Source: an uncultured Acidobacteriota bacterium (GTDB taxonomy: Bacteria; Acidobacteriota; Vicinamibacteria; Vicinamibacterales; UBA2999). Taken from it: a stretch of 64,000 nt of DNA. The DNA is taken from NCBI GenBank assembly GCA_963709325.1, contig CAVPVV010000003.1, positions 2,561,147 to 2,625,146 on the forward strand. Reading direction: 5' to 3'. Numbering within the stretch: the first letter of the stretch is position 1; the number at the start of each line of letters is the position of its first letter. A program made the translations under genes and the position numbers. Below the pieces are notes generated by a model. It was not told the DNA's origin and ran no database searches. It saw only the letters and a list, made by a program, of their open reading frames with translations. This document shows, in pieces, positions 1 through 64,000 of this stretch.

Positions 1-2072
1 GTCTCGGTGCCCGCGAACAGCACGCTCGGGTTCTTCGGGTGCTCCTTCACCACGTTGATCCAGCCAACCTTCGGCAGCGCATCGGAGAGGGTCTTCCAGG
101 TCTGGCCGAAGTCGCGGGAGACGAACAGGTAGGGTGCGAAGTCGTCGCTCTCGTGCCGTTCGACCGAGACATAGACGGTGCCCGCGTCGCGATGCGAGGG
201 CTCGACGCGGCTGACGCGTCCCCGCTTCGCCGCCAGGTTCGGAACGCGCGAACTGACGTCGGTCCAGGTCTTTCCGCCGTCGCGCGACAGCTGCACGAGC
301 CCGTCGTCGGTACCGGCCCACAACACGCCGGCCTGGACTGTTGATTCCGCGAGAGTGGTGATGGTCCCCCAGAACGACACGCCGTCGTTGTTGGCGAGCA
401 CGTCGCGCGACGGTTTCACGCCCATGATCGTCAGCTCGTCGCGGTTCTCACCGCGCGTGATGTCGGGCCCTGCCGTCCAGGTGTCTCCGCGATCAGACGA
501 ACGGAAAACGCGGCTGCCGCCGAGGTACAGCGTCTTGGAGTCATGCGGCGAAATCACGATCGGCGTCGTCCAGTTGAAGCGGTAGGCCGGTTCGCCGGCG
601 GGCGCCGCCGGCTTGATCGGTTTGCGATCGCCGGTCGGACGATGGAAACGCGAGATGGTGCCGTCCTGCGACTCCGTGTAGATGGTGTCAGGGTCGTTCG
701 GATCGACCTGCGCGTACATGCCGTCGCCGGTGTTGATCTGCACCCAGTCGTCGTTGAGGATGCCGAGAAAGTGGCGGGTCGCGGTCGGGCCGCCGAACGA
801 GTGGGTGTCCTGCAGCCCGCCATATACGTTGTAGGGCGTCGAGTTGTCCACGCTAATGCCGTAGAACTGGCCGATCGGGAAGTTGTTGACCTTGTCCCAC
901 GCGATGCCGCCATCGAACGTGAAGTACAGGCCGCCGTCGTTTCCGAGAATCAGGTGCTTCGGGTTGGCGGGATCGATCCACAGAGCGTGGTGATCTCCGT
1001 GGACGCCGACGTCGTACGTCGAGCTCATCGTGTCGTTGGCGCCGGCCCGGCCGGTAACCGGATCCGAGAACGTCCGGCCGCCGTCGGTGGACATGAAGAA
1101 CGACGCGCCGAGGATGTAGATCCGCTGGTCGGTCGTCGGGTCGATGTGAATCTTGCTGTAGTACATCGGCCGCGGGTTGACGTTGCTCATCTTGCGCCAC
1201 GTCTCACCGCCATCGTCGGAGCGGTAGGTCCCGCCCTCCTGGCGATGCTCCACGGTCGCGTAGAGCACCTTGGGGTCCCGCCGGTAGATGGCCAGCCCGA
1301 TCCGGCCGACCGTGCCCGAGGGCAGGCCGGTCGTCAGATGGGTCCAGGTGCGGCCGCCGTCGGTCGTTTTGTAGATGCCGCTGCCGGCGCCCCCGCCGTT
1401 GTAGCCCCACGCCGCGCGACGCCGCTGATAGGCCGCGGCATACAGCGTCTGCGGATTCGACGGATCCATCACCATGTCCACGAAGCCGGTGTCCTGGTCG
1501 ATGAACTTGAGGTTCGTCCAGGTGCGGCCGCCGTCAGTGGTCTTGAATACGCCGCGCTCGGCGTTCGGGCCCCACAGGTGGCCGAGCGCTGCGACATACA
1601 CCGTCTCTGGATTGGTCGGATCGATGAGCACACGCCCGATGTGCTGCGTGTCGCGCAGTCCCATGTGCATCCATGTGCGGCCGCCGTCGGTGGACTTGTA
1701 GACACCGTCGCCAAAGGTGGAGCTCTGGCGGTTGTTCGGCTCGCCGGTTCCGACCCAAACCAGGTCCGGCTGTGACGGTGTCAGCGCGACATCGCCGATC
1801 GAGGCAACGCCCTGCTTGTCGAAGAGCGGCGTCCAGGTAATCCCCTGGTTCGTCGTCTTCCAGACACCGCCGGACGCGGCCCCCACGTAGATCGTCGACG
1901 GATTGCGTTCGTCCACGGCGACGTCGTCGATACGTCCGCCCATCACGGCCGGTCCAATCGCGCGCCAGGCCAGTTGCCGGAGGCCGGCCTCGTCCAGGCG
2001 CTGCGCCGAAGGGGCGGCGGCAGCAAGCATGACCAGCAGCAGCGGCAGGGCGGAGCGTCGAATCTGGGACAT
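1..2072 (-). CDS. BNR/Asp-box repeat (sortilin/VPS10-type) secreted beta-propeller protein; partial, C-terminus lies beyond the window start
   Basis: Absent from the ORF track because it has no stop inside the window. My reverse-strand translation from the ATG (plus-strand 'cat' 2070-2072) gives the signal peptide [24 protein letters not shown]. It then shows repeated S/T-x-D-G-G-x-T-W motifs ([18 protein letters not shown] twice, [17 protein letters not shown]) and stays open down to position 3. Confidence 0.8.
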
Positions 2073-2109
2073 GGGCGCAGTGTATTCTGAGGGGCACGAG
2101 ATTGATCCC

Positions 2110-3588
2110 ATGGCTCACGAGACACACCTTCTGAACTACGTCGGCGGCACCTGGCAGCGGTCACACGCGCGCGACCACCTGCACGTCACCAATCCTGCTA
2201 CCGGCGTCGCGCTCGCCGAAGTTCCGCTGTCGCCGGCGGAGGAAGTGGACGCGGCGGTGTCCGCGGCCGCCGCGGCGTGGCCGGCATGGCGACGGGTGCC
2301 GGTCACGGAGCGGATCCAGTACCTGTTCAAGCTCAAGCAGAAGCTGGAAGAGGCATTGCCGGGGCTGGCGCGGACCATCACCGAGGAATGCGGCAAGACG
2401 CTGGCCGAAGCCGAGGGCGAGATGCGCCGCGGCATCGAGAACGTCGAAGTGGCCACCGCTGCGCCGACGACGATGATGGGGCTGATCAGCGAGGACATCG
2501 CCGCGGGCGTGGACGAGCTGATGATCCGGCAGCCGATTGGTGTGGTCGCGATCATCACGCCGTTCAACTTCCCCGGCATGATCCCGCTGTGGTTCCTGCC
2601 GTACGCGCTCGCGACGGGCAACACCGTGATCCTGAAGCCGTCGGAGAAGACGCCGCGGACGATGGCCGCAGTGATGCCGATTCTGGATGACGTGAAGCTG
2701 CCGAAGGGCGTCGTGAACATGATTCACGGCGGCCGCGAGACGGTGGAGGCGATTTGCGATCACCCGGGGATCAAAGCGGTGTCGCTCGTCGGCTCGACTG
2801 CGGCCGCGAAAGCCGTCTACGCGCGGGCCACCGCGAACGGCAAGCGCGCCCAGTGCCAGGGCGGCGCAAAGAACCCGATCATCATCCTGCCCGACGCCGA
2901 CATGGATATGACGACGCGGATTGCCGCCGACTCGGCCTTCGGCTGCGCCGGCCAGCGGTGCCTGGCGGCGTCGGTGGCGATCACCGTCGGCGAAGCGAAG
3001 GATCACTTCATTCCCCGGATCGCCGAGGCAGCGGTCGCTCGGAAGGTCGGCAACGGACTCGAGCCGGGCATCGAGATGGGCCCGGTGATCAGCCTTGAGA
3101 GCCGCACGCGCATCAGCGGTCTCATCGACGAGGGCCTCCGCGAAGGCGCGCGCGCGATCGTAGATGGACGGCAGACGAAGATCAGCGGCGGCGAGAACGG
3201 CTTCTTCGTCGCGCCGACGGTCCTCGAAGGCGTGCAACCCGGCTCGCACCTGGCCCGCACCGAGGTATTCGGACCGGTGCTGAGCGTAATGCCGATGGCG
3301 ACCGTGGACGAGGCGATTGCCTACGTGAACAGCCAGGCCTACGGCAACATGGCGTGCGTATTTACCCAGAGCGGCAACGCCGCGCGGCGGTTCCGCTACG
3401 AGGCTGAAGTCGGCAACGTCGGCATCAACGTCGGCGTGGCCGCGCCGATGGCCTTCTTCCCGTTCTCCGGCTGGAAGGAAAGCTTTTTCGGCGACCTGCA
3501 TGCGCAAGGGTCCGACGCGATCGACTTCTACACCCATAAGAAGGTGGTGGTCGAGCGCTGGCCCGCGGAGTGGACTCGCAAGTTTTGA
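2110..3588 (+). CDS. mmsA: Methylmalonate-semialdehyde dehydrogenase (CoA-acylating), ALDH superfamily
   Basis: Same frame as ORF 1903..3588. The internal ATG at 2110 gives [15 protein letters not shown], a typical N-terminus. Catalytic Cys context is [10 protein letters not shown], and the C-terminal [15 protein letters not shown] is typical of the MMSDH subgroup. Confidence 0.85.
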
Positions 3589-3595
3589 GGCGTGT

Positions 3596-3839
3596 CCATT
3601 GCCGATTGAGGATTGACGATTGACGATCTACTGACGATTAGGTGATCGGCGGATTGTGCGATTCGATTGACGATTGCGATATTGATCCAAATCGCCCATT
3701 GATCCAATGGACGATTCTGTCAATCGCCATTGAGGCAATGCGTCATTGAGCCAATGCGCCTATCACCAATTGAATGGCGCAATCCTCAAATCGTGAATCG
3801 TCAATGAATCGTCAATCGCCAATCCTCATTCGTCATTGG
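3596..3839. repeat. Imperfect ~240-bp palindrome built from heptamer-periodic CGATTGN (left arm) / NCAATCG (right arm) units; family copy 1
   Basis: Left-arm gaggattgacgattgacgat is nearly the reverse complement of right-arm atcgtcaatcgccaatcctc. The termini (CCAATGACGAATGAGGATTGGCGATTGACG...) are about 80% identical, by eye, to those of the element at 38827-39191. It lies between the convergent stops of mmsA and the DUF3037 gene, and supplies the last codons (..SNDE*) of the latter. Confidence 0.8.
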
Positions 3840-4236
3840 ACGCAGCGCGTCCGCGCCGCACCACACGTTCCATCAAGTGCTCCAGGCAGGCGGCAGGATC
3901 GGTTGTGCGCCCGGTGTGCACCTCGGAGGGCTGGATGATGGTGCTGCGCGGGGCGACGAGCCAGCGGAACCGGCCGCGCAAGGGAAGGGCGCCGATTGGG
4001 CCGGCCTCCGGCCCACCCTTGCAGACCACGGGAATCACGGCCAGGTTGCTGCGGACCGCATCCATGTCCACCGCGGGATCGATGGCGCGGATCAGCGCCT
4101 CGTCCACCTCGATGCGAGCGTCGAGGAAATCGCTGTCGGCGCAGGACAGGATGACGCCGACGTTGATCCGTTCGCCGCGATCGACTCGAGGCACGACCCG
4201 CACGATCGCGTAGTCGTAGGTGTATTCAGCGGACAC
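3826..4236 (-). CDS. DUF3037 domain protein
   Basis: 136-aa ORF. The N-terminus YDYAIVRVVPRVDRGERINVGVILSC matches my recollection of the DUF3037 signature. It overlaps the upstream HipA-like gene by 11 nt. Confidence 0.65.
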   Translation of the reverse strand: MSAEYTYDYAIVRVVPRVDRGERINVGVILSCADSDFLDARIEVDEALIRAIDPAVDMDAVRSNLAVIPVVCKGGPEAGPIGALPLRGRFRWLVAPRSTIIQPSEVHTGRTTDPAACLEHLMERVVRRGRAASNDE

Positions 4237-5002
4237 GCGCCGCCTCCTCCACGAACTCGCGCGGCGGTTCCAGCCGCTCGCGCAGATAGCGCCGGTAGCC
4301 GTCCCGGGCCTGGTCGGCGGTCAGCCCGGCGGCGGCATCCTCGAGCCACTCTCCCGGCACCGCCTCGAGAATCGCGTCGACCACGTCCGGCGTCAGCGTC
4401 GCGGTCATCTTTTCGTCCACGTCGCGCAGGTGACGAGCGCGGCGGAGCAGCACGTGATCCTTGATCGCCGCAAACCGGCTGCGGGCGCGAGCGTTGACCG
4501 GCCACTCGGGCGCGTGATGGACGTAGAGTGTGCTGCCGTGGTCGATCAGCCACGGCTTGCGATGCCACATCAGCATGTTCGTATTGCGCGCGGTTCGATC
4601 CACGTTGCTGACGAGCGCGTCGAACCAGACCACCTTCGAGGCGAAGTCTTCGGCGACGGCATGGACCACGGGATCGAACGTCACCGAGCCGGGCAGGTAA
4701 TCGAGCGCCATGTTGAGACCGGCGCTGTCGTGGATGAGTGCGTGGATCTCCGGGTCCGGTTCGGTTCGCGAGAGGTCGCGATCGAGCGTCGCCAGCACGA
4801 TCTCCGGCACCGGCAGGTCGAGCGCGCGTGCGATTTCGCCGGCAATCACCTCGGCAACCAGCGCCTTCGCACCGTGCCCGGCGGCCCTGAACTTCAGCAC
4901 GTACATGCCCTCGTCGTCGGCTTCGACGATGGCCGGGAGCGAACCGCCTTCGCGGAGCGGCGTGACGTAGCGAGTGACGGCAATCGTCCGCAGAACCGGC
5001 AC
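4226..5002 (-). CDS. HipA-like (HipA_2-type) Ser/Thr kinase family protein
   Basis: 258-aa ORF. It has a kinase catalytic-loop-like VSNVDRTARNTNMLMW and a downstream LIDHGS motif. This family is the usual partner of DUF3037 genes. Confidence 0.6.
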   Translation of the reverse strand: MPVLRTIAVTRYVTPLREGGSLPAIVEADDEGMYVLKFRAAGHGAKALVAEVIAGEIARALDLPVPEIVLATLDRDLSRTEPDPEIHALIHDSAGLNMALDYLPGSVTFDPVVHAVAEDFASKVVWFDALVSNVDRTARNTNMLMWHRKPWLIDHGSTLYVHHAPEWPVNARARSRFAAIKDHVLLRRARHLRDVDEKMTATLTPDVVDAILEAVPGEWLEDAAAGLTADQARDGYRRYLRERLEPPREFVEEAARVR

Positions 5003-5031
5003 TACGGTATTGTCACCGATTCACTTGCGCC

Positions 5032-6489
5032 TCAGTACAACTTGGTTGAGCGTGCGATACGGCCGTTGACTCGGATCCACCGGACGTTGCCGCCGATCGC
5101 GCGGATGAACTCGAACGGCATGCCGATGTACGACCCGACGACCGCGTAGGCAATGTCCCGACCGTAGAAGGTGATGCCGACCTCAGGCTGGTTTGCCGCG
5201 GTCGTCACGGCCAGGCCATCGCCGCGCCGGCGCACGTCAATGGTGCCAACCGGCGGGCGCTCGTACCGGCCCTCGTATTCGGCCAAGGGGGGCTGCGCGG
5301 GCAGCGGCGTCGCGTGGAAGGTCATCGCCTCGTTCACGCCGCGATGGCCGATTGCCTGGCGAGGAGCGAGCGACGCGCCGGCACAGCGTTGAAGCAGGGC
5401 GGCTTCCACCTCCTGCACCAGCCGCCAGCCGTCCTGATGATTCGTGAGCACGGCAAACGCGAGGTTCCGCGCCGGAACGAGCTCGAGCAGCAGGCAATGG
5501 CCGTTCAGCGTTCCGCCATGCGCGAACGTCATCACATCGCCGACGGGCCTGAGGTGCCACCCCACGCCCATCTCGTCGCCGGTGCCGTTCTTCCGCAATT
5601 GCGCCGTCTGCATGGTCTCGAGCCGGGCGCGCGAGACATACGCCGCACCACCCGGCGACCGGCCATCGCCGAGATGAAAGCGCGCGTAGCGCATCAAGTC
5701 AGACAGCGAGGTCATCACGCCGCCGGCGGTCGTACTCGACGTCGTCTGGAACGGGCGAATGACTTCCGTTCGGCCTTCGCGATCCCTGTGGCCGAGCGAC
5801 ATCCGCCACGTCATGGCGTCGGTCAACCGTGTGAACGTCCGCGACAGCCCGAGCGGCGTGAACACGAGATCCTTGAGCGCGTCATGGATCGACCGTCCGG
5901 TCACGACCTCGATGATTCGCCCCGTCAGTGCGAAGCCGGCGTTGTTGTAGCTCCACACTTCGCCGGGATCGGCGAGCTTCGGCAGCGTCGGCATGATGGT
6001 GGACACGAACTGCGACAGCGCGTCGACGCCGCGATCTTCGGTGCCAAGCTGACCCTCCCAGCCAGGCGTGTGGGTCAGGAGATGCCAGGGCGTCACGGTC
6101 TGGCTCACCACGTCGTCGCGGACGCGGAAGTCGGGCAGCCACGTCCGGACCGGTGATCGCAGGTCGAGCCGGCCTTCCTCGACCAGCTTCATCACCGCCG
6201 TCGCCGTCATCGTCTTGGAGATGGAGGCGATGGTGAACAGCGTGTCTTCCGTGACCGGTTGCGGATCGTCGAGTCGTGTGACGCCAAATCCGCGCAGGTG
6301 CAGCTGATCTCCCTCGAGCAGGCCGAGCGCGACGCCCGGCACGTGGTGGTCGGCCATGCGCTTCTGGACCAGCGCGGCGATCTCGTCGAAGCGTGAATCG
6401 GAGCCGGAAGTCTGGCCCCGCGCGCCGGCTCGCGTGGAGGCAAGCACGGCGGCCGTGGTCGACAGCTGAAGGAAGTCGCGGCGACGCAT
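5032..6489 (-). CDS. Serine hydrolase, beta-lactamase/transpeptidase-like (class C / EstB-like), exported
   Basis: 485-aa ORF with a Tat-like N-terminus MRRRDFLQLSTTAAVLAS. Motifs present: SxxK (SISKTM) and YxN (YNNAG). Confidence 0.8.
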   Translation of the reverse strand: MRRRDFLQLSTTAAVLASTRAGARGQTSGSDSRFDEIAALVQKRMADHHVPGVALGLLEGDQLHLRGFGVTRLDDPQPVTEDTLFTIASISKTMTATAVMKLVEEGRLDLRSPVRTWLPDFRVRDDVVSQTVTPWHLLTHTPGWEGQLGTEDRGVDALSQFVSTIMPTLPKLADPGEVWSYNNAGFALTGRIIEVVTGRSIHDALKDLVFTPLGLSRTFTRLTDAMTWRMSLGHRDREGRTEVIRPFQTTSSTTAGGVMTSLSDLMRYARFHLGDGRSPGGAAYVSRARLETMQTAQLRKNGTGDEMGVGWHLRPVGDVMTFAHGGTLNGHCLLLELVPARNLAFAVLTNHQDGWRLVQEVEAALLQRCAGASLAPRQAIGHRGVNEAMTFHATPLPAQPPLAEYEGRYERPPVGTIDVRRRGDGLAVTTAANQPEVGITFYGRDIAYAVVGSYIGMPFEFIRAIGGNVRWIRVNGRIARSTKLY

Positions 6490-7857
6490 GTGTCACAGTT
6501 TACGGTTCCAGGCGCCGACTCGCGATGTGCTACCTTCGTCGCGCCGTTGATGCTGAACCGCCTGCTGGCCAGGATCGGGCTCGTCACGCCCGAACAGCGA
6601 GCCTGGGCCTGGTACGACTGGGCCAATTCCACCTACTTCACCACCGTGATCACGGCGGTGTTCCCGAGCTTCTTCGCCACCTACGCCGCGGCGGGGCTCG
6701 CTCCGGCCGCCGCCACCGCCCGTTACGGCTTGATCACGACGATCTCGATCGCCTTTGTCGCGATCACCGCGCCGGTCCTGGGCGCGCTGGCCGACTACAG
6801 CGGCATCAAGAAGCGGCTGCTCGGCCTGTTCATGGTTGTCGGAGTCATCAGCTGCGCGGCGATGGTATTCATCGGCAAGGGCGACGTCGGACTGGCGTCC
6901 GCGCTCTTCTTCGTCGGCAACATCGGGGTGTCGGGGTCGTTGGTCTTCTACGACTCGCTGCTGCCGCACGTCGCCGCGCCCGAGGAGACCGACCGTGTCT
7001 CCGCGGCCGGCTACGCGATCGGGTACGTCGGCGGCGGCACACTGCTGCTCGTCAACCTCGCCTGGATCCTGCAACCGCAGTGGTTTGGTTTCGGATCGAC
7101 GACCGCGGCTGTCAAAGCGTCGTTCTTCTCGGTCGCCGTCTGGTGGGCCGTGTTCTCCATTCCGCTCTTCCGCGGCGTGCCCGAGCCGCCCAGCCCACAC
7201 GATCCGGACGATGTGCGGCAGGGATCGGCGATCACGGCGGCGTTCGTGCGCCTCGGGCACACGTTCCGGGAGATGCGGCGCTACCGGCAGGCGTTCATCT
7301 TCTTCCTGTCGATGCTCCTCTACCAGGACGGGATCCAGACGATCATCCGGATGGCCGCGGTCTACGGCGCGGAGATCGGCATCGACCAGACCGCGCAGAT
7401 TGCGGCGTTCGTCATGGTCCAGTTCGTCGGAATCCCGTTCTCGTTCCTGTTCGGGTCGCTCGGCACGAGGATCGGAACCAAGCGCGCCATCTTCATCGCG
7501 ATTTCCGTCTACGCGCTCGCGACCGTGCTCGGGTATTTCATGAGCACGGTGACGCACTTCTTCGTGCTGGCCGGGCTGGTCGCGACGGTTCAAGGCGGCG
7601 CGCAGGCCCTCAGCCGGGCGCTGTTCTCGCGGATGATTCCGGCCAACAAGACGTCGGAGTTCTTCGGGTTCTTCGCGGTCGCCGAGCGCTTTGCGACGGT
7701 GCTCGGCCCGCTGGTCTTCACTGTGAGCGTAGCGGTCACAGGGTCCAGCCGCTCTGCGGTTCTCGTGATCCTGCTGTTCTTCGTCGCCGGCGCCTGGCTT
7801 CTCAGCCTTGTCGATGAAGAAGAGGGCGTGCGCGCGGCCTTCAAAGCACTACCGTAA
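6490..7857 (+). CDS. MFS transporter, UMF1/Atg22-like family
   Basis: 455-aa polytopic ORF with WAWYDWANSTYFTTVITAVFPSFF near the N-terminus. The true start may be the ATG at 6549 (MLNRLLARIG). Confidence 0.75.
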   Translation: MSQFTVPGADSRCATFVAPLMLNRLLARIGLVTPEQRAWAWYDWANSTYFTTVITAVFPSFFATYAAAGLAPAAATARYGLITTISIAFVAITAPVLGALADYSGIKKRLLGLFMVVGVISCAAMVFIGKGDVGLASALFFVGNIGVSGSLVFYDSLLPHVAAPEETDRVSAAGYAIGYVGGGTLLLVNLAWILQPQWFGFGSTTAAVKASFFSVAVWWAVFSIPLFRGVPEPPSPHDPDDVRQGSAITAAFVRLGHTFREMRRYRQAFIFFLSMLLYQDGIQTIIRMAAVYGAEIGIDQTAQIAAFVMVQFVGIPFSFLFGSLGTRIGTKRAIFIAISVYALATVLGYFMSTVTHFFVLAGLVATVQGGAQALSRALFSRMIPANKTSEFFGFFAVAERFATVLGPLVFTVSVAVTGSSRSAVLVILLFFVAGAWLLSLVDEEEGVRAAFKALP

Positions 7858-10291
7858 ACAGCTGCAGCGCCGCCCAGTAATACGGCTTCGGGTAGCCGTT
7901 CGCAATGAGGGCGCGCTTGGCCTCGCGCAAGGCCACCGCCGGTGGCGCTCCCGCAGCCAGCCGCGCATACAGATCGTTCATCAGCGCGGCCGTGGATCGG
8001 TCGTCCACGTCCCACAGGCCGGCCACGACGCGACGAGAACCGGCCCGCAGGAACGCCCAGGCGAAGCCAATCAGCCCTTCGCCAGCGTAGGCACGCTCGC
8101 CGGCGCTGCGGCAGGCCGACACCGTGACGAGATCCGCCCTCAGCGGCAACGCCGCCACCTCGCGCGCGTAGAGTTTGAAGCCGTGATCCGGCCCAGACAG
8201 AATCACTGCAGAGTCCAGCGGGCTTTCGAGATTCGCGACCGCGTGCGAGGTGAAATGAATCATCGAGAATCCTTCCGGCTTCGCGGCCCTGAACCCCGCA
8301 GGCGACGCCTTCTCGCCGGCGATCACGGTTACCGAGGCCGGAGGAAAGTGCGAGCGCACGGCGTCCATTTCGGCAGGCGCATAGCTGAGCGCCGGGAACT
8401 CGGGCGGACGGGGCGCGGCGTTGCCGACAAGCAGAAGCGACGGCGGCGGGACCGGCCGGCTGCCGGCCTCGAGCATCGCCAGCGACGGTGCGATCTGAAC
8501 CGTCACGTCGTCGATCCAGTAATGACGCGGCGCGCCGGGCACCGGGATCGTTTCGAAGTTCAGGCGATGGAGCGCTCCGTCGGGAACGATGACCACCGAG
8601 GCGGTAGACGCGATGGCGGCGGAAATGGGCTCGACCAGCGTTGAATACAGCCGATCGCCGGGTCGATTCGCCGCCGATAGCGGGTCGACGAGCGCGTTCT
8701 GGATCGCCGCCTGGTGCTCGGTGACGAGCGGCGCGATGTCGTTCGATCCCGCGAGGGGCACCGCGCGGATCTCCCGCCCGGTGACCGTCCACACCCACGA
8801 CCGCTCGGCGCCGAGCGCGTAGAACACCATCGCCGTGTTCGTGCGTCCGGCAAGGCGCTTCAGGGCGGCGGCCGAGGCGTGTACTGCCGGTGCTGCCACT
8901 CCCTGGCGCTCGGCCAGAACTCGAGCCCGACTGGCGTCGGCGACCTCGAGCGCGCGTTCGACCTGGCCCTGCGAGAGCAGCAGCTCGGTATAGCCGCGAT
9001 AGAACGCGACGAGCCGCGACGTGAAAGAGATCCGGTCGTCGGCGCGAAGGAGCGACGATCGCGTCTGCTCGACGATGACCAGCGCTGCTTCGAATTGACG
9101 CGCGGCCTCGGCCGGCTGCCCGCTCGCGGTGGCCAGGCGGGCGAGCCCCTCGCAGGCCATCCATCGAACTCCGGGCGTGGCCTTCGGGTCCGAGACCGCC
9201 TGTCGGAACAGGCGGGCCGCGTCTTCGCCGTGACCACGTCCCGCCGCAATCCTGCCGTCGGTGACGAGCGCATACGGCGACGGGCCGCCGCTGGACGACT
9301 GTGCGAGCCGCGCCGCCTCCTGGTTGTAATGCGCCGCATCGTCCCACTGCTCCATCGCCACGTAGGCGGCCGCCAGGTTGCGCGCGAACAGCGCGGCGTC
9401 GCTCGCCAGGCCCGCGTCAGCGGCAATGCCGAAAGCGCGGCGTAGGTACTCCACGCTTTGCGCGTAGTCCTCGCGCAGCAGATACGTGCTTCCCAATTCC
9501 CCAAGGGCCTGCGCCAGGCTCTGTTTGCGTCCCGATTCCTGACTCGCGACCGCGCGTTGTTGCAAGGCAATCGCCTGGTCGAACTGACCGAGACGCGCGT
9601 GGCAGAGGCCGGCGTTGTTGAACGCCTGGGCCTGGACGGTAGTCCCCTCGAGCTCCGGGTTCTCGACGATACGCTCGAAGTGCGGGAGCGCTTCGTCATA
9701 GCGGCCGCGCGTGACGAGCCCCATGCCGCTCGCTATGGACACCTGGGCGAGGCGATACGGGTCGCCCTCTGCAGACACGCGCTTGAGCGTTGCGCCAAGA
9801 AGCGTGTCGGCTTGGACCGCGCGGCCGGTTCGATAAAGAACCTGGCTTTCGAGCAGCTCGAGGTCGGCGAGAAGCGCCGGATCAGCATCGGCAAGTGGTT
9901 TCGCAGCAGCAATCAGGGCTGGCGCCTCGTCGAGCTGCCCTTGCGCGACCTTTGAACGGGCCTGGAGTTGCAGCTGGCGCCCGCGAACGGGGTTGAGCCC
10001 GGACCGCTGGGGAACCGTGTCATCGAGCCAGCGCCTGGCCGCGGCGAGGTTGCCGCGACTGAGCTCGGCGTCGGCAACCAGCAGCCTGAATCGCCAAGTT
10101 CGGAGCTCATCGCCGGCCCGTTCGGCTCGCGCCGCGCCGTCCGCGGCAGCCTCGAGCGCACCGTCGATCCTGCCGCGCCGCATCTGCTCCTGTGCGGACG
10201 CGTAATCGCGATCGAGAGCAGACGGCGAGGACCCGCACGCGATCGACAGGATCGCCGCGACCGCCGCCAGCGCGACGCATCGACCGCCCAC
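7841..10291 (-). CDS. TPR-repeat + CHAT-domain (caspase-fold) protease, with N-terminal signal/lipoprotein-like peptide
   Basis: 816-aa ORF. N-terminus is MGGRCVALAAVAAILSIACGSS. It has a long alpha-helical TPR-like region and a C-terminal CHAT domain with His (IHFTSHAV) and Cys (LVTVSACRSA) dyad contexts. Confidence 0.85.
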   Translation of the reverse strand: MGGRCVALAAVAAILSIACGSSPSALDRDYASAQEQMRRGRIDGALEAAADGAARAERAGDELRTWRFRLLVADAELSRGNLAAARRWLDDTVPQRSGLNPVRGRQLQLQARSKVAQGQLDEAPALIAAAKPLADADPALLADLELLESQVLYRTGRAVQADTLLGATLKRVSAEGDPYRLAQVSIASGMGLVTRGRYDEALPHFERIVENPELEGTTVQAQAFNNAGLCHARLGQFDQAIALQQRAVASQESGRKQSLAQALGELGSTYLLREDYAQSVEYLRRAFGIAADAGLASDAALFARNLAAAYVAMEQWDDAAHYNQEAARLAQSSSGGPSPYALVTDGRIAAGRGHGEDAARLFRQAVSDPKATPGVRWMACEGLARLATASGQPAEAARQFEAALVIVEQTRSSLLRADDRISFTSRLVAFYRGYTELLLSQGQVERALEVADASRARVLAERQGVAAPAVHASAAALKRLAGRTNTAMVFYALGAERSWVWTVTGREIRAVPLAGSNDIAPLVTEHQAAIQNALVDPLSAANRPGDRLYSTLVEPISAAIASTASVVIVPDGALHRLNFETIPVPGAPRHYWIDDVTVQIAPSLAMLEAGSRPVPPPSLLLVGNAAPRPPEFPALSYAPAEMDAVRSHFPPASVTVIAGEKASPAGFRAAKPEGFSMIHFTSHAVANLESPLDSAVILSGPDHGFKLYAREVAALPLRADLVTVSACRSAGERAYAGEGLIGFAWAFLRAGSRRVVAGLWDVDDRSTAALMNDLYARLAAGAPPAVALREAKRALIANGYPKPYYWAALQLFTVVL

Positions 10292-10297
10292 GGCACG

Positions 10298-11122
10298 CTA
10301 CTCCGGCCAGGATCCGTTCGTATCGACGTCGCTGACCGAGCCCGATCCGCCAGTCGGGGATCCCAGCTCCATCCTGATCATCACCAGCCGGCGGGTGCTC
10401 GACTGCACGATCAGCTCGCCGAAATAGAACTCACCGAGATTCGGGATGCGGATGCCGTTGCTGCCGATCTTCTCGGAGCGCGGATACTCGCGCCCGTTCT
10501 GCCAGTCCAGCGACGTGACGATGGTGCTGAAGACCATGTCGCGATCGCCGTGCTTCTGCGGGATGTCGCGGTTCTCGATCAGCTTGGCTCGGGTATCGGC
10601 CTTCTGGAACCGCTCGATCTCGATGACGACGTCGAGCTTGAAGCGTCCGTGCACGGGTGAGTCGAACGTCACGGTCGAGACCTTGGCCGACTCGACGATC
10701 ACCGACGATTCGTGGCCTGGCTTGCTGCTCCGCGACACCAGCGCCGCCGACACGTCGGCCACGCGCATTGTCGGCTCCGGTTCGTCGTTGCGATTGAGCG
10801 GCGGCGCGCCGCCGATCTCGACGCCCTGGCAGCGGGCGCTGACGCGGGTGGTCGCGGTGAGCGATTCCGCCGGCATCTGGCGGCGAGTGACGCGGATCGC
10901 GTCCTTCATGTTGTCGACGAGGCCTTCAGCGAACGTTTCCGCCTGCCGGATCCGGAACGAGCGGCCGAGCTTGATGTCGCGCTCCCGCCAGACCGATCGG
11001 CCGCCGGTGATCGACAGCGCGCTCCCGCCGCTCGAAGCGAGCACCACGTTATCGGGGCGCACGAAGTGGCCGCCGAACGCAGCCGCGCTACCGTTGAACA
11101 GGAAACGGCGAGTCAATTCCAT
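10298..11122 (-). CDS. Hypothetical 274-aa protein, no domain recognised; lies 6 nt upstream of the TPR-CHAT gene
   Basis: Clean ORF in a sensible frame with no competing real gene. It has no signal peptide or TM segment, looks beta-strand-rich, and has a Gly/Ser-rich C-terminal tail (GSPTGGSGSVSDVDTNGSWPE). Confidence 0.6.
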   Translation of the reverse strand: MELTRRFLFNGSAAAFGGHFVRPDNVVLASSGGSALSITGGRSVWRERDIKLGRSFRIRQAETFAEGLVDNMKDAIRVTRRQMPAESLTATTRVSARCQGVEIGGAPPLNRNDEPEPTMRVADVSAALVSRSSKPGHESSVIVESAKVSTVTFDSPVHGRFKLDVVIEIERFQKADTRAKLIENRDIPQKHGDRDMVFSTIVTSLDWQNGREYPRSEKIGSNGIRIPNLGEFYFGELIVQSSTRRLVMIRMELGSPTGGSGSVSDVDTNGSWPE

Positions 11123-11140
11123 GGGTGGATCCTTGACCAG

Positions 11141-11235
11141 GTGAGAAGTGAGCGGTGGAAATGAGAAGCAAGCCCGAAGCTGGAATTACCGCCTGTTACT
11201 TAGCTTCTCACCTCTCACTTCTCGCTTCTTACTTC
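11141..11235. repeat. GTGAGAA-family purine/pyrimidine-asymmetric hairpin repeat (copy 1 of 3)
   Basis: Left arm gtgagaagtgagcggtggaaatgagaagcaagc pairs with right arm gcttctcacctctcacttctcgcttcttacttc. The right arm encodes the last codons of the anti-sigma gene (..SEVRSEK*). Confidence 0.75.
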
Positions 11236-11955
11236 GGAGACGGTGAACTTGTATTCCAGCGACGCTGACCCGGGCGCGCCGGAGGTTCCGACGGACAAGG
11301 TGTAGCGGCCGGCAGAGTCCAGCGCTGATGCGGGAATCAGCAGCAGCAGCGGCGTGCCGGGGGGAGGGGCCGCAGCGGTTCCGGACGCCACCGACACGCC
11401 GTCGGCGGCGCGGAGATCATACGTCAGGCTGGCGCCGGCGGCGACGGCACCGAGATCGACGGCCAGGGCGAGGACGCCGGCGGCTGGCCGCGTCAGCGTC
11501 GGCTCCGTCCCGCGCGAGGCCCCTCGCAGCGTGACCGGCGACAACACGGTCGGACCGATGATCTGCTCGCGAAGAGCGGGAACCACCCACAGCGCCTGGT
11601 AGCCGGCGACGAGGGTGAGCATCGCCGCGGCGGCCCATGGCAGCGCCGAACGCCACACCTGGGGCGTGGCACGTGGGACCTGGGGCTTGAGGCTTGGGGC
11701 CTGGGGCCTGGAGAGGTCCTGGGGTTTCGGGGTCTTGAGGTCTTGGGGGCGTGACGTCCTGGGGGCTTGGACTCCCGACTGCGGCAGAAGTCCCGCCTTG
11801 ACACCTTCCTGCATGAGGGCACCGGTCCTCACGTCCTCGGCGCAAATCGGGCAGGCGAAGAGATGTTCCTCGAACGCGAAGCGCTCGAGCTCCGGCATGT
11901 CGTCGAGCAGATAGCGCTCGGCGGCGTGCTTCTCGACGGCCTGCTCGTGTGTCAC
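11215..11955 (-). CDS. Anti-sigma factor, zf-HC2 type, single-pass membrane protein
   Basis: 246 aa. It has the HxxxCxxC motif (HLFACPICAEDV), a Pro-rich linker, one TM segment (WAAAAMLTLVAGYQALWVV) and a ~120-aa extracytoplasmic domain. Its start overlaps the sigma gene stop by 4 nt. Confidence 0.8.
   Translation of the reverse strand: MTHEQAVEKHAAERYLLDDMPELERFAFEEHLFACPICAEDVRTGALMQEGVKAGLLPQSGVQAPRTSRPQDLKTPKPQDLSRPQAPSLKPQVPRATPQVWRSALPWAAAAMLTLVAGYQALWVVPALREQIIGPTVLSPVTLRGASRGTEPTLTRPAAGVLALAVDLGAVAAGASLTYDLRAADGVSVASGTAAAPPPGTPLLLLIPASALDSAGRYTLSVGTSGAPGSASLEYKFTVSEVRSEK
11659..11714. repeat. Tandem heptamer array (CTGGGGC-like x8, phase-preserving) embedded in the anti-sigma CDS
   Basis: Plus strand reads CTGGGGC GTGGCAC GTGGGAC CTGGGGC TTGAGGC TTGGGGC CTGGGGC CTGGAGA. 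It is translated on the minus strand as RPQAPSLKPQVPRATPQ. Confidence 0.7.
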
Positions 11956-12632
11956 GCGTCCATCCCCTCAGCGGCGCCGCCCTGGAACCGCTCGCGAAAC
12001 TTTGCCTTGGCGCGGTGGACGAGGACGCGCAGGTAGTTGCGGTCCACGTTCAGTGCGCGGCAGATGTCGTCCTTGTCCCGTTCCTCGAAAAACAACCATC
12101 GCAGCAGCTCCTGCTCGCGGTCCGGTAGGGCCGCCAGCGCTTCTCGAACCTGTTCCCGCTCCTCCGCCCGCAACAGCCCCGATTCCACGCTCGGCCGCTG
12201 CTCGTCCACCTGTTCGTGCCCTTCGGCCAGCTGCTGCACCTTGGCACCGGCGCGATAGCACTCGAACAGCACGTTGTTGCAGACGCTGTTCACGAACGCG
12301 CCGAGGCTTTCGGCCGATGCCAGCCCGCCGCGCTCCTTCAGCGTGGTCAGCACGCGCCGGAACGTCTCCTGGCGCGCGTCCTCGACCAGCGCGGCCGATC
12401 GCAGCCGCGAACGGAGCTTCAAGGTCAGCAGGTCCCCGAAGTAGCGAACGAAATGGCGCTCGGTCTCGGGATCGCCGCCGACCAGCCGATCCAGGTATTC
12501 ACGATCGAATTCAAACCGTTGGAGCCGCAAGCTCCGAATCGTATCCGCCTTCACTCCCTTTGGAAACCCACGGGAGCTTCGGCGGCAAACCCGGCTTCGT
12601 CGCACCTGCCGCACTGGCGGCACCGGCCGCAC
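11952..12632 (-). CDS. ECF-type RNA polymerase sigma-70 family factor
   Basis: Has a sigma-2-like region (FVRYFGDLLTLKLRSRL...ARQETFRRVL) and a sigma-4 HTH (LPDREQELLRWLFFEERDKDDICRALNVDRNYLRVLVHRAKAKFRE). The listed start gives an Arg-rich extension; TTG at 12530 (193 codons) is a more typical start. Confidence 0.8.
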   Translation of the reverse strand: MRPVPPVRQVRRSRVCRRSSRGFPKGVKADTIRSLRLQRFEFDREYLDRLVGGDPETERHFVRYFGDLLTLKLRSRLRSAALVEDARQETFRRVLTTLKERGGLASAESLGAFVNSVCNNVLFECYRAGAKVQQLAEGHEQVDEQRPSVESGLLRAEEREQVREALAALPDREQELLRWLFFEERDKDDICRALNVDRNYLRVLVHRAKAKFRERFQGGAAEGMDA

Positions 12633-12729
12633 TTGAGTGTGTGGTGTCGGACGGGGGTCGAACGTTACACCTCTGTCGCTGAAACGCCGGACCGACCGGC
12701 GACACTAGGGGTATGCAGCCGGAGCAATC

Positions 12730-13893
12730 ATGACGAACGGAACAGGTCACGAGCCATTTTTCGTCGGGTCCAGCGCCCTGAGCCGGCAGCTGGTCAACGA
12801 AATCGAGGTGGCCGCGCGATCGGACGCGAAAGTGCTCGTCACCGGTGAGACCGGGGTGGGCAAGGACGTGGTCGCGCGGCTGCTCCATCAGCGAAGTGCG
12901 CGCCGAGGGGCGCCGCTGGCTACCATCAACTGCGCGGGGCTGCCGGATAGCCTGCTCGAGTCGGAGCTCTTCGGCCACGTGCGCGGCAGCTTCACCGGCG
13001 CCGTCCGCGACAAGGCCGGCCTGCTCGAGACCGCGGATCGCGGCACTGCATTCCTGGACGAGGCCGGCGAAATGAGCCTCCGCATGCAGGGAATGCTGCT
13101 CCGCTTTCTCGAGACCGGCGAGGTGCAGCGCGTCGGCTGCGAGCGGACCAACCGCCGCGTCAACGTGCGCATCATCGCTGCGACGAATCGCGACCTGGCG
13201 CAGCACATCGCGAACGGCCTGTTCCGCAGGGACCTCTATTACCGGTTGAACGTCATCCGCATCCACGTCGCCCCGCTCCGCGAGCGGACCGAAGACATCG
13301 CCGATCTGTTCGAGTTCTTTGCCGCGGGGTTCGCGCGTCACTACCACGTCGGCGTCCGCACGTTGACCGCCGAGGCGCGGCGCCTGCTGGCGACCTACAG
13401 CTGGCCGGGCAACGTGCGCGAGCTGAAGAACCTCGCCGAACGGCTCGCGGTCCGGGGAGCCGGCGAGCCGGTCCGCCCCGAGCACCTGCCGCTCGAGTAC
13501 CTGCACGGCGTCCCGATTCCCGCCGACGCGAGCGCGCTCGATCCGAACGGGTCAGCGATGGAGGCCGGCCCGGCACCCGAAAATCACACTCTGCTTCGGC
13601 GCCTGCTCTACGAGCGCGAATCGTTCTGGACGGTGGTGCACAGACCCTTCATGGATCGCGATCTCTCGCGAGAACAGCTGCGCGATCTGATTCGCGCCGG
13701 ACTCGAGCGGACGAGCGGCAATTACCGCCTGCTGGTAGAGCTGTTCAACATGGCGCCGTCCGATTACAAGCGGTTCCTCGGATTCCTGCGCAAGCACGAC
13801 TGCCAGGTGCCGTTCCACCCATTTCGATCCGTGCGATCGCTGCCGATCCCGCACGCCGGTGCGGGCGACCCGACGCAGGCGGCGGCGATGTGA
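12730..13893 (+). CDS. Sigma-54-dependent transcriptional activator (bEBP) lacking an N-terminal sensory domain
   Basis: The AAA+ domain starts about 15 aa from the N-terminus. Motifs: Walker A GETGVGKD, a GAFTGA variant GSFTGA, ESELFGH, Walker B FLDEAGE. The C-terminal HTH-like segment is SGNYRLLVELFNMAPSDYKRFLGFLRKH. Confidence 0.85.
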   Translation: MTNGTGHEPFFVGSSALSRQLVNEIEVAARSDAKVLVTGETGVGKDVVARLLHQRSARRGAPLATINCAGLPDSLLESELFGHVRGSFTGAVRDKAGLLETADRGTAFLDEAGEMSLRMQGMLLRFLETGEVQRVGCERTNRRVNVRIIAATNRDLAQHIANGLFRRDLYYRLNVIRIHVAPLRERTEDIADLFEFFAAGFARHYHVGVRTLTAEARRLLATYSWPGNVRELKNLAERLAVRGAGEPVRPEHLPLEYLHGVPIPADASALDPNGSAMEAGPAPENHTLLRRLLYERESFWTVVHRPFMDRDLSREQLRDLIRAGLERTSGNYRLLVELFNMAPSDYKRFLGFLRKHDCQVPFHPFRSVRSLPIPHAGAGDPTQAAAM

Positions 13894-13924
13894 TGATCAG
13901 GGCCGGGACGCCGCGAAGAACGTG

Positions 13925-14281
13925 TCAGTGCGGGCGCTCGCGGCCAGCCGCGGCTCGTTGCCGCACTGTCGCGAGATCCTCCCGGACCGCCTTCAGCCAC
14001 GTGGATTCCGGTCCGGGCTGCGCACCGAGAATCTGCTCCGCCTGCTGGAGCACCGGCTCGGCTTCAACGGCGCGTTGCTGCCGCAGGAGCGCCCGGCCGA
14101 GCTTCGCATCGGCGATACCGACGTTCACATGATCGGCAGGCAGAACCGCGGCGTAGATGTCGAGGGCGCGGCGGATCGGCGCTACCGGTGTCGAACGACA
14201 ACCCGCGTGCGGAGGGCATGTTCCGGCGCGCCCCGACGAGATGGACCAGGCGGCGTCGAACGAGATCAGGATCCACGTCAA
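13925..14281 (-). pseudogene. Probable C-terminal remnant of a TPR-containing protein
   Basis: Only the last ~80 aa look protein-like (ALDIYAAVLPADHVNVGIADAKLGRALLRQQRAVEAEPVLQQAEQIL). The upstream part is nonsense and collides with the FN3 remnant on the other strand. Confidence 0.3.
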
Positions 14282-14289
14282 CGTCCCGG

Positions 14290-14834
14290 TCGGTGGCGCC
14301 CTCGGCGCCGGCGAACCTGACCGGGCTGGTCAACGGCACCTCGATCGCGCTCGCGTGGCGCAACACGTTCGAGCGGCGGGCCGCCGGGCGGCGTGGTCCT
14401 CGACGTGTCGGGGTCGCTCACCGCCTCGCTGCCGCTGGGGCTGACCGACGGCTTCCAGTTCAACGGCGTGCCCGGCGGCACCTACACGCTGGCCCTGCGC
14501 GGCGTGAACGCGGGCGGGATCAGCCCGCCGTCGAACGCGATCACGCTTGAGCTTCCCGAGCCCGACGTGCACGGGCCCGCCGCTGCCGCCGTCGCGGTTC
14601 CTGGCGTATCGCCTGTTCCGAACGCTGTTCGTGGTCTGGGACCCGGCCGAGACCGGCCCGGCGCCGACCTCCTTCGTGCTGAACGCGAGCGGCGCGTTCA
14701 TCGGCAGCATCGCCACGACCGGGCGGGCGCTGAACGGCTCGGTCGGCCCCGGCACGTATCAGCTGAGCGTCGCCGCGGTGAACGCGTGCGGCACCAGCGC
14801 CGCGACGCCGGCGCAAACCGTCGTCGTGCCGTAG
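14290..14834 (+). pseudogene. Frameshifted fragment of an FN3-like repeat protein, homologous to the C-terminal repeats of the 60278..63598 gene
   Basis: Two FN3-like modules are spread over three frames. These are the frame of ORF 14188 (ANLTGLVNGTSIALAWRNTF), the frame of 14393 (VVLDVSGSLTASLPLGLTDGFQFNGVPGGTYTLALRGVNAGGISPPSNAITL) and the frame of 14547 (CTGPP...FVVWDPAETGPAPTSFVLNASG...YQLSVAAVNACGTSAATPAQTVVVP*). There is no N-terminal part. Confidence 0.55.
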
Positions 14835-14855
14835 GGCCGCTCCGGGTGGGACCAG

Positions 14856-14888
14856 CCGGCGGACGGACGACTCATCCGCGTCCGCCGG
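14856..14888 (+). terminator. GC-rich stem-loop downstream of the FN3 remnant (weak U-tract)
   Basis: CCGGCGGACG (14856-14865) and CGTCCGCCGG (14879-14888) form a perfect 10-bp stem with a 13-nt loop, followed only by 'tt'. Confidence 0.3.
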
Positions 14889-14944
14889 TTGGCTCCATCC
14901 CCCCCGCTCATGATAAAAACGCTCCTGACTACAAGGAGCGACCT

Positions 14945-16101
14945 ATGGCGTTCGAGACCACCCGTCGGGACATGTTGAAGACCAGCCTTGCCGGCGGCGC
15001 GGCCTGCTGGCCGTGCCGGAGTGGGCCCTGCCCACGCTGGCCCAGGGCGAAACGGTGGTGCCGTTTGCCGACTGGCCGGACAAGTTCGATCCGAACCCGG
15101 CGCCCGACCGCCGGCTGTTCGACAGCCGCACTATCAGCGGCCCGATGACGCCGAAAGACCAGTTCTTCACCACCCAGCACTACGGGCATCCAGTGGTCGA
15201 CCCGGCGACCTATCGGCTGAAGATCTCGGGGCTGGTCAACTCGTCGATGTCGCTCTCGCTCGACGAGGTCCGCAAGATGGGCAATGCCGAGATGATTCTC
15301 GGCTTCGAGTGCTCGGGCAACCGCCGCCCGCTGCAGGGCCTGATCGGCAACGGCAAGTGGACCGGCGTGCCGCTGAAGACCGTGCTCGACAAGGCCGGCC
15401 TCAAGCCGAACGCGCGCGAGATCGTCTTTTTCGGCGCCGACCGGGGCCAGGAGGAAGTCGAGTTCCGGGCCCAGAAGTTCAACGTCGAGCAGCAGTACGG
15501 CCGCAGCATGCCGCGCGACAAGGCGCTCACCACCGAGGCCTTCCTCGCCTACGCGCTCAACGGAGAGCCGCTCACCCGCCACCAGGGCTCGCCGCTCCGC
15601 CTCATCGTCCCCGGCTGGTACGGCGCGCCGAACGTCAAGTGGCTGTCGGAGATCCACGCCCAGGAGGATCAGTACCTCGGCAAGTTCCAGGCCCGCTGGT
15701 ACCGCACGCTGAAGGGCGAGATGATCGACGGCGAGATGAAGTGGGTGGAATCGGCCATCACCCACCTGCAGCTCAAGTCGTTCGTCGCCCGGGTGACGAA
15801 GGCCGGCAATCAGTACAAGGTGCTGGCGGTGGCGCTCAACGACGGCACACCGCTCAAGACCGTCGAGCTGAAGGTCGACGACGGCCCGTGGCAGGCGATG
15901 ACGGCGGACCCATCGACCAACGCGAAGTACGGCTGGAAGTTCTACAACTACACGTGGAACGGCACCGCCGGTGAGCACACGCTGGTCTCGCGGGCCACCG
16001 ACGCCAACGGCCAGGTCCAGCCAACTGAGAAGGATCTCGAGAACAAGAAGACGTTCCTCGAGGACAACTCGCAACAGCCACGCAAGCTGACGCTCGCCTG
16101 A
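14945..16101 (+). CDS. Sulfite-oxidase-family molybdopterin oxidoreductase (SorA/YedY-like) with Tat signal; apparent 1-nt frameshift near 14993-15003
   Basis: AAGGAG lies 8 nt before the ATG at 14945. The Tat signal MAFETTRRDMLKTSLAGGAA is in one frame. The catalytic part (ORF 15013..16101; Mo-ligand Cys context GFECSGNRR, plus dimerisation domain) is in another frame. The junction would read ...GGAA(G)LLAVPEWALP. Confidence 0.8.
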
Positions 16102-16209
16102 AGTGAGAGGTCAGAAGTGAGAGGTGAGAGGCACGGACAGTGCTCTCTGGCCTCTCACTTCTTTCTTCCTGCTTCGCTTCTAACTTCTCACCTCTCATTT
16201 TCACTTCGG
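16101..16209. repeat. GTGAGAA-family hairpin repeat (copy 2 of 3) filling the gap between convergent stops
   Basis: Left arm aagtgagaggtcagaagtgagaggtgagagg pairs with right arm cctctcacttc...cttctcacctctcattttcacttc. It could act as a bidirectional terminator. Confidence 0.75.
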
Positions 16210-18846
16210 TCACGTCCGCCGCAGGCTCTCGAGCGGATCGATCGTGGCCGCGCGACGCATCGGCAGCCAGGTTGCGACCAGTGACGCGACCAGCGTCAAC
16301 GCGATCGCCACGCCGTAGGTAACGACGTCGGCCGGCGTAACGCCAAACAGCAGCGACGCAATCGATCTGGCGAGCCCGTAGGCGCACACGGCGCCGATGG
16401 CGATGCCGACGATCGACAACTTCACGCTCTGGCCGATCACCTGCCGCGCGATCACCCGGGTGGGCGCACCGAGCGCCAGGCGTACGGCGATTTCGCCCGA
16501 GCGTTGGCTGACCGCGTACGACATCACCCCGTACAGCCCGGCCATCGCCAGCAGGATGGCGATCGTCGCAAACGCCGCGAACATCCCGCTCAGGAGAAAG
16601 TTCGACGAGTTCTCGTCCTCCATCGCCGCGGCGACGGTACGCAACTGGTAGGCCGGCAAGTCCGGATCGACGTCGCTGATCGCCTGGCGCAGCGGCCGTG
16701 CCAGCGATGCGGGCGCTGCCGCACGGAGGATGACATTCGTGGTCCGCGTCGGACGATGCTCGTCGAGCAGGTAGAGCGTCGGCATCGACGGTTCGGTGAT
16801 CATCGGATTCGCAACGTTGCGAGCCACGCCAATCACGGCGGCCTCGAGTGGCACTCCAGCCGGATCGGCGATGCGAACGGTCGAGCCGATCGCTTCGGAT
16901 GACGAAGGCCAGAAGCGGCGTGCGGCTTCCGCCGAGACCACGACGACCGCGCGAGGGCTGCTGGCATCCGCCGCTTCGAAGCCGCGCCCGGCGAGAAGTG
17001 GTACGCCGACCACCCTGAAATAGTCGGCGCTCACGACGGTGAGGCCGGCCGTGGGGCGGTCGCGCTCGTCCGCTGGTGGACGGCCGCCGATATCGAACGC
17101 CACGTTGTCGGCAAACTGCAGCGCCGGAAGCACGGTGGCCAGGGCCGCCGCTTCGACGCCGGGGATGTCCCGCACCCGCGCCAGGAGGCGTTGGCGCAGG
17201 CGGAGGGCCGCCTGATCGTCCTCGGTTTTCCATCTGGCGACGTCAATCTGCGCGCTCACGAGCGGGGACGGGTCGTAGCCAAGGTCGGCCACCACGATCG
17301 CCTGCATCGATTGGACGACGAGCGCGGCCACGATCAGCAGCGTCACGGCCAGCGAGACCTGCAGTACCACGAGTGCCGAGCGGCCGCGGGCCGCGGTCGC
17401 GCTGCCGACGGTGCGCGTCGATCCTTCCGAGAGCGTGGCCCTCACATCGTCGCGGAGGACGCGGAGCGTCGGGATGACGGAGAACGCGAGCGGCGTGACG
17501 AACGCGAGCGCCACCGCGAACAGCACCACACCGAAGTCGATCTGGAGCTGGCGGAAGAACGGCTCGGTGGACACGGCGTGAACGCCGGCGAGGCCTACCC
17601 ACGCGACCAGCAAGCCGAGCAACCCGCCGGCCACGCCCAGCATCAGGCTCTCGCCGATGATCTGCCTGACCACGCGCCCGCGCGTCGCGCCGAGAGCAGT
17701 CCGCACGGCCAGCTCCTGACGCCGGCCGATCAACCGCGCGATCAGCAGGTTCATGACGTTCGCGCAGGCGAGGAGCAGCAGCAGGCCGACCACGACCGAC
17801 AGCAGCGACAGGACCAGCCACGTGTTGGCGCCGCCGAGCGCCTGCCTGGTGGTACCGACACGAGCCGTCCAGTCGCGGTTCGTGTCAGGGTGCTCGCGGC
17901 GCAAGCGCTCGACGATTGCCGCTACCTGCACATGCGCGTCAGCGATCGTGGCGTGCTCTCGCAGGCGCCCGACTGGACGCCATCCTCGATAAGCACGTGA
18001 CGCCAGTGCCGGATCGCCGGTGTAGGGCAGCCAGACATCGATCTCCGAGATGTTGCCGAGCTCGATATCGGGCGCGACCACGCCGACGATCGTGTGAGGC
18101 ACGCCGTCGATCACGAAACTCCGGCCGATCACCCGCTCGTCGGCGCCAAATCTTGCAGTCCAGAACTGGTGGGCAAGGACGGCCACGCGCGGCGAGCCCG
18201 GCTGCTCGTCGGCCCCGCTCAGCAGCCGTCCACGCGCCGCCTTCAGTCCCCACAATCCCTGAAGATTCCCGATGACCATCTGCGCCAGCACGCGGTCCGA
18301 CTGATCGCGCTCACGCATCGTCACCGGCTGGCGGCGCCACGCGGCGAGCTGCGTGAAGGTCGAAACCTCGTCGCGGAACGCCGCGTACTCCGGCAGCGAC
18401 GTGCCAGCCCGATCCGGAGAGGCGCCGGGCATCGTCCCGAGAATCCAGCCGAGCCGATCGGGCCTGTCGAACGGCAGCGGCTTGAGCACGAGGATGTTGG
18501 CGATGTTGAAGATGAGCGTGTTGGCGCCGATCGCCAGCGCCAGGGTCACGACCGCGGCCCAGGAGAACGCGGGCTGGGTGACGAACAGGCGGACGCCGCG
18601 CACGAAATCTCGCAGCATGGTGAGCATGAGGCTGTCTCCGGAAGAATGCGGGGCTGGACGGGGACGGCGGCGGTGAAGATGCCAGCAGACGCCGGCCGCG
18701 CGACGCCAATAGCGGAATCGCGCACGACGAGGGGCACTGCGCAGCTCGTCGGCGAAGATTTCGGAGAGGTCGCCGAGTGCTGCCTCGGCGAATCGCGCGT
18801 CAATCAGATGCCGAACGAGCCGCTGCGGGAGGAGCGGCGGCGTCAT
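16210..18846 (-). CDS. ADOP-family duplicated MacB/FtsX-like permease
   Basis: 878 aa. The N-terminal 'permease prefix' region is LVRHLIDARFAEAALGDLSEIFADE. Two MacB_PCD/FtsX halves are present, and the start overlaps the upstream PadR gene by 4 nt. Confidence 0.85.
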   Translation of the reverse strand: MTPPLLPQRLVRHLIDARFAEAALGDLSEIFADELRSAPRRARFRYWRRAAGVCWHLHRRRPRPAPHSSGDSLMLTMLRDFVRGVRLFVTQPAFSWAAVVTLALAIGANTLIFNIANILVLKPLPFDRPDRLGWILGTMPGASPDRAGTSLPEYAAFRDEVSTFTQLAAWRRQPVTMRERDQSDRVLAQMVIGNLQGLWGLKAARGRLLSGADEQPGSPRVAVLAHQFWTARFGADERVIGRSFVIDGVPHTIVGVVAPDIELGNISEIDVWLPYTGDPALASRAYRGWRPVGRLREHATIADAHVQVAAIVERLRREHPDTNRDWTARVGTTRQALGGANTWLVLSLLSVVVGLLLLLACANVMNLLIARLIGRRQELAVRTALGATRGRVVRQIIGESLMLGVAGGLLGLLVAWVGLAGVHAVSTEPFFRQLQIDFGVVLFAVALAFVTPLAFSVIPTLRVLRDDVRATLSEGSTRTVGSATAARGRSALVVLQVSLAVTLLIVAALVVQSMQAIVVADLGYDPSPLVSAQIDVARWKTEDDQAALRLRQRLLARVRDIPGVEAAALATVLPALQFADNVAFDIGGRPPADERDRPTAGLTVVSADYFRVVGVPLLAGRGFEAADASSPRAVVVVSAEAARRFWPSSSEAIGSTVRIADPAGVPLEAAVIGVARNVANPMITEPSMPTLYLLDEHRPTRTTNVILRAAAPASLARPLRQAISDVDPDLPAYQLRTVAAAMEDENSSNFLLSGMFAAFATIAILLAMAGLYGVMSYAVSQRSGEIAVRLALGAPTRVIARQVIGQSVKLSIVGIAIGAVCAYGLARSIASLLFGVTPADVVTYGVAIALTLVASLVATWLPMRRAATIDPLESLRRT

Positions 18847-19178
18847 CGCGGCTCCAGCAACTCGCGCAGCCCCTCGGACATGCGCGCGATTGAGGCGAGC
18901 GAACGGCGCAATACGCGCAGTCCGCCCGCCGTCAGCCGGTATACCCGCTTGCTGCGACCGCCGCGCTCGGCGGTTGGCCCGCCGACGCTGCTGGCCACGT
19001 AACCCTTGGCTTCGAGGCGGTCCAGCGTCTTGTAGACCGCTCCGAGCGACGCCTCACGGCCGGCGCGCGCCTCGAGCTCCCGCCAGACAGGAACCCCATA
19101 CGCATCCGCACCGCACTGGAGCACGCCCAGCATGACGAGCTGCTCGAATTCACCGACGCCGGGACTCTCGCCCACCAT
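18843..19178 (-). CDS. PadR family transcriptional regulator
   Basis: 111 aa with a winged-helix core: GEFEQLVMLGVLQCGADAYGVPVWRELE...GAVYKTLDRLEAKGYV. Confidence 0.85.
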   Translation of the reverse strand: MVGESPGVGEFEQLVMLGVLQCGADAYGVPVWRELEARAGREASLGAVYKTLDRLEAKGYVASSVGGPTAERGGRSKRVYRLTAGGLRVLRRSLASIARMSEGLRELLEPR

Positions 19179-19200
19179 TTCCTAGACGATGTCTAGGAAA
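19178..19200. promoter_or_regulatory. Perfect 10-3-10 palindrome TTTCCTAGAC-gat-GTCTAGGAAA abutting the padR start codon; candidate PadR operator
   Basis: Read directly from the sequence. It sits in the 34-nt spacer between the ScyD-like stop and the padR start. Confidence 0.5.
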
Positions 19201-19212
19201 TCAAAGTTCCGG

Positions 19213-20310
19213 CTAGGGGAGCGGAATGCGGACGACGTCCCCGACCGCTGGCAGGCTGCTCTTCCGGGTGACGTAGGCCGCCCGGTCCGGACCGATCGCC
19301 ACGCCGCCCGGCCACGTCAGACCCGCGCTGGCGATGACCGTCCGCGAGCCGTCGGGCATGACCCGCGTCAAGCGACCGTCCTGGCTGGGACCGAGCAGGC
19401 CGTCGATGTCGTGCTCGAGCACGTAGGCGGCGCCGTCTGCGCCGATCGCGAGATCGATGATCATCGTGAAACCGGTCGCGACCTGGGCTGGCGTCCCGCC
19501 GTGGCCGGCACGCGCCACAGCGAGGCTGCGCCCGGCGTAAACGGGAACCCGGTCAACTGGCCGACGTAGATGCTGCCGTCCGGCGCCGGCGGCAAGGCTG
19601 GTCGCCACCGGATCGGTCGTGCCACCGGTCGGCGTGTTGACCCGCGGCAGCACGGTGAAGTTCGAAATCCCCAGATTCGCGCCGATTTGATTGATGGCGT
19701 TCCCACCCGCATCGGCGAACAGCGCGCGGTTGGACTGAATCAGCAGCTTGAACGGGTTGGAGTCCACCGGCCCGCCGTCGGGGTTGGCCGTTGCCTCGAA
19801 CCTGGACAGATCGAGTTGGTAGCTCCAGTCGCCGTTCATCGACGCGCGGGCCAGCCACCCCATTCGGATCCCCGACGCCTCGAGTGCGGCCCTCGATGCG
19901 GGATCGCCGCCCAGGCCGATCGTGATCCACATGCTGCCAAACCCGAAATCTACGTCATTGGGGCCCGCCGCCTGCGCACCAGTCGGGACTGCGACGGACG
20001 GCAGGTTCGTGACCACTCGTTGCTGCACCAGCAGTCCGGAGATGCGGGTGATCGCACCGGTCGGCCCCAGGCATCGCGTCGGCGGAAACGGTGGTGCGGT
20101 GTCCGGCAGGCACAGCGGACTGGTGCCGCCTCGTCCTGCCTCGGCGACGTAGAGCGCGCCGTCGGGACCGAACGTGATACCGCGGGGGTTGTCGAGGCCG
20201 GTCGCGACGACCAGCATGGTCGGCGTCTGCGCGACAAGGGGAGCGATTGCCAGGACGATGGCAAAGGACAATGCGGCGGCGAATGCCGCGCGCACGGGTG
20301 ATCTGAGCAT
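19213..20310 (-). CDS. ScyD/ScyE-family (NHL-like) beta-propeller secreted protein; contains a compensated double frameshift (~19500 and ~19585)
   Basis: Listed only as the tail of the 757-aa ORF. It has its own AGGAGG 7 nt before the ATG at 20310 and a signal peptide MLRSPVRAAFAAALSFAIVLAIAPLVAQ. GLDNPRGITFGPDGALYVAEAG is present. The family-typical PDGSIYVGQLTGFPFTPGAASLWRV is encoded in a different frame (ORF 19461..19712). Confidence 0.7.
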   Translation of the reverse strand: MLRSPVRAAFAAALSFAIVLAIAPLVAQTPTMLVVATGLDNPRGITFGPDGALYVAEAGRGGTSPLCLPDTAPPFPPTRCLGPTGAITRISGLLVQQRVVTNLPSVAVPTGAQAAGPNDVDFGFGSMWITIGLGGDPASRAALEASGIRMGWLARASMNGDWSYQLDLSRFEATANPDGGPVDSNPFKLLIQSNRALFADAGGNAINQIGANLGISNFTVLPRVNTPTGGTTDPVATSLAAGAGRQHLRRPVDRVPVYAGRSLAVARAGHGGTPAQVATGFTMIIDLAIGADGAAYVLEHDIDGLLGPSQDGRLTRVMPDGSRTVIASAGLTWPGGVAIGPDRAAYVTRKSSLPAVGDVVRIPLP

Positions 20311-20378
20311 GCAACTACCTCCTGAACGCCTGTAACTGCAGGCGCAGGCGGCAATCGTGCAACCCGCAGGTCCAGCGC

Positions 20379-21486
20379 TCAGCCCAACCGCTTCGAGGAT
20401 CGGAGCGCCGCCAGGGCCAGCGACCGTCGTGCCCCAGGCCAACAGCGCCAGTGCCTGCGGCCACAGCGTCTCGAGGCCGACACCCTTCAGAAAGATTCCG
20501 CGGACGATCACGAGGAAGTAACGCAGCGGAATCAGGTAGGTCGCCGGCTGGATCCAGGCGGGCATGTTCTCGATCGGAAACACGAAGCCCGACAGGTAGA
20601 CCATCGGCATCATGAAGAAGAACGTGGTCGTGAGCATCGCCTGCTGCTGCGTGTTCGAGATGCTCGAAATGAACAGGCCGAGGCCGAGTGTCGAGAGGAG
20701 GTAGATGAGGCTCATCCCGAAGAGCAGCACCACGCTCCCGCGCATCGGGACCTCGAACCAGTAAAGCGCCACGATGAGGACGAGCACGACGTCTACGACG
20801 CCGATCATTCCGTACGGCAGAAGCTTCCCGACGATCAACTCCCAGCGCGCCAGCGGCGTGACGTTGAGCTGCTCGAGCGTGCCCACCTCCTTCTCACGAA
20901 CGATCGCCATTGCCGACAGGTTGGTGGTCACCACGAGGAGCAGAAGCGCGACGATGCCCGGGATCATGAAGTCGCGGCTTTCGAGCTCCGGGTTGAACCA
21001 GACCCTGAGCTCCAGCGATACGGGCGGCGCCGCTCCGCCACCGGGCGTCAGGTCCTGGGCAAAGCCGGCAACCAGCGCCCGCGCGTAGCCCATCGCGACG
21101 GTCGTCGAATTCGAGTCGGTGCCGTCGGCCACCACCTGGAGCGTGACTGGCTGATGGCTCTTCACCCTCTCGGCGTAGTCCGGTGGCAGGCTCAGCGCCA
21201 TCCAGGCCGTGCCGCGATCCAGCCACGGATCGATCTCGCCGGTCGAGTCGAGGATACCGACCACCTTGAAGTTCGCTGATGCCTGAAAGCGTGCGACGAG
21301 CGCGCGGCTCTCCGCGGATCGATCCGGATCGACGATGACGATCGGCACGTCCTTCACGTCGGTCGTCGCCGCGTAGCCAAGGACGGTCAGCTGGACGATC
21401 GGTGCCAGGATGACGATCCCGAACAGCCGCGGATCCTGCCGGAGCTCCAGCAGTTCCTTCTTCACCAGGTGCAGCACGCGTCGCAT
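20379..21486 (-). CDS. ABC-2 type transporter permease (YbhR/YbhS-like); 1-nt frameshift near 20425 removes its stop
   Basis: This is the N-terminal 355 aa of the 757-aa ORF. Shifting frame after ..LLAWGTT gives SLALAALRSSKRLG* (stop 20379-20381), which parallels the C-terminus of the paralogue at 21494..22621. Confidence 0.8.
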
Positions 21487-21493
21487 GGTGGTT

Positions 21494-22621
21494 TCAGCTC
21501 CACTCCCGCTTCAGCCGCAGTGAGGCGAGCCCCAGTGCCACGATCGAGAACGCCGCCAGCCAGACGAGCTGTTCCCAGAACGCCGCCAGTCCCGCGCCTT
21601 TGAGGACGATCGCGCGCAGCACGACCAGGAAATATCGCGCCGGGACGACATGGCTCACCGCCTGCACGGCCGCCGGCATGCTCGAAATCGGGAAGATGAA
21701 CCCCGAGAGAATGAAGGTCGGGAGGAATGACGACAGGAGCGCGACCTGGAACGCGACCTGCTGCGACGTGGCAACTGTCGAGATGAGCAGCCCCTGGCCC
21801 TGCGCGCCGACGAGAAAAAGAAGGATCGAGCCGCAGAGGAGCGGCCACGAGCCCCGCATCGGCAGGTCGAACAGCAGCCGCGCGGTGAAGAGGATGAGGA
21901 GCGCCGAGGCGAACGACAGCGCGAGGTACGGGAGCGTCTTGCCGAGGATGAACGACACCGGTCCGATCGGCGACATCCGGATCTGCTCCATCGTGCCGCG
22001 CTCTTTCTCGCGGACGACGGAGAGCGCGGTGGAGACGACGGCCGTGATCATCGCGATGAAGGCGATCAGGCCGGGAACGAGGAAGAGCGTGCTCCGCAGC
22101 TGCGGGTTGTACCAGATGCGCGGCTCGAGGGTCAGCGGCGGCGCGCCGGCTGGCGAGCCTCCTGCCGCGATGGCCTCGAGCGCGACGGATGTCGAAAACT
22201 CGGCGACGAGCGCCTGCGCGTAGCCCATCACCGTGGAGGCGGTGTTGGCGTTGTCGCCGTCAATCACGGCCTGCACGATCGTCGGCTGATGGCGCCGCAC
22301 GTCGCGGTCGAAGTTCGGCGGGATCACGAGCAGGACGCGCGCCTGATTGGTGTCGAACAGCCGGTTGACGGCGGCCTCGCCGTCGACGTAGCCGACGAGC
22401 TCGAAATAGCCCGAGTCGACGAAGGCGGAAATGAGCGCGCGGCTGTTGGTGGTGCGGTCGCGATCCTGCACCGCGAGCCGTACGTTCCGGATGTCGAAGT
22501 TCAGCGCGTAGCCGTAGATCAGCAGGATGAACGCTGGGAACAGGAGGAGGATCGCCAGGGTCCGCAGATCGCGGCTGATCTGGTGCAGCTCCTTTGTGGC
22601 GATGGCAAGGACGCTGCGCAT
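21494..22621 (-). CDS. ABC-2 type transporter permease (YbhS/YbhR-like)
   Basis: 375-aa polytopic ORF, paralogous to the downstream permease. Confidence 0.85.
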   Translation of the reverse strand: MRSVLAIATKELHQISRDLRTLAILLLFPAFILLIYGYALNFDIRNVRLAVQDRDRTTNSRALISAFVDSGYFELVGYVDGEAAVNRLFDTNQARVLLVIPPNFDRDVRRHQPTIVQAVIDGDNANTASTVMGYAQALVAEFSTSVALEAIAAGGSPAGAPPLTLEPRIWYNPQLRSTLFLVPGLIAFIAMITAVVSTALSVVREKERGTMEQIRMSPIGPVSFILGKTLPYLALSFASALLILFTARLLFDLPMRGSWPLLCGSILLFLVGAQGQGLLISTVATSQQVAFQVALLSSFLPTFILSGFIFPISSMPAAVQAVSHVVPARYFLVVLRAIVLKGAGLAAFWEQLVWLAAFSIVALGLASLRLKREWS

Positions 22622-22622
22622 C

Positions 22623-23564
22623 TCACGCGGCTCCCGTATGCTCGACGACGTCGAGGAAGACGTCCTCGAGCGACGGCATGACCCGACTGACGGATCGCAC
22701 CTCGATGCCGGCGCTGGCCAGAGTGCGCGTCACCGCATCCTCGGGATCCGCGTCGCCGCGCAGCACGGCGTGGACTGCGGTACCAAACAGGCTGGTCTTC
22801 TCCACGACGGGTTGGCGATCGAGCGCTTCCATCGCGGCTACGGGCTGCGCCGCCTGCACCTCGACGATCGGCCGATCGCGGAACACCTGCTTCAATTCCG
22901 TCGTCGTGCCGAGCGCGGCCAGCTTGCCGGCGTGGATGATGGCAATGCGATGGCAGTGTTCGGCCTCGTCGAGATAGTGCGTGGTGACGAGGACGGTCGT
23001 GCCGCCTTCGGACATCTGGTCGATGAGATCCCAGAACTGCCGGCGCGACACCGGGTCTACGCCGCCGGTCGGCTCGTCGAGAAAAACGATCGACGGCTCG
23101 TGGAGAATGGCGCACCCGAGGGCGAGGCGCTGGCGCCACCCGCCGGGCAGGTCGCGGGTCAGCGCGTTCTCGCGGCGCTGCAGTCCAGCCATCTCGAGCA
23201 CGAACCGCCGCCGCTCGGCGAAGCGCTCCCCGTGCAGCCCGTAGATGCCGCCGAAGAATTCGATGTTCTGATCGACCGTGAGCAGCTCGTAGAGCGAGAA
23301 CCGCTGCGACATGTAGCCGATCCGCCGCTTGACGCCCTCCGGATCCTTCGCGACGTCGATACCACCGACCAGCGCGGTGCCGCTCGAGGGCTTGAGGAGC
23401 CCGCACAGCATCCGGATGGTGGTGGACTTGCCGGCGCCATTGGCCCCGAGAAAGCCGAAGATTTCACCGCCCTTGACCGAAAAGGACAGATCGTTCACCG
23501 CGACGAAGTCGCCGAATCGGCGGGTGAGGCCGCGCACGTCGATGGCGCTTGCTGGAGTGGTCAC
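22623..23564 (-). CDS. ABC transporter ATP-binding protein
   Basis: Walker A GANGAGKST, signature LPGGWRQRLAL, Walker B IVFLDEPT. Confidence 0.9.
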   Translation of the reverse strand: MTTPASAIDVRGLTRRFGDFVAVNDLSFSVKGGEIFGFLGANGAGKSTTIRMLCGLLKPSSGTALVGGIDVAKDPEGVKRRIGYMSQRFSLYELLTVDQNIEFFGGIYGLHGERFAERRRFVLEMAGLQRRENALTRDLPGGWRQRLALGCAILHEPSIVFLDEPTGGVDPVSRRQFWDLIDQMSEGGTTVLVTTHYLDEAEHCHRIAIIHAGKLAALGTTTELKQVFRDRPIVEVQAAQPVAAMEALDRQPVVEKTSLFGTAVHAVLRGDADPEDAVTRTLASAGIEVRSVSRVMPSLEDVFLDVVEHTGAA

Positions 23565-24934
23565 GGGCGTCCAAGAGCGCGCTCGAGGCGCGCTTCGGCC
23601 AGCCGGACACCAGCGAGCGCGCGGGCCCGCGCCAGTTCGGCGCCGAGGAGCTGTTCCTGCGCGACGAGGACGTCGGTCGTGGTCGCCACGCCGACGGCAA
23701 GACGCTCGGCCAGCACGCGACGCGCTTCGGCAGACGCGCGCACGCCGGCCTCGGAGGCGCGAACGGCGGCCTGGCTGGATCTGAGATCGAGAAGCCGCTG
23801 CCGGATCTCGGCCGAGACGACGGTGTCGAGCTCTTTCTGTCGCGCGTCGATGGCGCGGGCGGCGGCGGCCGCTTCAGCAACTTCCGCCTTGGTTCGGCCG
23901 CTGTCGAAGATGTTCCACGACATGCTCAGCGACACGTCCCACGACGTCTGCCAGATGTCTTCGCGGGGGAAGATCTTCGGGTTCGGCTTCGCGAAGTCGT
24001 AGCCGCCGCCGAGCGCGAAGTTCGGCCGCCGGCCTTTCGACGCCGCCTCTTCCCGAGCCTGTGCGCCTTCGAAGCGCAAGGCCAGGGCGCGCAGTTCCGG
24101 CCGCTGTTTCAAGGCTTCCGCGACGAGGGGCGCAGTATCTGCCTCGCTCTTTACATTTGTCATGGGGACTGTCCCCTGAGTCGCGGCGGCTCGGGGGACT
24201 GTCCCCCCTGGCGAGTCGAGGCTGTCGGCGAGCTCGATCACGGCGTCGGGCGGGGCGCCGATCAGGCGGCGGAGATCGATCAGGTTCGACTCGAGCAGGT
24301 TGTTCGCTTCGATCAGCTGCAGCTCCTCGCTCGATCGCTGGGCCTCGAAGGTCAGCACGTCGCTTGGCGGAACCAGCCCGACCTCGAGCCGCTGCCGCGC
24401 GTCACCCACCTGCGCGTCAGCGCGGGCGACGCCTTCCTCGAGGACGCGGACCGCTTCGCGTGAGGTGACCACCGCCCAGTAGGCGCGCGTCACCTCGAAA
24501 CGGAGATCGGCTCGCGCGGTATCGAGATCCGCTCCCGCGGCCTCGGCCTCGGCGGAAGCGGCGCGCTCGAGCGCGTCGAGGCGTCCGGCGGTGTAAATCG
24601 GCCACTGCGCGGCAACGCGGGACGTGAAGTTGTCCGGCACGTCCGGGTAGAGGATGTTGAGACGGCCATCCGGGGTTGGAAACCCGAACGGCTCCACGTG
24701 GTTGGTCCGCATGTAACCGGCCATCGCAGATGCGGTCGGGCGCGACGACGACTGCCGGACTTCGACGGTCGCGCGCGCGCCTTCCTGCCGCGCCTCGGCT
24801 TCAGCGAGGCGATGACTGGTCTCAAAGGCGCGGCTGACCGCCTCGCCAACCGTCAGGCGCAGCGGCGGCTCCTGCGCCAGCACCGCCGCAGAACCGGCGA
24901 ACACGAGTGTCACGAACAGGTCGGCGCGGGTCAT
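23561..24934 (-). CDS. TolC-family outer membrane efflux protein
   Basis: 457 aa with a signal peptide and two-repeat OEP architecture. It has 4-nt overlaps with both flanking ATPase genes. Confidence 0.8.
   Translation of the reverse strand: MTRADLFVTLVFAGSAAVLAQEPPLRLTVGEAVSRAFETSHRLAEAEARQEGARATVEVRQSSSRPTASAMAGYMRTNHVEPFGFPTPDGRLNILYPDVPDNFTSRVAAQWPIYTAGRLDALERAASAEAEAAGADLDTARADLRFEVTRAYWAVVTSREAVRVLEEGVARADAQVGDARQRLEVGLVPPSDVLTFEAQRSSEELQLIEANNLLESNLIDLRRLIGAPPDAVIELADSLDSPGGTVPRAAATQGTVPMTNVKSEADTAPLVAEALKQRPELRALALRFEGAQAREEAASKGRRPNFALGGGYDFAKPNPKIFPREDIWQTSWDVSLSMSWNIFDSGRTKAEVAEAAAAARAIDARQKELDTVVSAEIRQRLLDLRSSQAAVRASEAGVRASAEARRVLAERLAVGVATTTDVLVAQEQLLGAELARARALAGVRLAEARLERALGRP
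24164..24208. repeat. Two copies of the palindrome GGGGACTGTCCCC inside the TolC-family CDS (in-frame)
   Basis: Copies at 24164-24176 and 24193-24207. They are translated as PGGTVPRAAATQGTVP. An adjacent unusually AT-rich stretch (acaaatgtaaagag) is also present. Confidence 0.8.
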
Positions 24935-25866
24935 GACGTGGCGCTCCCGGTGATCCTGGCGATGAACACATCCTCGAGCGACGGCGCGATTGGCCGCACC
25001 GCGCTCGGCGAAAGACCGCCGTCGGCCAGGTTGCGATCGAGTGCCGCGCGGGCCGCCTCCGCATCGTCACGCGTGTCCCAGACGTGCAGCCGGTCGCCGA
25101 ACACATACGTCTTCGGGCCGCCGGCGAGTGCGTCCAGCCGCGCGGCGACGTGCCGCGGCTGATCGATCACCACCTCGAACCACGAGCCGGGTAGCGACGC
25201 GCGAAGCCGGCCGGGCGCGTCGAGCGCGAGCACCTCGCCTTCGTGCAGCATCGCGATCCGATGGCACCGCTCAGCTTCGTCGAGATACGGCGTGGACATC
25301 AGGATCGTGATGCCCTGCTCGACGAACTGCGACAGCAGCTTCCAGAACTCGCGGCGTGAGACCGGGTCCACGCCCGTGGTTGGTTCGTCGAGCAGGATGA
25401 TGTCGGGCTCGTGGACGAGCGTGCAGGCGAGCGCCAGCTTCTGCTTCATCCCGCCGGACAGCTTGTCGGCCAGGCGCTGGCGGAACGGCGTGAGCTGCGT
25501 CATGTCGAGCAGCCGATCGCGCCGGGCCGCGTAATCGGTGACACCGTGGATCTCCGCGAAGAACGCGATATTCTCATCGATGCTGAGATCGCCGTAGAGG
25601 CTGAACCGCTGGGAAAGATATCCAACTGATGCGGTCATCGCCCGGTGATCGGCGACCGGGTCGCGACCGAGCATGCGTATCTCTCCCTCGTCGGCGTGCA
25701 GCAGGCCGCAGAGCAGGCGGATGGTGGTGGTCTTGCCGGCGCCGTCGGGGCCGATGAGCCCGAACATCTCGCCGCGGCCGATATCGAACGAGACGCCTTT
25801 CAGCGCCTCGACCGACCCGTAGCGCTTCTTCAGGTTCGAGGCGTGGACGGGAGGAGCGGCGGCCAA
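24931..25866 (-). CDS. ABC transporter ATP-binding protein (second ATPase of the operon)
   Basis: Walker A GPDGAGKTT, signature LSGGMKQKLAL, Walker B IILLDEPT. The listed ORF start (26148) overlaps the HlyD gene. TTG at 25866, with GGAG 7 nt upstream and 4 nt after the HlyD stop, is the likely start. Confidence 0.8.
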   Translation of the reverse strand: MAAAPPVHASNLKKRYGSVEALKGVSFDIGRGEMFGLIGPDGAGKTTTIRLLCGLLHADEGEIRMLGRDPVADHRAMTASVGYLSQRFSLYGDLSIDENIAFFAEIHGVTDYAARRDRLLDMTQLTPFRQRLADKLSGGMKQKLALACTLVHEPDIILLDEPTTGVDPVSRREFWKLLSQFVEQGITILMSTPYLDEAERCHRIAMLHEGEVLALDAPGRLRASLPGSWFEVVIDQPRHVAARLDALAGGPKTYVFGDRLHVWDTRDDAEAARAALDRNLADGGLSPSAVRPIAPSLEDVFIARITGSATS

Positions 25867-25870
25867 TTCA

Positions 25871-26881
25871 TCACTCCTGCGGCTGGAGCGCGAGCTCGGC
25901 CTCGACGGGCATGCCCTGCTTGAGCACGCCGGATTTGTTACCGGCCGAGATGCGAACCCGGTACACCAGCTTCGATCGCTCGTCGGCGGTCTGGACGTTG
26001 CGCGGCGTGAACTCCGCCTTGGGTGAGATGTAAGTGATGGTTCCCGCAACAGGCGCGCCGCCCGCGTCGGTGAAGAGCTGCGCCTGTTGCCCGATTCGAA
26101 GCCGCGGCACCGCCGGTTCCGGCACGAACACATCGGCCCACGCGTCATCGAGGTTCGCGACGACGGCCACTGGCGTCCGCGGCGCGATCACCTCACCGGA
26201 CTCGACGAGCTTGTCGGTGACGATGCCGCTGACCGGCGAGCGGAAGACGGTGTCGGCGAGGTTCTTCTGAAGCGAGGCGATCTGCGCGTCGGCAGATTCC
26301 ACACGGGTGCGCGCGACGTCGATCTCCTCGCGTCGGGCGCCGGCCTTGAGGCGCGCGAGCGCTTCCTGGACGGCGCGGACCCGGCTCTCCGCGCCCGACA
26401 GGCGATCCTTCGCGACGTCCCGTCTCGTTGCCGCATCGTCTCGCTGCTTGCGCGAGCCGGAGTTGCTGGCGAGCAACGCCTCGAACCGGCCGAGATCCTG
26501 CTCGGCGGCGGCCAGCTCGGCTCGCGCCGCGGACACCTCGGACTGCGCGGCGGTGACCTGTGATTCGGCCTGGCGGATGTCCTCGGCACGGGCACCGGCC
26601 ATCACCAGGCGGAGGTTGGCTTCGGCCTGGGCGCGATCGGCGCGGGCGCGATCGATGGCAAGCTCGACGTCTCGCGCATCGAGCTTGAGGATCTCCGTGC
26701 CGGCCTCGATGTGGTCGCCTTCCTCGAGCGTGAAGTCGAGAATCCGTCCGCCCGCATCCGGCGCGAGCCGCGTCTCGGTGGCTTCGACATGGCCCGACAC
26801 CCGCAGCGTGTTCGACGGCGGCGGCTCGGTGCAGGCGGCGGCCAGCGCCGCAGCGGCAGTGACGGACAGGAATCGGGTCAT
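25871..26881 (-). CDS. HlyD-family membrane fusion (periplasmic adaptor) protein
   Basis: 336 aa with a coiled-coil middle (AQAEANLRLV...AELAAAEQDL) and barrel-sandwich ends. Confidence 0.85.
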   Translation of the reverse strand: MTRFLSVTAAAALAAACTEPPPSNTLRVSGHVEATETRLAPDAGGRILDFTLEEGDHIEAGTEILKLDARDVELAIDRARADRAQAEANLRLVMAGARAEDIRQAESQVTAAQSEVSAARAELAAAEQDLGRFEALLASNSGSRKQRDDAATRRDVAKDRLSGAESRVRAVQEALARLKAGARREEIDVARTRVESADAQIASLQKNLADTVFRSPVSGIVTDKLVESGEVIAPRTPVAVVANLDDAWADVFVPEPAVPRLRIGQQAQLFTDAGGAPVAGTITYISPKAEFTPRNVQTADERSKLVYRVRISAGNKSGVLKQGMPVEAELALQPQE

Positions 26882-27525
26882 GAGCGGATCGGCTCCGGGG
26901 CGAGCAGCCGCAGCGCGGCCTGTTGCAGGTGGGCGATGAGTTCCGGGTGCGGCACATCCACGAACATGGGGAAGTCGACGCGGCCGGGGCGCGCGGCGGC
27001 GCGCTCCCTGGCTGCATTGACGAGCAGCGGACCGACGATCGACATGTAGGCGAGGACCGGGTTGATGGGGCGGAACACGCCGGCCTGCTGACCTTCGGCG
27101 AGGATGCGGTGGAAGGCGACGAAGACTGTCTTCATCAGCGCGATCGTGTCGGGGTCGAGGCGAGGCGCGCCTTCGGCGATCTCACGGAGCATGAGCGGCG
27201 GAAACCACGGGCGCTGGTCGGCGAGCGTGACCATGCCAGCGACGAAGGCAGACAGCCGCTGGTCGGCGGGGTCGGGCCGGTTGGCGATCTCGCCGACCAG
27301 GGTGCCGACGGCGCGGAGCATGTCGCGGACGACCTCGCGGTAGAGGGCGAGCTTGTCCTCGAAGTGGTAGTAAATCATCGCCTTGTTGATGCGGGCGGCG
27401 TGGGCGATGTCGTCGACGCCGACGCCGTCGATGCCGCGGGCGGAGAAGAGCTCCGCGGCGGCGAGGAAGACGTCCTCCCGGGTGTCACGCGGGGCGGAGC
27501 GGCGGGCGGAGCGGCGAGTGGTCAT
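26878..27525 (-). CDS. TetR/AcrR family transcriptional regulator, first gene of the efflux operon
   Basis: HTH is GVDDIAHAARINKAMIYYHFEDKLALY. Its stop overlaps the HlyD start by 4 nt. Confidence 0.85.
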   Translation of the reverse strand: MTTRRSARRSAPRDTREDVFLAAAELFSARGIDGVGVDDIAHAARINKAMIYYHFEDKLALYREVVRDMLRAVGTLVGEIANRPDPADQRLSAFVAGMVTLADQRPWFPPLMLREIAEGAPRLDPDTIALMKTVFVAFHRILAEGQQAGVFRPINPVLAYMSIVGPLLVNAARERAAARPGRVDFPMFVDVPHPELIAHLQQAALRLLAPEPIRS

Positions 27526-27538
27526 GGCAAGCTGTCTA

Positions 27539-27567
27539 CTAACCGGTTAGTTAATCTAACAGGTTAG
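27539..27567. promoter_or_regulatory. Tandem operator-like sites CTAACCGGTTAG and CTAACAGGTTAG (17-nt direct repeat CTAACNGGTTAGTTAAT x2)
   Basis: A perfect and a near-perfect 12-nt palindrome lie 13 nt upstream of the tetR start. They sit in the divergent intergenic region shared with the 27608 gene. Confidence 0.55.
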
Positions 27568-27607
27568 TTAATGTCCGCCGGCAGCCGGCTGTCAAGCCCC
27601 GCTTAGA

Positions 27608-29371
27608 ATGCCCCGACCCATGCCCTCGCCCCGGCCACACCCGGCGCCAGCCCTGCTGCTGGACCTCCTGATCGCCGCGACCGGCGCCGTCCTCCTCCTC
27701 ACCTGGATCACCGGCGGCCTGCTGATGCCGATCGGAGCCGCGACGATCAGCGTCCGCCAGCCGCTGCGTCCCGCGGTGATCCTCCTCGGTCTGATCGCGG
27801 CGCGCTACGTGCTTGGCGCTCGGCACCGGATTGCCCGTCGCGAAACCTGGCCCGATCTGCCGCTTCTCGCGCTGAGCGCCGCCGCCGTCGGCTACTCGAT
27901 CGTCTACCTCACGACGAATTGCGGCGGCGCTGACAGTTACGGGTACGTAAGCGCGGCGCTGCTGATTCGTCACGGCACGCTGAGCGTCCCGCAGCCGGAT
28001 CTCTCGTGGCTGCCAGCGTCGAACGCGCTGTCAGTCCTGACCCCGCTCGGCTATGCCCCGCGCCCACTCGACGGGACCATCGTTCCCCACTACCCGCTCG
28101 GCTTCCCGGCCCTCATCGCCATCGCCTCGCTCGTTTTGCCGACGAGCATCGCGCCGTACCTCGTCACGCCGATCTGCGACGTGGCCGCGCTTCTGCTGAC
28201 TTACCTGATCACGAGCCGCGTCACCGCCCAGCGCGCTACGGCATGGCTCGCCGTGGCGCTGGTTGCCTGGGATCCGCTGGTGATGACCTACGCCAAGCAA
28301 CCGATGAGCGACCTTCCCGCGGCGGTGTTCTTCCTGCTGGCACTCTGGTGTCTGCTTCGCGAGCGCCCGGCGCCGTTCGCGGCTGGTCTCGCCGCGGGCG
28401 CGGCCTTCGTCATACGGCCAGGAGGCCTCGGCGCGATCGCCGCACTCGGACTGCTGGCAATCTTGCCGAATCCCCGAGCCGCCACAGCCGAACCGCCGCG
28501 GCGTTTCGGCGAACAGATGCGCGCCGGCGTCCTCTTTGCGCTTGGCGTCATGCCAGCGATCGCGTTCCAGGCGCTCCTGCAATGGCACTTGTTCGGCAGT
28601 CCGCTCCGGACCGGATATGGCCCGCTCGAGGAGTTGTACGCCGGCCAGTCGCTGGCCGACAACGCGCGCATCTACGGCCAGGCGTTGCTGCTGACGCACG
28701 TCCCGGTCTGGCTGCTCCTGGTGCTGTCCGCGTTCATCGAGAAACAGATCCGGCGATTTGCGCTGTGGAGCCTGGTCCTCATCGCGGCGAGCATCACTCC
28801 GTACCTGCTGTACTTTCGCTTCGATCACTGGGAGACACTCCGGTTCATCCTTCCAGCGGTCATCGTCCTCGACATCGCGGCGGCAGCCGGCGCCGCTGCG
28901 CTGCTGGAACGCGTCACGCCCGTCGTCCGGGTGGCTGGCACGATCGCGCTGGCGGCGTTCGTCGCGATTCACGCCGGCACCTTTCTGCAGCGCCAGGGCG
29001 TCCCACTCCTCATGGATCAGGAGCGGCGCTACACCCTGACCGCGGACTGGATCGACCAATACACGCCGGCGACGGCGCTGGTCATCGCGGGACAGCACAG
29101 CGGGTCGGTCCGGCATTACGCGGGCCGGACTACGCTCCGATGGGATCTGCTCGATCCGAAGGACCTGGAACCAGTCGTCCGTGGCGCGCGGGAGCGGGGC
29201 CGGGCGGTATTTGCGGTGCTGGAGGGGAACGAGCAGGCCGCGTTTCGAGATCGATTTGCGCCAGTCCTGGCGGGCGGGGCCGATGGCATGGGTGTCCGGC
29301 TTTTGCCCGGCGCACAGGTTCGCAACGTGCAGATCTGGGAGGTGATTCCGCCAGCCGGGGAAACGCGATGA
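27608..29371 (+). CDS. Polytopic membrane protein, putative GT-C-fold (ArnT/PMT-like) glycosyltransferase
   Basis: 587 aa with more than 10 predicted TM helices, an early loop GGADSYGYVSAA and a large C-terminal soluble part. The assignment is by architecture only. Confidence 0.45.
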   Translation: MPRPMPSPRPHPAPALLLDLLIAATGAVLLLTWITGGLLMPIGAATISVRQPLRPAVILLGLIAARYVLGARHRIARRETWPDLPLLALSAAAVGYSIVYLTTNCGGADSYGYVSAALLIRHGTLSVPQPDLSWLPASNALSVLTPLGYAPRPLDGTIVPHYPLGFPALIAIASLVLPTSIAPYLVTPICDVAALLLTYLITSRVTAQRATAWLAVALVAWDPLVMTYAKQPMSDLPAAVFFLLALWCLLRERPAPFAAGLAAGAAFVIRPGGLGAIAALGLLAILPNPRAATAEPPRRFGEQMRAGVLFALGVMPAIAFQALLQWHLFGSPLRTGYGPLEELYAGQSLADNARIYGQALLLTHVPVWLLLVLSAFIEKQIRRFALWSLVLIAASITPYLLYFRFDHWETLRFILPAVIVLDIAAAAGAAALLERVTPVVRVAGTIALAAFVAIHAGTFLQRQGVPLLMDQERRYTLTADWIDQYTPATALVIAGQHSGSVRHYAGRTTLRWDLLDPKDLEPVVRGARERGRAVFAVLEGNEQAAFRDRFAPVLAGGADGMGVRLLPGAQVRNVQIWEVIPPAGETR

Positions 29372-30288
29372 CCATCGTCCTCGCCGGCGGCTCTGGCTTC
29401 CTCGGCCGCGCTCTGCATCGTCACTTCAGCCGGGCCGGACACGCTATTCGCATACTGTCGCGGCGCGCTGCAGCGACGCCAGGCTACGTGCAGTGGGTGC
29501 CCGACGGCACCTCCGGTCCCTGGGCGGCAGCCCTCGTCGACGCCAACGTCATCATCAACCTCTCCGGCGAGAGCCTCGCCGGCAAGCGATGGACGGCCGC
29601 GCGCAAAGAGATGATTCGCAGCAGCCGGATTCTGCCCGCCCGCAGCATCGCTCGCGCGCTCGCCGAGGTTCCCGCTCGACCGCGCATCGTGATCACCAGC
29701 TCCGCGATTGGCTATTACGGCGCGCACGGTGATGAACCGATCACCGAAGACGCGCCGCCCGGCGCCGATTTCCTCGCGCGGCTCTGCGTGGACTGGGAAC
29801 GCGAAGCCGCCGCTGCGGCGTCGAGCAGCACCCGCGTCGCGCTCGTTCGCAGCGGCCTCGTCCTCCATCCGGACGGCGGGGCCCTCGAGCCGATGCTCCT
29901 GCCATTTCGACTCGGGATCGGAGGCCGCCTTGGAAGCGGCCGTCAGTACTGGTCGTGGATCCACCTCGACGACTGGGGCCGCCTGGTATCGTGGCTGGCC
30001 GGGTTGGCCCCGGCTGTCGCTGACGGGGTCTCCGCATGGAACGCCACGTCACCCGCGCCGGTGACCAACGCCGAGTTCTCATCGGTTCTTGCGCGAGTCC
30101 TTCACCGTCCCGCGCTCATACCGGTCCCGGAGTTCGCTCTGCGCATGGTGCTTGGCGAGTTCGCCGCGTTCCTGACGACCGGTGCGCGCGTGCTGCCGGC
30201 ACGCGCCGAGCGTTCCGGATTCCAGTTCAGTCACCCCACGCTCGAGCCGGCACTCCACGATCTGCTGAATCCCGCAACACGCGCGTAG
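29368..30288 (+). CDS. YfcH-like SDR epimerase family protein (TIGR01777, DUF1731 C-terminus)
   Basis: This is the 3' part of ORF 28006..30288. ATG 29368 overlaps the upstream stop (ATGA). The Rossmann motif is MTIVLAGGSGFLGRAL. Confidence 0.8.
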   Translation: MTIVLAGGSGFLGRALHRHFSRAGHAIRILSRRAAATPGYVQWVPDGTSGPWAAALVDANVIINLSGESLAGKRWTAARKEMIRSSRILPARSIARALAEVPARPRIVITSSAIGYYGAHGDEPITEDAPPGADFLARLCVDWEREAAAAASSSTRVALVRSGLVLHPDGGALEPMLLPFRLGIGGRLGSGRQYWSWIHLDDWGRLVSWLAGLAPAVADGVSAWNATSPAPVTNAEFSSVLARVLHRPALIPVPEFALRMVLGEFAAFLTTGARVLPARAERSGFQFSHPTLEPALHDLLNPATRA

Positions 30289-30325
30289 CACACGCAAGGG
30301 CCGCCTCGGTAGAATTCGAGGCCGG

Positions 30326-32549
30326 ATGCCGCTGGTTTTCTTCCTGTTCTTCTTCTCCGGCGCGGCCGGGCTTGCCTACCAGGTTCTCTGGATCCGCCAG
30401 CTGTCCTTCGTCTTCGGTGTCACTGCGTATGCGGCGGGAACGGTGCTCGCCGCGTTCATGGCCGGACTCGCGCTCGGCAGCTGGCTGGCTGGGCCAGTGC
30501 TGGCGCGAATCAAGCGGCCCCTTTCCGCATTCGGTGCGGTGGAACTGCTCATCGGCGCATCCGCACTGGCCACGCCAGCCGCGCTGGATCTCGCCTCGAT
30601 GCTGTATCGCGCGCTGTATGACGCCGCACCGGAATCGTTCCTCGTGCAGACGCTCGCGCGATTCGCCTGCGCGTTCATCGTGCTGCTCGTGCCGACCGGG
30701 CTCATGGGCATGACGCTGCCGCTGCTCAGCGCCTCACCTGCCGTGCGCACCGGTCGTTTCGCGTCGCACGTCAGCACGCTCTACGCCGTGAACACATCCG
30801 GCGCGGTCGCCGGTGCGCTCGCCACCGGCTTCGTGCTGATCGGATCGATTGGCGTCAGCCGGACGTTCCTCGTCGCGGCCGCGTGCAACGCCCTGGCCGG
30901 CCTCGGCGCGTTGCTTCTGGATCGCGTCGGCCAGCCCACGGCTGAACCGGCAGCGCCGCAATCCACTGGCGCGTCGTCTCCGCGCGGGCCCATCGCCGTC
31001 TGGTGGGTGATGGCCGCGTCCGGTTTCGCTTCGCTCGCGCTCGAGATCGTCTGGTTCCGCTTGATGATTCAGGCGCTCGACGGGACAACATACGCCGTCA
31101 CCGTGACGCTCGCGTCGGTATTGATCGGCATCGCAGTCGGCGGCGCGATCAGCGCACGGCTGCTGGCGCGCGACGCGGACTGGCTCGGCTGGTTGACCAT
31201 GCTCCAGGCGACCACGGCGTGTGCGGTCCTGCTCGGCGTCGGCATCCTCACCTGGGAAAACCCGCTCGGGCTTCCGCCATTGCGAGGGGCGCTCCGCGTC
31301 GTCGCACTCGTCCTCCTGCCGTCACTGCTGATGGGAATCTCGTTTCCGATGCTCCTCCGGCTTGGCGTGCCGGTCGCCGGCGACGCCGAAGCCCGAGGGC
31401 GCCTCGTGGGCCGCTTCTACAGCGTCAACGTCCTCGGCGCGATTGCCGGGTCGATTGCCGGCGGCTTCCTGATCGTTCCGGTACTCGGTACCTGGATGGC
31501 AGCCGTGCTTCTGGCGACGGTCTACCTCGCCGCCGCGCTGCTGCTCGCGCTCGGCCACCGGCAACGCGGGCGGGCCCTTGGTGGGGTGGCGGCGGGCGCG
31601 ATCGCGTTCGTGTGCCTGGCCTCGATACTGCCGGATCCGTTTGTCACCGCCACGAGGCGCCGCGCCCCGCCGGGCTCGGTCGAGATCTTTCGGGATGACG
31701 GCGTGCAGACGCCGGTGTCGGTGTACGAGAGCGCGTCCCAGCGCACCTTGAACGTCGGCGGGCTCCATCAGGCCAACGACTCACAATCGATGGTGCTCCT
31801 GCACCGCCGGATCGGAGCGCTGCCGATGGCGCTCCACCCGTCTCCGGAATCGGCGCTCGTCATCGGGCTTGGCGGCGGCGCGCCGGCCGCTTCCCGGGAT
31901 CGCGGTCCAGATCGTCGAACTCTCCGAGAGCGTGCGCCTGGCCGCACCGTACTTCGCGCACGTCACCTACGACGTGCTCCAGCAGCCGAACGTCCGCGTA
32001 CGCGTGGACGATGGGCGCAACTTCCTGGCGCTGTCCGGGGAGCGATTCGATGTGATCACCGCCGACATCATCCAGCCGGTTCACGCAGGCGCGGGCCACC
32101 TCTACTCCCGCGAGTACTTCGAGCTGGTGCGCGGCGCGCTCAAGCCCGGCGGCCTGGCGCTGCAATGGATCGGCCGACGCGAGAAGGTCCACTACGAGCT
32201 GATCATGCGGACCTTTCTAGACGTGTTCCCCAACGCCACGCTCTGGCTCGACGGCGAGTTGATGGTCGGCAGCGTCGAGCCGCTGCAAGTGCGCCGCGAG
32301 ACTGTCGAGCGTGCGCTGGCGGCGCCGGCGAGCGGCGAGCTGCTGCGAACGATCGGTCTCGACTCGTTCGACGCGCTCGATCAGTGGTACACGGCCGGAC
32401 CGCGCGAGATGCGTGCGTTCGTGGGGCAGGGCCCGCTCCTGACCGACGATCGCCCGCTCCTCGAGTATTACCGTTCGCTACCGTCAGACCATGCGCAGAT
32501 CGACCTCTCCACCCTGCGCGGGCGGTTCAGCGACGTTCTTACCGACTAA
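30326..32549 (+). CDS. Membrane-anchored spermidine-synthase-like (fused polytopic N-domain + SpeE-fold) protein; frameshift near 31870-31890
   Basis: The N-terminal TM domain (LAYQVLWIRQLSFVFG) is in the frame of ORF 30326. The SpeE-fold (VQIVELSESV...DVITADIIQP...LKPGGLALQW) is in ORF 31869..32549. The junction is at ..LVIGLGGGA|. Confidence 0.75.
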
Positions 32550-33232
32550 CGGCTGTAGCGATCGAGCATGCCCTTCCACTCGTCCACGGGCTTCGGGGTG
32601 CCACCGAGCCCGTCGAATACGATCTGCCCGGTGCGATAGCCCATGCCGTAGAAGCGGTCGTTGGCGTCGCGGTCCTGTCGGATCGTCGATCCGTTGAGTG
32701 TCACCCCGGCGAACAGCCCGCGCGTCCGCGAGTAGCTCAGGATCTGGGCGCGCATCTGGATGTCAGTCGATGCGCTGGCGTCACGGCCGACCGGACCGGC
32801 CGCCACCGACGCGTCCGCGCCGATCTTGAACTGGTTGCTGACGAGCTGTTCGAGCCCGCGCCGGTTCTGCACGATCAGCAGGAGGTCCACCGCCTGGCCG
32901 CCGATCTGCGCGCCGATGCTGCCCCCGGTGATGGTCAGGAACGCGGGTGACGACCAGGCGCCGGTCTTCGAATCCTTCGCGCTGATCACGCCCCGGCCAT
33001 GCTGCCCGCCGACGATGAAGCCCCCCTTGAGCAGGGAGGGGAAAATGGCAATCCCTTCCGCCTTCTGCATGATGCTCCGCGGCACCGACTGGTCACCGGC
33101 GTCCATGATTTCCTGGAGAACGCGAACCGACTCGGTCAGGCGTTGGGCTTCCTGACTGCTGCCTTGCGCAGCAAACGGAACGGTGATCAGGAAAAGGGCG
33201 AGTGCAGAAAGCGCGGCCGTTGCAATTCGCAT
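32546..33232 (-). CDS. SYLF (DUF500, Ysc84-like) lipid-binding domain protein, secreted
   Basis: 228 aa with a signal peptide. It contains AEGIAIFPSLLKGGFIVGGQHGRGV and FKIGADASVAAGPVGR. Confidence 0.8.
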   Translation of the reverse strand: MRIATAALSALALFLITVPFAAQGSSQEAQRLTESVRVLQEIMDAGDQSVPRSIMQKAEGIAIFPSLLKGGFIVGGQHGRGVISAKDSKTGAWSSPAFLTITGGSIGAQIGGQAVDLLLIVQNRRGLEQLVSNQFKIGADASVAAGPVGRDASASTDIQMRAQILSYSRTRGLFAGVTLNGSTIRQDRDANDRFYGMGYRTGQIVFDGLGGTPKPVDEWKGMLDRYSR

Positions 33233-33283
33233 GAGCTACGGTAGCAGGTCCGCGAAGCGGAGTGCCAGCCCGCGCAATAGTGG

Positions 33284-34546
33284 TTAGAGAACCGCAGGCG
33301 CACCGGGCCGGTAATCCGCGCCGAGGATCTCGACGGAGTTGGCGCCGAGCCAGTTGTCGACGACCGTGGCGTACACCGAGCGGAAGTCGGTCTCGTAACG
33401 GACGTCGCCGCCGCTGTTCTCGAGCGTCGGATTCTGCGGATCCAGCAGCAGGTTGGGGGCGGTGCCGTACACGCCGCCTCGCACCAGGCCGCCCATCAGC
33501 ATCATGACGCCGCCGGCGCCGTGATCGGTTCCCTGACTGCCGTTCTCCGAAATGCGCCGGCCGAACTCCGTGTAGACCATGACCAGCGTCGAGTTGAGCA
33601 GCCCCTGCGACAGCAGATCGTCGTAGAACGCCTTGAGGCCGTCGTTGAGGGTGGCCATCAGCGTGAAATACGCGCCCTGGTTGACACCCTGGCCGGCGTG
33701 GGTGTCGTAGCCGCCGGTCTGCACCCAGAACACCTTGGTGCCAATTCCCTTGTTCATCGCGCCGGCCACCGCCTGCAGGGCCTGGGCGAAGCCGTTGTTC
33801 GGATAGGTCACGGCCGGCCGATAGGTGGCGACCGTTGCCACGCGATCGAGCGTGCCGAGCGCGGCTTGGGTCGTCGAGTTGACGAACGCAAGATGCGGCC
33901 GATCTACGGGCAGGTGCGATGAGATGCGCGCCTGCGCAGTACGCTCGTAAATGGCCTCGGTTCCTCCGTTCGGGCTGGCGAACGCGTAGGCGGCGGGGCT
34001 GGTAATCGACGGAACGCCGACCAGCCTGCCCATCAGCGGCCGCGGCGTCTCGCGCTGCGTGTTCCACGCGATGAGCGGATCCACGGGCTGCTGGAGCGAG
34101 TCGAGATAACGCCCGAGCCAGCCGGTGCCCTGCGAATTCGCGGGGTTCGCGGTGCCCCAGATGTCGAAGCCGGTGAAATGCGAACGGCTGGAGTTCTCGT
34201 ACCCGGTCCGCTGCACGATCGCCAGGCGTCCGCCGTCGAAGATGCTCTTGAGGCCGATCAAACGGGGGTGGAGACCGACTTCAATGCCGCTGCGGTCGCG
34301 CCCGATCTGGAGCACGCTCCCGGCCGGCACGGCGATCGTCGGCCGGCGCGAGTAGTAGTTCTGATCTCGATACGGCACCACCGTGCTGAGCGCGTCGTTC
34401 CCGCCGGCAAGGTAGACGACCGCCAGGTTGCGGGACGGCACGCCCTGCGCGAGCGCGATGTCGCACAGCACCTTCGGGGCCGCGAAACCAAAGGTGAACG
34501 CGGTGACGCCGCCCCGGACGAAGGTTCGCCTCCCGACTGTGGTCAT
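33284..34546 (-). CDS. DUF1501 (sulfatase-like) protein with Tat signal
   Basis: This is the C-terminal 420 aa of the 905-aa ORF, with its own ATG at 34546 (MTTVGRRTFVRGG). It contains GGYDTHAGQ and TEFGRRISENGSQGTDHGAGG. Confidence 0.85.
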   Translation of the reverse strand: MTTVGRRTFVRGGVTAFTFGFAAPKVLCDIALAQGVPSRNLAVVYLAGGNDALSTVVPYRDQNYYSRRPTIAVPAGSVLQIGRDRSGIEVGLHPRLIGLKSIFDGGRLAIVQRTGYENSSRSHFTGFDIWGTANPANSQGTGWLGRYLDSLQQPVDPLIAWNTQRETPRPLMGRLVGVPSITSPAAYAFASPNGGTEAIYERTAQARISSHLPVDRPHLAFVNSTTQAALGTLDRVATVATYRPAVTYPNNGFAQALQAVAGAMNKGIGTKVFWVQTGGYDTHAGQGVNQGAYFTLMATLNDGLKAFYDDLLSQGLLNSTLVMVYTEFGRRISENGSQGTDHGAGGVMMLMGGLVRGGVYGTAPNLLLDPQNPTLENSGGDVRYETDFRSVYATVVDNWLGANSVEILGADYRPGAPAVL

Positions 34547-34548
34547 GA

Positions 34549-36001
34549 TCAGTTGAACTGATACTCGCCGGCGCCGACGATGAGATGTGCCGCGCCCGCG
34601 ATCTTGGCATTCAGTTGCGCCGCGCTGCCGTTCCAGGAAATTCCCGCCTGCAGGTACTCGATGAGCGCCGCCCGGCCGTCGCCGCTGAAGCCGGCGTTCG
34701 AGAACCGCGTCAGCAGGTAGTCGAGTGCGCGGTCCGGCGTCTGGCTGTACGGCGCGGCGTCGCGCGCGAGGTTGAACTTCTGGTTGGCCGCGAGCGTCGA
34801 CGCGTAGTTCATGCGCGCCAGCATCGACGCCGTGGAGATCCACTCCGCGCCGAGCGCCCAGCCGTTGACATCGGGCGGCTCGTAGAGCTGCTGCCCCATG
34901 TTGAGGAGCGGCGTAATCGCCGAATCCACCGACAGCCCGGGCCAGCCGGTCTCTTTGATTGCGCGAACCGCAAACTCGGCCGGCCATGAGTAGTGCCGGA
35001 ACGCGTTCGCGCCGTTCAGGAACTGCTCGGACAGGCAGCATTCGCTGCAGCATCGCCTTGATGCTGTAGTTCCCTACCAAGTAGGCCTGGGCCGCCTCGC
35101 GAATCAGCGCCTGATCGGGAGCGTCCACGTCGTTGACAAAGTACTGATAGAGACGGGTCGCCAGCCGCGTCGCAGTCGAAGGATGCCGCGCCAGCGCCTC
35201 GATCAGATCGAGGCCGTCTTGCATGCCCTGGCCCGCTGCCCGGGCCGGAATCACCCGCCCACCGCCCGGGTAGATCTCGAACGTGAATTCCTTGGCAGTC
35301 GGGTCGTGCTGCGCGGCGTTGTAGACGAAGCGGTAATAGCTGGTGACCTCGTTGGTACGGTCGCCGGCGAGTTCGAGGTTCCACCCGGTAAAGACCCGCG
35401 CCGCGGCGTAGACGTCAGCTTCGACGTAATTGCCGATGCCCATGGTGAAGAGCTCCATGAGCTCGCGACCGAAGTTCTCCTGCGGCCGGGTGCGGACGTT
35501 GGTGCGGCCATCGAGCCACACCAGCATCGCCGGGTCCTTCGCCACCTCGACGAGCAGATCGCGGAAGCTGCCGAGCGCCATGTCCCGGAACAGTTGGACC
35601 TGGCCGCGAAACGCACCGCCGAAGTTGGCGCCCTTCGCGTCCATCATCTTGGTCGCGTGAACGGACCCGAACGTCCCGTTGATCTTGCTGTAGGCGGTGG
35701 CGAAGTGGTTGTGCCAGAAAAGCGCCATCTTCTCCTGCAGCGGCCGGCGGGAATGGACCATCCGGAAAATCCACCGCTGGCGGGCGTCGTTGATGGCGGT
35801 GTCGGGCGCGAACATCCCGCGCGTGGTGACGCCAGCGTACTCCGGCCGGCCGATACTCGCGTCGACATCGTCGTCGACGCGGTCGTAGGTGAGCAGCGTC
35901 TGCGCCAGCGCCAGCGGCGAAAGATCGCCGTAATAGGCGAGATCGTCGGGGCTGGCGCCGAAGCCCATGCGCCGAAGGACGTGCTCCTGGATCGAAGCCA
36001 T
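34549..36001 (-). CDS. DUF1800 protein; frameshift near 35037
   Basis: The N-part is in the 905-aa ORF frame (LFWHNHFAT, PQENFGRELMELFTMGIGNY). The C-part is in ORF 34549..34929. After ..AMLQRML the correct frame reads LSEQFLNGANAFRHYSWP. Confidence 0.8.
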
Positions 36002-36117
36002 CGACGGGAGGTGCCAATCCTACGTCAGGCGCGAGGCGCGGCAAACGGCCACCCTCGCACCCGGTTTTGGATTTAGACCTGCGCCGCGCCCAGTGGTTAC
36101 GTGGCAGGCGGCAGCGG

Positions 36118-38862
36118 CTATTTCGGCGACCCGGGCGCGGAGGCGGGGGCCTGTCCGAGGCTCAGGAGATTCGCCATCAACCGGAACGCGCCATCGGTGC
36201 CGGCCGGCAGCTGACGCCACAGGCCCAGGCCGATGTAGATCCAGCGTCCCTTGCCGACTTCCGCTTCGACCAGCGCGCCGCGCTTGGTTCCTTGGTTGTA
36301 CGCGAACGGCTCCTCGAACTCGAGCAGGTCCTTGATGTGCGGATCGCGATCCTGGGCGTCGAAGAAGTAGAGCCCGCGTTCCTGGACCCAGCCGGTCCAG
36401 TCCGCTCGCCCGATCTGGTTTGGTGTGTTGAACACCGGATTCTTCGGTTCGAGCAGACGCACTTCGGCGTTCTCGTCGGTCACACGCTCGCGGCCGACCT
36501 TACCCGGGTAAGGGGCGTACTGGGCATCGTTGAACTCGAACTTGTTGTAGTTGACGATCACGGTGCCGCCGGCGGCCGCGTAGTCGAGCAGCCGCTGGTT
36601 GTAGGCACGCAGATCGAGGCGCCGCTCGTAGGCACGGACGCCGGTCATCACCACGTCGTATTTCGTCAGGTCGCCCCAGGCCAGCTCCTCGGGCCCAATC
36701 ATCGACACCGACACGCCGAGCTGTTCGAGCGCTTCGGGAATCTGATCGCCGACGCCCATCACGTAGCCGATCTTCAGGTTCGGCTTGACCGCGACGTCCA
36801 CGGCCTTCGCCGTCACCTCGGGTGCAACCAGCACGTGCCGCCGCGTGGTGTGCGGGTATTCGACGAGTTGATAGCCCTGCGCGTAGGTGGCACCGCCGTC
36901 GCGAACGACCGCCTTGATCGAGAACTGGCTGCCGCCTGGCTTCGCCGCCGCGGACGCCAGCATCGGCGACGGCGGGGCGTCGACGAAGAAGCGCACGGTC
37001 ATCGCCTCGTCCTCACGCGAGAACGACACCGGCTGGCTCGCCGGCGTCGCGCGCCAGCCCTGCGGCAGCTCGAGAGCGACCTCACCCCTGGCGGCGCCCC
37101 TCGCGTGGTTCAGCACGGTGACGCGCACGTCCTTGCGCGTGCCGCGGGCGTTGGCCGGCGTCGCGCGGCTTGGCACGATCAACGTGTCGGGGCTGGCCGT
37201 CACCGCGAAGGCGGGCACGACGTGCAGCTCGGCCCGCTTCTCGCCGCTGAACAGGTTGCCTTCGGAACGCGCCTGCACCGGGATCGTCACCGGGAATTCC
37301 ACGCCGGCGACCGCGAAGGTGAACGTCGCGGTGAAGGGCGTCGGGCGGAATGGCAACCCGAACGGCACGTCCGGATCGAGGATGAAGCGCGCCGCGTCTT
37401 TCGCGTACTTGAAATGTGCGGCTGTCGGACGCGCGGCGGCAGGGATGACGCCGCCCTTCTCCGTTGGCTGATCGAAGCCGTTCAACGTCCGCGACTTCAC
37501 TTCCACGGGCGTGGTCCCGCGAGCCGCGGCGATCAATTGCACGCCCACCTGCTGGCCCGGCGTCACCACGCCGTCGTCGGCGACTGCGTCGATGCGCATG
37601 TCGGTGGCGGCGACAATCGCGTTGATGAACTGCGATTCCTTCTGCGCCAGGCGGAAGTCGATCTCGAACGTGCCGCTGTCGGACAGCCCCATGCCGGCCA
37701 GGCTCTGACGGAGCGTGCGCACCGCGGTCAGCCCGGCGGCCAGCGGAGCAACGGTGGCGGCGCTGGTTTCGGCGCCGAGTGCGCGCCGTGCGGCTTCGAC
37801 GTGACCGGCAATCGTCGCGAGCGATTGGGTCAGCGCGGCGGGCGGATTGGTGCCAGCGTAGGCAGCCAGCGATCCGAGGCTGACGTCGATACCGTCGAAC
37901 GGCTCTTTCTCGGCGCGATCAACGCCGTCAGGCAGGACGGTGTCGCGCAGCCGGTAGGAGCGCGGACCGGACATGAACCCGCCCTCTCCCGGCAAGGGCA
38001 GGAGCTGCGACATGCCCTGGCACTTGTGCATGCTGCGGGCTTCACCCTGCAGCTCGTTGTAGGTGCGGCCGAGGACGTGGTCGTAATCCGCGCCGCCAGT
38101 GAACATCAGCGGCTTCGACGCACCGGGGCCGCTGAACTGCTGAGGGCCACCGCGTCCGCCGCCCGGACCGAAGCCCGCGGTGTAGTAGAACTTGGTCGCC
38201 TGCCAGGGGCGGAGCCCGTCCTTGATCTGCTCGGGGAACTGATTCGGATCCGCGGCCGCGCGAAACGCTTCGGCGGTGAGCCGCGAGGAGGTCTGGTGAT
38301 GCTGTCCGCCGCCCTCACCGTCGAACACGAAGCCGACGATGACCTGGGGGCGGATCGTGCGGATCATGCGCACGTAGTCGCCGAGGATCTCCTGGTGGCC
38401 CCACTTTTCCAGCGTCTCCTCGACGCTGAACGAAAAGCCGAAATCGACCGCGCGCGTGAAGTACTGCTCGGCGCCATCATAGCGGTGGGCCGCCAGCAGC
38501 TCCTCGGTCCGCAGCACCGCAAGCGCCTCGAAGAGCTCCGGGCCGATCTCGTTCTGTCCGCCCTCTCCGCGGGTCGCCGTCACCAGGGTAGTCCGCATCC
38601 CCTTGCCGTGGCCGTAATAGGCCAGCATGGCGTTGTTCTCATCGTCGGGATGCGCCGTCGTCATCATGAGAGTCCCGACCGTGTCCAGCTTCCGCAGCGC
38701 CAGTTCGACAGCCGGTACTCCGCGCAGCGCCGCCACCGGCTGCAACTGGTGCTGCGCGGTGGGCGCCTCAATCAGCGCCGCGACCCCCAGAGTGGCTATA
38801 GCCAGGCGCTGCGCGAGGCGCCGCGTCCAATGACGATTGGTGATTGCCGATTGACGATTCAT
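36118..38862 (-). CDS. Large PIG-L (LmbE-like) family deacetylase with C-terminal ThuA/GATase1-like domain
   Basis: Contains the AHPDDENNAML motif and a signal-like RRLAQRLAIATLGVAALIEAPTAQ. The listed start at 39018 runs through the repeat element; ATG 38862 (MNRQSAITNRHW) is the more likely start. Confidence 0.75.
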   Translation of the reverse strand: MNRQSAITNRHWTRRLAQRLAIATLGVAALIEAPTAQHQLQPVAALRGVPAVELALRKLDTVGTLMMTTAHPDDENNAMLAYYGHGKGMRTTLVTATRGEGGQNEIGPELFEALAVLRTEELLAAHRYDGAEQYFTRAVDFGFSFSVEETLEKWGHQEILGDYVRMIRTIRPQVIVGFVFDGEGGGQHHQTSSRLTAEAFRAAADPNQFPEQIKDGLRPWQATKFYYTAGFGPGGGRGGPQQFSGPGASKPLMFTGGADYDHVLGRTYNELQGEARSMHKCQGMSQLLPLPGEGGFMSGPRSYRLRDTVLPDGVDRAEKEPFDGIDVSLGSLAAYAGTNPPAALTQSLATIAGHVEAARRALGAETSAATVAPLAAGLTAVRTLRQSLAGMGLSDSGTFEIDFRLAQKESQFINAIVAATDMRIDAVADDGVVTPGQQVGVQLIAAARGTTPVEVKSRTLNGFDQPTEKGGVIPAAARPTAAHFKYAKDAARFILDPDVPFGLPFRPTPFTATFTFAVAGVEFPVTIPVQARSEGNLFSGEKRAELHVVPAFAVTASPDTLIVPSRATPANARGTRKDVRVTVLNHARGAARGEVALELPQGWRATPASQPVSFSREDEAMTVRFFVDAPPSPMLASAAAKPGGSQFSIKAVVRDGGATYAQGYQLVEYPHTTRRHVLVAPEVTAKAVDVAVKPNLKIGYVMGVGDQIPEALEQLGVSVSMIGPEELAWGDLTKYDVVMTGVRAYERRLDLRAYNQRLLDYAAAGGTVIVNYNKFEFNDAQYAPYPGKVGRERVTDENAEVRLLEPKNPVFNTPNQIGRADWTGWVQERGLYFFDAQDRDPHIKDLLEFEEPFAYNQGTKRGALVEAEVGKGRWIYIGLGLWRQLPAGTDGAFRLMANLLSLGQAPASAPGSPK

Positions 38863-39191
38863 TGATGATTCGCGATTGGGAAATTGCGGCATTCGATTGG
38901 TGATTGAGGGAGTGGCGATTGGATCATTGACGAATGCTGATTGGTGATTGGGATTGGACGACAAGCCGCGGCCGAGACCGAGATCGCGCTTGGCCCGGCG
39001 AGAGAACGGTGCGAACACGGGGCATCAACTGAGGCGCTGGTTCGGCCAAATTGCCAATCAAATCGCCAATCGCCAATCGTCATTCGCCAAATCGCCAGTG
39101 CCCCAGTGCAGCAATCGACAATCGAATGCCGCAATCCCAAATTGCCAAGCATCAATCGATCGTCAATCGTCAATCGGCCATTCGTCAATGG
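38827..39191. repeat. CGATTGN/NCAATCG heptamer-periodic inverted-repeat element, family copy 2 (arms ~130-145 bp, ~88-bp unique core)
   Basis: Left arm 38827-38957 and right arm 39046-39191 are mutually complementary (for example gattgggaaattgcggcattcgattg versus caatcgaatgccgcaatcccaaattgcc). The termini are homologous to those of copy 1. Confidence 0.8.
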
Positions 39192-39207
39192 ACGCGGCAA
39201 CGGCGGC

Positions 39208-42097
39208 TCAGAACGTGAACTTGAACCCAATCTGCAGCTGCCTCTGCTCGTACCCGCTGTTCGGCGTCAGCTGGTTAGCCGACGTCGGCAGCGGCGCCAC
39301 CGGGCTGCCGTTGGCATCGGTGGTGATGGTCGAGTTCACGCCAGCCCACTGTTCGGTGTTGAAGAGGTTCTTGACCTCGGCGATCACCTCGGCAGCGGTG
39401 TTGTGGGCAAACCGGATCCGCCGTGAATAGCGGAAGTCGACGTTGTAGCGGGCCGGCAGGTTGATCGAGTTGCGTGTCACGCCGGCCGGGCGGTCCGCAC
39501 CGATCGCGTCGTTGTTCAGTTCGCGGTTGCTGCGCAGCGTGACCGGGATGCCGCTCGCGAACTGCAGCGCGATGCCGAACAGGTTGTTGTTCAGGATCGC
39601 GCCGGCGACACCCGCCTGTCGAAGCGCGGCTGCGCCACGATGCTGCCGACGAAGGTATGGCGCTGGTCGAGGATGTTCGGGCCCATGTCGGGTCGAGGTT
39701 GGCGGGATCGCTGCGCGCCGGTGTCGCCCTGCACGGACAGCGTGCTCGTGATCGGCGCGTTGTCTTCGCTCTTCGCCAGGGTGTAGGCCAGGTCGCACCC
39801 GATGTCGTGGTAATGCGGCGGGTGAACTGCAGCGTCAGGTTCTTGTAAGACGACTCGCCAATCGACTGCGACGAGAAGACCACGTTGAAGCGCGGATCGA
39901 CGCGGGTCGCGGCGTTGATGGCGGTGTTGAAGATCGGGAGGCCGTCGGCGAGCTCGCCGATCGGGCCGAGCAGGTTGATGTTCGGTCACGACCGGCAGGT
40001 TGTAGCCGCTTCAGGTAACGCAGCGCCGACACCGACCGAGTAGCGGTCGTTCAGGGCGTCGTTCGAGCTGGACGTTGTTCTGCCACATCCTGGCAATCTG
40101 GAAGTCCGGATCGACAATCCACGGATTGTTCGGCCGCGGCGTTCCCGCTGCCGGAGCGAGGACGTTGGGAAAGCCGGCGCACCGACCTGCGTCGCCTGCA
40201 GCGAAAGCCACGCGCGCGCGTGGTGCCGTCGTTGCGATCGCCTGCTCGTAGATCGCGTTGATCGGCTGGTCGTACATCAGGCCGCTGTTGCCGCGCAGAC
40301 CGGTGCGCTGGTCCCCACCGAGCGCCCACACGAAGCCGACCCGCGGCGCGACGTTGTTCTTGTCGGTGGGAAACTCGTGCGAGGCGTCGAGCACGGCGGT
40401 TCGGGACGCCCTCCGGCGGCGTGTAGGTGTCGTAGCGCACGACCGTAGAGGAGCTTAAGCGTCGGGGTGAGACGCCAGTCGTCCTGCACGAAGAAGCCGT
40501 ACATCCGCGTGTTGTACTCGTAGGTCGGATTGCCGACGAATTGCTGGAACGAGGTGTAGCCGAACGGATTGGCCCCGCTGCGCGCCGCCAGAAACGCGTC
40601 GACGTTCGCGAACGTGTAGAGCTGGATCAGCGTCTGCGTGCGCGAGTCGCTGACCGCCTGCGGTTGAAGCCGAACTTGTAGGCGTGATTGCCGCGGATGT
40701 AGGTCAGAGTTGTCGAGGACTTGAAAAATCGCCCTCGGTGAACCCGAAGCCCGGAATCGGCGTTGCCGCGAACCGGACCGCCGAAGTTGGCCACGCCGTT
40801 GATGCGGACGCCGGTCCGGTCCCCGCCTGCGAGCCCGGCAGCCCTCGACTGCGTGCGCGTCGCATACTGCACACGGAACTCGTTCAGGAGCCCGTGCCGA
40901 TCGTCGAGACCAGCTGCCCGCCGGTGGAGTGCTGACGGTCGGTGAAGTCGGTCCCCTGCTGCACCGAGTTCGGAACGCCGGACGTCGTGCTGCCGATGTT
41001 GTTGGGAATGAAATTGTCGAAGAAGATGTAGCGGACCGATGAGCCGGTTGTTGGTCGAGACGTTGTGATCGATCTTGCCGATCGCGAACTCGTCTTCGCC
41101 TCGGCGGGAATGTAGGCTGCGGCTCGGAGAGCCCCAGGCCGCGCGGCATTGGCCGGCGTGATCGTCACGACGCGCGCGCCCGACAGGTCGCGCTCGGTGT
41201 GCTCGAGTCCGCCGAAGTAGAATGGGTCTTGTTCTTGATGATCGGCCCGCCGTTGTCGGCGGTGAAGATGTTCACCTTGGTCGGCGGCTTGACGCGGTCG
41301 GTCGCGAAGAACGGCAGCTCCACCATCGGCTTCCGCTGGAAGCGATAGCTCGCCTGCCCGTGGCAGGTCGATTGGTGCCCGACGGGGTGATCGCGTTGTA
41401 GACCAGCCCCATCGTCTGACCGAACTCGGGCGCGTAGCCGGTGGTGACGACCTTGACCTCGCGGATCATCACCTCGGACATCGGCATCTGCCGCAGGCCG
41501 GCGCGATCCTTCTGCGGTGTTGTCGTTGCCGTCGATCTGATAGTTCACGCGCAGCAGCGCGCCGTTGGCGGTGAGGCGCGGGACGCCGAACTCTTGCGTC
41601 TCGAAGCCGACGACGCCGGGCTGGAGCAGCGCGAAGTTGTACGGGTTCCTCGAGGTGAGCGGCAGCGTCTTGATCTCGGCGCTCGTCAACGTCCGCCCCT
41701 GCTCGATCTTGCCGAGGTCGACGAGCGGGGAATCGGCGGTGACCGAGACCGTCTCGGTGACCGCGCCGACCGACAGCTTGACGTCGACCACGGCGATCTG
41801 CCCGGCGCGAAGCGAGATGCCGCTCTGCTCGTACTTCTTGAAGCCTTGCAGCTCGGCGGCGACGCGATAGTCGCCGAGCGGCAGCAGCAGCGCGCGATAC
41901 ACGCCGCTCTCGTTGGTAATCACCGACCTCGTATCACCGGTTTCGACATTGCGCACGGTGACGACGACCCCGGGCAGGACCGCCCCCTGGTCGTCGGTGA
42001 CCGTGCCTTCGATGGTGCCGTTGATGGCCGTGGTCTGAGCGGCGCTGGGGAGCGCCGACGCGAACGCAAGCAAGAGTGCGAGGACTAGGCGGAGCAT
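39208..42097 (-). pseudogene. TonB-dependent receptor with CarboxypepD_reg N-domain, broken by many frameshifts
   Basis: GGAGG plus the ATG at 42097 give the signal peptide MLRLVLALLLAFASALPSAAQ, followed by GTVTDDQGAVLPGVVVTVRNVETG. Receptor-typical segments are scattered over all three minus frames (ORFs 41165, 41272, 40884, 40277, 40627, 40051, 40011, 39591, 39275, 39208). The gene ends with the canonical ...YEQRQLQIGFKFTF*. Confidence 0.8.
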
Positions 42098-42205
42098 GAG
42101 GGACGCCTCCAGAAAAGGTGCAAACCCGCAGTATATCGCTAGTGTTTCCGATGCCCGAGGGCGGCCGCCGGGTCGCCCTTTTCGCACCTAGCGCACCCGT
42201 CGCAC

Positions 42206-43705
42206 CTACTTGCAGAGATGCCAGCCCTCGAATGCTTCGAGCTCCTGGCGCCCTTCACATGGTTGCGTCTCGATGATCACGGTTGCCGGCCCCGCCGCGT
42301 CGGCGTGCTCCCTGTACTCGCGAATCCGCTCCATGTCGGTAGAGGCGACCTTCACCCGCTCGCGGGTGACGAACGACAGCTCGTAGGCGCGCCAGTACCC
42401 GGCCCGAGCGGCGGTCACTCCGATTGCCTCGAGGTGGGCGGCCAGCGGGACGAGATGCGGCGGCGGCGGTTCACGGCGGGCGTATTGCAGCACGCTGATG
42501 TGGTCGAGGCAGGCGGCCGACGCCAGGAGCGCCAGTCCCATCGCGCCCATGGCGCGCAGCGCCGCCGGCCGCCGGTCCTGCAGCGCCAGCGCGCCGATCG
42601 AGATGGGAAGGAACAACGCCAGTAACCCATACCGGAACGTAAACATCGTCAGGTTCCGCGACAGCGGGTAAACGATTACGGCCTCCAAACCGATGAGGCA
42701 CAGGTAGATCGGAAACGCCGTTGCCTCCAGCGATCGGCACCGAACGAGATCCACCGCCAGCCATAAGAGCACAGCACCGCCAATCAGGGTGACAAGCGGC
42801 AGCAGATCGGGCCAGCCAACGTGAATGGACGACCCGATGTTGATCAGCGAAGGCCGGAAGCCAAAGAGACCCAGGAGTTGGGGCAGGTGCTCGGTGACCA
42901 TCGCGCGGAACCGGTGCGGCAGTTCCACTGGCTCGAAGCGTACGCGTCCGAGCACTTGCGACACGTTGTTCGCCACAGCCGTGGGGGGACGAATGCCCGC
43001 CGTTCCCGGGCCGAGCAGGTCGGCATGCGGCTTCAGCACGCTCACCACCACGAGCACGATTGCGAAGAAAGCGGCGGTAGTCAGCCAGGGCCTGACCAGG
43101 GACAGGACTCGTCCGCGCGCCTGCACCATCTGCACGGCCAGCAACGCCGGCACGGCATAGATGGTGAACTCGCGGTTCAGGAACGCGATCCCGAGAACGA
43201 TCCCGAGCCAGGGCGGCCGGTCACGGAGCACCCAGATCAGGAGCACCCAGAGGAACGGCTCGACGTTGCCGCCCTGTGCTTCGACGAGGTGCGCGGCCGT
43301 GATAAACGGCGCCATCGCGAATGGCGCGGCCGCCAGGGCGGCCAACCACGGCGCCAGCTTCGCCTCGCGGATCAACAGCCACCAGAGGAGCAGCGCGGCC
43401 GCGATGTTCAGGAGGATCATCGTCAGGCGCAGCGCGAACACCGTCGGCCCAAGCAGCGCGAAGACGGGCGCCATCACCCACGCCTCGACCGCGAGCATGT
43501 ATTCCTGCCCGTAGAAGAACAGCGGCCTGGCTCGTCCCTCGACGAGGTGCTTGGCCATCAAACCGACAATCGCCTGGTCCGAGTCGAAGTAGCTCTCGCT
43601 GTAGTGGATGAAGAAAAAGGAACGTAATCCGACTGCTGCAACCAAAGCGGTCGCAGCGAGTGCAAGGTGCCCGGTGCGTTGTGCGGAGGTGTTGCTGGAT
43701 GTCAC
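42206..43705 (-). CDS. Polytopic membrane protein, putative GT-C-fold glycosyltransferase (second copy of this architecture)
   Basis: Contains FDSDQAIVGLMAKHLVEGRARPLFFYGQEYM near the N-terminus and many TM helices. The listed start 43936 overlaps the upstream gene by ~200 nt; GTG 43705 is the likely start. Confidence 0.5.
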   Translation of the reverse strand: MTSSNTSAQRTGHLALAATALVAAVGLRSFFFIHYSESYFDSDQAIVGLMAKHLVEGRARPLFFYGQEYMLAVEAWVMAPVFALLGPTVFALRLTMILLNIAAALLLWWLLIREAKLAPWLAALAAAPFAMAPFITAAHLVEAQGGNVEPFLWVLLIWVLRDRPPWLGIVLGIAFLNREFTIYAVPALLAVQMVQARGRVLSLVRPWLTTAAFFAIVLVVVSVLKPHADLLGPGTAGIRPPTAVANNVSQVLGRVRFEPVELPHRFRAMVTEHLPQLLGLFGFRPSLINIGSSIHVGWPDLLPLVTLIGGAVLLWLAVDLVRCRSLEATAFPIYLCLIGLEAVIVYPLSRNLTMFTFRYGLLALFLPISIGALALQDRRPAALRAMGAMGLALLASAACLDHISVLQYARREPPPPHLVPLAAHLEAIGVTAARAGYWRAYELSFVTRERVKVASTDMERIREYREHADAAGPATVIIETQPCEGRQELEAFEGWHLCK

Positions 43706-43733
43706 GTGCTCGGCGCGTCGGCGCTCGACTGCT

Positions 43734-44957
43734 TCAAAGAATTCTCGCGAAGCCGAAAAGCTCGTCCTCCGTCGTCGTCGAGCCCTGAAGATGCCGCAAC
43801 AGGATCCGGCTGGCAACAAACGCGCGTGCCGGATCGTGGGCGGTGCCGAACGCAAACAGCTGGTGCGGGAAGTTGCGGTGCGGACCGGCGTCCAACCCAC
43901 CGTCCACGCTGTGGGCCAGGTCCAGCGACCACCCATAGGCGGGCATCACGCCTGAAATATCCGGATAGAGGCGCGTGAGCTCGTACATGAGCTCGCCGGT
44001 CCGCTGCACGTCCAGGCGACGGGCCTGCGCCGGCTTCGGGCGCGCCGCATCGCGGCCGGTGACGGCAACTCGGTGATCGGCCGTCCAGCGGATCGCGTGA
44101 GGCGGCACGTCCGTGTCATAGGCGACGTGGGCATGCGGACCGATCGCACTGCGGACGTTCTGAGGCAAGGGCTCGGTGACGACCATCCCGCGGGACTCCC
44201 AGCGGAAGTGGCGCTTCAGTCCGCGCACCAGAGCGGTCGGCTCGCCGGTGCAGTGCACCACGCGTGGCGAGACGATGCGGCCATGCGCCGTGACGACGGT
44301 GGCTTTCACGCGATCGAAGGTGATCTTCGTGACCGGGGTTCGCTCGAAAATACGGGCCCCGCGCGCCGCCGCGGCCCGGGTGAACCCGAGGAGCAGGCGG
44401 TAGGGATCGCAGGTGGCCCAGGGCGACAGCCGGGCGCCTTCGGTCGCTTCCGCGCCCGACGCCTTACGCAGCGCGAGTGACTTGAGCCAGGACGTCTCGA
44501 TGGAAGCGTCGCGGCGCGCGGTCAACTCCTTCTTGAGCGCGGCCGTGTTGCTACCGCTGGCGACGAACCGGATCGCGTCGAGCGCCTCGAATCCGCACTT
44601 GATGTCCAGCCGCCGAACGGTCGCACCCAGGTCGCGCACGCCTCTCCGCAACTGCTCGAACTGCGCCCGAGCAACGCGCCGGCCCGACGCATCCTGGAGC
44701 GCGAGGAACGAGGATGACGCTTCGCCGGCACAAATCCCCGCGCTCCGCCCGCTGCCGCCGTGGCCGAGGCGATCGGCCTCGAGCAGCAGCACCTTCATGC
44801 CCGCCGCAGCCGCGCCATACGCCGTCATCACACCGCTCAGCCCACCGCCGATGATGACCAGCGGCGCCTCGAGCTCGCCGCGGAACATCGGGTAGGACGG
44901 GCGCTTTTTCTGGGGAATTGCGTCAATCCACGGGGACGCCCCGTAACGGGTTGGCAC
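43734..44957 (-). CDS. FAD-dependent oxidoreductase (DAO / glycine-D-amino-acid oxidase-like family)
   Basis: Dinucleotide-binding motif VIIGGGLSGVMTAYGAAAAGMKVLLLE. GTG start at 44957. Confidence 0.8.
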   Translation of the reverse strand: MPTRYGASPWIDAIPQKKRPSYPMFRGELEAPLVIIGGGLSGVMTAYGAAAAGMKVLLLEADRLGHGGSGRSAGICAGEASSSFLALQDASGRRVARAQFEQLRRGVRDLGATVRRLDIKCGFEALDAIRFVASGSNTAALKKELTARRDASIETSWLKSLALRKASGAEATEGARLSPWATCDPYRLLLGFTRAAAARGARIFERTPVTKITFDRVKATVVTAHGRIVSPRVVHCTGEPTALVRGLKRHFRWESRGMVVTEPLPQNVRSAIGPHAHVAYDTDVPPHAIRWTADHRVAVTGRDAARPKPAQARRLDVQRTGELMYELTRLYPDISGVMPAYGWSLDLAHSVDGGLDAGPHRNFPHQLFAFGTAHDPARAFVASRILLRHLQGSTTTEDELFGFARIL

Positions 44958-45219
44958 GAAGGAATCTTACTTGCAAAGCACTGGGAGAGAGCCGCCTGGT
45001 GCTGCCGCAGCCGCGGCCGGAACGGGAGCAGACCGCGCCGTGAACCACGAGGCGCGGCTGATCGGGAGGGTCTCGCCGGAGGGATGGTCCGCACCGTGGC
45101 CATGCGACTGGGAGCGACCCGGTCCGGACTATCCCGTTCGCCCTTCGTCGCTCCCGATCAGCGAAGTCCCCTCCCGCCCAAGGGAAGCCGTTCCCGGCAC
45201 GGATCAGCAAGCCTCCCGC
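44958..45219. other. Structured non-coding region (candidate leader or small RNA), class not identified
   Basis: A hairpin pairs 45033-45039 with 45051-45057. A 12-bp perfect pairing joins 45057-45068 and 45151-45162. An 11-bp nested pairing joins 45081-45091 and 45125-45135 (one G-T position). A competing 9-bp pairing joins 45110-45118 and 45147-45155. Confidence 0.35.
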
Positions 45220-46302
45220 TCAGCGAGCGCGCTCGTGTTCTTGCGCGAGCAACCGCTTTTTCCGCTCCACGCCCCACCGGTACCCGCCGAGCCCGCCCCC
45301 GGTCTGCACCACGCGATGGCAGGGGACGACGATGGCGACCGGGTTCGCGGCACAGGCGCCGGCCACGGCGCGGACGGCGCGAGGCTGGCCGATGCTGCGC
45401 GCCACTTCGGCGTAGGGACGCGTCTGCCCATACGGGATCGCCTGCAGCGCACGCCACACCTTCCACTGGAACGCCGTGGCCTGCACGTCGACCGGCAGGT
45501 CCAGTGCGGGTGCTTCGCCCTTCAGGTGATCGACGATGGCCCGGACCCACTCGGCCCTGGCCGGCTCGCCCTCACGGATCTCCGCGGCGCGATATTCGTC
45601 GCGAAGGCCCTTGGCAAGCGCCTCGTCCGAGTCCCCGAGTTTCACCGCGCAGACGCCGTTCGCGGTCGTGCCGACGAGGAGCCGTCCGAACGGGCTGGGA
45701 ACTATGGAATAGGCGATCTGCATACCGGCTCCGTGCTTGCGGTACGCGGAGGGGCTCATCCCGCGCGAGGCGCCGCTCTCGTAGAGCCGGCTGGGCGACC
45801 CGTACCCTGCCTCGTAGATGGCCGTGGTCACGTCGTTGCCGCGTCGCAGGCTCGCACGCAGGCGGTCTTCCCTGCACGCCGCCTGGTATTCGCGCGGGGA
45901 CACGCCAACCAGCGCCTTGAATCGCCGCTGCAGGTGGTGCGGGCTCATCGAGGCGATCCGGCCCAGCCGGGCAAGTGTCACCGGCTGGTCGGCGTTTGCC
46001 GCCAGGTACGCCGATACCCGACGGACCGCTTCCATGCCGGGGACCCCGACATCGATTTGATCGGGCTTGCAGCGTTTGCAGGGCCGGAAGCCGGCCTGAC
46101 GCGCGGAGGTGCCGGTATCGAAGAACTTCACCCGATCGGCACGCGGCCGCCGGCTCGGGCAGCTCGGCCGGCAGTAGACGCCGGTCGAGGTGACACCGTA
46201 GACGAACGTGCCGTCGGCGGCGGGATCGCGGGCGGCCAGCGCCTTCCAACGCAGGTCGAGGCCGGTGGGAGCGCTCATGGCAATCGATTCATGCTGCATC
46301 AT
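45220..46302 (-). CDS. ada: Ada-type bifunctional regulator / methylated-DNA-protein-cysteine methyltransferase
   Basis: Zn-binding N-domain (YCRPSCPSRRP...FRPCKRCKP), AraC-type HTH, and an MGMT domain with PCHRVV. The first 230 aa of the listed 594-aa ORF are antisense to the hydrolase gene and are rejected. Confidence 0.85.
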   Translation of the reverse strand: MMQHESIAMSAPTGLDLRWKALAARDPAADGTFVYGVTSTGVYCRPSCPSRRPRADRVKFFDTGTSARQAGFRPCKRCKPDQIDVGVPGMEAVRRVSAYLAANADQPVTLARLGRIASMSPHHLQRRFKALVGVSPREYQAACREDRLRASLRRGNDVTTAIYEAGYGSPSRLYESGASRGMSPSAYRKHGAGMQIAYSIVPSPFGRLLVGTTANGVCAVKLGDSDEALAKGLRDEYRAAEIREGEPARAEWVRAIVDHLKGEAPALDLPVDVQATAFQWKVWRALQAIPYGQTRPYAEVARSIGQPRAVRAVAGACAANPVAIVVPCHRVVQTGGGLGGYRWGVERKKRLLAQEHERAR

Positions 46303-46419
46303 GTCCGCCACGATAGGCCAGCGCTCACGGGTGGTGCGATCCGCAGCTTGCGCGGACATCGAAGGGCCGGCTGTCACAACCTTCGTCCCGGCCGTGGCGG
46401 CGTGGCTAGACTGCCGGTC

Positions 46420-47475
46420 ATGCGGGCACTCCTCGCCCTCACCTTCGGCGTACTGACGCTGGCCGGCATCCAGCAACCAGGCTCGCCCGTCGGCTGGCGA
46501 TTCGACCTGGCGTCCGATTCGTCGCGCCGGTACGAGCCCGACTCCGGCGATCCGACAGGACTCGGCCCGCGGCCGGTCGGGATCACGGTCTTCTACCCGG
46601 CCGCAGCCAGCAGCGATCCGCCCGCCTCTCTCGAGACGCTCGCGCGCCTGGACGCCTACAATCGGTTCCGCCGCCCGCCCGAGACAGCCTTCGATGCAGC
46701 GGCGGCGGCGGCCTTCGAAGGCGCCACACCCGGCGCATCGGCGCGGGTGCTGCGCAGCGTGCGCGATGCCCAACCATCGGCAGGGCGGCATCCGCTCGTG
46801 CTCTTCGCGCACAGCACGCCGCTCGGCATGTCGGCGATGGCCGAAGACCTGGCGGGACATGGCTTCGTCGTCGCGGGCGTCATCTCGCGCGGCGCCGAGC
46901 GCGGACCGTACCGGTTGAGCGTCGCCGACGTCCAGGCCATGACCGCTGACTTGCGGTTTGCGCTCGAGCGCGTCGGTGGCCTGCCGTTCGTGGACGCATC
47001 GCATGTCGGCGCAATCGGCATGAGCAACGGTGCGTTCGCGGCGGTCGGGCTCGCCAACCTAATCCCGATCGACGCCATCGTCAGCCTGGACGGCACGGTC
47101 GGGGAGCGCGCCGCGGCGCGGGTGCTGCCGGAGCTGGCGCCGGCGACCGCGCCGGCGACTGTGCCGCCGCTTCTGCACCTCTACGCGCCGGACAATTCCT
47201 TTCTCGACTTCGCCGAGTTGCGGAGGTGGCCCGGACGCTGCCTGACGATCCAGGTGCCGGACGTGGGACATTCCGATTTCCTGACATTCGCGCTTCTTCG
47301 ACCGGTCGATCCGAACGCAAGTCCGCGTCGCGCTCGTGTGATCGAGAAATTCACGGCGATCCGGCGGCTCACGCGCGCGTTCCTGGCCTCGCGGCTCTCG
47401 GCCGGTCCGGATCTACGACTCGAGCCCGAAGACGAGTCGCTCGGTCTCAGCGCCGCTCCGTGTGACGCACGCTGA
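46420..47475 (+). CDS. Alpha/beta hydrolase (dienelactone-hydrolase/PAF-acetylhydrolase-like), secreted
   Basis: This is the 3' part of ORF 44971..47475. ATG 46420 gives the signal peptide MRALLALTFGVLTLAG. The nucleophile elbow is GMSNG. Confidence 0.7.
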   Translation: MRALLALTFGVLTLAGIQQPGSPVGWRFDLASDSSRRYEPDSGDPTGLGPRPVGITVFYPAAASSDPPASLETLARLDAYNRFRRPPETAFDAAAAAAFEGATPGASARVLRSVRDAQPSAGRHPLVLFAHSTPLGMSAMAEDLAGHGFVVAGVISRGAERGPYRLSVADVQAMTADLRFALERVGGLPFVDASHVGAIGMSNGAFAAVGLANLIPIDAIVSLDGTVGERAAARVLPELAPATAPATVPPLLHLYAPDNSFLDFAELRRWPGRCLTIQVPDVGHSDFLTFALLRPVDPNASPRRARVIEKFTAIRRLTRAFLASRLSAGPDLRLEPEDESLGLSAAPCDAR

Positions 47476-47492
47476 CGCGCGATAATGAGCGC

Positions 47493-49922
47493 ATGCGGAC
47501 GCTCGGCCGAATTCTGTTGGCCCTTCTCGTCCTCATGGCTGGTGTGATCGTCGCCGGCGGCTGTTACACGCGCGCCCAACTGCGCGGCAGCCTGCCGGTG
47601 CTGGACGGCAACATCACGATGAACGGCTTGTCGGCGAAGGTCACGGTGACCCGCGATGCGCTCGGGGTCCCGTCGATCGCCGGCGCGACGCACGCTGACG
47701 TCGCACGGGCGCTGGGCTTCCTTCACGCCCAGGATCGCTTCTTCCAGATGGACCTGCAGCGCCGTCAACCGGCCGGCGAGCTGGCCGCGCTCGTCGGAGC
47801 GCGCGCGGTCCCGGTCGACGCGGAGGTGCGCGTCCACCGCTTTCGACACGTCGCCCAGGAGGCCCTGGCCAAGGCCAGTCCCGAATGGAAGGCGTTGCTC
47901 GAGGCGTACGCTGCCGGCGTGAACGCAGGCCTGCACTCCTTGTCCGCGCCGCCGTTCGAATACCTCCTGCTCCAGGCGACGCCCGAGCCGTGGAAGCCCG
48001 AGGATTCGATCCTCACCGTGCTGGCAATGTTCTGGACGCTGCAGGGACGCCAGGCGGCGTTCGAGGAAACCAACCAGCAACTGCGCGACGCGCTTCCCGA
48101 GCCGCTCTTCCGGTTCCTGGCCGTCGTCGGGTCGGACTGGGACGCGCCTTCAGTCGGTCACCTCGCATCGCGGCCGGCCGTCCCCGGACCGGAGATTGCG
48201 GATCTGCGCGGCAACTCACCGGCAATCAGAGCGGTCGCACACAAGGATGCAAGTGTCGCTGCGGCCGGGACGTTCGACGAGCAGGCCGCGCTGATCGGCT
48301 CGAACAACTGGGCCGTTGACGGAGCGCACAGCGCCACCGGCCGCGCGATTGTCGCCAACGACATGCACCTGTCGATCGGCGTGCCGAACATCTGGTATCG
48401 CGCGTCAATGGCCTGGCCGGATCCGGCGGAGCCACTCGCCACGCTGCGCCTCGGCGGGGTCACGCTTCCAGGGCTCCCGGTCACCGTGGTCGGCAGCAAT
48501 GGACATGTCGCCTGGGGCTTCACCAACACCGGCGGCGACTGGAGCGATCTGGTACGCATCGAGCCGGACCCACGCGATCCGTCGCGCTATCTCACGCCCA
48601 CCGGACCGATGTTGTTCGACCTTGGCGACGAGCAGATTGCGGTCAAGGGCGGGGCTCCGACCACGATCGCGGTGCGCGGCACCATCTGGGGGCCGATCGT
48701 CTGGAAGGACGCCGAGGGGCGAGAGTACGCGCAGCGATGGATCGCGCACGATCTGGCGCTCCTCGCCACCGATCTCGATCGGCCGGAGCGGACGCGAACC
48801 GTGGACGAGATGGTGGTTGCCTTGGTGGGCCTGGGACTGCCGAATCAAAACGTGACCGCGGGGGACTTGAGCGGACGAATTGCCTGGACGGTTGGAGGCG
48901 CGATTCCGAAGCGTCGCGGCTTCGACGGATTCACGCCCGAGTCGTGGGCCGACGGATCGCGCGGGTGGGACGGCTTCCTCGAAGCCGGCGACTACCCACG
49001 GCTCAGCGATCCGAAGGCGGGCCGGCTCTGGACGGCAAATGCGCCGGTGGTGGACGGTCCAGGACTCGCGGCGATTGGAGATGGCGGCTATGCGGACGGC
49101 ATCCGCGCGCGCATCATCCGCGATCGGCTGTTGGAGATTCCGAAAGCGACGCCCGAGCAGATGCTAGGCGTACAGCTCGACAACACCGCGCTCTTTCTCG
49201 AACGGTGGCGCCGTGTCGCGCTCGACGTGCTGGCCGTGGGTGCGGCTGCCTCGCCAGCGGATCGCGCGGCGGCGCGGCGTGAGTTCAAGCGGCTCGTCGA
49301 GACCACGTGGACCGGTCACGCGTCACCTGAATCCGAAGCCTATCGCCTCGTGCGTACTTTCCGCCTGCAGGTCGTGAAACGCGTCCTCACGTTCGTGACC
49401 GCAGCGGCCGCGGCAAAGGACTCGTCGTTCGACTACACGCGCGCGATGCGCACCGAGGGCCCGGTCTGGACGCTCGTGTCCGAGCGCCCGATGCACCTGC
49501 TGGATCCGCAGTTCAGGAACTGGGACGAGCTGCTGCTGGCGGCGGTAGACGCGGCGATCGACGAGCTCACCGAAGGAGGAAAGCCCCTCGCGGGCCGTAC
49601 CTGGGGCGAGTTCAACCGCGCGCTGATCCAGCATCCGCTGTCCAGCGCCGTTCCACAGCTCGGGCGCTGGCTGAACATGCCGCAGGACCCGTTGCCCGGC
49701 GACGCCTACACGCCGCGCGCGCACGCGCCGCGCACCGGTCCGTCCGAGCGCATGGCCGTCTCACCTGGCGACGAAGCGCACGGCATCCTGCACATGCCGA
49801 CCGGCCAGAGCGGCCACCCGCTATCGCCGTACTTCGGCGCCATGCACAAGGCCTGGGTCGACGGGTCGCCAGTGCCGTTCCTCCCCGGCCCTGCTGTTCA
49901 TACGCTGACCTTCGTTCCGTAG
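47493..49922 (+). CDS. Penicillin acylase family Ntn-hydrolase (possible acyl-homoserine-lactone acylase)
   Basis: 809 aa with a signal anchor. The N-terminal nucleophile context is ALIGSNNWAVDGAHSATGRAIVANDMHL. Confidence 0.85.
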   Translation: MRTLGRILLALLVLMAGVIVAGGCYTRAQLRGSLPVLDGNITMNGLSAKVTVTRDALGVPSIAGATHADVARALGFLHAQDRFFQMDLQRRQPAGELAALVGARAVPVDAEVRVHRFRHVAQEALAKASPEWKALLEAYAAGVNAGLHSLSAPPFEYLLLQATPEPWKPEDSILTVLAMFWTLQGRQAAFEETNQQLRDALPEPLFRFLAVVGSDWDAPSVGHLASRPAVPGPEIADLRGNSPAIRAVAHKDASVAAAGTFDEQAALIGSNNWAVDGAHSATGRAIVANDMHLSIGVPNIWYRASMAWPDPAEPLATLRLGGVTLPGLPVTVVGSNGHVAWGFTNTGGDWSDLVRIEPDPRDPSRYLTPTGPMLFDLGDEQIAVKGGAPTTIAVRGTIWGPIVWKDAEGREYAQRWIAHDLALLATDLDRPERTRTVDEMVVALVGLGLPNQNVTAGDLSGRIAWTVGGAIPKRRGFDGFTPESWADGSRGWDGFLEAGDYPRLSDPKAGRLWTANAPVVDGPGLAAIGDGGYADGIRARIIRDRLLEIPKATPEQMLGVQLDNTALFLERWRRVALDVLAVGAAASPADRAAARREFKRLVETTWTGHASPESEAYRLVRTFRLQVVKRVLTFVTAAAAAKDSSFDYTRAMRTEGPVWTLVSERPMHLLDPQFRNWDELLLAAVDAAIDELTEGGKPLAGRTWGEFNRALIQHPLSSAVPQLGRWLNMPQDPLPGDAYTPRAHAPRTGPSERMAVSPGDEAHGILHMPTGQSGHPLSPYFGAMHKAWVDGSPVPFLPGPAVHTLTFVP

Positions 49923-50019
49923 GGGGGACAGTCCCCCTATTCGATCCGACTCAATGGCCTTATACGACACGACTCAGGGGACTGTCCCCCTATGCGACCC
50001 AACTAGGGGGACTGTCCCC
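49923..50019. repeat. Three copies of the palindrome GGGGACWGTCCCC in a 97-nt intergenic array
   Basis: Copies at 49923-49937, 49977-49990 and 50006-50019, with related spacers (CTATTCGATCCGACTCA / CTATGCGACCCAACTA). The array starts immediately after the acylase stop. Confidence 0.85.
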
Positions 50020-50034
50020 AGTTGCGGGTCGCCG

Positions 50035-50538
50035 TCACCAGCGGATGCGGAGCAAGGGGCGGACAGGAGAGGGTGGTGGACTCGTGCCGCCGGGTGGCGC
50101 CGGGCGGACGCGATAGAGAGGCTGACGCGATGTGTTTGCGCGATCGAGCAAGTAACCGACCGTGCCGTACGAGATGACGGCGCTCGCTACGAGGGTTCCC
50201 TGCGACTCGGGCAGCTCCGAGGCAACGAGCAGGCCCATGATCAGGCCGATGGCCGCCCCCTTCAGCGTCCCGTCCAGCGTCGAGTCTCGCACGCGATCGA
50301 CTGTAAACACGGCGTCGCGCTGCATGACGATGGACTGCGCGCCGGTGCTGAACGTCACTTCAAGGTCGTCGGCGTCCACCAGGTTCAGGCGGCGCTCTTG
50401 TCCATTCGCATCGGTGACGTAGACCTCCTGCCCCAGCGCTTTCTGCAGACGGGCAAAATCCGCCAGCCGTGCCGGCGTGAGCGTTGGATCGGGAACCGAC
50501 ATGATCCCGAATATGAGCGGCATGATCAGGTATCCCAT
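50035..50538 (-). CDS. Hypothetical small membrane protein
   Basis: From ORF 50035..50598. ATG 50538 gives MGYLIMPLIFGIMSV (a TM segment), and a second hydrophobic segment GAAIGLIMGLLVA is present. No domain recognised. Confidence 0.45.
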   Translation of the reverse strand: MGYLIMPLIFGIMSVPDPTLTPARLADFARLQKALGQEVYVTDANGQERRLNLVDADDLEVTFSTGAQSIVMQRDAVFTVDRVRDSTLDGTLKGAAIGLIMGLLVASELPESQGTLVASAVISYGTVGYLLDRANTSRQPLYRVRPAPPGGTSPPPSPVRPLLRIRW

Positions 50539-50634
50539 GGCGTCCTCCAGGCTCGAATTCGCGAGCCAGGGCCACGGTAGCCCCCGCGGTAGACGCAAGT
50601 CCTGAGAGCGGCCTGAGAAAGGATGAAGAATCGT

Positions 50635-52086
50635 TCACGCCGCTCGCGACGCGATCGCGACCAGAAGCGGGCGCAGCCGTTCGTGGCCGTGAAGCGGCAG
50701 GAACATCGGATCCGCGGCCAGGCTCCACGCGGTCGGCCCAGCGGGAGCGTCCCTCATCAGCGTATCCAGCGCGTCGCACGCTTCCGCCGGCCGGTCGGTC
50801 CACGCCAGCAGCGCCGCGCGGATGAGCGTGGCGTCCGACGTCTTCGGGCCGGACGACATCTCACCCAGGGCGCGTTCGACGGCCGCTGCGCGAGAACCAG
50901 GGGACAGTCCCCTTACCCTTTTCGCAAGGGGACTGTCCCCACTTGCCAGATGCAGGCCGAGGGCGCCGCGGGCCGCGCCGGGATTCAGCGACTCTGCCAG
51001 CTCGAACGCGGTCGCAGCTTCCTGACGCTGGCCGAGCCGGACATGATGGAAGCCGGCCGAGGTCGCCGCCAGCCACTGGAACTCGCGCGCGAACAGCCCT
51101 GACGGGCTCTGCTCCGTCTCGGCTGCAAACGCGGCGACCGCCTCGTCCATTCGATCGGTGGCGGTCGCCACTAAACCTCGCATCCAGTGCAGGCCCGCCA
51201 CCGGCAGCACTGCTGTCCCGGGCTGCGCGTCCTGGATGCGCGCGCCGGCGTCGGCTTCGGCGCCAGCCCGATCCCACGCGCCGCGGGCGACGAACACCAT
51301 CGCCGACAGCAGGTGGGCCGCGGCGCACGACGGCGACAAGGCCAGCGCACGATCGGCCGCCCGCAGACGGTCCTCGCCCCAGCACGCCAGCGCCAGTCGA
51401 AATTGGTGGCGCCAGCTGTCCGGCTCCAGCGCCACCGCCCGCCGCGCCGCTGCCTGCGCATCGTCACGCCGGCCAGCCAGCGCCTGCGCGTGTGCCATCA
51501 CCGCCCAAGCCTCGCCGAGGCGCGGGTCGATCTCGGCAGCTCGCCGCGCCGCGGCGAGCGCCGCCTGCACGAGCGCCATGTCCGGACGGTTCGTCAATCG
51601 CGTGGCTTCGAACCCGACAACGCACGCGTTGGCGACGCCGGCGTGAGCCGGCGCGTAGTCGGGCATTGCCGTCGCGGCCGCCTCCATCGCCGCGCGGGCC
51701 TCAACGAGGCGGGTTGGATCGAGCGACTCGAGGGCAAGGCGGCCCTCCACCCAGAGCCGGAACGGATCACCGCTCGCGGCCTCAGTGGCCGACACCCCGA
51801 TGAACCGGTAGCCGCGCCTCGCCAGCGTCTGGATCACCCGCGGCTGGTCGGCGGGATCGCCGAGCGCCTTCCGGATGTCGGCGATCGCCCGCGCCAGCGT
51901 GTTCTCGGTGACGTGCACGTCGGGCCAGAAGCGATCGAGCAGCTCCTCTTTCGTAGCGATCGCGCCGTTGCGCTCGACCAGGTAAACGAGGATCTCGACC
52001 AGCCGCGGCGACAGTTCGATCGGGTCGCCGTCGCGGGACAGCGTCCACGTCCGGATGTCAACGGCAAACGGCCCGAAGCGAACCAT
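50635..52086 (-). CDS. OmpR/PhoB-type winged-helix DNA-binding protein fused to a TPR/BTAD-like domain
   Basis: N-terminus is FGPFAVDIRTWTLSRDGDPIELSPRLVEILVYLVERNGAIATKEELLDRFWPD...TLARRGYRF. The rest is alpha-helical repeats. Confidence 0.8.
   Translation of the reverse strand: MVRFGPFAVDIRTWTLSRDGDPIELSPRLVEILVYLVERNGAIATKEELLDRFWPDVHVTENTLARAIADIRKALGDPADQPRVIQTLARRGYRFIGVSATEAASGDPFRLWVEGRLALESLDPTRLVEARAAMEAAATAMPDYAPAHAGVANACVVGFEATRLTNRPDMALVQAALAAARRAAEIDPRLGEAWAVMAHAQALAGRRDDAQAAARRAVALEPDSWRHQFRLALACWGEDRLRAADRALALSPSCAAAHLLSAMVFVARGAWDRAGAEADAGARIQDAQPGTAVLPVAGLHWMRGLVATATDRMDEAVAAFAAETEQSPSGLFAREFQWLAATSAGFHHVRLGQRQEAATAFELAESLNPGAARGALGLHLASGDSPLAKRVRGLSPGSRAAAVERALGEMSSGPKTSDATLIRAALLAWTDRPAEACDALDTLMRDAPAGPTAWSLAADPMFLPLHGHERLRPLLVAIASRAA
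50900..50940. repeat. Two copies of GGGGACWGTCCCC inside the wHTH-TPR regulator CDS (in-frame)
   Basis: Copies at 50900-50912 and 50928-50940. They are translated as SGDSPLAKRVRGLSPG, a different reading frame through the palindrome than in the TolC gene. Confidence 0.8.
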
Positions 52087-52094
52087 GGCCTAAC

Positions 52095-52189
52095 GGAAGT
52101 GAGAAGTGAGAAGTGAGAAGTGAGAAGCAAGAGGCGCGAGGAAATCGGTGGGTCTGCTTCTCACCTTTCACCTCTCCTTTCTCATCTCG
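52095..52189. repeat. GTGAGAA-family hairpin repeat (copy 3 of 3) with a perfect (GTGAGAA)x4 tract
   Basis: Left arm ggaagtgagaagtgagaagtgagaagtgagaagcaagagg pairs with right arm ctgcttctcacctttcacctctcctttctcatctc. Confidence 0.8.
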
Positions 52190-52218
52190 GGCCGCAGACT
52201 GCCTCTTCCTGCAGTCCG

Positions 52219-53362
52219 CTAGAGCACAGCGCGCGCCTCGAGCGCACGTTCGGCGGCTTCCCCGGCGGTTCCGGCCACGACGGTGATGTGGCCCATCTTC
52301 CGGCCGACACGCGGCTCGCCCTTGCCGTAGAGGTGAAGTGCGACGCCGGGGATCGACAGCGCCGCGTCCCAGTCGGGCTCGCCGTCGATCCACAGGTCGC
52401 CGAGCAGGTTGACCATCGCCGCCGGCCTCGATCTGCGCGGTCGTCCGAGCGACAGCCCGCACACCGCGCGCACCTGCTGCTCGAACTGCGACGTGACGCA
52501 CGCATCGATCGTGAAGTGCCCCGAGTTGTGCGGCCGCGGCGCGATCTCGTTGACCAGCACCCGTGCCGTCGCGTCGTGACGAAGAACTCCACGCACAGCA
52601 CGCCGACGTAGCCGAGGTCGTCGAGCACGCGATGCGCCAGGTGCACGGCCTCGCTGGCCATCGCCGGTCGGGCACGCGCGCCGGCGCGACCGACAGATCG
52701 AGGATGTGATTGTGGTGGATGTTCTCGATCGCGCCGTAGTGCGACGAATCGCGCCGTCGAGGCCGCGCGCCGCGACGACCGAGATCTCGTGCGCGAAGTC
52801 GACGACGCTGCTCGATGATCGCTTCCTGGTGGCCGACCAGCCCCCACGATGCGCTCGCCGTCTTCGATGCGATCGATGCGATGCTGCCCCTTGCCGTCGT
52901 AGCCGAACGCCGCGGTCTTGACGATCGCCGGCAGCCCGATCGACGCCGAGCGCCGACGGCCAGCTCGTCGACCGACTGCGCCTTCGCGAACGGCGTGCAC
53001 CGGGATAGCCGCGATCGGCGAGGAACGCCTTCTCGCGCGCGCGCTGCTGCGTGATGTGCAGCGCCGATCCGCTCGGCCGGACCGGAACGATCTCCGCCGC
53101 CGCATCGGCCGCGTCCGTCGAGACGTTCTCGAACTCGAACGTCATCACGTCGACGCCGCGCGCGAAGGTGCGGATCGCGTCGATGTCGTCGTACTCGGCG
53201 CTGACCTCGAGATCGGCGACCTGGCCGGTCGGCGTATCGACGCCGGGCGACAGGGTGTGGACGCGGTAGCCCATGCGGCGCGCTTCGAGCGCCAGCATGC
53301 GGCCCAAGCTGTCCGCTGCCCAGCACGCCGATGGTGGCGCCCGGCAGCACGATGCGATTCAC
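52219..53362 (-). pseudogene. purK: N5-carboxyaminoimidazole ribonucleotide synthase (PurK), multiply frameshifted
   Basis: PurK segments are spread over three frames. These include [12 protein letters not shown]|[14 protein letters not shown]..., LPAIVKTAAFGYDGKGQ, HYGAIENIHHNHILDLSVAPARVP, VLDDLGYVGVLCVEFFV and NEIAPRPHNSGHFTIDAC...GRKMGHITV. Confidence 0.8.
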
Positions 53363-53883
53363 GGGAGCGTGTCCTGCGCGCACCTTCGCCGTCTGCTCGG
53401 CGCGGAAGGCGCGGAGCTGCTCGCGGAGTTCCGGGCGCGTCGTCGCGAGGATGCGACACCGCCAGCAGCCCGGCGTTGGTCGCGCCGGCCTTGCCGATGG
53501 CCAGCGTGCCGACCGGCACGCCGCCCGGCATCTGCACGATCGACAGCAGCGAGTCGAGGCCCTGCAGCGCCGCGCTCTGCACCGGCACGCCGAGCACCGG
53601 CAGCACGGTGTGCGACGGCGACCATGCCGGGCAGGTGCGCGGCGCCGCCGGCGCCGGCGATGATCACCTGGATGCCGCGCGCCTCCGCGCTCTGCGCGAA
53701 TTCCGCCATCCACACCGGCGTGCGATGCGCGGAGACGACTGCCTTTTCGAACGGGCACGTTGAATCGCTCGAGCACCTCCACGGCGTGTGACACATCGTG
53801 TCCCAGTCGGACGTGGAGCCCATGATGACGGCCACGAGCGGGCTAGGAGACGGCATCGTTCGCAGAGTATATTGCACCGGCAC
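53363..53883 (-). pseudogene. purE: N5-CAIR mutase (PurE), multiply frameshifted; 3' boundary approximate
   Basis: The segments [72 protein letters not shown] and [47 protein letters not shown] alternate between frames. Confidence 0.8.
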
Positions 53884-53963
53884 CGTGTCAGTGCGCTCGT
53901 GTACCGGTGCCGCACCCTGCGCCTCTGCACCCGTGCGCCTGCACTCGGCACACTGGACTCGAT

Positions 53964-54922
53964 ATGGAATGGCTCAACTACCACCACCTGCTCTACTTCT
54001 GGACGGTCGCGCGCGAGGGCACGCATCGCGCGCGCCAGCGAGGAGCTGCGGCTCGCGCAGCCGACGATCAGCGGCCAGATCCGCGTGCTCGAGGATCAGC
54101 TCGGCGAGAAGCTGTTCCAGCGATCGGGACGCAACCTCGTCCTGACCGACATGGGCCGCGTCGTCTATCGCTACGCCGACGACATCTTCAGCGCTCGGCC
54201 GCGAGCTGATGGACACGCTGAAGGATCGGCCGACCGGCCGGCCGATGCGCTTCCAGGTCGGCGTCGCCGACGAGGTCACCAAGATGCATCGCGTATCGCC
54301 TGCTCGAGCCGGCGATGCGCCTGCCGACAGCCGGTGCAGATCGTCTGCCGCGACGGCGCCGCTCGAGCGACTGCTCACCGATCTCGCGACGCACGCGCTC
54401 GACCTGGTGATCGCCGACACGCCGATCTCGCCGACGATCAAGGTCAAGGCCTTCAGCCACGCGCTCGGCGACACGCCGGTCACGGTCTTCGGCGCCGCCG
54501 AAGCTGGCTGCGCCACGTCGCAAGAGCGCTTCCCGCAGTCGCTCGACGGCGCGCCGTTTCTGCTGCCGACCGAGCAGAAGACGCTGCGGCGCACGCTCGA
54601 TCAGTGGTTCGAGCAGCAGGGCGTCCGCCCGCGCATCGTCGCCGAGCTCGACGACAGCGCGCTGCTGACGACGTTCGGGCAGGCCGGCGCCGGACTGTTC
54701 GCGGTCCCGACCGCGGTCGAGCCGGAAGCGGTGCGGCTGTACGGCGTCGGCCTGATCGGCCGCATCAACGAAGTCCGCGAGCGCTACTACGCGATCTCGG
54801 TGGAGCGCCGGCTGAAACATCCAGCCGTGCTCGCGATTTCGAACGCCGCGACCGAATTGCTGCTGCCGCCCAAGCCGCGCACCGCGCGCAAGAAGGCGGC
54901 CGCGGCGTCGGTTGACAATTGA
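53964..54922 (+). pseudogene. NhaR-like LysR-family transcriptional activator, multiply frameshifted
   Basis: MEWLNYHHLLYFWTVAREG is in one frame. IARASEELRLAQPTISGQIRVLEDQLGEKLFQRSGRNLVLTDMGRVVYRYADDIFS is in a second. IAYRLLEPAMRLP, QPVQIVCRDG and APLERLLTDLATHALDLVIADTP... are in three frames within ~100 nt. The C-terminal 200 aa are intact in ORF 54209..54922. Confidence 0.75.
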
Positions 54923-55021
54923 CGATTGCAGGCGGGCCCGGGGCCGCGAGGGCGGCTCGCCTTCGTCCTCCACATTCGAGAGGCGCGTCCGGCAGGCCGA
55001 CCCCGTGGTCCCGGTCTTGGG

Positions 55022-55891
55022 TCAGGCCGCGAGGTGACGTGGTGCCCGGGTGAGCGCCCGGAGCCGTGCCACGCGTGCCTCGATCGGCGGGTGCGTTGAG
55101 AACAGCTGCGTGAACCCGCTTGCACCCGAGAAGGGGTTCACGATGAAGAGGCTGGCCGTCGCTGGTTGCGCCGCCTCCGTTGGTATGACCGCTGCGCCCT
55201 GATGCAGTCGCTCCAGGGCACGCGCCAGCGATTCGGGATCTCCTGCGAGACGAGCGCCGAGCTCATCCGCCATGTACTCGCGCGAGCGCGAGATACCCAA
55301 CTGCACGAGGGTCGCCGCGATCGGGGCGACGATGGCCATCGCCAGCGCGCCGAGCGGGGAGCCCTCGTCTTCATCCGAGCGGCCGGCGCCGAACAGCACG
55401 CCGAACTGCAGCGCCTGACCGATGAACGACACCGCGCCAGCCAGCATCGCGGCGATGGAGGCGACCAGGATGTCGCGGTTCTTGATGTGCGCAATCTCGT
55501 GGGCGATGACGCCGCGGACCTCGGCGGCCGGCAACAGCCTGAGGAGCCCCGTGGTCACGGCTACCACGCCGTGCTCGGGATTGCGGCCGGTGGCAAAAGC
55601 GTTAGGCTGCGGATCGTCGATGAGATAGAGGCGCGGCGTCGGGATGCCGGCGCGCGCCGCGAGCTCGGCCACCGTGTCGCGGAGCGCCGCGGCCGCTCCC
55701 TCGTCGAGCGGCCGCGCCTGGTTGATCCGCAGGACCAGCCGATCGGAGTAGAACCACGCCGCCAGATTCATGGCCGCCGCCAGGCCGAGCAAGAGCGGCA
55801 ACGCCCCCGGGGCGACGGCACCGCCGGCGCCAATCAGAATCGCCGACAGCACTCCCAGGAGCAGGAACGTCTTGAAGGTGTTCGCTCGCAT
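55022..55891 (-). CDS. htpX: HtpX-type M48 zinc metalloprotease, membrane-bound
   Basis: Has the HEIAHIKNRD (HExxH) motif, four TM segments and the typical N-terminus MRANTFKTFLLL. Confidence 0.9.
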   Translation of the reverse strand: MRANTFKTFLLLGVLSAILIGAGGAVAPGALPLLLGLAAAMNLAAWFYSDRLVLRINQARPLDEGAAAALRDTVAELAARAGIPTPRLYLIDDPQPNAFATGRNPEHGVVAVTTGLLRLLPAAEVRGVIAHEIAHIKNRDILVASIAAMLAGAVSFIGQALQFGVLFGAGRSDEDEGSPLGALAMAIVAPIAATLVQLGISRSREYMADELGARLAGDPESLARALERLHQGAAVIPTEAAQPATASLFIVNPFSGASGFTQLFSTHPPIEARVARLRALTRAPRHLAA

Positions 55892-56013
55892 GGCGGAATC
55901 GCGTGGTTGAGTGGAGCCAGTATGGGACCGGCTGACGATTCCAACAATTAGAATGTTTGATGCGAACGGTGTCTATTTTTCGAAGTCGCGCCAAACCGGG
56001 CGAGAATGCGGGG

Positions 56014-57390
56014 ATGACTGTGCGGCTCCTCCTCTCGCTGGCGGTCCTCGCCGCGGCACTCCATCCCGCGCTCGTCGGGGCCCAGTCGCCCGCGACCAGC
56101 GACGCCGCCGCCTCGGCTCCGCTGAACGTCCCCTACACCGAGTTCACGCTCGCCAACGGGCTCCACGTGATCCTCCATCAGGACAAGACGATCCCCGTCG
56201 CGTCGATCAACGTCTGGTATCACGTCGGGTCGGGGCGGGAGAAGCCGGGACGAACCGGCTTCGCGCATCTCTTCGAGCACGTCATGTTCGAGGGCTCGGA
56301 GCACGTGCCCGAGGGTGCTTTCGACAACCTGCTCGAATCGGCGGGCGGCGACAACAACGGTTCCACCACCGAGGATCGGACCAACTACGTGATCGACGTG
56401 CCGTCCAACGCGCTGGAGCTGGCGCTCTACCTCGAGTCGGACCGGATGGGCTTTCTCGTGCCGACGCTGACGCAGGGCAAGCTCGACGGGCAGCGTGACG
56501 TCGTCAAGAACGAGAAGCGTCAGAGCGTCGACAACCAGCCGTACGGCCAGGCGTTCATCGAGCTGAACGCGATGCTTTATCCAAAGGGGCATCCCTACAG
56601 CTGGCCGGTGATCGGCTCGATGGAGGACCTCACCGCCGCCAGCCTCTCCGACGTCGTCGAGTTCTTCAAGACCTACTACACGCCCAACAACGCGAGCCTG
56701 GTCATCGCCGGCGACATCGAGATCGAGCCGACGAAGCAGCTGGTCGAGAAATGGTTCGGTGCAATTCCGCGCGGCGCCGAGGTGCCGCCGCTGGTGATTC
56801 CGCCCGCGACCTTATCCGAGGTCAAGCGCAAGACGATCACCGACCGCGTGCAACTGCCGCGACTCTACATGGCGTGGCCCACGCCGGCGTTCTACGCGCC
56901 GGGCGACGCGGCCATGGACCTGATCTCCAGCCTGCTGACCGGAGGGAAGAACTCGCGACTCTACCGCCGGCTGGTCTACGAGATGCAGATCGCGCAGGAC
57001 ATCACGGCCGCCCAGCAGTCGCAGGCCCTCGGCAGCAACTTCGTCGTCATTGCCACTGCTCGGCCCGGCCAGTCGCTCGAGAAGATCCAAGCGGTGATCG
57101 ACGAGGAGATCGAGAAGCTGAAACTGGGCCAGCCCGAGGAACGCGAGATGACTCGCGCCCTGAATCAGATCGAGGCGTCGTTCTACCGGCGCATGGAGCG
57201 CACCGGCAGCTTCGGCGGAAAGGCCGATCAGCTGAACGCCTACTACGTCGCGACCGGAATGCCGGACTACTTTGAAGAGGATCTGGCAAGATATCGGGCC
57301 ATCTCGCCGAACGACATCCAGTCGGCGGCACGCTTCTACCTGCCGAAGGATCGACGCGTCGAGTTGATCGTGACGGGAGAGGCGAAATGA
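56014..57390 (+). CDS. M16 (pitrilysin) family zinc peptidase, catalytic subunit, secreted
   Basis: ATG 56014 gives the signal peptide MTVRLLLSLAVLAAAL. The inverted zinc motif is HLFEHVMFEGSEH (HxxEH). Confidence 0.85.
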   Translation: MTVRLLLSLAVLAAALHPALVGAQSPATSDAAASAPLNVPYTEFTLANGLHVILHQDKTIPVASINVWYHVGSGREKPGRTGFAHLFEHVMFEGSEHVPEGAFDNLLESAGGDNNGSTTEDRTNYVIDVPSNALELALYLESDRMGFLVPTLTQGKLDGQRDVVKNEKRQSVDNQPYGQAFIELNAMLYPKGHPYSWPVIGSMEDLTAASLSDVVEFFKTYYTPNNASLVIAGDIEIEPTKQLVEKWFGAIPRGAEVPPLVIPPATLSEVKRKTITDRVQLPRLYMAWPTPAFYAPGDAAMDLISSLLTGGKNSRLYRRLVYEMQIAQDITAAQQSQALGSNFVVIATARPGQSLEKIQAVIDEEIEKLKLGQPEEREMTRALNQIEASFYRRMERTGSFGGKADQLNAYYVATGMPDYFEEDLARYRAISPNDIQSAARFYLPKDRRVELIVTGEAK

Positions 57391-58858
57391 TCGGGAGTCG
57401 GGAGTCGGGAACCGGGAGTCGGAAGAGCGCTTGTCTGGTGCTCGTCCTGGGCATCACGCTGATCGCGGGTCCGGCGCCCGCGCAGCAGCCCGATCGATCG
57501 AAGCCGCCTGCGATCGGCCCGGCGCCGGCGCTGAGGCTGCCGTCAGTCGAGAAAGGGACGCTCTCGAACGGCGTTCCTGTGTGGGTCATCGAGCAGCATC
57601 GAGTGCCGCTGGCACAGGTCAACGTGATCATGCGCGGTGGCAGCAGCCTCGACCGAAGCGGGCGTTACGGCATGGCCAGTCTCGTCGCGGCGATGCTCGA
57701 TGAAGGCGCCGGAGCGCGCTCCGCTCTCGATCTTGCTGACGCGGTGGATTTGCTGGGCGCGGATCTCTCGACCAGCAGCACCTTCGACTACTAGCGCCGT
57801 GCGGCTCTCGGTGCCGGTCAAGAACCTGGCGCCCGCGCTGGGGCTCCTCGCCGACGTCGTACTTCGCCCCACCTTCCCCGCAAACGAGCTTGAGCGCTTG
57901 AAGAAAGAGCGGCTCTCTGCGCTCGTCCAGGCGCGGGACAACCCGGCCCAGATCATCGGATACGCGTTTCCGCGTGTGGTGTTCGGGCCGACCTATCGCT
58001 ATGGCACGCCGGCCTCCGGGCTGGGTCCGGTGATCGAGGCGATCACCGCCGACGAGGTCCGCGCGTTCTACAAGGAGCACTACACCTCCGGCAACGCGAC
58101 GATCGTCGTCACCGGTGACGTGACACTGGCGAGCGTGAAGGCGGAACTCGACAAGGCGTTCACCGGCTGGCCGTCGAGCGGCGCGCGCGGGACGACCGCA
58201 GCGCTGCCGGTTGCGCCCCAGTTGACCAAGCGCGAGATCGTGCTGGTGGACAAGCCCGGGAGCGGCACAGTCGCAGATCCGCATCGGGTGGGTCGGCGTG
58301 CCCCGCTCGACGGCCGATTACGCCACGCTGCAGGTGTTGAACTCGCTGCTTGGCGGGTCGTTCGGATCACGGCTCAACCAGAACCTGCGCGAGGAACACG
58401 GCTACACCTACGGTGCGGCGTCGATGTTCGACATGCGGTCGTCCGCCGGCCCGTTCCTTGCCACTGCCGGCGTGCAGACCGACAAGACGGCCCCGGCGCT
58501 GCACGAGTTCTTCGTCGAGCTCGAGGGCATCCAGAAGCCGATTCCGGCAGCTGAGGTCGAGAAGGCGAAGAACTACGTCGCACTCGGTTTCCCGGCGGAG
58601 TTCGAGACCACGCGCGCGCTCGCACAGAAGCTCGAGGAGCTGATCGTCTACAACCTGCCCGACGACACTTACCAGTCCTTCTTCGGCGCGGTCCAAAAGG
58701 TCACCCTCGCCGAGGTCCAGAAGGCCGCCGCCCGCTACATCCAGGCCGACAAGCTGGCCATCGTCGTCGTCGGTGATTTGAAGGCGATTGAGCCGGGCAT
58801 CAAGGCACTCAACCTCGGTCCGATTCGCGTGGTACCGATCGAGGAGTTCTTCAAATAG
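57387..58858 (+). CDS. M16 family peptidase, non-catalytic partner subunit; two frameshifts (~57792 and ~58265)
   Basis: Three collinear ORF pieces (57387..57794, 57637..58554 middle part, 58298..58858) join as ...STSSTFDY|SAVRLSVPVKNL... and ...VLVDKPG..|QSQIRIGWVGVPRSTADYATLQVLNS.... There is no HxxEH motif. The start overlaps the upstream stop (ATGA). Confidence 0.75.
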
Positions 58859-58896
58859 CACCAATCGTCGTAATCGGTGCCGGTGCAGCCGGCCTG

Positions 58897-60111
58897 ATGG
58901 CGGCAATCGCCGCGGCCGGCGGGCCGGCCCCGGTGTTCCTGCTCGAGCGGACCGCTGATGGCGGCCGCAAGATCCTGATCAGTGGCGGCGGCCGGTGCAA
59001 CGTGCTGCCGTCCACGCTCGCTCCCGAGCGCTTCGTCACCGATTCGCCGCCTCGCCTGCTGCGCGGGATGCTTCGCGCCTGGCCGCTTGCGCAGATGGTG
59101 CGCTTTTTCGAGGAAGATGCCGGTATTCCACTGGCACTCGAGGCCGAGAGCGGCAAACTGTTCCCTCGCTCGAACCGGGCCCGCGACGTACGCGATGGAC
59201 TCGTCTCGCTGGCCAGCCGACGCGGCGTCCGGCTGCAGTTCAACACGCGGGTTGACGGCGTGACGCCAACCGCGGACGGGTGGACCGTTGATACGTCGAA
59301 TGGTCGGATTGCCGCGGGACGCGTGATCGTTGCCAGCGGCGGCTTGTCGGTGCCCACGACCGGAAGCGACGGCACCGGCTTCACGATCGCCCGTGCGTTC
59401 GGCCACCGTCTGCACGACACCTATCCGGCATTGACGCCGTTGACCTTCGCGCCGACGACCGGACCACGAGCGTCGCCCGCCGCACCTCGCACCCTGCACC
59501 CCGCACTTCTTGCCGGCGTGTCGCAGCGCGCGAGAATACGGGCAAGGGGCGGCGAGCGGACCACAGAGGCGACCGGCGGGTTTCTGTTCACGCACCGCGG
59601 CTACAGCGGTCCGGCAATACTCGACGTTTCACACGTGTGCGTCAGGAGTCTCGTCGCCGAGCGGGCGCGTGTTCGCGTTGCCTGGAGCCTCATCCCTCCG
59701 GCCGAATGGGAGGCACGTCTGCAGACTGGAGATCGGCAAGTCGTCACGCTGCTCTCGCAGGAGATGCCGGAACGGCTGGCCCAGGCGCTGCTTGCCATCA
59801 GCGACGTGCCTCCCGATCGGCGCACGTCCGCGCTGACCCGTGCCGAGCGTGTCGCGGTCGTCGCCAATGTCACGGCGTGCGAACTCGAGTGGACGGGCCA
59901 CGAGGGGTATCGCAAGGCCGAAGTCACCGGCGGCGGCGTGGCGCTCGACGAAGTGGACCCGCGCACGCTGGAGAGCCGACACGTGCCTGGCCTGTATTTC
60001 TGTGGTGAGGTGCTCGACGCGTTCGGCCCGATCGGCGGTCACAACTTTGTCTGGGCGTGGGCGACCGGGCGTTCAGCGGGTCTGGCCGCGGCTCTCGCCT
60101 GTAATCCTTGA
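58897..60111 (+). CDS. HI0933/BaiN-like (aminoacetone-oxidase family) FAD-binding flavoprotein; 5' end probably upstream of the first ATG
   Basis: Contains ILISGGGRCNV. The in-frame codons 58861-58896 encode PIVVIGAGAAGL, which is the expected GxGxxG FAD motif, but there is no ATG/GTG/TTG between the upstream stop (58858) and 58897. Confidence 0.75.
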   Translation: MAAIAAAGGPAPVFLLERTADGGRKILISGGGRCNVLPSTLAPERFVTDSPPRLLRGMLRAWPLAQMVRFFEEDAGIPLALEAESGKLFPRSNRARDVRDGLVSLASRRGVRLQFNTRVDGVTPTADGWTVDTSNGRIAAGRVIVASGGLSVPTTGSDGTGFTIARAFGHRLHDTYPALTPLTFAPTTGPRASPAAPRTLHPALLAGVSQRARIRARGGERTTEATGGFLFTHRGYSGPAILDVSHVCVRSLVAERARVRVAWSLIPPAEWEARLQTGDRQVVTLLSQEMPERLAQALLAISDVPPDRRTSALTRAERVAVVANVTACELEWTGHEGYRKAEVTGGGVALDEVDPRTLESRHVPGLYFCGEVLDAFGPIGGHNFVWAWATGRSAGLAAALACNP

Positions 60112-60127
60112 CTCTGGCGGCTTTCTA

Positions 60128-60190
60128 CCTTCTGCCTTCTGCCTTCTGCCTTCTGCCTTTTGCCTTTGCCTGCCTTTGGCCTTGACTTTG
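60128..60190. repeat. (CCTTCTG)x4 tandem heptamer followed by degenerate CCTTTTG/CCTTTGG units
   Basis: Read directly from the sequence. It is pyrimidine-rich on the plus strand, has no complementary arm nearby, and lies between the flavoprotein stop and the metalloprotease gene. Confidence 0.8.
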
Positions 60191-60277
60191 CTCGACCCCC
60201 GGGGCCACCCGTCTTGACCGACGTGCGAACGACAATTTCGTCGCGCGGGCTGCATAACTGATCATCGCGAGTGACCT

Positions 60278-63200
60278 GTGCCCCGGATGACACCCCGCTT
60301 CCTGTTCGTCGCGCTGTTTGCCGTAATCACCGCCGGAGCGTCCTTGACCGGCGGCGCCGTGCAGCCCGGCGCACTCAGCCTGGTTCTCGAAGCGGCTGAC
60401 GCCGCGCCAGCCGGACGCGCGCTCGCGGCTATCGCCGCCGCGCCGGAAACGGTGCAATCGCGCGCAGTCGTGGTCAACCTTGCCGCGCTGAACGCCGACG
60501 CCGTTGACATTGCCGTATCGCCGGGCCGCACCGTGCGGGCGGTCTTGGCGCAAAGGACCGCACTGCCGGGCGGAGGCGAAGCCTGGTCGGGTCAGGTCGC
60601 CGACGCGCCGCTCAGCGCCGCGACGTTCGTTCGGGCAGGCGCGATCCTTCAAGGCTCGATACGCACGCTCGACGCCGCCTACTCAATCGAGCCAATCGGC
60701 GGCACCGGGCTGCACGCGATTCGCGAGCTCGATCTCGCTCAACTTGGGCCCGAGCTGCCTTCGAGAGTGCCGCCCGCGCTGCCGGCGGCATTGGACGAGC
60801 CGCAGCGCGAAGCCGACGACGGCGCCATTTTCGACCTGCTCGTCTTGTATACGCCGGCCGCGCGCACAGCCGCTGGTGGTACGGATGGCGCCATTCAGTC
60901 GCGGATCAACCTGGGCGTCACCGAGACGAACACGGCCTACGCGAACAGCGGCATCGTTCCGCGCCTGCGTCTCGTCGGCGCCGAGCTGGTGAGCTACACG
61001 GAGCGCGGCGATCTCAGCCTCGATCTGGACGCCCTGACCAACCCCAGCGACGGTTTCATGGATGCCGTGCACGCCCGCCGCGACGCACTCGGCGCCGACC
61101 TCGTCAAGCTGGTGGTCGGTGACACCGCGGGCGGCGCCTGCGGCGTGGCGTGGCTGATGAACACGCTCACCACGAGCTTCGCCACCTACGCCTTCAGCGT
61201 CAGCGCCTACCCGTGCATCAGCCCGAACTACACGTTCGGCCACGAGCTGGGTCACAACATGGGGTCGAACCACGCGCCCGACGATGGGGTGAACAACACG
61301 CCGTTGTATCCCTACTCATTCGGGTACAAGCACCCCTCGAACCTGTTCAGGACGGTGATGGCCTACAACTGCGGCGGCAGCGGCTGCCCTCGCATCCTGT
61401 ACTTCTCGAACCCCTCGGTGCTCTACAACGGCTCGCCGACCGGGACGGTCCCGCAACACAACAACGCGCTGTCGATCAACAACGCGCGGACGACGGTCGC
61501 CAACTTCCGGCAGGCAGTTGCCGTCAACACGGCGCCGACGATTACCGCGATCGCCAACCGGACGATACCCGAGGACACGTCGACGGGGACGATACCCTTC
61601 ACCATCGGCGACGCACAGACCGCGTCCGGGAGCCTGGTGGTGACCGCAATGTCGTCCAACCCCGCGGTGGTAGCCAACACGGCCGCGGGCCTCGCCCTTG
61701 GCGGTACGACCAGCGCGCGGACGCTCGTCGTGACGCCCCAGCCCGACGCCAACGGCTACTCGACGATCGGCGTGACCGTCAGCGACGGCTCGCTCAGCGC
61801 GACCTCGACGTTCGTGCTCACGGTGACGAGTGAGAACGATCCGCCGGTGATGTCGGCCATCGGTGCGCAGACGATGAACGAGGACGAGTCGCTCTCGATT
61901 CCATTCACGGTGACCGACGTGGACAACCCGGCCAGCGCCCTTGTCGTCCAGGCGTCGTCGGCGAATACAGCGCTGATCGACGCGAGCGGCATCGCGCTCG
62001 GCGGCAGCGGCCAGTCGCGCGTCCTCACGCTGACACCGGTCGCCAACGAATCGGGCCTGGCGACGCTGACGGTGACGGTGAGCGACGGTACGGCGAGCGC
62101 GCAGCGCACGTTCACGGTGACGGTGACGCCGGTGAACGATGCCCCCGCGTTTGTCTCGTTGCCGCCGCTTGTCTCGACCACCGCCGGACAGCCCGCGACC
62201 TTGACCGTCACGCTGACCGATCCCGACACCAGCGGATCGGCGATCGCGCTCGGCGTCGCGAGCAACAACCCGGTTGTATTGCCGCAGTCCGGAGTTCTCG
62301 TCGTGCCAGTGTCGTCGACTGCGTCTTCGCGGACGTTCCAGGTGACGCTGACGCCGGCGCTGGGGCAGACCGGCACGAGCCTGCTGACCTTCACGGCCAG
62401 TGACGGCCTGGCGAACAGGACGGCGCCGGTCAGCTTCAGCGTAACTACCGTCGCCTCGGCCCCGGATCCGCCAACGGCGCTGTCGGCGACGGCGAACGGA
62501 ACGGATGTCACCTTCTCGTGGGCACCTGCCCTCACCGGCACGGTTCCCACCAGTTTCACGCTCGAGATCGGCACGGCCGCCGGGACGACGACGCTGCCGA
62601 CGCAGTCGGTCCCCTGGCCCACGACCCGGCTGACGCTGCCGCTGCCAGGCGGCACGTATCACGCGCGCGTCCGCGCCGTGAACGGGATCGGGTCGAGCAC
62701 ACCCTCGCCCGAGGCGACGATCGTCGTGGATGTGCCGACTCCGATTCCGGGACCTCCGGGCAACTTCTCGGCTACGGTGTCGGGCCGGAACGTGTCGTTT
62801 TTGTGGACGGCGTCCACGGCCGGCATGGCCGCAACGAGCTACACGATCGAGGCGGGCAGCGCGCCCGGCTTGTCCGATCTCGCGCGCCTGGCCACCGGCA
62901 CGCCGGCCACCACCTTCAGCGTCCCGAACGTGCCGCCGGGAACGTATTGGGTGCGGGTACGTGGATCGAACGACGCCGGGACAGGCGCGCCCTCGCAGGA
63001 CGTCGCGATCGTGATGAGCACGACGAGCGGCTGCGCCGGTCTGCCCGGATCGCCGGTGCTCCTCACGCCTGTCATCGACGGATTCAACGTCTCGCTGAAC
63101 TGGAACACGCCGTCATTCGGCGGGCGCGTGATGCAGTACGTGCTGTTGGCCGGCTCGGCGCCAGGACTGTCGAACCTCGCGGTGGTCAATACCGGCAACG

Positions 63201-63598
63201 CTGCAACTTCATTCGCCGCGTCGGCACCGGCCGGCGCGTACTATGTGCGAGTGGCCGCGTCGAACGCGTGTGGAACCGGCCCGGTGTCCAACGAAGTGAC
63301 CTTCTCGATCGGCTCGGCGATTCCTGAAGCGCCGATCGACCTCGCGGCTACCGTCGGCTCGAACGGCTTCGTCTCACTCACCTGGTCGCCGCCAGCATCG
63401 GGTGTGTCGCCAAGTGGTTATCTGCTCGAAGCCGGAAGCGCACTCGGCATGTCCGACCTCGCCACGCTCGCGACCGGATCGACGGCGACCACTTTTTCCG
63501 CAACGGCACAGCCAGGACGCTACTACGTCCGCGTCCGCGCGCTGACCGCCGGAGGGCCTGGGCCCGCCTCGAACGAAGTCGTCGTCGACGTCCCCTGA
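60278..63598 (+). CDS. Secreted reprolysin-like (M12B-type) zinc metalloprotease fused to three cadherin-like ~95-aa repeats and four FN3-like repeats
   Basis: Signal peptide MPRMTPRFLFVALFAVITAGA. HELGHNMGSNH (nt 61241-) plus the Met-turn RTVMAY. Repeats are delimited by N-D/T-A/P-P motifs (VNTAPT, ENDPPV, VNDAPA). The C-terminal modules end in ..VRVRAVNGIGSS.., ..VRVRGSNDAGTG.., ..VRVAASNACGTG.., ..VRVRALTAGGPG... Confidence 0.8.
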   Translation: MPRMTPRFLFVALFAVITAGASLTGGAVQPGALSLVLEAADAAPAGRALAAIAAAPETVQSRAVVVNLAALNADAVDIAVSPGRTVRAVLAQRTALPGGGEAWSGQVADAPLSAATFVRAGAILQGSIRTLDAAYSIEPIGGTGLHAIRELDLAQLGPELPSRVPPALPAALDEPQREADDGAIFDLLVLYTPAARTAAGGTDGAIQSRINLGVTETNTAYANSGIVPRLRLVGAELVSYTERGDLSLDLDALTNPSDGFMDAVHARRDALGADLVKLVVGDTAGGACGVAWLMNTLTTSFATYAFSVSAYPCISPNYTFGHELGHNMGSNHAPDDGVNNTPLYPYSFGYKHPSNLFRTVMAYNCGGSGCPRILYFSNPSVLYNGSPTGTVPQHNNALSINNARTTVANFRQAVAVNTAPTITAIANRTIPEDTSTGTIPFTIGDAQTASGSLVVTAMSSNPAVVANTAAGLALGGTTSARTLVVTPQPDANGYSTIGVTVSDGSLSATSTFVLTVTSENDPPVMSAIGAQTMNEDESLSIPFTVTDVDNPASALVVQASSANTALIDASGIALGGSGQSRVLTLTPVANESGLATLTVTVSDGTASAQRTFTVTVTPVNDAPAFVSLPPLVSTTAGQPATLTVTLTDPDTSGSAIALGVASNNPVVLPQSGVLVVPVSSTASSRTFQVTLTPALGQTGTSLLTFTASDGLANRTAPVSFSVTTVASAPDPPTALSATANGTDVTFSWAPALTGTVPTSFTLEIGTAAGTTTLPTQSVPWPTTRLTLPLPGGTYHARVRAVNGIGSSTPSPEATIVVDVPTPIPGPPGNFSATVSGRNVSFLWTASTAGMAATSYTIEAGSAPGLSDLARLATGTPATTFSVPNVPPGTYWVRVRGSNDAGTGAPSQDVAIVMSTTSGCAGLPGSPVLLTPVIDGFNVSLNWNTPSFGGRVMQYVLLAGSAPGLSNLAVVNTGNAATSFAASAPAGAYYVRVAASNACGTGPVSNEVTFSIGSAIPEAPIDLAATVGSNGFVSLTWSPPASGVSPSGYLLEAGSALGMSDLATLATGSTATTFSATAQPGRYYVRVRALTAGGPGPASNEVVVDVP

Positions 63599-63837
63599 AT
63601 CCCGCCGGCCAGGTGGGTGTCTGGGGTATGCTGGTGGTCTGGCCTCAGGCCGGGGCACGGACTAATCCCTCAGTCCTCCAGTGTTGAGCAGCAGTCGGCT
63701 CGACCTCCCGCATTGCGCCCGCGATTCTCCTTGGATCAAGAAGGGTGATGGATGTCGATCCGCCGGAATGGGCGCGAGTGAGCGGGAGTCTGGGCGGCTG
63801 GACGCCAGACCGAAGTGAGCTGAGGGGTTAGAGGTTC

Positions 63838-64000
63838 GTGAATCGACGCCTGATACTCGCGTGTGTGGTGCTTCTCGCAGCCGCGGGCGGCCTGGTCGGC
63901 CGGGCGCAGCCCGTTCGCCGCGGGAAGGAGCTCTTCTCGCCGGCAGGCCCCGGACCTTCGCAACAGGCAGTGCCATCGACCGGAACCGTTGCGCGGTTCC
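63838..64000 (+). CDS. 5' fragment of an exported protein (runs off the window end)
   Basis: Not in the ORF track. A GTG preceded by gaggggttagagg opens VNRRLILACVVLLAAAGGLVGRAQP..., a signal-peptide-like sequence, with no stop before position 64000. Confidence 0.35.
   Translation, partial: MNRRLILACVVLLAAAGGLVGRAQPVRRGKELFSPAGPGPSQQAVPSTGTVARF

Follow-up and report, generated by a model that had tools for sequence, protein, structure and literature searches.

Dispersed extragenic palindromes such as REP/BIME, Correia (NEMIS) and ERIC-type MITEs lie at the 3' ends of genes and in operons. They are co-transcribed, their hairpins are RNase III substrates or stabilise the mRNA upstream, and they may overlap or alter gene ends. 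One end of a REP is tagged with the tetranucleotide GTAG or CGTC (PMC3733652). The closest precedents for the element described here are the paired inverted hepta- and octanucleotide arrays of Geobacter and Xanthomonas. In Geobacter metallireducens, three array classes have the units GTTGCTYN, TCTCCGTS[Y] and MTYCTGA (classes 1–3; Aklujkar et al. 2009, PMC2700814). Several families occur per genome and are recognisable by BLAST, and a related species differs at the same spacer (PMC2700814). Heptameric SSRs have the unit GGGAATC in Xanthomonas and GGGGA(C/T)T in Nostoc (Rehm et al. 2015, PMC4692102). These are over-represented in non-coding DNA and mostly transcribed, and each Xanthomonas genome has 70–75 convergent inverted SSR pairs (PMC4692102). 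Similar elements in other bacteria have been described but are little studied. Literature searches on the heptamer reported below, and on repeat elements of Vicinamibacteria or Acidobacteria, gave nothing specific.

Two copies of a family of CGATTG/CAATCG palindromes were identified in the 64-kb stretch of DNA analysed here (the window). Copy 2 fills the spacer between a TonB-dependent-receptor-like gene and a PIG-L/LmbE-family deacetylase gene, which are co-oriented on the minus strand. We consider it probable that copy 2 is a resident member of a family of long, dispersed intergenic palindromes, and that it forms an intercistronic hairpin which captured the start codon of the downstream gene.

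Anatomy of the palindrome

The features of the locus and of copy 1 are as follows.

3592..3843, unstranded: copy 1 of the CGATTG/CAATCG family, flanked by convergent genes; fold z = −8.6
36118..38862, minus strand: PIG-L/LmbE-family deacetylase gene (Pfam PF02585), 914 aa from ATG 38862, intact
38820..39198, minus strand: full extent of copy 2, an imperfect palindrome of the CGATTG/CAATCG family (inverted repeats, fold z, nhmmer)
38820..38957, minus strand: gene-proximal (left) arm, 48.6% GC, encodes PIG-L residues 1–15
38824..38826, minus strand: ACG (Thr13) at the M-R-R initiator position of the orthologues, within the terminal CATTGGACGC motif
38860..38862, minus strand: predicted PIG-L start ATG, in the arm; closest in-frame start with the signal peptide retained
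38890..38892, minus strand: alternative upstream in-frame ATG (MPQFPNRESSM...), in the arm; kept in L005 and L001
38958..39045, unstranded: unique core of 88 nt, 68.2% GC (GC-normal), contains GTG 39018
39016..39018, minus strand: GTG, start of the longest ORF; in the core
39046..39198, minus strand: distal (right) arm, CAATC-type on the plus strand, 5' hairpin arm on the mRNA strand
39208..39210, minus strand: stop TGA of the TonB-dependent-receptor-like gene (...GFKFTF*), upstream of the element

Copy 2 is 379 bp long (approximately 380 bp), beginning with GCCGCGTCCAATG at 38820 and finishing with CAATGGACGCGGC at 39198. A palindrome of two arms around a GC-normal core had been recognised in the preliminary description of this DNA, and only its ends were refined here. 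The nhmmer arm matches lie at 38822–38918 (plus strand) and 39196–39099 (minus strand). The arms measure 138 and 153 nt and are made of degenerate CGATTGN/NCAATCG heptamers, with around 18–20 units per arm. The left arm has 13 GATTG-like motifs; its heptamers are GATTG-type on the plus strand and CAAUC-type on the mRNA strand. The right arm has 51.3% GC (measured over 39046–39199) and the remainder of the PIG-L gene 68.1%; the arms are AT-rich islands within a 68% GC genome. Both GC and AT skew are opposite in sign between the two arms. The core sequence matched only the orthologous element of L005 when compared by blastn with all the sequences used here. Between the distal arm and the receptor stop codon lie 9 nt, and the element takes up all 345 nt upstream of PIG-L.

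The motif GATTGNNGATTG occurs 11 times in the window, always within copies 1 and 2 (shuffle mean 0.04). Self-identity at lag 7 gave six segments in the window, compared with none at lags 5, 6, 8, 10 and 11, one at lag 9 and two at lag 12. The TRF periods in the arms are 7 and 22. Unpaired heptamer arrays are also present at 57388 and 60106. The minus-strand fold of copy 2 has an energy of −197.6 kcal/mol versus −135.2 ± 5.7 for dinucleotide shuffles (z = −11.0), and none of the 100 shuffles folded as well. Searching the whole window against Rfam at gathering thresholds returned no match, and a search of 38600–39400 with a relaxed E-value gave only a chance match to a miRNA model, outside the element.

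A dispersed repeat family

Copy 1 (252 bp) follows the stop codon of an aldehyde dehydrogenase gene (3586–3588) and contains the stop codon of a DUF3037 gene (3826–3828), to whose product it adds eight C-terminal residues. A global arm-to-arm identity matrix was uninformative, as any two CGATTG arms score 50–80%. Homology was instead assessed by local alignment together with block-shuffling. An ungapped alignment of the reverse-complemented right arm of copy 1 with the left arm of copy 2 has 81 matches in 104 positions. Shuffling of the 7-mer blocks lowered this to 44.7 ± 5.4 matches, and the best of 2000 trials reached 69. This agrees with the earlier proposal that the two copies have the same arms. 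The copies also share the unit order, the non-periodic signatures GATTCATTGA and ATTGCGGCATTCGATTGGTGAT, and termini of 10–15 nt. Because the order of the units is kept, and not merely the unit, copy 2 is a true homologue of copy 1.

A family profile was built from the four arms in the window. It found members, with the terminal motif, in L001, L005, L207, L009, L008, L004, L002, L051, L205 (two elements), L145 and L161. The conserved termini GCGTCCAWTG...CAWTGGACGC are common to both window copies, L005, L161 and others. L205, L145 and L161 are unrelated loci; L145 and L161 come from another genome and have the same termini. The family is carried by Acidobacteriota of the Vicinamibacterales type. 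Its members lie at gene 3' ends, some of them between convergent genes (copy 1 and L205 689–880). The context was assigned by manual inspection and from the gene calls supplied with the loci; automatic calls of flanking orientation, with a GC3-based ORF filter, were discarded since they produced spurious antisense ORFs and missed real genes.

The term MITE-like, used for the element in the preliminary description, is loosely apt. The inverted arms and the several copies fit it, but no flanking direct repeat that could be a target-site duplication was found at copy 1, copy 2, L205 689–880, L145 875–1061 or L161 1729–2005. We know of no cognate transposase for the family. A comparison with loci lacking the element, as had been proposed, was possible in part: L010 (26-nt spacer) and L206 (the copy-1 locus) lack it, but other repeats are present at both, and neither gives a sharp boundary or a clean empty site. 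A phage collection contained no match to the element, and the sole match in a plasmid collection was a pure (CGCCAAT)17 array from Photobacterium.

The PIG-L start codon

The PIG-L protein is 97–99% identical in amino acids and 93–97% in nucleotides to P0001 and L005, with the N-terminal 300 residues 99% identical to L005 (DNA approximately 93–97%). The gene is under purifying selection, and it must therefore be translated. The orthologues have a conserved signal peptide that starts with M-[R/K]-[R/K]. Only the window, L005 and L001 read W-T-R/Q-R at the initiator position, where the ATG has become ACG. There is no ATG, GTG or TTG between this ACG and the signal-peptide cleavage region, so only starts inside the element retain the signal peptide. 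With the ancestral ATG lost in the lineage of the window, L005 and L001, the nearest usable start is ATG 38862, 36 nt upstream in the arm. This ATG and GTG 39018 are located where the preliminary description had placed them, and the first 12 codons from ATG 38862, MNRQSAITNRHW (38862–38827), are indeed encoded by the arm. Its proposal that PIG-L starts within the element is supported by the orthologues. A start far downstream, beyond the signal peptide, was ruled out, since the signal peptide is kept in all orthologues.

ATG 38862 is thus most likely the start of PIG-L as predicted from these alignments. It is not preceded by a Shine–Dalgarno sequence, and it lies within a very stable predicted stem. 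Comparison of the orthologues shows the loss of the ancestral ATG and the presence of an in-frame arm ATG, the predicted start, which adds 12 residues to the n-region of the signal peptide. The 3' terminus of the element overlaps the PIG-L start, and in other members too it is at or close to the start codon. The terminal CAATG provides the true ATG in L002/L006 and L004. For L008 and L009, the ATG is a few nucleotides past the terminal motif, and three codons before it, in the same frame, is the ATG of the motif itself. We rejected the reading that the arms code for protein other than by ORF run-on.

The predicted spacer hairpin and its precedents

More than 30 loci share the synteny in which the receptor stop (FKFTF*) precedes PIG-L, with spacers of 3 to 380 nt. 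The short spacers of 3 (as in L028), 8, 26 and 29 nt imply co-transcription, and the gene pair is ancestrally an operon. Of the 23 spacers of at least 55 nt, 20 fold with z < −3 versus shuffles, and most of these are hairpins of lineage-specific tandem units of 7–9 nt. The stems usually start 0–8 nt past the stop codon and often extend to the ATG. The comparison shows that the presence of an element at this spacer, as it appears from the orthologous loci, is ancient in several lineages.

A read-through transcript would contain an imperfect hairpin with a stem of around 130–150 bp, which would start 9 nt past the receptor stop and enclose the PIG-L start. We infer that the element functions at the RNA level. 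By analogy, the hairpin might act like REP, BIME and Correia elements and operon stem-loops. It may give 3'-end protection to the upstream message, could be a processing site for a double-strand RNase of the RNase III type, and may damp or uncouple the translation of PIG-L. The element would supply no promoter. The family was probably spread and maintained by processes at the DNA level, namely slippage of short units, copying between the arms and a further dispersal step. In the window, the receptor gene upstream has become a pseudogene, so a role in operon stoichiometry cannot apply to this genome. The reading of the hairpin as an intrinsic terminator was rejected, as it has no U-tract; no intrinsic terminator was found in 38500–39500, and the sequence after the 3' arm is GGACGCGGCGCC.

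Between the window and L005, there are no compensatory double changes, 13 one-sided breaks and seven pairs kept despite a one-sided change. Sense and antisense fold stabilities are equal over 24 orthologous spacers (Wilcoxon p = 0.36), and the G–U counts were also negative. No sign of selection on the RNA strand was seen, and as a DNA feature the hairpin may be neutral or selfish.

At least seven unrelated units, such as GAGGTTA, CACGAAG and GGGAGTC, occupy the orthologous spacer in related genomes. Within the tight clade of L035, L039, L044, L049, L054, L055 and L057 the units differ and have changed on both arms together, and the 29-nt spacer of L054 equals the 105-nt spacer of L035 minus its heptamer arms. 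The number of units at one spacer, the collapsed and expanded states and the joint change of both arms suggest, tentatively, that copy 2 is the large end of a unit-agnostic, cross-phylum process that makes hairpins from 7–9-nt units and keeps their arms complementary. We give this broader idea a limited chance of being right. If true, it would mean an uncharacterised DNA-level generator (slippage plus hairpin-templated copying, or a dedicated enzyme) and a selectable RNA or DNA role for intercistronic hairpins.

The same variation by lineage could reflect a wholly local origin, in which a short terminator or palindrome grew in place by 7-nt slippage and copying between the arms, with no mobility, its likeness to copy 1 being due to convergence or gene conversion. 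The L054/L035 pair resembles two states of one such site, neither target-site duplications nor a strand asymmetry were found, and unpaired heptamer arrays exist (57388, 60106, Photobacterium). We consider this origin unlikely, because copies 1 and 2 share unit order, GATTCATTGA/ATTGCGGCATTCGATTGGTGAT and termini far above the block-shuffle null and the same termini recur at the unrelated loci L145 and L161.

Correia and ERIC-type elements can create promoters. The element had been proposed to carry or modulate the promoter or 5'-UTR of PIG-L in a MITE-like manner, in which case PIG-L transcription would begin within it. It does fill the whole 345 nt 5' of the gene, an internal promoter would be useful where the receptor gene has decayed, and the arms contain many TTGACG hexamers that are similar to a −35 box. 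This role is nevertheless doubtful and was not upheld. A consensus scan of both strands of 38500–39500 found no sigma-70-type −35/−10 pair (acidobacterial promoters may differ), the spacers of 3–29 nt argue for ancestral co-transcription, and L005 has the same element yet an intact receptor gene. Family members between convergent genes also count against it because no promoter is needed there, and the target-site duplications expected of such a mobile element were not found.

Finally, it is very improbable that a DNA- or RNA-binding protein (for instance a nucleoid-associated protein or global regulator) reads GATTG every 7 bp along the arms, which would then be arrays of its binding sites, with the palindrome secondary: the Geobacter metallireducens arrays were so interpreted (PMC2700814), GATTG-type heptamer arrays occur in many phyla (at least 120 loci, and (CGCCAAT)17 in Photobacterium) and the arms are AT-rich, but no candidate protein is known, the unrelated units of orthologous spacers argue against one sequence-specific factor, and the common feature of the spacers is the complementarity of the arms.

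The resident, dispersed family that we favour has consequences for annotation and evolution. Elements of this Vicinamibacterales type adjoin or overlap gene ends, so gene callers extend ORFs into them (for example P0005, P0009, P0019 and P0021), and real proteins gain residues encoded by the element at their N- or C-termini (12 for PIG-L, eight for DUF3037). The locus is a clean natural case in which a repeat element destroys a start codon and supplies a substitute in a gene under purifying selection. The host belongs to an abundant, poorly cultured soil phylum, and no mechanism was given when the paired arrays of Geobacter and Xanthomonas were noted. At the receptor-to-PIG-L spacer there are dozens of natural variants (3 nt, collapsed, expanded, with different units, or with 380-nt elements), which make the origin and function of the hairpins testable by comparison and with reporters.

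Compared with the known palindromes, the family is distinct in size and build. REPs are 20–40 bp long, with a GTAG/CGTC tag and RAYT transposases, whereas the elements here are 250–380 bp and heptamer-periodic, with arms of approximately 130–150 nt. CGTC is present in the terminus GCGTCC, but it also recurs across the arms (GACGATTG) and is therefore not diagnostic as a REP tag. MITEs have defined terminal inverted repeats and target-site duplications; the family shares the terminal inverted repeats and the multiple dispersed copies related by descent, but not the duplications in the copies inspected. The operon stem-loops for processing or stabilisation (PMC4423207, PMC8219983) are similar in that a stem-loop comes right after the upstream stop at a conserved position. 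They are short and unique, in contrast to the dispersed family here, which showed no RNA-strand-specific signal.

The inverted heptamer pairs are closer. The elements share with them the tandem 7-nt units and an opposite-strand array nearby in intergenic DNA. As in Geobacter, the site is intergenic or within an operon (there, for example, between proB and proA), and tandem units of 7–9 nt on one strand are paired, across a gap of variable length, with the same array on the other. The Geobacter arrays have 3–5 or more units, compared with around 18–20 degenerate units, conserved termini and a GC-rich core here. They were read as protein-binding sites, with no overlap of coding ends reported, and the phylum and the unit sequence also differ. 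The Xanthomonas and Nostoc SSRs likewise have a 7-nt unit and lie between co-oriented genes, near stop and start codons. Their G-tracts form G-quadruplexes and four units are preferred, whereas the CGATTGN units of the window lack G-tracts, with no GGG run in each unit (CGATTGG, TGATTGC, CGATTGA and others); the orthologous element of L002/L006 does contain GGGGATT runs. Unlike these SSRs, the arms described here are long and degenerate, and they keep the order of their units from copy to copy.

Architecture of the palindrome and its family

Inverted-repeat analysis of the element that the preliminary description had placed at 38827-39191 confirmed an imperfect palindrome with CGATTG-type arms and refined its ends to 38820-39198. 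It is called copy 2 here, and the related palindrome at 3592-3843 is called copy 1. L-numbers denote loci from other genomes used for comparison. By the names attached to its homologues, the source organism is a Vicinamibacterales-type acidobacterium.

Copy 2 and its flanking genes
38820-38957, read on the plus strand: left arm, degenerate heptamers (CGATTGG, TGATTGC, CGATTGA etc.)
38958-39045: core, 88 nt, 68% GC
39046-39198, read on the plus strand: right arm, reverse complement of the left-arm heptamers
39210-39208 (TGA), minus strand, upstream of the element: end of a carboxypeptidase-regulatory/TonB-dependent-receptor-like gene (...GFKFTF-stop)
Downstream of the element, minus strand: PIG-L/LmbE-family deacetylase, 914 aa, PF02585

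The palindrome starts 9 nt past the receptor stop codon and overlaps the PIG-L frame by 43 nt, counting from ATG 38862. Each arm has a GC content of approximately 49-51%, compared with 67.6% for the whole window. Folded as RNA on the minus strand, the sense strand of the flanking genes, the element reaches -197.6 kcal/mol against -135.2 ± 5.7 kcal/mol for shuffled sequences (z = -11.0). All 11 occurrences of GATTGNNGATTG in the window lie in copies 1 and 2 (shuffle mean 0.04). Self-identity is specific to a lag of 7, with six segments in the window; lags of 5, 6, 8, 10 and 11 gave none, lag 9 gave one and lag 12 gave two. A search of the window against Rfam found no matching family.

Copy 1 (fold z = -8.6) lies between two convergent genes, an aldehyde dehydrogenase (stop 3586-3588) and a DUF3037 gene that ends inside the element (stop 3826-3828). 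Its right arm, when reverse-complemented, aligns without gaps to the left arm of copy 2 at 81 of 104 positions, and the alignment takes in the non-periodic stretches GATTCATTGA and ATTGCGSCATTCRATTGGTGAT and the terminus GCGCYGCGTCCAATG. When 7-mer blocks were shuffled, matches averaged 44.7 ± 5.4 and reached at most 69 over 2000 trials. An nhmmer profile built from the four window arms recovered, within the window, only these arms and one weak internal match in the right arm of copy 2. Elsewhere, it found members with the terminal motif in the orthologous receptor/PIG-L spacer (L001, L005, L002/L006, L004, L008, L009, L051), at the orthologous copy-1 site (L205, L207), and at unrelated loci: L145 and L161, both from Acidobacteria bacterium SJ725, and L205 689-880, which like copy 1 separates convergent genes. 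The claim that the palindrome is a second copy thus holds, given the shared order of units and the members at other loci. Separately, at L009 1073-1160 and in L011, approximately 28 nt (CGCYGCCGGCGTTCATTGACGATTCNGA) at the 5' end of the orthologous element are present three times in tandem, made up of the stop-proximal flank and the element terminus. A more distant relative (L206 1615-2088) has a 473-nt spacer at the copy-1 locus; the CGATTG element is missing there, and a different GC-rich repeat, CCGGGTCCGCGGGACTGTGAGGGCCGCCGTCCC, occurs twice.

The window also holds two hairpins of a second heptamer family, GAAGTGA/TCACTTC: 16096-16212 (z = -5.7) and 52090-52190 (z = -5.8). One separates convergent gene ends, and the other precedes the start of a minus-strand gene by approximately 10 nt. 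Three further arrays are unpaired, and none of them folds better than shuffled sequence.

Unpaired arrays in the window
57388-57432: TCGGGAG x4.6, beginning at a stop codon
60106-60183: TTCTGCC x7, upstream of a gene starting near 60275
11655-11760: CCTGGGG, periods 7 and 21

Two tandem copies of a 17-nt motif containing a palindrome (CTAACCGGTTAGTTAAT CTAACAGGTTAGTTAAT; 27538-27572) lie exactly between the divergent ORFs 26878-27546 (minus) and 27572-29371 (plus), and they look like a repressor operator.

The ancestral PIG-L start codon is lost

Mature PIG-L begins ...AQHQLQP, and the signal peptide before it almost always starts with M-[R/K]-[R/K], both among 120 homologues and at 52 orthologous metagenome loci. 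The element's terminal CAATG contains the initiator ATG in L002/L006 and L004, where ...GGCAATGGGCAGGCGC reads M G R R and ...CGCAATGAGCAGGCGC reads M S R R. L008 and L009 have their initiator a few nucleotides beyond the terminal motif, whose own ATG is located three codons upstream in the same frame. Only the window, L005 and L001 have CAT TGG ACG CGG CGC (H W T R R) at the ancestral start position (amino-acid identity to the window 99% over the N-terminal 300 residues for L005, and 97% for L001). The window and L005 genes are 93-97% identical in DNA and approximately 99% in protein, and by this measure the PIG-L gene is clearly functional. No ATG, GTG or TTG occurs between the ACG and the cleavage region in the window. 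Since the gene is functional and this stretch has no start codon, translation must start inside the element. This supports the earlier proposal of a start in the arm, and with the signal peptide conserved, a true start far downstream is excluded. That proposal named the start codons (ATG 38862, GTG 39018) and the peptide MNRQSAITNRHW correctly. The nearest possible start is ATG 38862, which would add 12 residues; ATG 38892 and GTG 39018 are other candidates.

Among the orthologous spacers compared (L005-L057), those that lack the CGATTG element carry a Shine-Dalgarno sequence (GGAG or GAGG) 6-10 nt ahead of the PIG-L ATG. None of the CGATTG-bearing orthologues has one, and PIG-L translation in those lineages must therefore begin in another way.

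The start loss at copy 2 is mirrored by a stop loss at copy 1. DUF3037 proteins usually end in ...RVVRR-stop (128 aa). In the window (3826-3849, minus), the gene has lost its native stop and runs on for eight codons (GRAASNDE) to a TGA provided by copy 1, and several relatives carry similar element-encoded tails (ASIGD, TSNDD and PSIDD).

Orthologous spacers and possible function

The arrangement from receptor stop to PIG-L start is conserved across orthologous loci, with spacers of 3 nt (L028), 8 nt (L038), 26 nt (L010, 88% amino-acid identity), 29 nt (L054) and at most 380 nt (L009). Spacers at the short end of this range imply ancestral co-transcription of the two genes, which argues against the need for a promoter carried by the element. 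A scan of 38500-39500 on both strands found no sigma-70-type promoter and no intrinsic terminator. The suggested promoter or 5'-UTR role is thus unsupported.

The fold z-score is below -3 in 20 of the 23 non-redundant spacers of at least 55 nt (mononucleotide shuffles). Most of the well-folding spacers are hairpins with tandem short units in one arm and their reverse complement in the other, and the unit differs by lineage.

Repeat units in the orthologous spacers
CGATTGN: window and at least eight other loci
GGGAGTC: L003, L007, L039
GAGGTTA: L030
GGGATCC or GGGGATC: L035, L044, L055
CACGAAG: L049, L057
GTCAGGCC: L052
CAGGCCAN: L033, L034

The L042 and L050 spacers have two plain GC-rich hairpins with T-rich tails instead of tandem-unit arms. 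Nine spacers have a dominant arm period of 7, and five have one of 8. Four different units occur within one tight clade (L035, L039, L044, L049, L054, L055, L057), whose members have almost the same signal peptide. In this clade, the 29-nt spacer of L054 is the 105-nt spacer of L035 without its arms, which is direct evidence for expansion or collapse in place, with both arms changing together. The element by itself is of moderate interest; the more intriguing lead is the broader pattern of one orthologous spacer with lineage-specific short-unit hairpins in collapsed and expanded states.

A read-through transcript across the window spacer would form a hairpin with an imperfect stem of roughly 130-150 base pairs, starting 9 nt after the receptor stop codon and enclosing the PIG-L start. 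REP, BIME and Correia elements and operon stem-loops serve as 3'-end barriers, as substrates for double-strand RNases and as dampers of downstream translation. By analogy with these, the hairpin would be predicted to protect the 3' end as a barrier, be cut by a double-strand-specific RNase, and dampen PIG-L translation. Sense and antisense folds are equally stable (24 spacers, p = 0.36), and the window and L005 elements show no compensatory double substitutions. Nothing, therefore, marks the sense RNA as the selected form, and a selfish or neutral origin at the DNA level is fully compatible with the data. The window receptor gene (39208-42187, minus) is split over several frames, with many indels relative to the intact 956-aa gene of L005. 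Its DNA identity to L005 is only 67-87%, compared with 93-97% in the flanks, and it is probably a pseudogene. A role in operon stoichiometry cannot be current in this genome because the receptor gene is frameshifted.

Distribution and comparison with known systems

An exact-pattern scan of species-representative genomes with GATTGNCGATTGNCGATT matched at least 120 loci, although some single matches must be chance. Among the matches listed, approximately one quarter are from Acidobacteriota, and the others are from Planctomycetota, Verrucomicrobiota, Bacteroidota, Chloroflexota, Desulfobacterota and other groups. Both orientations lie within 400 nt at about two dozen loci at least (examples are L136, L147, L150, L169 and L089, the last from a Desulfobacteraceae genome with 46% GC). 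The matched arrays resemble the window family in pattern and may or may not be homologous to it. At L147 approximately 6290-6500, in another Acidobacteriota genome, CGATTG-type arms flank a core that is a canonical intrinsic terminator, GCGGCGGTCACCTTTGGTGACCGCCGTTTTTCTTT. On a replicon of the gammaproteobacterium Photobacterium sp. DA100 (L208, NZ_CP119424.1), a perfect (CGCCAAT)17 at 1503-1618 directly follows an intrinsic terminator 3' of a transporter-like ORF; the heptamer is that of the window arms, but the array is unpaired.

Neither the CGATTG unit nor any such element in Acidobacteria turned up in our literature search. The earlier comparison to MITEs stands insofar as the element is a dispersed extragenic palindrome, but no flanking direct repeats, and hence no target-site duplication, were seen beside any copy inspected. 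REP sequences share the same likeness, but the element falls outside their size range. The closest precedents are two. In Geobacter metallireducens, tandem arrays of hepta- and octanucleotides occur in pairs on opposite strands; they form three classes of 8-24 pairs each, some lie between cistrons, and they have been proposed to be regulator-binding sites (PMC2700814). Xanthomonas and Nostoc have the heptameric repeats GGGAATC and GGGGATT, which favour pairs of co-oriented genes and are transcribed in most copies; a Xanthomonas genome holds 70-75 convergent inverted pairs of them (PMC4692102). The element is an unusually long new example of these poorly understood paired short-unit arrays, which behaves like REP and MITE sequences while lacking some defining features of each.

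Follow-up and report, generated by a model that had tools for sequence, protein, structure and literature searches.

What is an array of three perfect palindromes lying directly behind an acylase gene, and why does the same sequence recur inside two protein-coding genes of the same 64-kb window, by which we mean the whole stretch of DNA analysed here? The DNA is that of a bacterium of the Vicinamibacterales (Acidobacteriota). An exact search for the 13-nt palindrome GGGGACWGTCCCC returned seven copies in the 64 kb (at 24164, 24194, 49924, 49977, 50007, 50900, and 50928), in agreement with the count in the earlier note. Dinucleotide-preserving shuffling of the window (100 shuffles) gave an expectation of 0.00 copies per window, and an estimate from composition gave ~0.01 copies per 64 kb. 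An origin of the copies by chance or composition was thereby ruled out (7 observed versus ~0 expected), and the earlier view of a dispersed repeat element rather than a chance cluster held. The copies are dispersed over three loci, as two dimers and one cluster, and a search allowing up to two mismatches across the window found zero additional copies. Relatives carried 1-4 palindrome copies per 9-14 kb. Searching the whole window against Rfam at the gathering threshold gave zero matches, and a literature search with the literal 13-mer and its 11-mer core returned nothing beyond unrelated eukaryotic and primer sequences.

All three copies of the array fit into the 112 bp that separate the stop codon of the acylase from a convergent gene. 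The acylase ORF (47493-49922, plus strand) is of the penicillin-amidase family (Pfam Penicil_amidase), and its stop codon, TAG at 49920-49922, abuts the array; an exact-protein look-up returned no record for the acylase, nor for P0030. Copy 1 is a 15-bp perfect palindrome with a central A, GGGGGACAGTCCCCC (49923-49937), which begins one base past the stop. Copy 2, GGGGACTGTCCCC, has a central T and was placed by exact search at 49977-49989. Together they form a convergent (A..T) doublet at 49923-49990 with a 40-nt spacer and 14 paired bases. Copy 3, whose 13-mer lies at 50007-50019, is part of a longer imperfect hairpin, gcgacccaact.GGGGGACTGTCCCC.agttgcgggtcgc (49994-50032), the end of which is 2 bases short of the stop codon of the convergent gene (50035-50598, minus strand). 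A repeat finder showed the spacers 3' of copies 1 and 2 to be related, in units of 28-30 nt at 80-86% identity plus a partial unit without the palindrome. The spacer at 49938-49976 consists of two related ~17-nt units, ctattcgatccgactca and ccttatacgacacgactca, and looks like a unit from which the palindrome was lost. The earlier note had described an array directly after the acylase stop, with related spacers and between convergent genes, and each of these points was confirmed.

The final codons of the acylase, CCG TAG (49919-49922), put GTAG, the canonical "foot" of REP sequences, directly against copy 1. The seven copies are preceded by the tetranucleotides tcat, ctcg, gtag, ctca, ctag, acca, and gcaa, and we take the GTAG as a coincidence because it is absent at the other six.

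Examination of related genomes revealed that the array is syntenic. Segments L207:4038-4153, L208:2703-2818, and L209:10021-10116 are orthologous to window positions 49923-50034, and in all three related contigs the convergent layout was called, with the regulator gene followed by a gene of 166-167 residues facing the acylase gene. The latter gene, small and conserved, is always found between the regulator and acylase genes, and its window version has no Pfam match. In the closest relative (91%) the array copies are all decayed, one of them having a central C, and a more distant relative (72%) has a pair of exact copies plus a third that differs at one position. Between these genomes the array spacers diverge strongly. 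The triple array is, in short, one more non-autonomous cluster, and relatives have it at this locus in a partly decayed state. The earlier suggestion that it might be the "master" form of the element could not be upheld, as the window has no Y1 transposase gene and the autonomous form found elsewhere is a Y1 gene bracketed by palindromes. A CRISPR-like array was also considered and ruled out. CRISPR arrays have repeats of 23-55 bp and unique spacers of similar size, usually in many units with cas genes nearby; here the repeat is 13 bp, the units are three, and the spacers resemble one another. No cas-like genes were noticed among the ORFs and Pfam matches examined.

As DNA, copies 1 and 2 were predicted to fold at -18 kcal/mol (z -4.4) and copy 3 with its flanks at -13.8 kcal/mol (z -4.4), and as RNA the whole array gave a z of about -3.8 on both strands. 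Strong RNA hairpins on both strands, exactly between two convergent stop codons and at a locus where three related contigs also have an array, would suit a bidirectional terminator or RNA-stabiliser cluster that is selected between the convergent genes, with the intragenic copies being incidental. REP sequences of Escherichia coli stabilise upstream mRNA, and provide a precedent for the stabilising role. However, a terminator scan of positions 49500-50500 gave 0 terminator-like sites; the tails are ctattc, ctatgc, and agttgc, and because no T/U run follows any stem the array hairpins are not canonical (Rho-independent) terminators. Identical copies are moreover read through in frame in two genes, both of which remain intact in relatives, so the "terminator cluster" of the earlier note was rejected in its canonical sense. 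Nor would a local terminator explain the decay of all three array copies in the closest relative, the recurrence of the 13-mer in many phyla, or its presence beside transposase genes. We therefore regard selection of the array for termination or RNA stability as unlikely. Any effect on the two convergent transcripts is likely a by-product only, inferred to arise from 3'-end hairpins that would stall exonucleases or RNA polymerase.

The remaining four copies lie within genes, and the intragenic pairs described in the earlier note proved to be real and in frame. One pair is in a 457-residue ORF of the TolC family (23561-24934, minus strand) having two OEP halves by Pfam. It is a direct doublet (T,T; period 30) at 24164-24206, located in the linker between the OEP halves and translated as GTVP-RAAATQ-GTVP. 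The doublet gave a predicted 51-nt hairpin with one central mismatch and a DNA fold of -19.8 kcal/mol (z -5.3). Where this gene has 2 copies, relatives at 85% identity have a single one, and the two versions differ by 30 bp (10 residues). Exact GTVP was found in the linker of 27 of 120 TolC orthologues, and nowhere else in 51,815 residues. At the same site, an orthologue with 85% identity to the window carries GGGGACAGTCCCC, which is exact (L126), one with 76% carries GGGCACAGTCCCC (L124), and one with 65% carries gtaacCGGGACTGTCCCGgttac (L125). The last is a 23-bp perfect palindrome in which two end bases have changed in a compensatory way (cGGGACTGTCCCg). In the TolC orthologues, the rare threonine codons ACA and ACT preserve the central A or T of the palindrome. 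Retention of these codons at the palindrome center and the compensatory end changes argue for a constraint on the DNA itself. In P0186, a TolC homologue with 95% identity, the stretch between the palindromes corresponding to window positions 24150-24215 is in another frame (GGQPPSRCDSGDSPHDN versus GGTVPRAAATQGTVPMTN), and the sequence diverges downstream. Either a pair of frameshifts, in the G/C runs of the palindromes, or a misassembly there would account for this.

The second intragenic pair is in an ORF for a winged-helix/TPR regulator (50635-52086, minus strand; domains by Pfam). It is a convergent doublet (A..T; period 28) at 50900-50940, in frame within the TPR part and translated as GDSPLAKRVRGLSP (GDSP...GLSP). 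Its 15-nt arms are 100% complementary, and the DNA fold was predicted at -18.2 kcal/mol (z -8.2). Folding of an inverted doublet into one long hairpin is a trait of REP/REPIN elements, and was seen for this doublet and for that of the array (49923-49990); the direct doublet at 24164-24206 also folds. The regulator doublet is an insertion of ~42 bp compared to orthologues lacking it, and in most of the regulator orthologues whose identity is 72% or less, ~14 residues are missing exactly where the 41-bp doublet lies. Among orthologues in that range the doublet is missing from all except P0243. It is also present in P0242, and the 91%-identical P0241 has three copies. The orthologue alignments thus show that the intragenic pairs entered the genes as DNA insertions rather than being motifs native to the proteins.

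Could all these copies be the immobile, decaying relics of a transposase since lost, surviving solely by inheritance, by slippage or duplication on the spot, and by selection acting on the proteins they now encode? Relatives with as little as 65% protein identity have copies at these sites, degenerate versions are found in many orthologues with the exact peptide confined to the TolC linker, copy number shifts by 27-30 bp at a time, as would fit slippage, and neither the window nor the related contigs examined yielded a transposase gene. Yet the window holds seven exact copies and none with 1-2 mismatches, which argues for recent spread or homogenisation, and the conserved codons and compensatory ends in the TolC orthologues point to constraint on the DNA itself. 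We consider such a purely relict origin improbable.

A known family with which the palindrome can be compared is that of the TIRtrons, in which a RAYT-like gene (TIRYT) has on either side terminal inverted repeats that share the sequence GGGGWSAS; some of the repeats form moderately abundant families in dimers or clusters, some are self-complementary, and one such family is found in the acidobacterium Koribacter (Di Nocera, De Gregorio & Rocco 2013, PMC3733652). The TIRYTs have been equated with TnpAY1 subclass 2.1, with the consensus GGGG[AT][CG]A[CG] and the signatures NH[VYF]H (HuH), W[EQ] or FQ, and Y[IV]ELNP or Y[IV]HLNP, and no REP-like sequences were reported for the subclass (Quentin et al. 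2018, PMC6006769). They have also been called Group 1 RAYTs, the most widely distributed RAYT group, with flanking 16-mers that are modestly repeated (Bertels et al. 2017, PMC5581495). In the window, GGGGACAG is present on one strand of all 7 copies and fits GGGGWSAS. The latter motif as such is not enriched in the window (14 matches versus 19.7 expected), and 7 of the 14 matches are the palindromes. By sequence, the 13-mer GGGGAC-W-GTCCCC reads as two such end motifs placed head to head.

The distribution of paired copies was surveyed in one genome per GTDB species, with two copies of the 13-mer required 10-40 bp apart, and at least 119 loci were found. The pair loci listed come from Atopobiaceae/Coriobacteriales, Planctomycetota, Vicinamibacteria, Solirubrobacterales, Bacillaceae, Lachnospiraceae, Prevotella, Kiritimatiellia, Omnitrophota, Patescibacteria, and others, and the GC content of carriers among the matches listed ranges from 36 to 81%. 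Among the loci listed, the 13-bp core is constant and the flanks are genome-specific, often lengthening the palindrome; they extend it by at least 3 bp in 16% of 319 listed copies versus ~1.6% expected. Convergent A..T pairs outnumber divergent T..A pairs by 50 to 7 among the matches listed, and by 23 to 5 (p = 0.0009) after similar spacers among these matches were collapsed. Judged by sequence, the favoured A..T doublet has the arrangement of a TIRtron minus its gene. Only 5 palindrome loci were found in 2.9 million viral contigs, so phages are no obvious vehicle.

The survey also returned several forms worth recording. In the Planctomycetota, eight MAGs (L002, L031, L033, L089, L092, L099, L113, and L118) carry a near-identical element of ~73 bp, aaaaaGGGGACAGTCCCCatttgtgcgaagcaccctccgggccgttccggcaaatGGGGACTGTCCCCttttt (L031:3451-3523, for example), which adjoins conserved large ORFs in several loci. 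The element has the look of a doublet family that spans the lineage and conserves its spacer. Odd array forms were seen at L054:1755-1793, L013:6349-6473, L010:878-1030, and L082:2251-2346, one of them having three abutting 13-mers with a period of 13, and the others four or five copies with a period of 28 and alternating 15-nt spacers, superficially CRISPR-like. In a MAG labelled Solirubrobacteraceae, the flanks of a doublet at L101:2554-2660 (gcgactcaGGGGAC...) resemble the Vicinamibacterales unit GGGGACAGTCCCCtgagtcg; this likeness could reflect a shared subfamily or a binning error.

The perfect 13-bp dyad symmetry would also suit an operator for a dimeric DNA-binding regulator or a nucleoid protein, with the array acting as a multi-site operator. 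Pair spacings peak at 28, 33, 39, and 50 bp among the matches listed, and the clustering of center-to-center distances at 28, 39, and 50 bp gives steps of about one helical turn; one doublet, furthermore, is within the gene of a winged-helix regulator. The sites, however, are at the 3' ends of genes and in coding regions instead of at promoters, their number differs between close relatives, and a symmetric dimer would not impose the orientation bias of the central base. The same core is found at 36-81% GC in many phyla, and among the loci listed its only shared neighbors are Y1 transposases. An operator function is accordingly very improbable. What stands of the "protein-binding site array" in the earlier note is a likely target of a Y1 transposase; the pattern does not match a transcription-factor regulon.

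That association emerged when ORFs from the 119 palindrome loci listed were clustered all-against-all. The only informative cluster was a small group of IS200-like Y1 transposases; other neighbors shared between the listed loci were just generic families (ABC ATPases and low-complexity ORFs) and one neighborhood specific to Planctomycetota. A family HMM for Y1 found four genes in 0.88 Mb (4 of the 119 loci listed), each of them beside a palindrome. The palindrome-adjacent genes match Pfam Y1_Tnp and contain the NHxH and Y..NP motifs, and they score 68-80 bits with the NCBIfam model REP_Tyr_transpos (REP-associated tyrosine transposase), for which the cutoff is 80. Their motifs, NHFH/WQ/YVERNP in L096, NHLH/FQ/YIHLNP in L074, and NHIH/FN/YIHYNP in L051, are close to the published signatures of subclass 2.1.

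Exact copies of the 13-mer are found on both sides of the Y1 gene in L096 (Planctomycetota), L051 (Eubacterium), L121, and L212/L213, representing three phyla; we counted the bracketed lineages as four, and took L051 and L121 as one related Clostridia lineage. In L121, tgtacaaatGGGGACAGTCCCCatttgtaca lies 57 bp before the start of the Y1 gene and the version with a central T lies 10 bp after its stop. In L212 (3688-6094), as in L213, the palindrome brackets the Y1 gene and the next gene together; these loci were called Bacillaceae-like from the family of P0021 and the GC content. The second gene there is a ComM/YifB-like Mg-chelatase gene starting at the stop codon of the Y1 gene, and in L212 one palindrome copy is 313 bp upstream and an inverted copy is 16 bp past the second gene. 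Upstream copies alone were found in L015 (Kiritimatiellae), with four copies and the Y1 gene cut by the contig end, and in L074 (Neobacillus), about 170 bp from the Y1 gene.

The analysis also covered 80 metagenomic loci encoding homologues of these genes. On the gene strand, GGGGAC was observed 48 times upstream versus 5.1 expected, in 36 loci, and ranked first among upstream hexamers by locus count and second by ratio, after TAGGGG (13.6x, 10 loci). Downstream, GTCCCC was the most enriched hexamer, with 47 observed versus 7.4 expected in 35 loci. The exact 13-mer itself was present in just 1 of the 80 loci, and other homologues have different repeats which nonetheless contain GGGGAC or GGGGTC. 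The transposases flanked by the 13-mer are only ~30% identical to each other, and P0040, a relative with 56% identity, has a different repeat; the distribution of the 13-mer hence disagrees with the protein tree. Its occurrence in 1 of the 80 loci ruled out the idea that one transposase clade goes with one REP; what is shared is the half-site GGGGAC.

In the 64-kb window, tblastn and an HMM search found no Y1 transposase gene, and none was present in the Vicinamibacterales contigs examined. Since the window lacks the gene, the tie to a transposase in this genome is drawn by analogy, and we infer from the bracketed genes elsewhere that a Y1 transposase of TIRYT type mobilises, or once mobilised, the copies found here. 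Taken as a whole, the evidence makes it probable that the palindromes are a non-autonomous REP/REPIN-like family derived from TIRtron terminal inverted repeats. The 13-mer when single-stranded, with extended flanks or as a convergent doublet, would fold into a hairpin that the transposase could recognise and cut, copying or moving singles, doublets, and short arrays around the chromosome. Inserted copies persist long at the same locus, gaining or losing units of 27-30 bp and decaying, and proteins tolerate those that land in frame in flexible linkers, where they are translated as GTVP, GDSP, or GLSP. On this reading the triple array is such a cluster, made of a convergent doublet and an extended single hairpin.

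The likeness to TIRtron terminal repeats lies in the GGGGWSAS motif, in the inverted flanking of a Y1/HUH gene (seen here in other genomes), in moderate abundance as singles, dimers, and clusters with some self-complementary members, and in reports from the Acidobacteria (Koribacter) and many other phyla. In contrast to those repeats, the present one consists of no more than two end motifs abutting in a 13-bp perfect palindrome, its identical core recurs in many phyla beside transposases that are ~30% identical, and copies have become fixed within reading frames and are shared by orthologues; for the subclass, moreover, no REP-like sequences were reported in 2018 (PMC6006769). With the REP/REPIN-RAYT systems of the Proteobacteria (Group 2 and 3; TnpA-REP of E. 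coli) the family shares short hairpin repeats, often as inverted doublets, clusters between convergent genes, persistence at orthologous sites, and association with a Y1 transposase that is usually single-copy and has its own repeats on both sides. Unlike them, it lacks the conserved GT[AG]G foot (GTAG is seen at copy 1 only) and has its conserved motif, GGGGAC, inside the stem; the copy density is apparently lower, and the transposase is of a different subclass. The intragenic copies resemble Rickettsia palindromic elements (RPE) and intragenic REPs in being palindromic inserts that are in frame, tolerated in loops or linkers, and translated, whereas RPEs are 100-150 bp and CGTC-tagged and the inserts here are 13-42 bp. 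To our knowledge, RPEs have no known transposase. The repeat family is in these respects largely ordinary, and the unusual twist is that some copies are in frame inside genes. What goes beyond the literature is that a 13-bp perfect palindrome made from two end motifs recurs in many phyla, and that the in-frame copies in Vicinamibacterales appear, from the orthologue alignments, to be long persistent and constrained at the DNA level.

For the organism, the copies in the TolC linker and the TPR regulator mean that repeats add short peptide segments to proteins and that such in-frame repeats can be retained across genus-level divergence. This is of use in annotating Acidobacteriota MAGs, in which recurrent GTVP or GDSP peptides may be met in predicted proteins. 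For the transposases, the Group 1 RAYTs or TIRYTs are the most widespread of the RAYT type, yet the definition of their DNA partners is poor, and a large survey reported none that were REP-like. We know of no biochemical demonstration of TIRYT activity on any substrate, and the 13-bp palindrome, found beside such genes in four phyla and on both sides in three, offers a concrete and cheap test substrate. A bolder proposal, which we put forward only tentatively and hold to be rather doubtful, is that GGGGAC-W-GTCCCC is the minimal, near-universal substrate of this RAYT group, the largest and the least well understood (TIRYT/subclass 2.1), selected at the DNA level even in Vicinamibacterales coding sequence. 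Constraint by the enzyme on the GGGGAC half-site would then explain why the palindrome arose several times over in unrelated phyla. If true, this would mean that the copies have a host-level role as hairpins, or undergo continuing transposase-driven homogenisation, and are not mere junk.

Follow-up and report, generated by a model that had tools for sequence, protein, structure and literature searches.

A probable REP-type palindromic doublet carried in frame by a winged-helix and TPR regulator gene of an uncultured Acidobacteriota bacterium

REP and REPIN sequences, together with the RAYT transposases, have been described in several studies (Bertels and Rainey 2011, PMC3116915; PMC3337134; PMC5581495). 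REP sequences are extragenic by definition, have a GTAG-type tag beside their hairpin and are accompanied by a cognate RAYT in the genome. Two other groups of elements are close to the one described here. Rickettsia palindromic elements (RPEs) are, in the account that PMC10969869 gives of Ogata et al. (2000, 2002), elements of ~100-150 bp, each family of which has a conserved peptide. The intragenic bacterial MITEs and other small mobile sequences mentioned in PMC10969869, partly after Delihas (2007, PMC2759123), include ERIC, BOX, QMITE1 and the Anabaena MITEs. They measure 100-300 bp and have terminal inverted repeats and often target-site duplications.

The 64-kb stretch of DNA that was analysed as a whole, called the window below, carries a segment inside a regulator gene which in our view is probably a copy of a short dispersed REP-type repeat family. 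The family has the core GGGGACWGTCCCC, takes the form of a REPIN-like doublet in this gene and would have been spread by a RAYT. The features of the regulator gene are as follows.

50635..52086, minus strand: host gene, an OmpR-type winged-helix (Trans_reg_C) and TPR regulator of 483 aa (Pfam)
50899..50940, minus strand: 42-nt (14-codon) insertion, in gene direction GGGGACAGTCCCC-TTGCGAAAAGGGTAA-GGGGACTGTCCCC-T, encoding GDSPLAKRVRGLSP, residues 383-396
50900..50912, no strand assigned: arm 1, plus strand GGGGACAGTCCCC, the second arm in gene direction, read (R)GLSP
50913..50927, no strand assigned: spacer ttacccttttcgcaa, 15 nt, the hairpin loop, whose outer two bases on each side lengthen the stem
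50928..50940, no strand assigned: arm 2, plus strand GGGGACTGTCCCC, the first arm in gene direction, read GDSP

The two palindromes and the spacer between them lie exactly where the preliminary description had placed them, and the readings that it gave, GDSP and GLSP in this gene and GTVP in a TolC gene, are also confirmed. They are the two arms of one hairpin. GGGGACAGTCCCC and GGGGACTGTCCCC are mutual reverse complements with a sole difference at the central A/T, and each arm is palindromic by itself. The minus-strand translation around the insert, within the ORF 50635..52086, reads ...LASGDSPLAKRVRGLSPGSR..., and the element is open in five of the six frames. The stem comprises 13-17 bp, with folding energies of -34.7 kcal/mol on the plus strand (z -5.6) and -37.3 kcal/mol on the minus strand (z -6.2), and none of 200 shuffles folded equally well.

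GGGGACWGTCCCC is present in seven copies in the window, starting at 24164, 24194, 49924, 49977, 50007, 50900 and 50928, against 0.08 expected (mean of dinucleotide-preserving shuffles, with a maximum of 1). It is the only 13-nt palindrome with more than two copies there. The core is stop-free in all six frames, the resulting peptides being rich in Gly, Pro and Ser. Further copies of the 13-mer, at orthologous and other sites, were found in the related loci L001, L004, L006 and L142. As in REP and REPIN sequences, a short palindrome is over-represented and forms inverted doublets, which fold into a hairpin whose spacer is less conserved. The unit is however much shorter here, with a 13-nt core and a 41-nt doublet; in P. 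fluorescens, the next-neighbour spacings are 71 and 110 bp (PMC3116915). A GC-rich palindrome arising by chance, or a sequencing or assembly artefact, could be invoked on the grounds that the genome is GC-rich (67.6%). However, none of 100 shuffles reached seven copies, and the insert recurs in independent JGI and ENA assemblies. This reading is refuted, and we attach next to no probability to it. An 11-mer at 61441, CGGGACGGTCCCG, read as GTVP in the ORF 60278..63598, was rejected as a copy, as ~0.3 such 11-mers are expected by chance according to a base-composition estimate. Searches of the literature for the exact 13-mer and 11-mer returned unrelated eukaryotic primer or oligonucleotide matches only.

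The copies outside the regulator gene form two clusters.

24164..24206, no strand assigned: palindrome pair, 30 nt apart, both read GTVP, inside the TolC/OEP gene 23561..24934 (minus strand)
49924..50019, no strand assigned: intergenic cluster of three palindrome copies, the one at 49924 in the A-form, those at 49977 and 50007 in the T-form

Two of the three clusters of the window are thus inside genes and in frame, in contrast to the extragenic position of REP and REPIN sequences, and 49924-50019 is the only intergenic one. It is flanked by the convergent 3' ends of a penicillin amidase gene (47493..49922, plus strand) and a conserved gene of ~167 aa (50035..50598, minus strand), and its orthologous copies in L001 and L004 are mismatched. 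In the TolC/OEP gene, one 30-nt (10-aa) unit is restricted to the window, P0121 and P0122, and the second copy is older and widely shared. No GTAG-type tag of the kind found in REP systems was seen in the small sample of seven copies: their flanks have no fixed tetranucleotide in common, and GTAG is found just at 49919-49922, where it includes a stop codon.

The search for homologues of the regulator yielded 752 proteins. The best hits assign the bacterium to the Vicinamibacterales (Acidobacteriota). In an alignment of 27 homologues (A1), the 14 codons are carried by four, namely the query, from the window, and the three proteins most closely related to it, from L001, L006 and L004. The regulators of these four lineages are 75-93% identical, and the codons are absent from the other 23 homologues. 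The insert-free homologues include P0004, encoded in L005 and 74% identical, and many of them are 469 aa long, the length that the 483-aa query would have without its 14 extra residues. In L005, the sequence of the empty site is GCG GGT/GGC CTG. These comparisons bear out the earlier proposal of an insertion. That proposal had been made to depend on the segment not being conserved at protein level in homologues from genomes without the repeat, and in the contigs L005, L138/L147 and L146, which are without the repeat, the segment is absent. The spacer is homologous among the four carriers and has no relation to the spacers found elsewhere in the window. The homology of the spacers in the carriers points to one old insertion, vertically inherited by at least four lineages.

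The insert has apparently both grown and been lost. L001 has an additional 27 nt beside it, and with the 30-nt unit of the TolC gene this makes a second case of growth next to an existing copy, a feature shared with REP and REPIN clusters. The regulator gene of L150 is without the insert and otherwise intact, yet all 500 bootstraps united L150 with the window and P0001, and none of the 500 recovered the carriers alone as a monophyletic group. This nesting within the carrier clade is indicative of an in-frame loss. Judged from the phylogeny only, the insert appears to have been deleted in frame in the L150 lineage; when a remnant was sought by pairwise alignment, the result was ambiguous, with several equally good placements. 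On this evidence the insert is dispensable. P0004 was placed weakly with P0003 in an NJ tree, the split that excludes P0004 being recovered in 304 of 500 bootstraps, and it either never had the insert or lost it as well.

In the AlphaFold2 model of the regulator (mean pLDDT 90.1), residues 383-396 lie between the helices 372-381 and 398-411, with a pLDDT of ~63 at 381-400 and below 50 at 387-391. Foldseek matched the fold to TPR superhelices. The insertion site is therefore predicted by the model to be a surface loop between two TPR helices, in agreement with the suggestion, made from the sequence, of an element that a loop in the TPR region can tolerate. The host gene 3' of the insert is intact and conserved.

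Within the insert, the arms and the rest differ in their conservation. All 26 arm nucleotides are invariant in the four carriers, including eight third-codon positions; 162 of the 467 third codon positions (35%) are invariant gene-wide. Across the carriers, 21 of 1353 windows of 13 nt are invariant, and two of the seven invariant runs of at least 14 nt in the gene are the arms. The spacer differs among the carriers at ~7 of its 15 positions, with the pattern xCxAAAAGxGxx, and encodes AKRVR, TKRAG, TKSDR or TKSVR. One change is compensatory and extends the stem (TT..AA in the window versus TG..CA in L004 and L006). GC3 is 57% in the insert versus 84% elsewhere in the gene, and the codons GTA, GGA and CCT are found in the insert and nowhere else in the gene. 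The 13-mer is read in three different frames across two genes. Taken from four carrier lineages and one compensatory change, these features point to a constraint on the DNA or RNA, the peptide not being its likely target, and they support the earlier view that the conserved entity is the DNA palindrome and not a peptide motif. REP doublets are better conserved than singlets (PMC3116915), which matches the invariant doublet of the regulator gene as opposed to the decaying singlet of the TolC gene.

A protein-level feature might be considered instead, namely a Gly/Pro-rich linker or a short linear motif selected for regulator function, with the palindromic DNA as a by-product. The segment is in frame and kept in four lineages, and GTVP is widespread in TolC homologues, as such selection would have it. 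However, the arms encode two different peptides, and a third is encoded in TolC. All eight synonymous arm positions are frozen and the spacer-coded residues vary, the insert contains rare codons, most aligned homologues are without it and one lineage lost it, and the confidence of the model is low at the insert. We regard this reading as largely refuted and very improbable.

The same constraint could also reflect a host functional site, such as a protein-binding operator or a hairpin for mRNA stability or processing, selected in place, the copy in the regulator gene acting on the expression of its own gene. The conservation of the arms equals that of the best conserved coding motifs in the gene, the stem is preserved by the compensatory change, and stabilising hairpins are frequent between convergent 3' ends such as those on either side of the intergenic cluster. 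Such a site is nevertheless difficult to reconcile with the deletion in L150, where the gene is otherwise intact, with the majority of orthologues having no insert, and with copies in contexts as unrelated as a TolC loop, a regulator loop and an intergenic region. Neither an intrinsic terminator (a GC-rich hairpin with a T-run, searched on both strands) nor a promoter was found in 49700-51200. The Rfam 15 covariance models gave nothing at the gathering threshold in the window and 10 loci, and chance-level microRNA (miRNA) matches only for the region 49850-51050. We therefore consider a host site selected in place to be unlikely, although a host use gained after the insertion is compatible with the REP-type explanation.

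The junctions of the insert, AG[TGG]GGAC...CCCC[TGG]TTC, have alternative placements up to 3 nt apart, TGG being present at both ends, and this trinucleotide is the sole sequence shared there. It might be a short target-site duplication if the element were a MITE, with the 13-mers as terminal inverted repeats, moved by a cut-and-paste mechanism by a DDE transposase encoded elsewhere. The inverted arms do bound a unit of 41 nt, and in-frame insertions of MITEs are documented (PMC10969869). The arms are however individually palindromic, and the 13-mer also occurs as single arms, direct pairs and tandem arrays with variable spacing, which does not fit an element of fixed length between terminal repeats. 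A 3-nt repeat is compatible with chance, and none of the other copies has an obvious target-site duplication. The transposases adjacent to the 13-mer in other genomes are of the Y1/RAYT type, with no DDE enzyme among them and no matching IS seen. The short palindromic core, the variable spacing and the lack of a clear duplication also set the element apart from ERIC, BOX, QMITE1 and the Anabaena MITEs. A MITE is thus a doubtful explanation.

The REP-type explanation is supported by the genes next to which the 13-mer is found in other phyla. In L057, the gene at 3411-4157 on the minus strand has matches to PF01797 (1e-13) and to NF047646, 'REP-associated tyrosine transposase' (2e-22). The palindrome is found on both sides of the RAYT gene in L057, L157 and L102 and on one side in L080 and L021. 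RAYT genes with flanking copies belong to Clostridia and Planctomycetota, and those with the palindrome beside them to Bacilli and Kiritimatiellae. As in REP systems, the RAYT in question is a single Y1 gene, and this flanking makes the REP/REPIN-type reading the best one. The link between RAYT and the core is not universal, since the Planctomycete RAYT has a close relative, L156, in whose vicinity no such palindrome lies. Whereas REP systems have a cognate RAYT in the genome, none was found in the window or in the Vicinamibacterales loci examined, using tblastn and an HMM built from 120 RAYT homologues. A search of the protein database returned thousands of RAYTs, with none labelled Vicinamibacterales among the best 120. 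The RAYT that would have mobilised the family in this lineage is one that we infer.

Among the matches listed, the 13-mer is found in Acidobacteriota, Planctomycetota, Bacillota, Actinomycetota, Bacteroidota, Pseudomonadota, Verrucomicrobiota, Omnitrophota and Patescibacteria, and we do not claim an enrichment across phyla. To our knowledge, described REP sequences are lineage-specific, unlike this core, which is identical in many phyla among those matches. In viral contigs, the target pair was found at 5 loci and the control palindrome pairs GGGGCAWTGCCCC, GGGGTCWGACCCC and GGGGAGWCTCCCC at 1, 6 and 0, respectively, so that the target is not shown to be special there. Other 13-mer palindrome pairs numbered 3 in 882 kb of genome loci, which by extrapolation allows for hundreds of matches per palindrome in 596 Gb. 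It is a tentative and rather speculative proposal that GGGGACWGTCCCC is the cross-phylum REP core of a widespread RAYT lineage, whose in-frame copies are actively kept intact while the system is present and otherwise decay or are deleted. If so, intragenic REPINs would be a maintained and perhaps regulatory layer within coding sequence. If the sharing of the 13-mer and RAYT across phyla exceeds chance, it would suggest that this transposase family has a conserved recognition code.

The comparisons show that 42 nt entered the coding sequence of the wHTH-TPR regulator where one TPR helix turns into the next, in a bacterium ancestral to a sub-clade of the Vicinamibacterales. The insert was then inherited vertically, with a gain of 27 nt in one lineage and, judged from the phylogeny, an in-frame deletion in another, the arms being held constant at the nucleotide level while the spacer and the flanking codons drift. 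According to the REP-type explanation, the insert is a doublet of two inverted cores and a 15-nt spacer, forming one hairpin. The family may have been mobilised by a RAYT, a Y1 HUH enzyme able to recognise the hairpin when the DNA is single-stranded. Selection on the hairpin or recognition site, and not on the protein, would then account for the constant arms, and it could act either through the repeat system or because the host makes use of the hairpin in its mRNA or DNA.

By analogy, the behaviour of the repeat is best read as resembling that of the RPEs. Both are palindromic, inserted in frame in unrelated genes with the protein left intact, located at sites compatible with the fold and inherited by relatives. 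RPEs measure ~150 bp and have a family peptide, whereas the present insert is 42 nt long and its reading frame depends on the gene; the conserved part is the peptide in the former and the nucleotide arms in the latter. The host of the RPEs is Rickettsia and that of the present element an acidobacterium, and there is no sequence relationship between the two.

REP and REPIN sequences are regarded as elements outside genes, and most known cases of palindromes inserted in frame come from Rickettsia. The present locus suggests that in a free-living soil acidobacterium a REP-type doublet of very small size can become part of a coding sequence and persist through divergence of the regulator to ~75% amino-acid identity, with its arms frozen and the loop around them drifting. 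Such a repeat may gain units and later be deleted in frame, which would provide a dated series of gain, growth and loss at one locus and a clean example of nucleic-acid selection within a protein-coding region. Inserts of this type may explain lineage-specific Gly/Pro-rich loops (GDSP, GTVP, GLSP) in proteins predicted from metagenomes.

The palindrome pair that the preliminary description had placed in the wHTH-TPR regulator gene was recovered in the window as follows.

50900-50912, plus strand: first arm, GGGGACAGTCCCC
Between 50912 and 50928: spacer, ttacccttttcgcaa
50928-50940, plus strand: second arm, GGGGACTGTCCCC

The arms are reverse complements that differ only in the central A/T (A-form and T-form), so that the "pair" amounts to one hairpin, with a perfect 13-bp stem. 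Folding extended the stem to 15-17 bp with a 7-nt loop; the plus-strand fold has -34.7 kcal/mol and the minus-strand fold -37.3 kcal/mol (z ~ -6), and none of 200 shuffles gave an equally stable one. The 13-mer GGGGACWGTCCCC is present in 7 copies in the window versus 0.08 in shuffles, and no other 13-nt palindrome occurs there more than twice. The copies form three clusters.

24164/24194: pair within 24164-24206 of the TolC/OEP gene (23561..24934, minus strand)
49924/49977/50007: three intergenic copies (49919-50019), in the gap where the penicillin amidase gene and a conserved ~167-aa gene converge at their 3' ends
50900/50928: the regulator arms

All six frames of the 13-mer are free of stop codons (peptides GDSP, GTVP, GQS, GDCP and GLS), and the 41-nt element reads open in 5 of 6 frames. 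No Rfam family corresponded to the element, no terminator or promoter was found in 49700-51200, and a literature search for the palindrome sequence gave no occurrence in a relevant context. The first extended palindrome of the intergenic cluster, TAGGGGGGACAGTCCCCCTA, contains the amidase stop codon TAG (49920-49922). Unlike the intragenic arms, the orthologous intergenic copies in the related loci L001 and L004 have mismatches or a C at the centre. A related 13-nt palindrome with a central G, CGGGACGGTCCCG, lies at 61441-61453 in an 1106-aa ORF (60278..63598, plus strand) and is read GTVP; it may be a coincidence or a decayed copy, as base composition predicts ~0.3 such 11-mer cores by chance.

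The product of the regulator ORF (50635..52086, minus strand) is 483 aa long, combines TPR matches with a Trans_reg_C winged helix (7e-17), and across the element reads ...LHLASGDSPLAKRVRGLSPGSRAAAVERAL... It has hundreds of homologues, those named being from Acidobacteriota or Vicinamibacterales, and relatives keep the gene order purE, purK, regulator, ~167-aa gene and convergent penicillin amidase. In an alignment of 27 homologues, 14 residues, GDSPLAKRVRGLSP, were confined to the query, P0001 (92% identical), P0002 (78%) and P0003 (75%). P0004 (74%) and 22 others lack them, many being 469 aa long, i.e. 483 minus 14. The DNA of L005 displays the empty site, GCG GGT|GGC CTG, where the carriers have 42 extra nucleotides, and the 87 C-terminal residues past the insert are conserved with the frame kept. 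The proposed insertion is thus upheld by the 23 of 27 homologues without the segment and by this empty site. It also withstood a check in ~45 kb of the genome of L138, L140 and L147, a stretch with no exact palindrome, in which the regulator has no segment and the TolC copy is mutated; this suggests that intact copies accompany genomes where the repeat family is present.

An AlphaFold2 model of the regulator, built with the same homologue alignment (mean pLDDT 90.1, pTM 0.76), matched TPR superhelices of the PDB in Foldseek, e.g. OGT 1w3b. Residues 383-396 are placed between helices 372-381 and 398-411, with a block pLDDT of 63 that falls below 50 at 387-391, and the interval between two alignment anchors is ~9 residues in insert-free homologues versus 23 in the window. 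The insert is therefore predicted to enlarge a surface loop that joins TPR helices, in agreement with the loop placement initially suggested. P0037, a distant homologue, carries an insertion of 8-10 residues (ALSQTGDL...), unrelated to this one, in the same inter-helix loop (alignment columns 430-450). This loop appears generally tolerant of length change.

Both 13-nt arms are identical at 26/26 positions across the four carriers, including 8 third-codon positions, whereas gene-wide the invariant share is only 162/467 for third positions and ~80% for first and second positions. Only 21 of 1353 13-nt windows are invariant among the carriers, and each arm with its following T makes up one of only 7 invariant runs of at least 14 nt, the other five lying in the best-conserved protein motifs. 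One compensatory change, synonymous on both sides, lengthens the stem (TT..AA in the window versus TG..CA in L004 and L006). GC3 is 57% in the insert and 84% in the remainder of the gene (P = 0.014), and within this gene the codons GTA, GGA and CCT are confined to the insert. The TolC copies are read as GTVP, and the readings of the 13-mer include GDSP and GLS, as expected from the use of different frames noted previously. The invariance of the arms likewise sustains the view of a conserved DNA entity, and argues for a constraint on nucleotides rather than on a peptide.

The carrier spacers (TTGCGAAAAGGGTAA, TGACGAAAAGAGCAG, TGACAAAAAGTGACA and TGACGAAAAGTGTCA) vary at ~7/15 positions with clear homology, whereas those of the other window copies are unrelated to them, which argues that the insert arose once and was then inherited. 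In the lineage of P0001, the closest regulator relative (492 aa, three palindromes), a third unit of 27 nt (9 aa) was added beside the first arm.

L001:3106-3173 (also in L002, L003 and L143-L145): extra in-frame unit, GGGGACAGTCCCCTTATGGATCCGTCG

The TolC pair has a parallel history. A 30-nt unit (10 aa), confined to the window, P0121 and P0122, was added beside an older single GTVP copy. That older copy is common to many homologues and decays to GAVP, GTIP or GTVT; its version in the more distant L140, GGGCACAGTCCCC, has one mismatch to the core. Loss was examined in L150, a metagenome fragment coding for the C-terminal 160 aa of the regulator (stretch L150:160-290). Over 147 columns its identity to the window is 78%, versus only 70% and 67% for the carriers P0002 and P0003, and it grouped with the window and P0001 in 500/500 bootstraps, monophyly of the carriers alone being found in 0/500. 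As L150 is nested among the carriers, has no palindrome and has a loop of roughly ancestral length (LHL-ITKDVGRV-ERA), the simplest reading is a secondary, in-frame loss of the insert. Its loop DNA shows an ambiguous resemblance to the old spacer, a possible footprint.

Two GGGGACWGTCCCC copies within 10-40 nt were found in at least 119 stretches, from many phyla, when 185,579 species genomes were scanned. Among the matches listed (L007-L125), the 13-mer is constant and the flanks are lineage-specific, usually extending the palindrome; copies are often in doublets or tandem arrays, which occur in Planctomycetota, Coriobacteriia, Bacillaceae, Lachnospiraceae, Prevotella, Omnitrophota, Patescibacteria, Kiritimatiellia, Actinomycetes and Proteobacteria. 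The target pair had 5 loci in viral contigs versus 1, 6 and 0 for control palindromes, and a rough base rate from other palindromes allows hundreds of matches per palindrome in 596 Gb. These controls are too weak to separate the spread of the 13-mer from chance or convergence; it is possibly a cross-phylum REP core. A ~75-nt element with a conserved spacer, gaaaaaGGGGACAGTCCCCatttgtgcgaagcaccctccgggccgttccggcaaatGGGGACTGTCCCCttttt, recurs in Planctomycetes MAGs (L008, L037, L039, L095, L098, L105, L119 and L124), and matched no Rfam family in L008 or L037.

Candidate enzymes were sought among the loci listed as ORFs bounded on both sides by palindromes. RAYT-like genes were found beside or between 13-mers in Clostridia, Planctomycetota, Bacilli and Kiritimatiellae.

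L057:3411-4157, minus strand: RAYT-like gene of a Eubacterium MAG, between palindromes (PF01797 Y1_Tnp, 1e-13)
L102:491-1120, minus strand: RAYT-like gene of Planctomycetota, palindromes on both sides
L080:6108-6665: RAYT-like gene of Neobacillus, adjoining a palindrome
L021:546-1088: RAYT-like gene of Kiritimatiellae, adjoining a palindrome
L157:3001-3708: RAYT-like gene P0254, with tgtacaaatGGGGACAGTCCCCatttgtaca upstream and the T-form of tgtacaaatGGGGACAGTCCCCatttgtaca downstream

The first four enzymes all have HUH and Y motifs, and the L057 ORF scored 79.6 bits (cut-off 80, E 2e-22) against NCBIfam NF047646, "REP-associated tyrosine transposase". REP-flanked RAYT genes are the signature of REP-RAYT systems (PMC3116915, PMC5581495), and by a rough estimate four RAYT loci in ~0.9 Mb from ~100 genomes are well in excess of what chance would give for a single-copy gene. 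The pairing does not hold everywhere: P0280 in L156 shares 56% identity with the L102 enzyme, and no palindrome of this kind lies near it. No RAYT gene was found in the 64-kb window or in the Vicinamibacterales loci examined; for the lineage of the window we infer such an enzyme.

Sequence architecture and the RAYT association elsewhere point to the regulator insert being a REP/REPIN-type repeat. Its invariant doublet, as opposed to the decaying TolC singlet, resembles the published REPIN pattern (PMC3116915), although the regulator copy is not extragenic, is unusually short and has no RAYT gene in the window or in the Vicinamibacterales loci examined. Rickettsia palindromic elements (RPEs) are likewise palindromic repeats fused in frame into genes at structurally tolerant sites (PMC10969869), as here, but the insert measures 42 nt versus ~150 bp for RPEs, and its palindrome is read in different frames. 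By analogy, it would behave functionally like an RPE without being one. The class of phenomenon is already known; the case is informative for its dated record of gain, growth and loss, for strict nucleotide conservation within a coding loop, and for a possible cross-phylum REP core.
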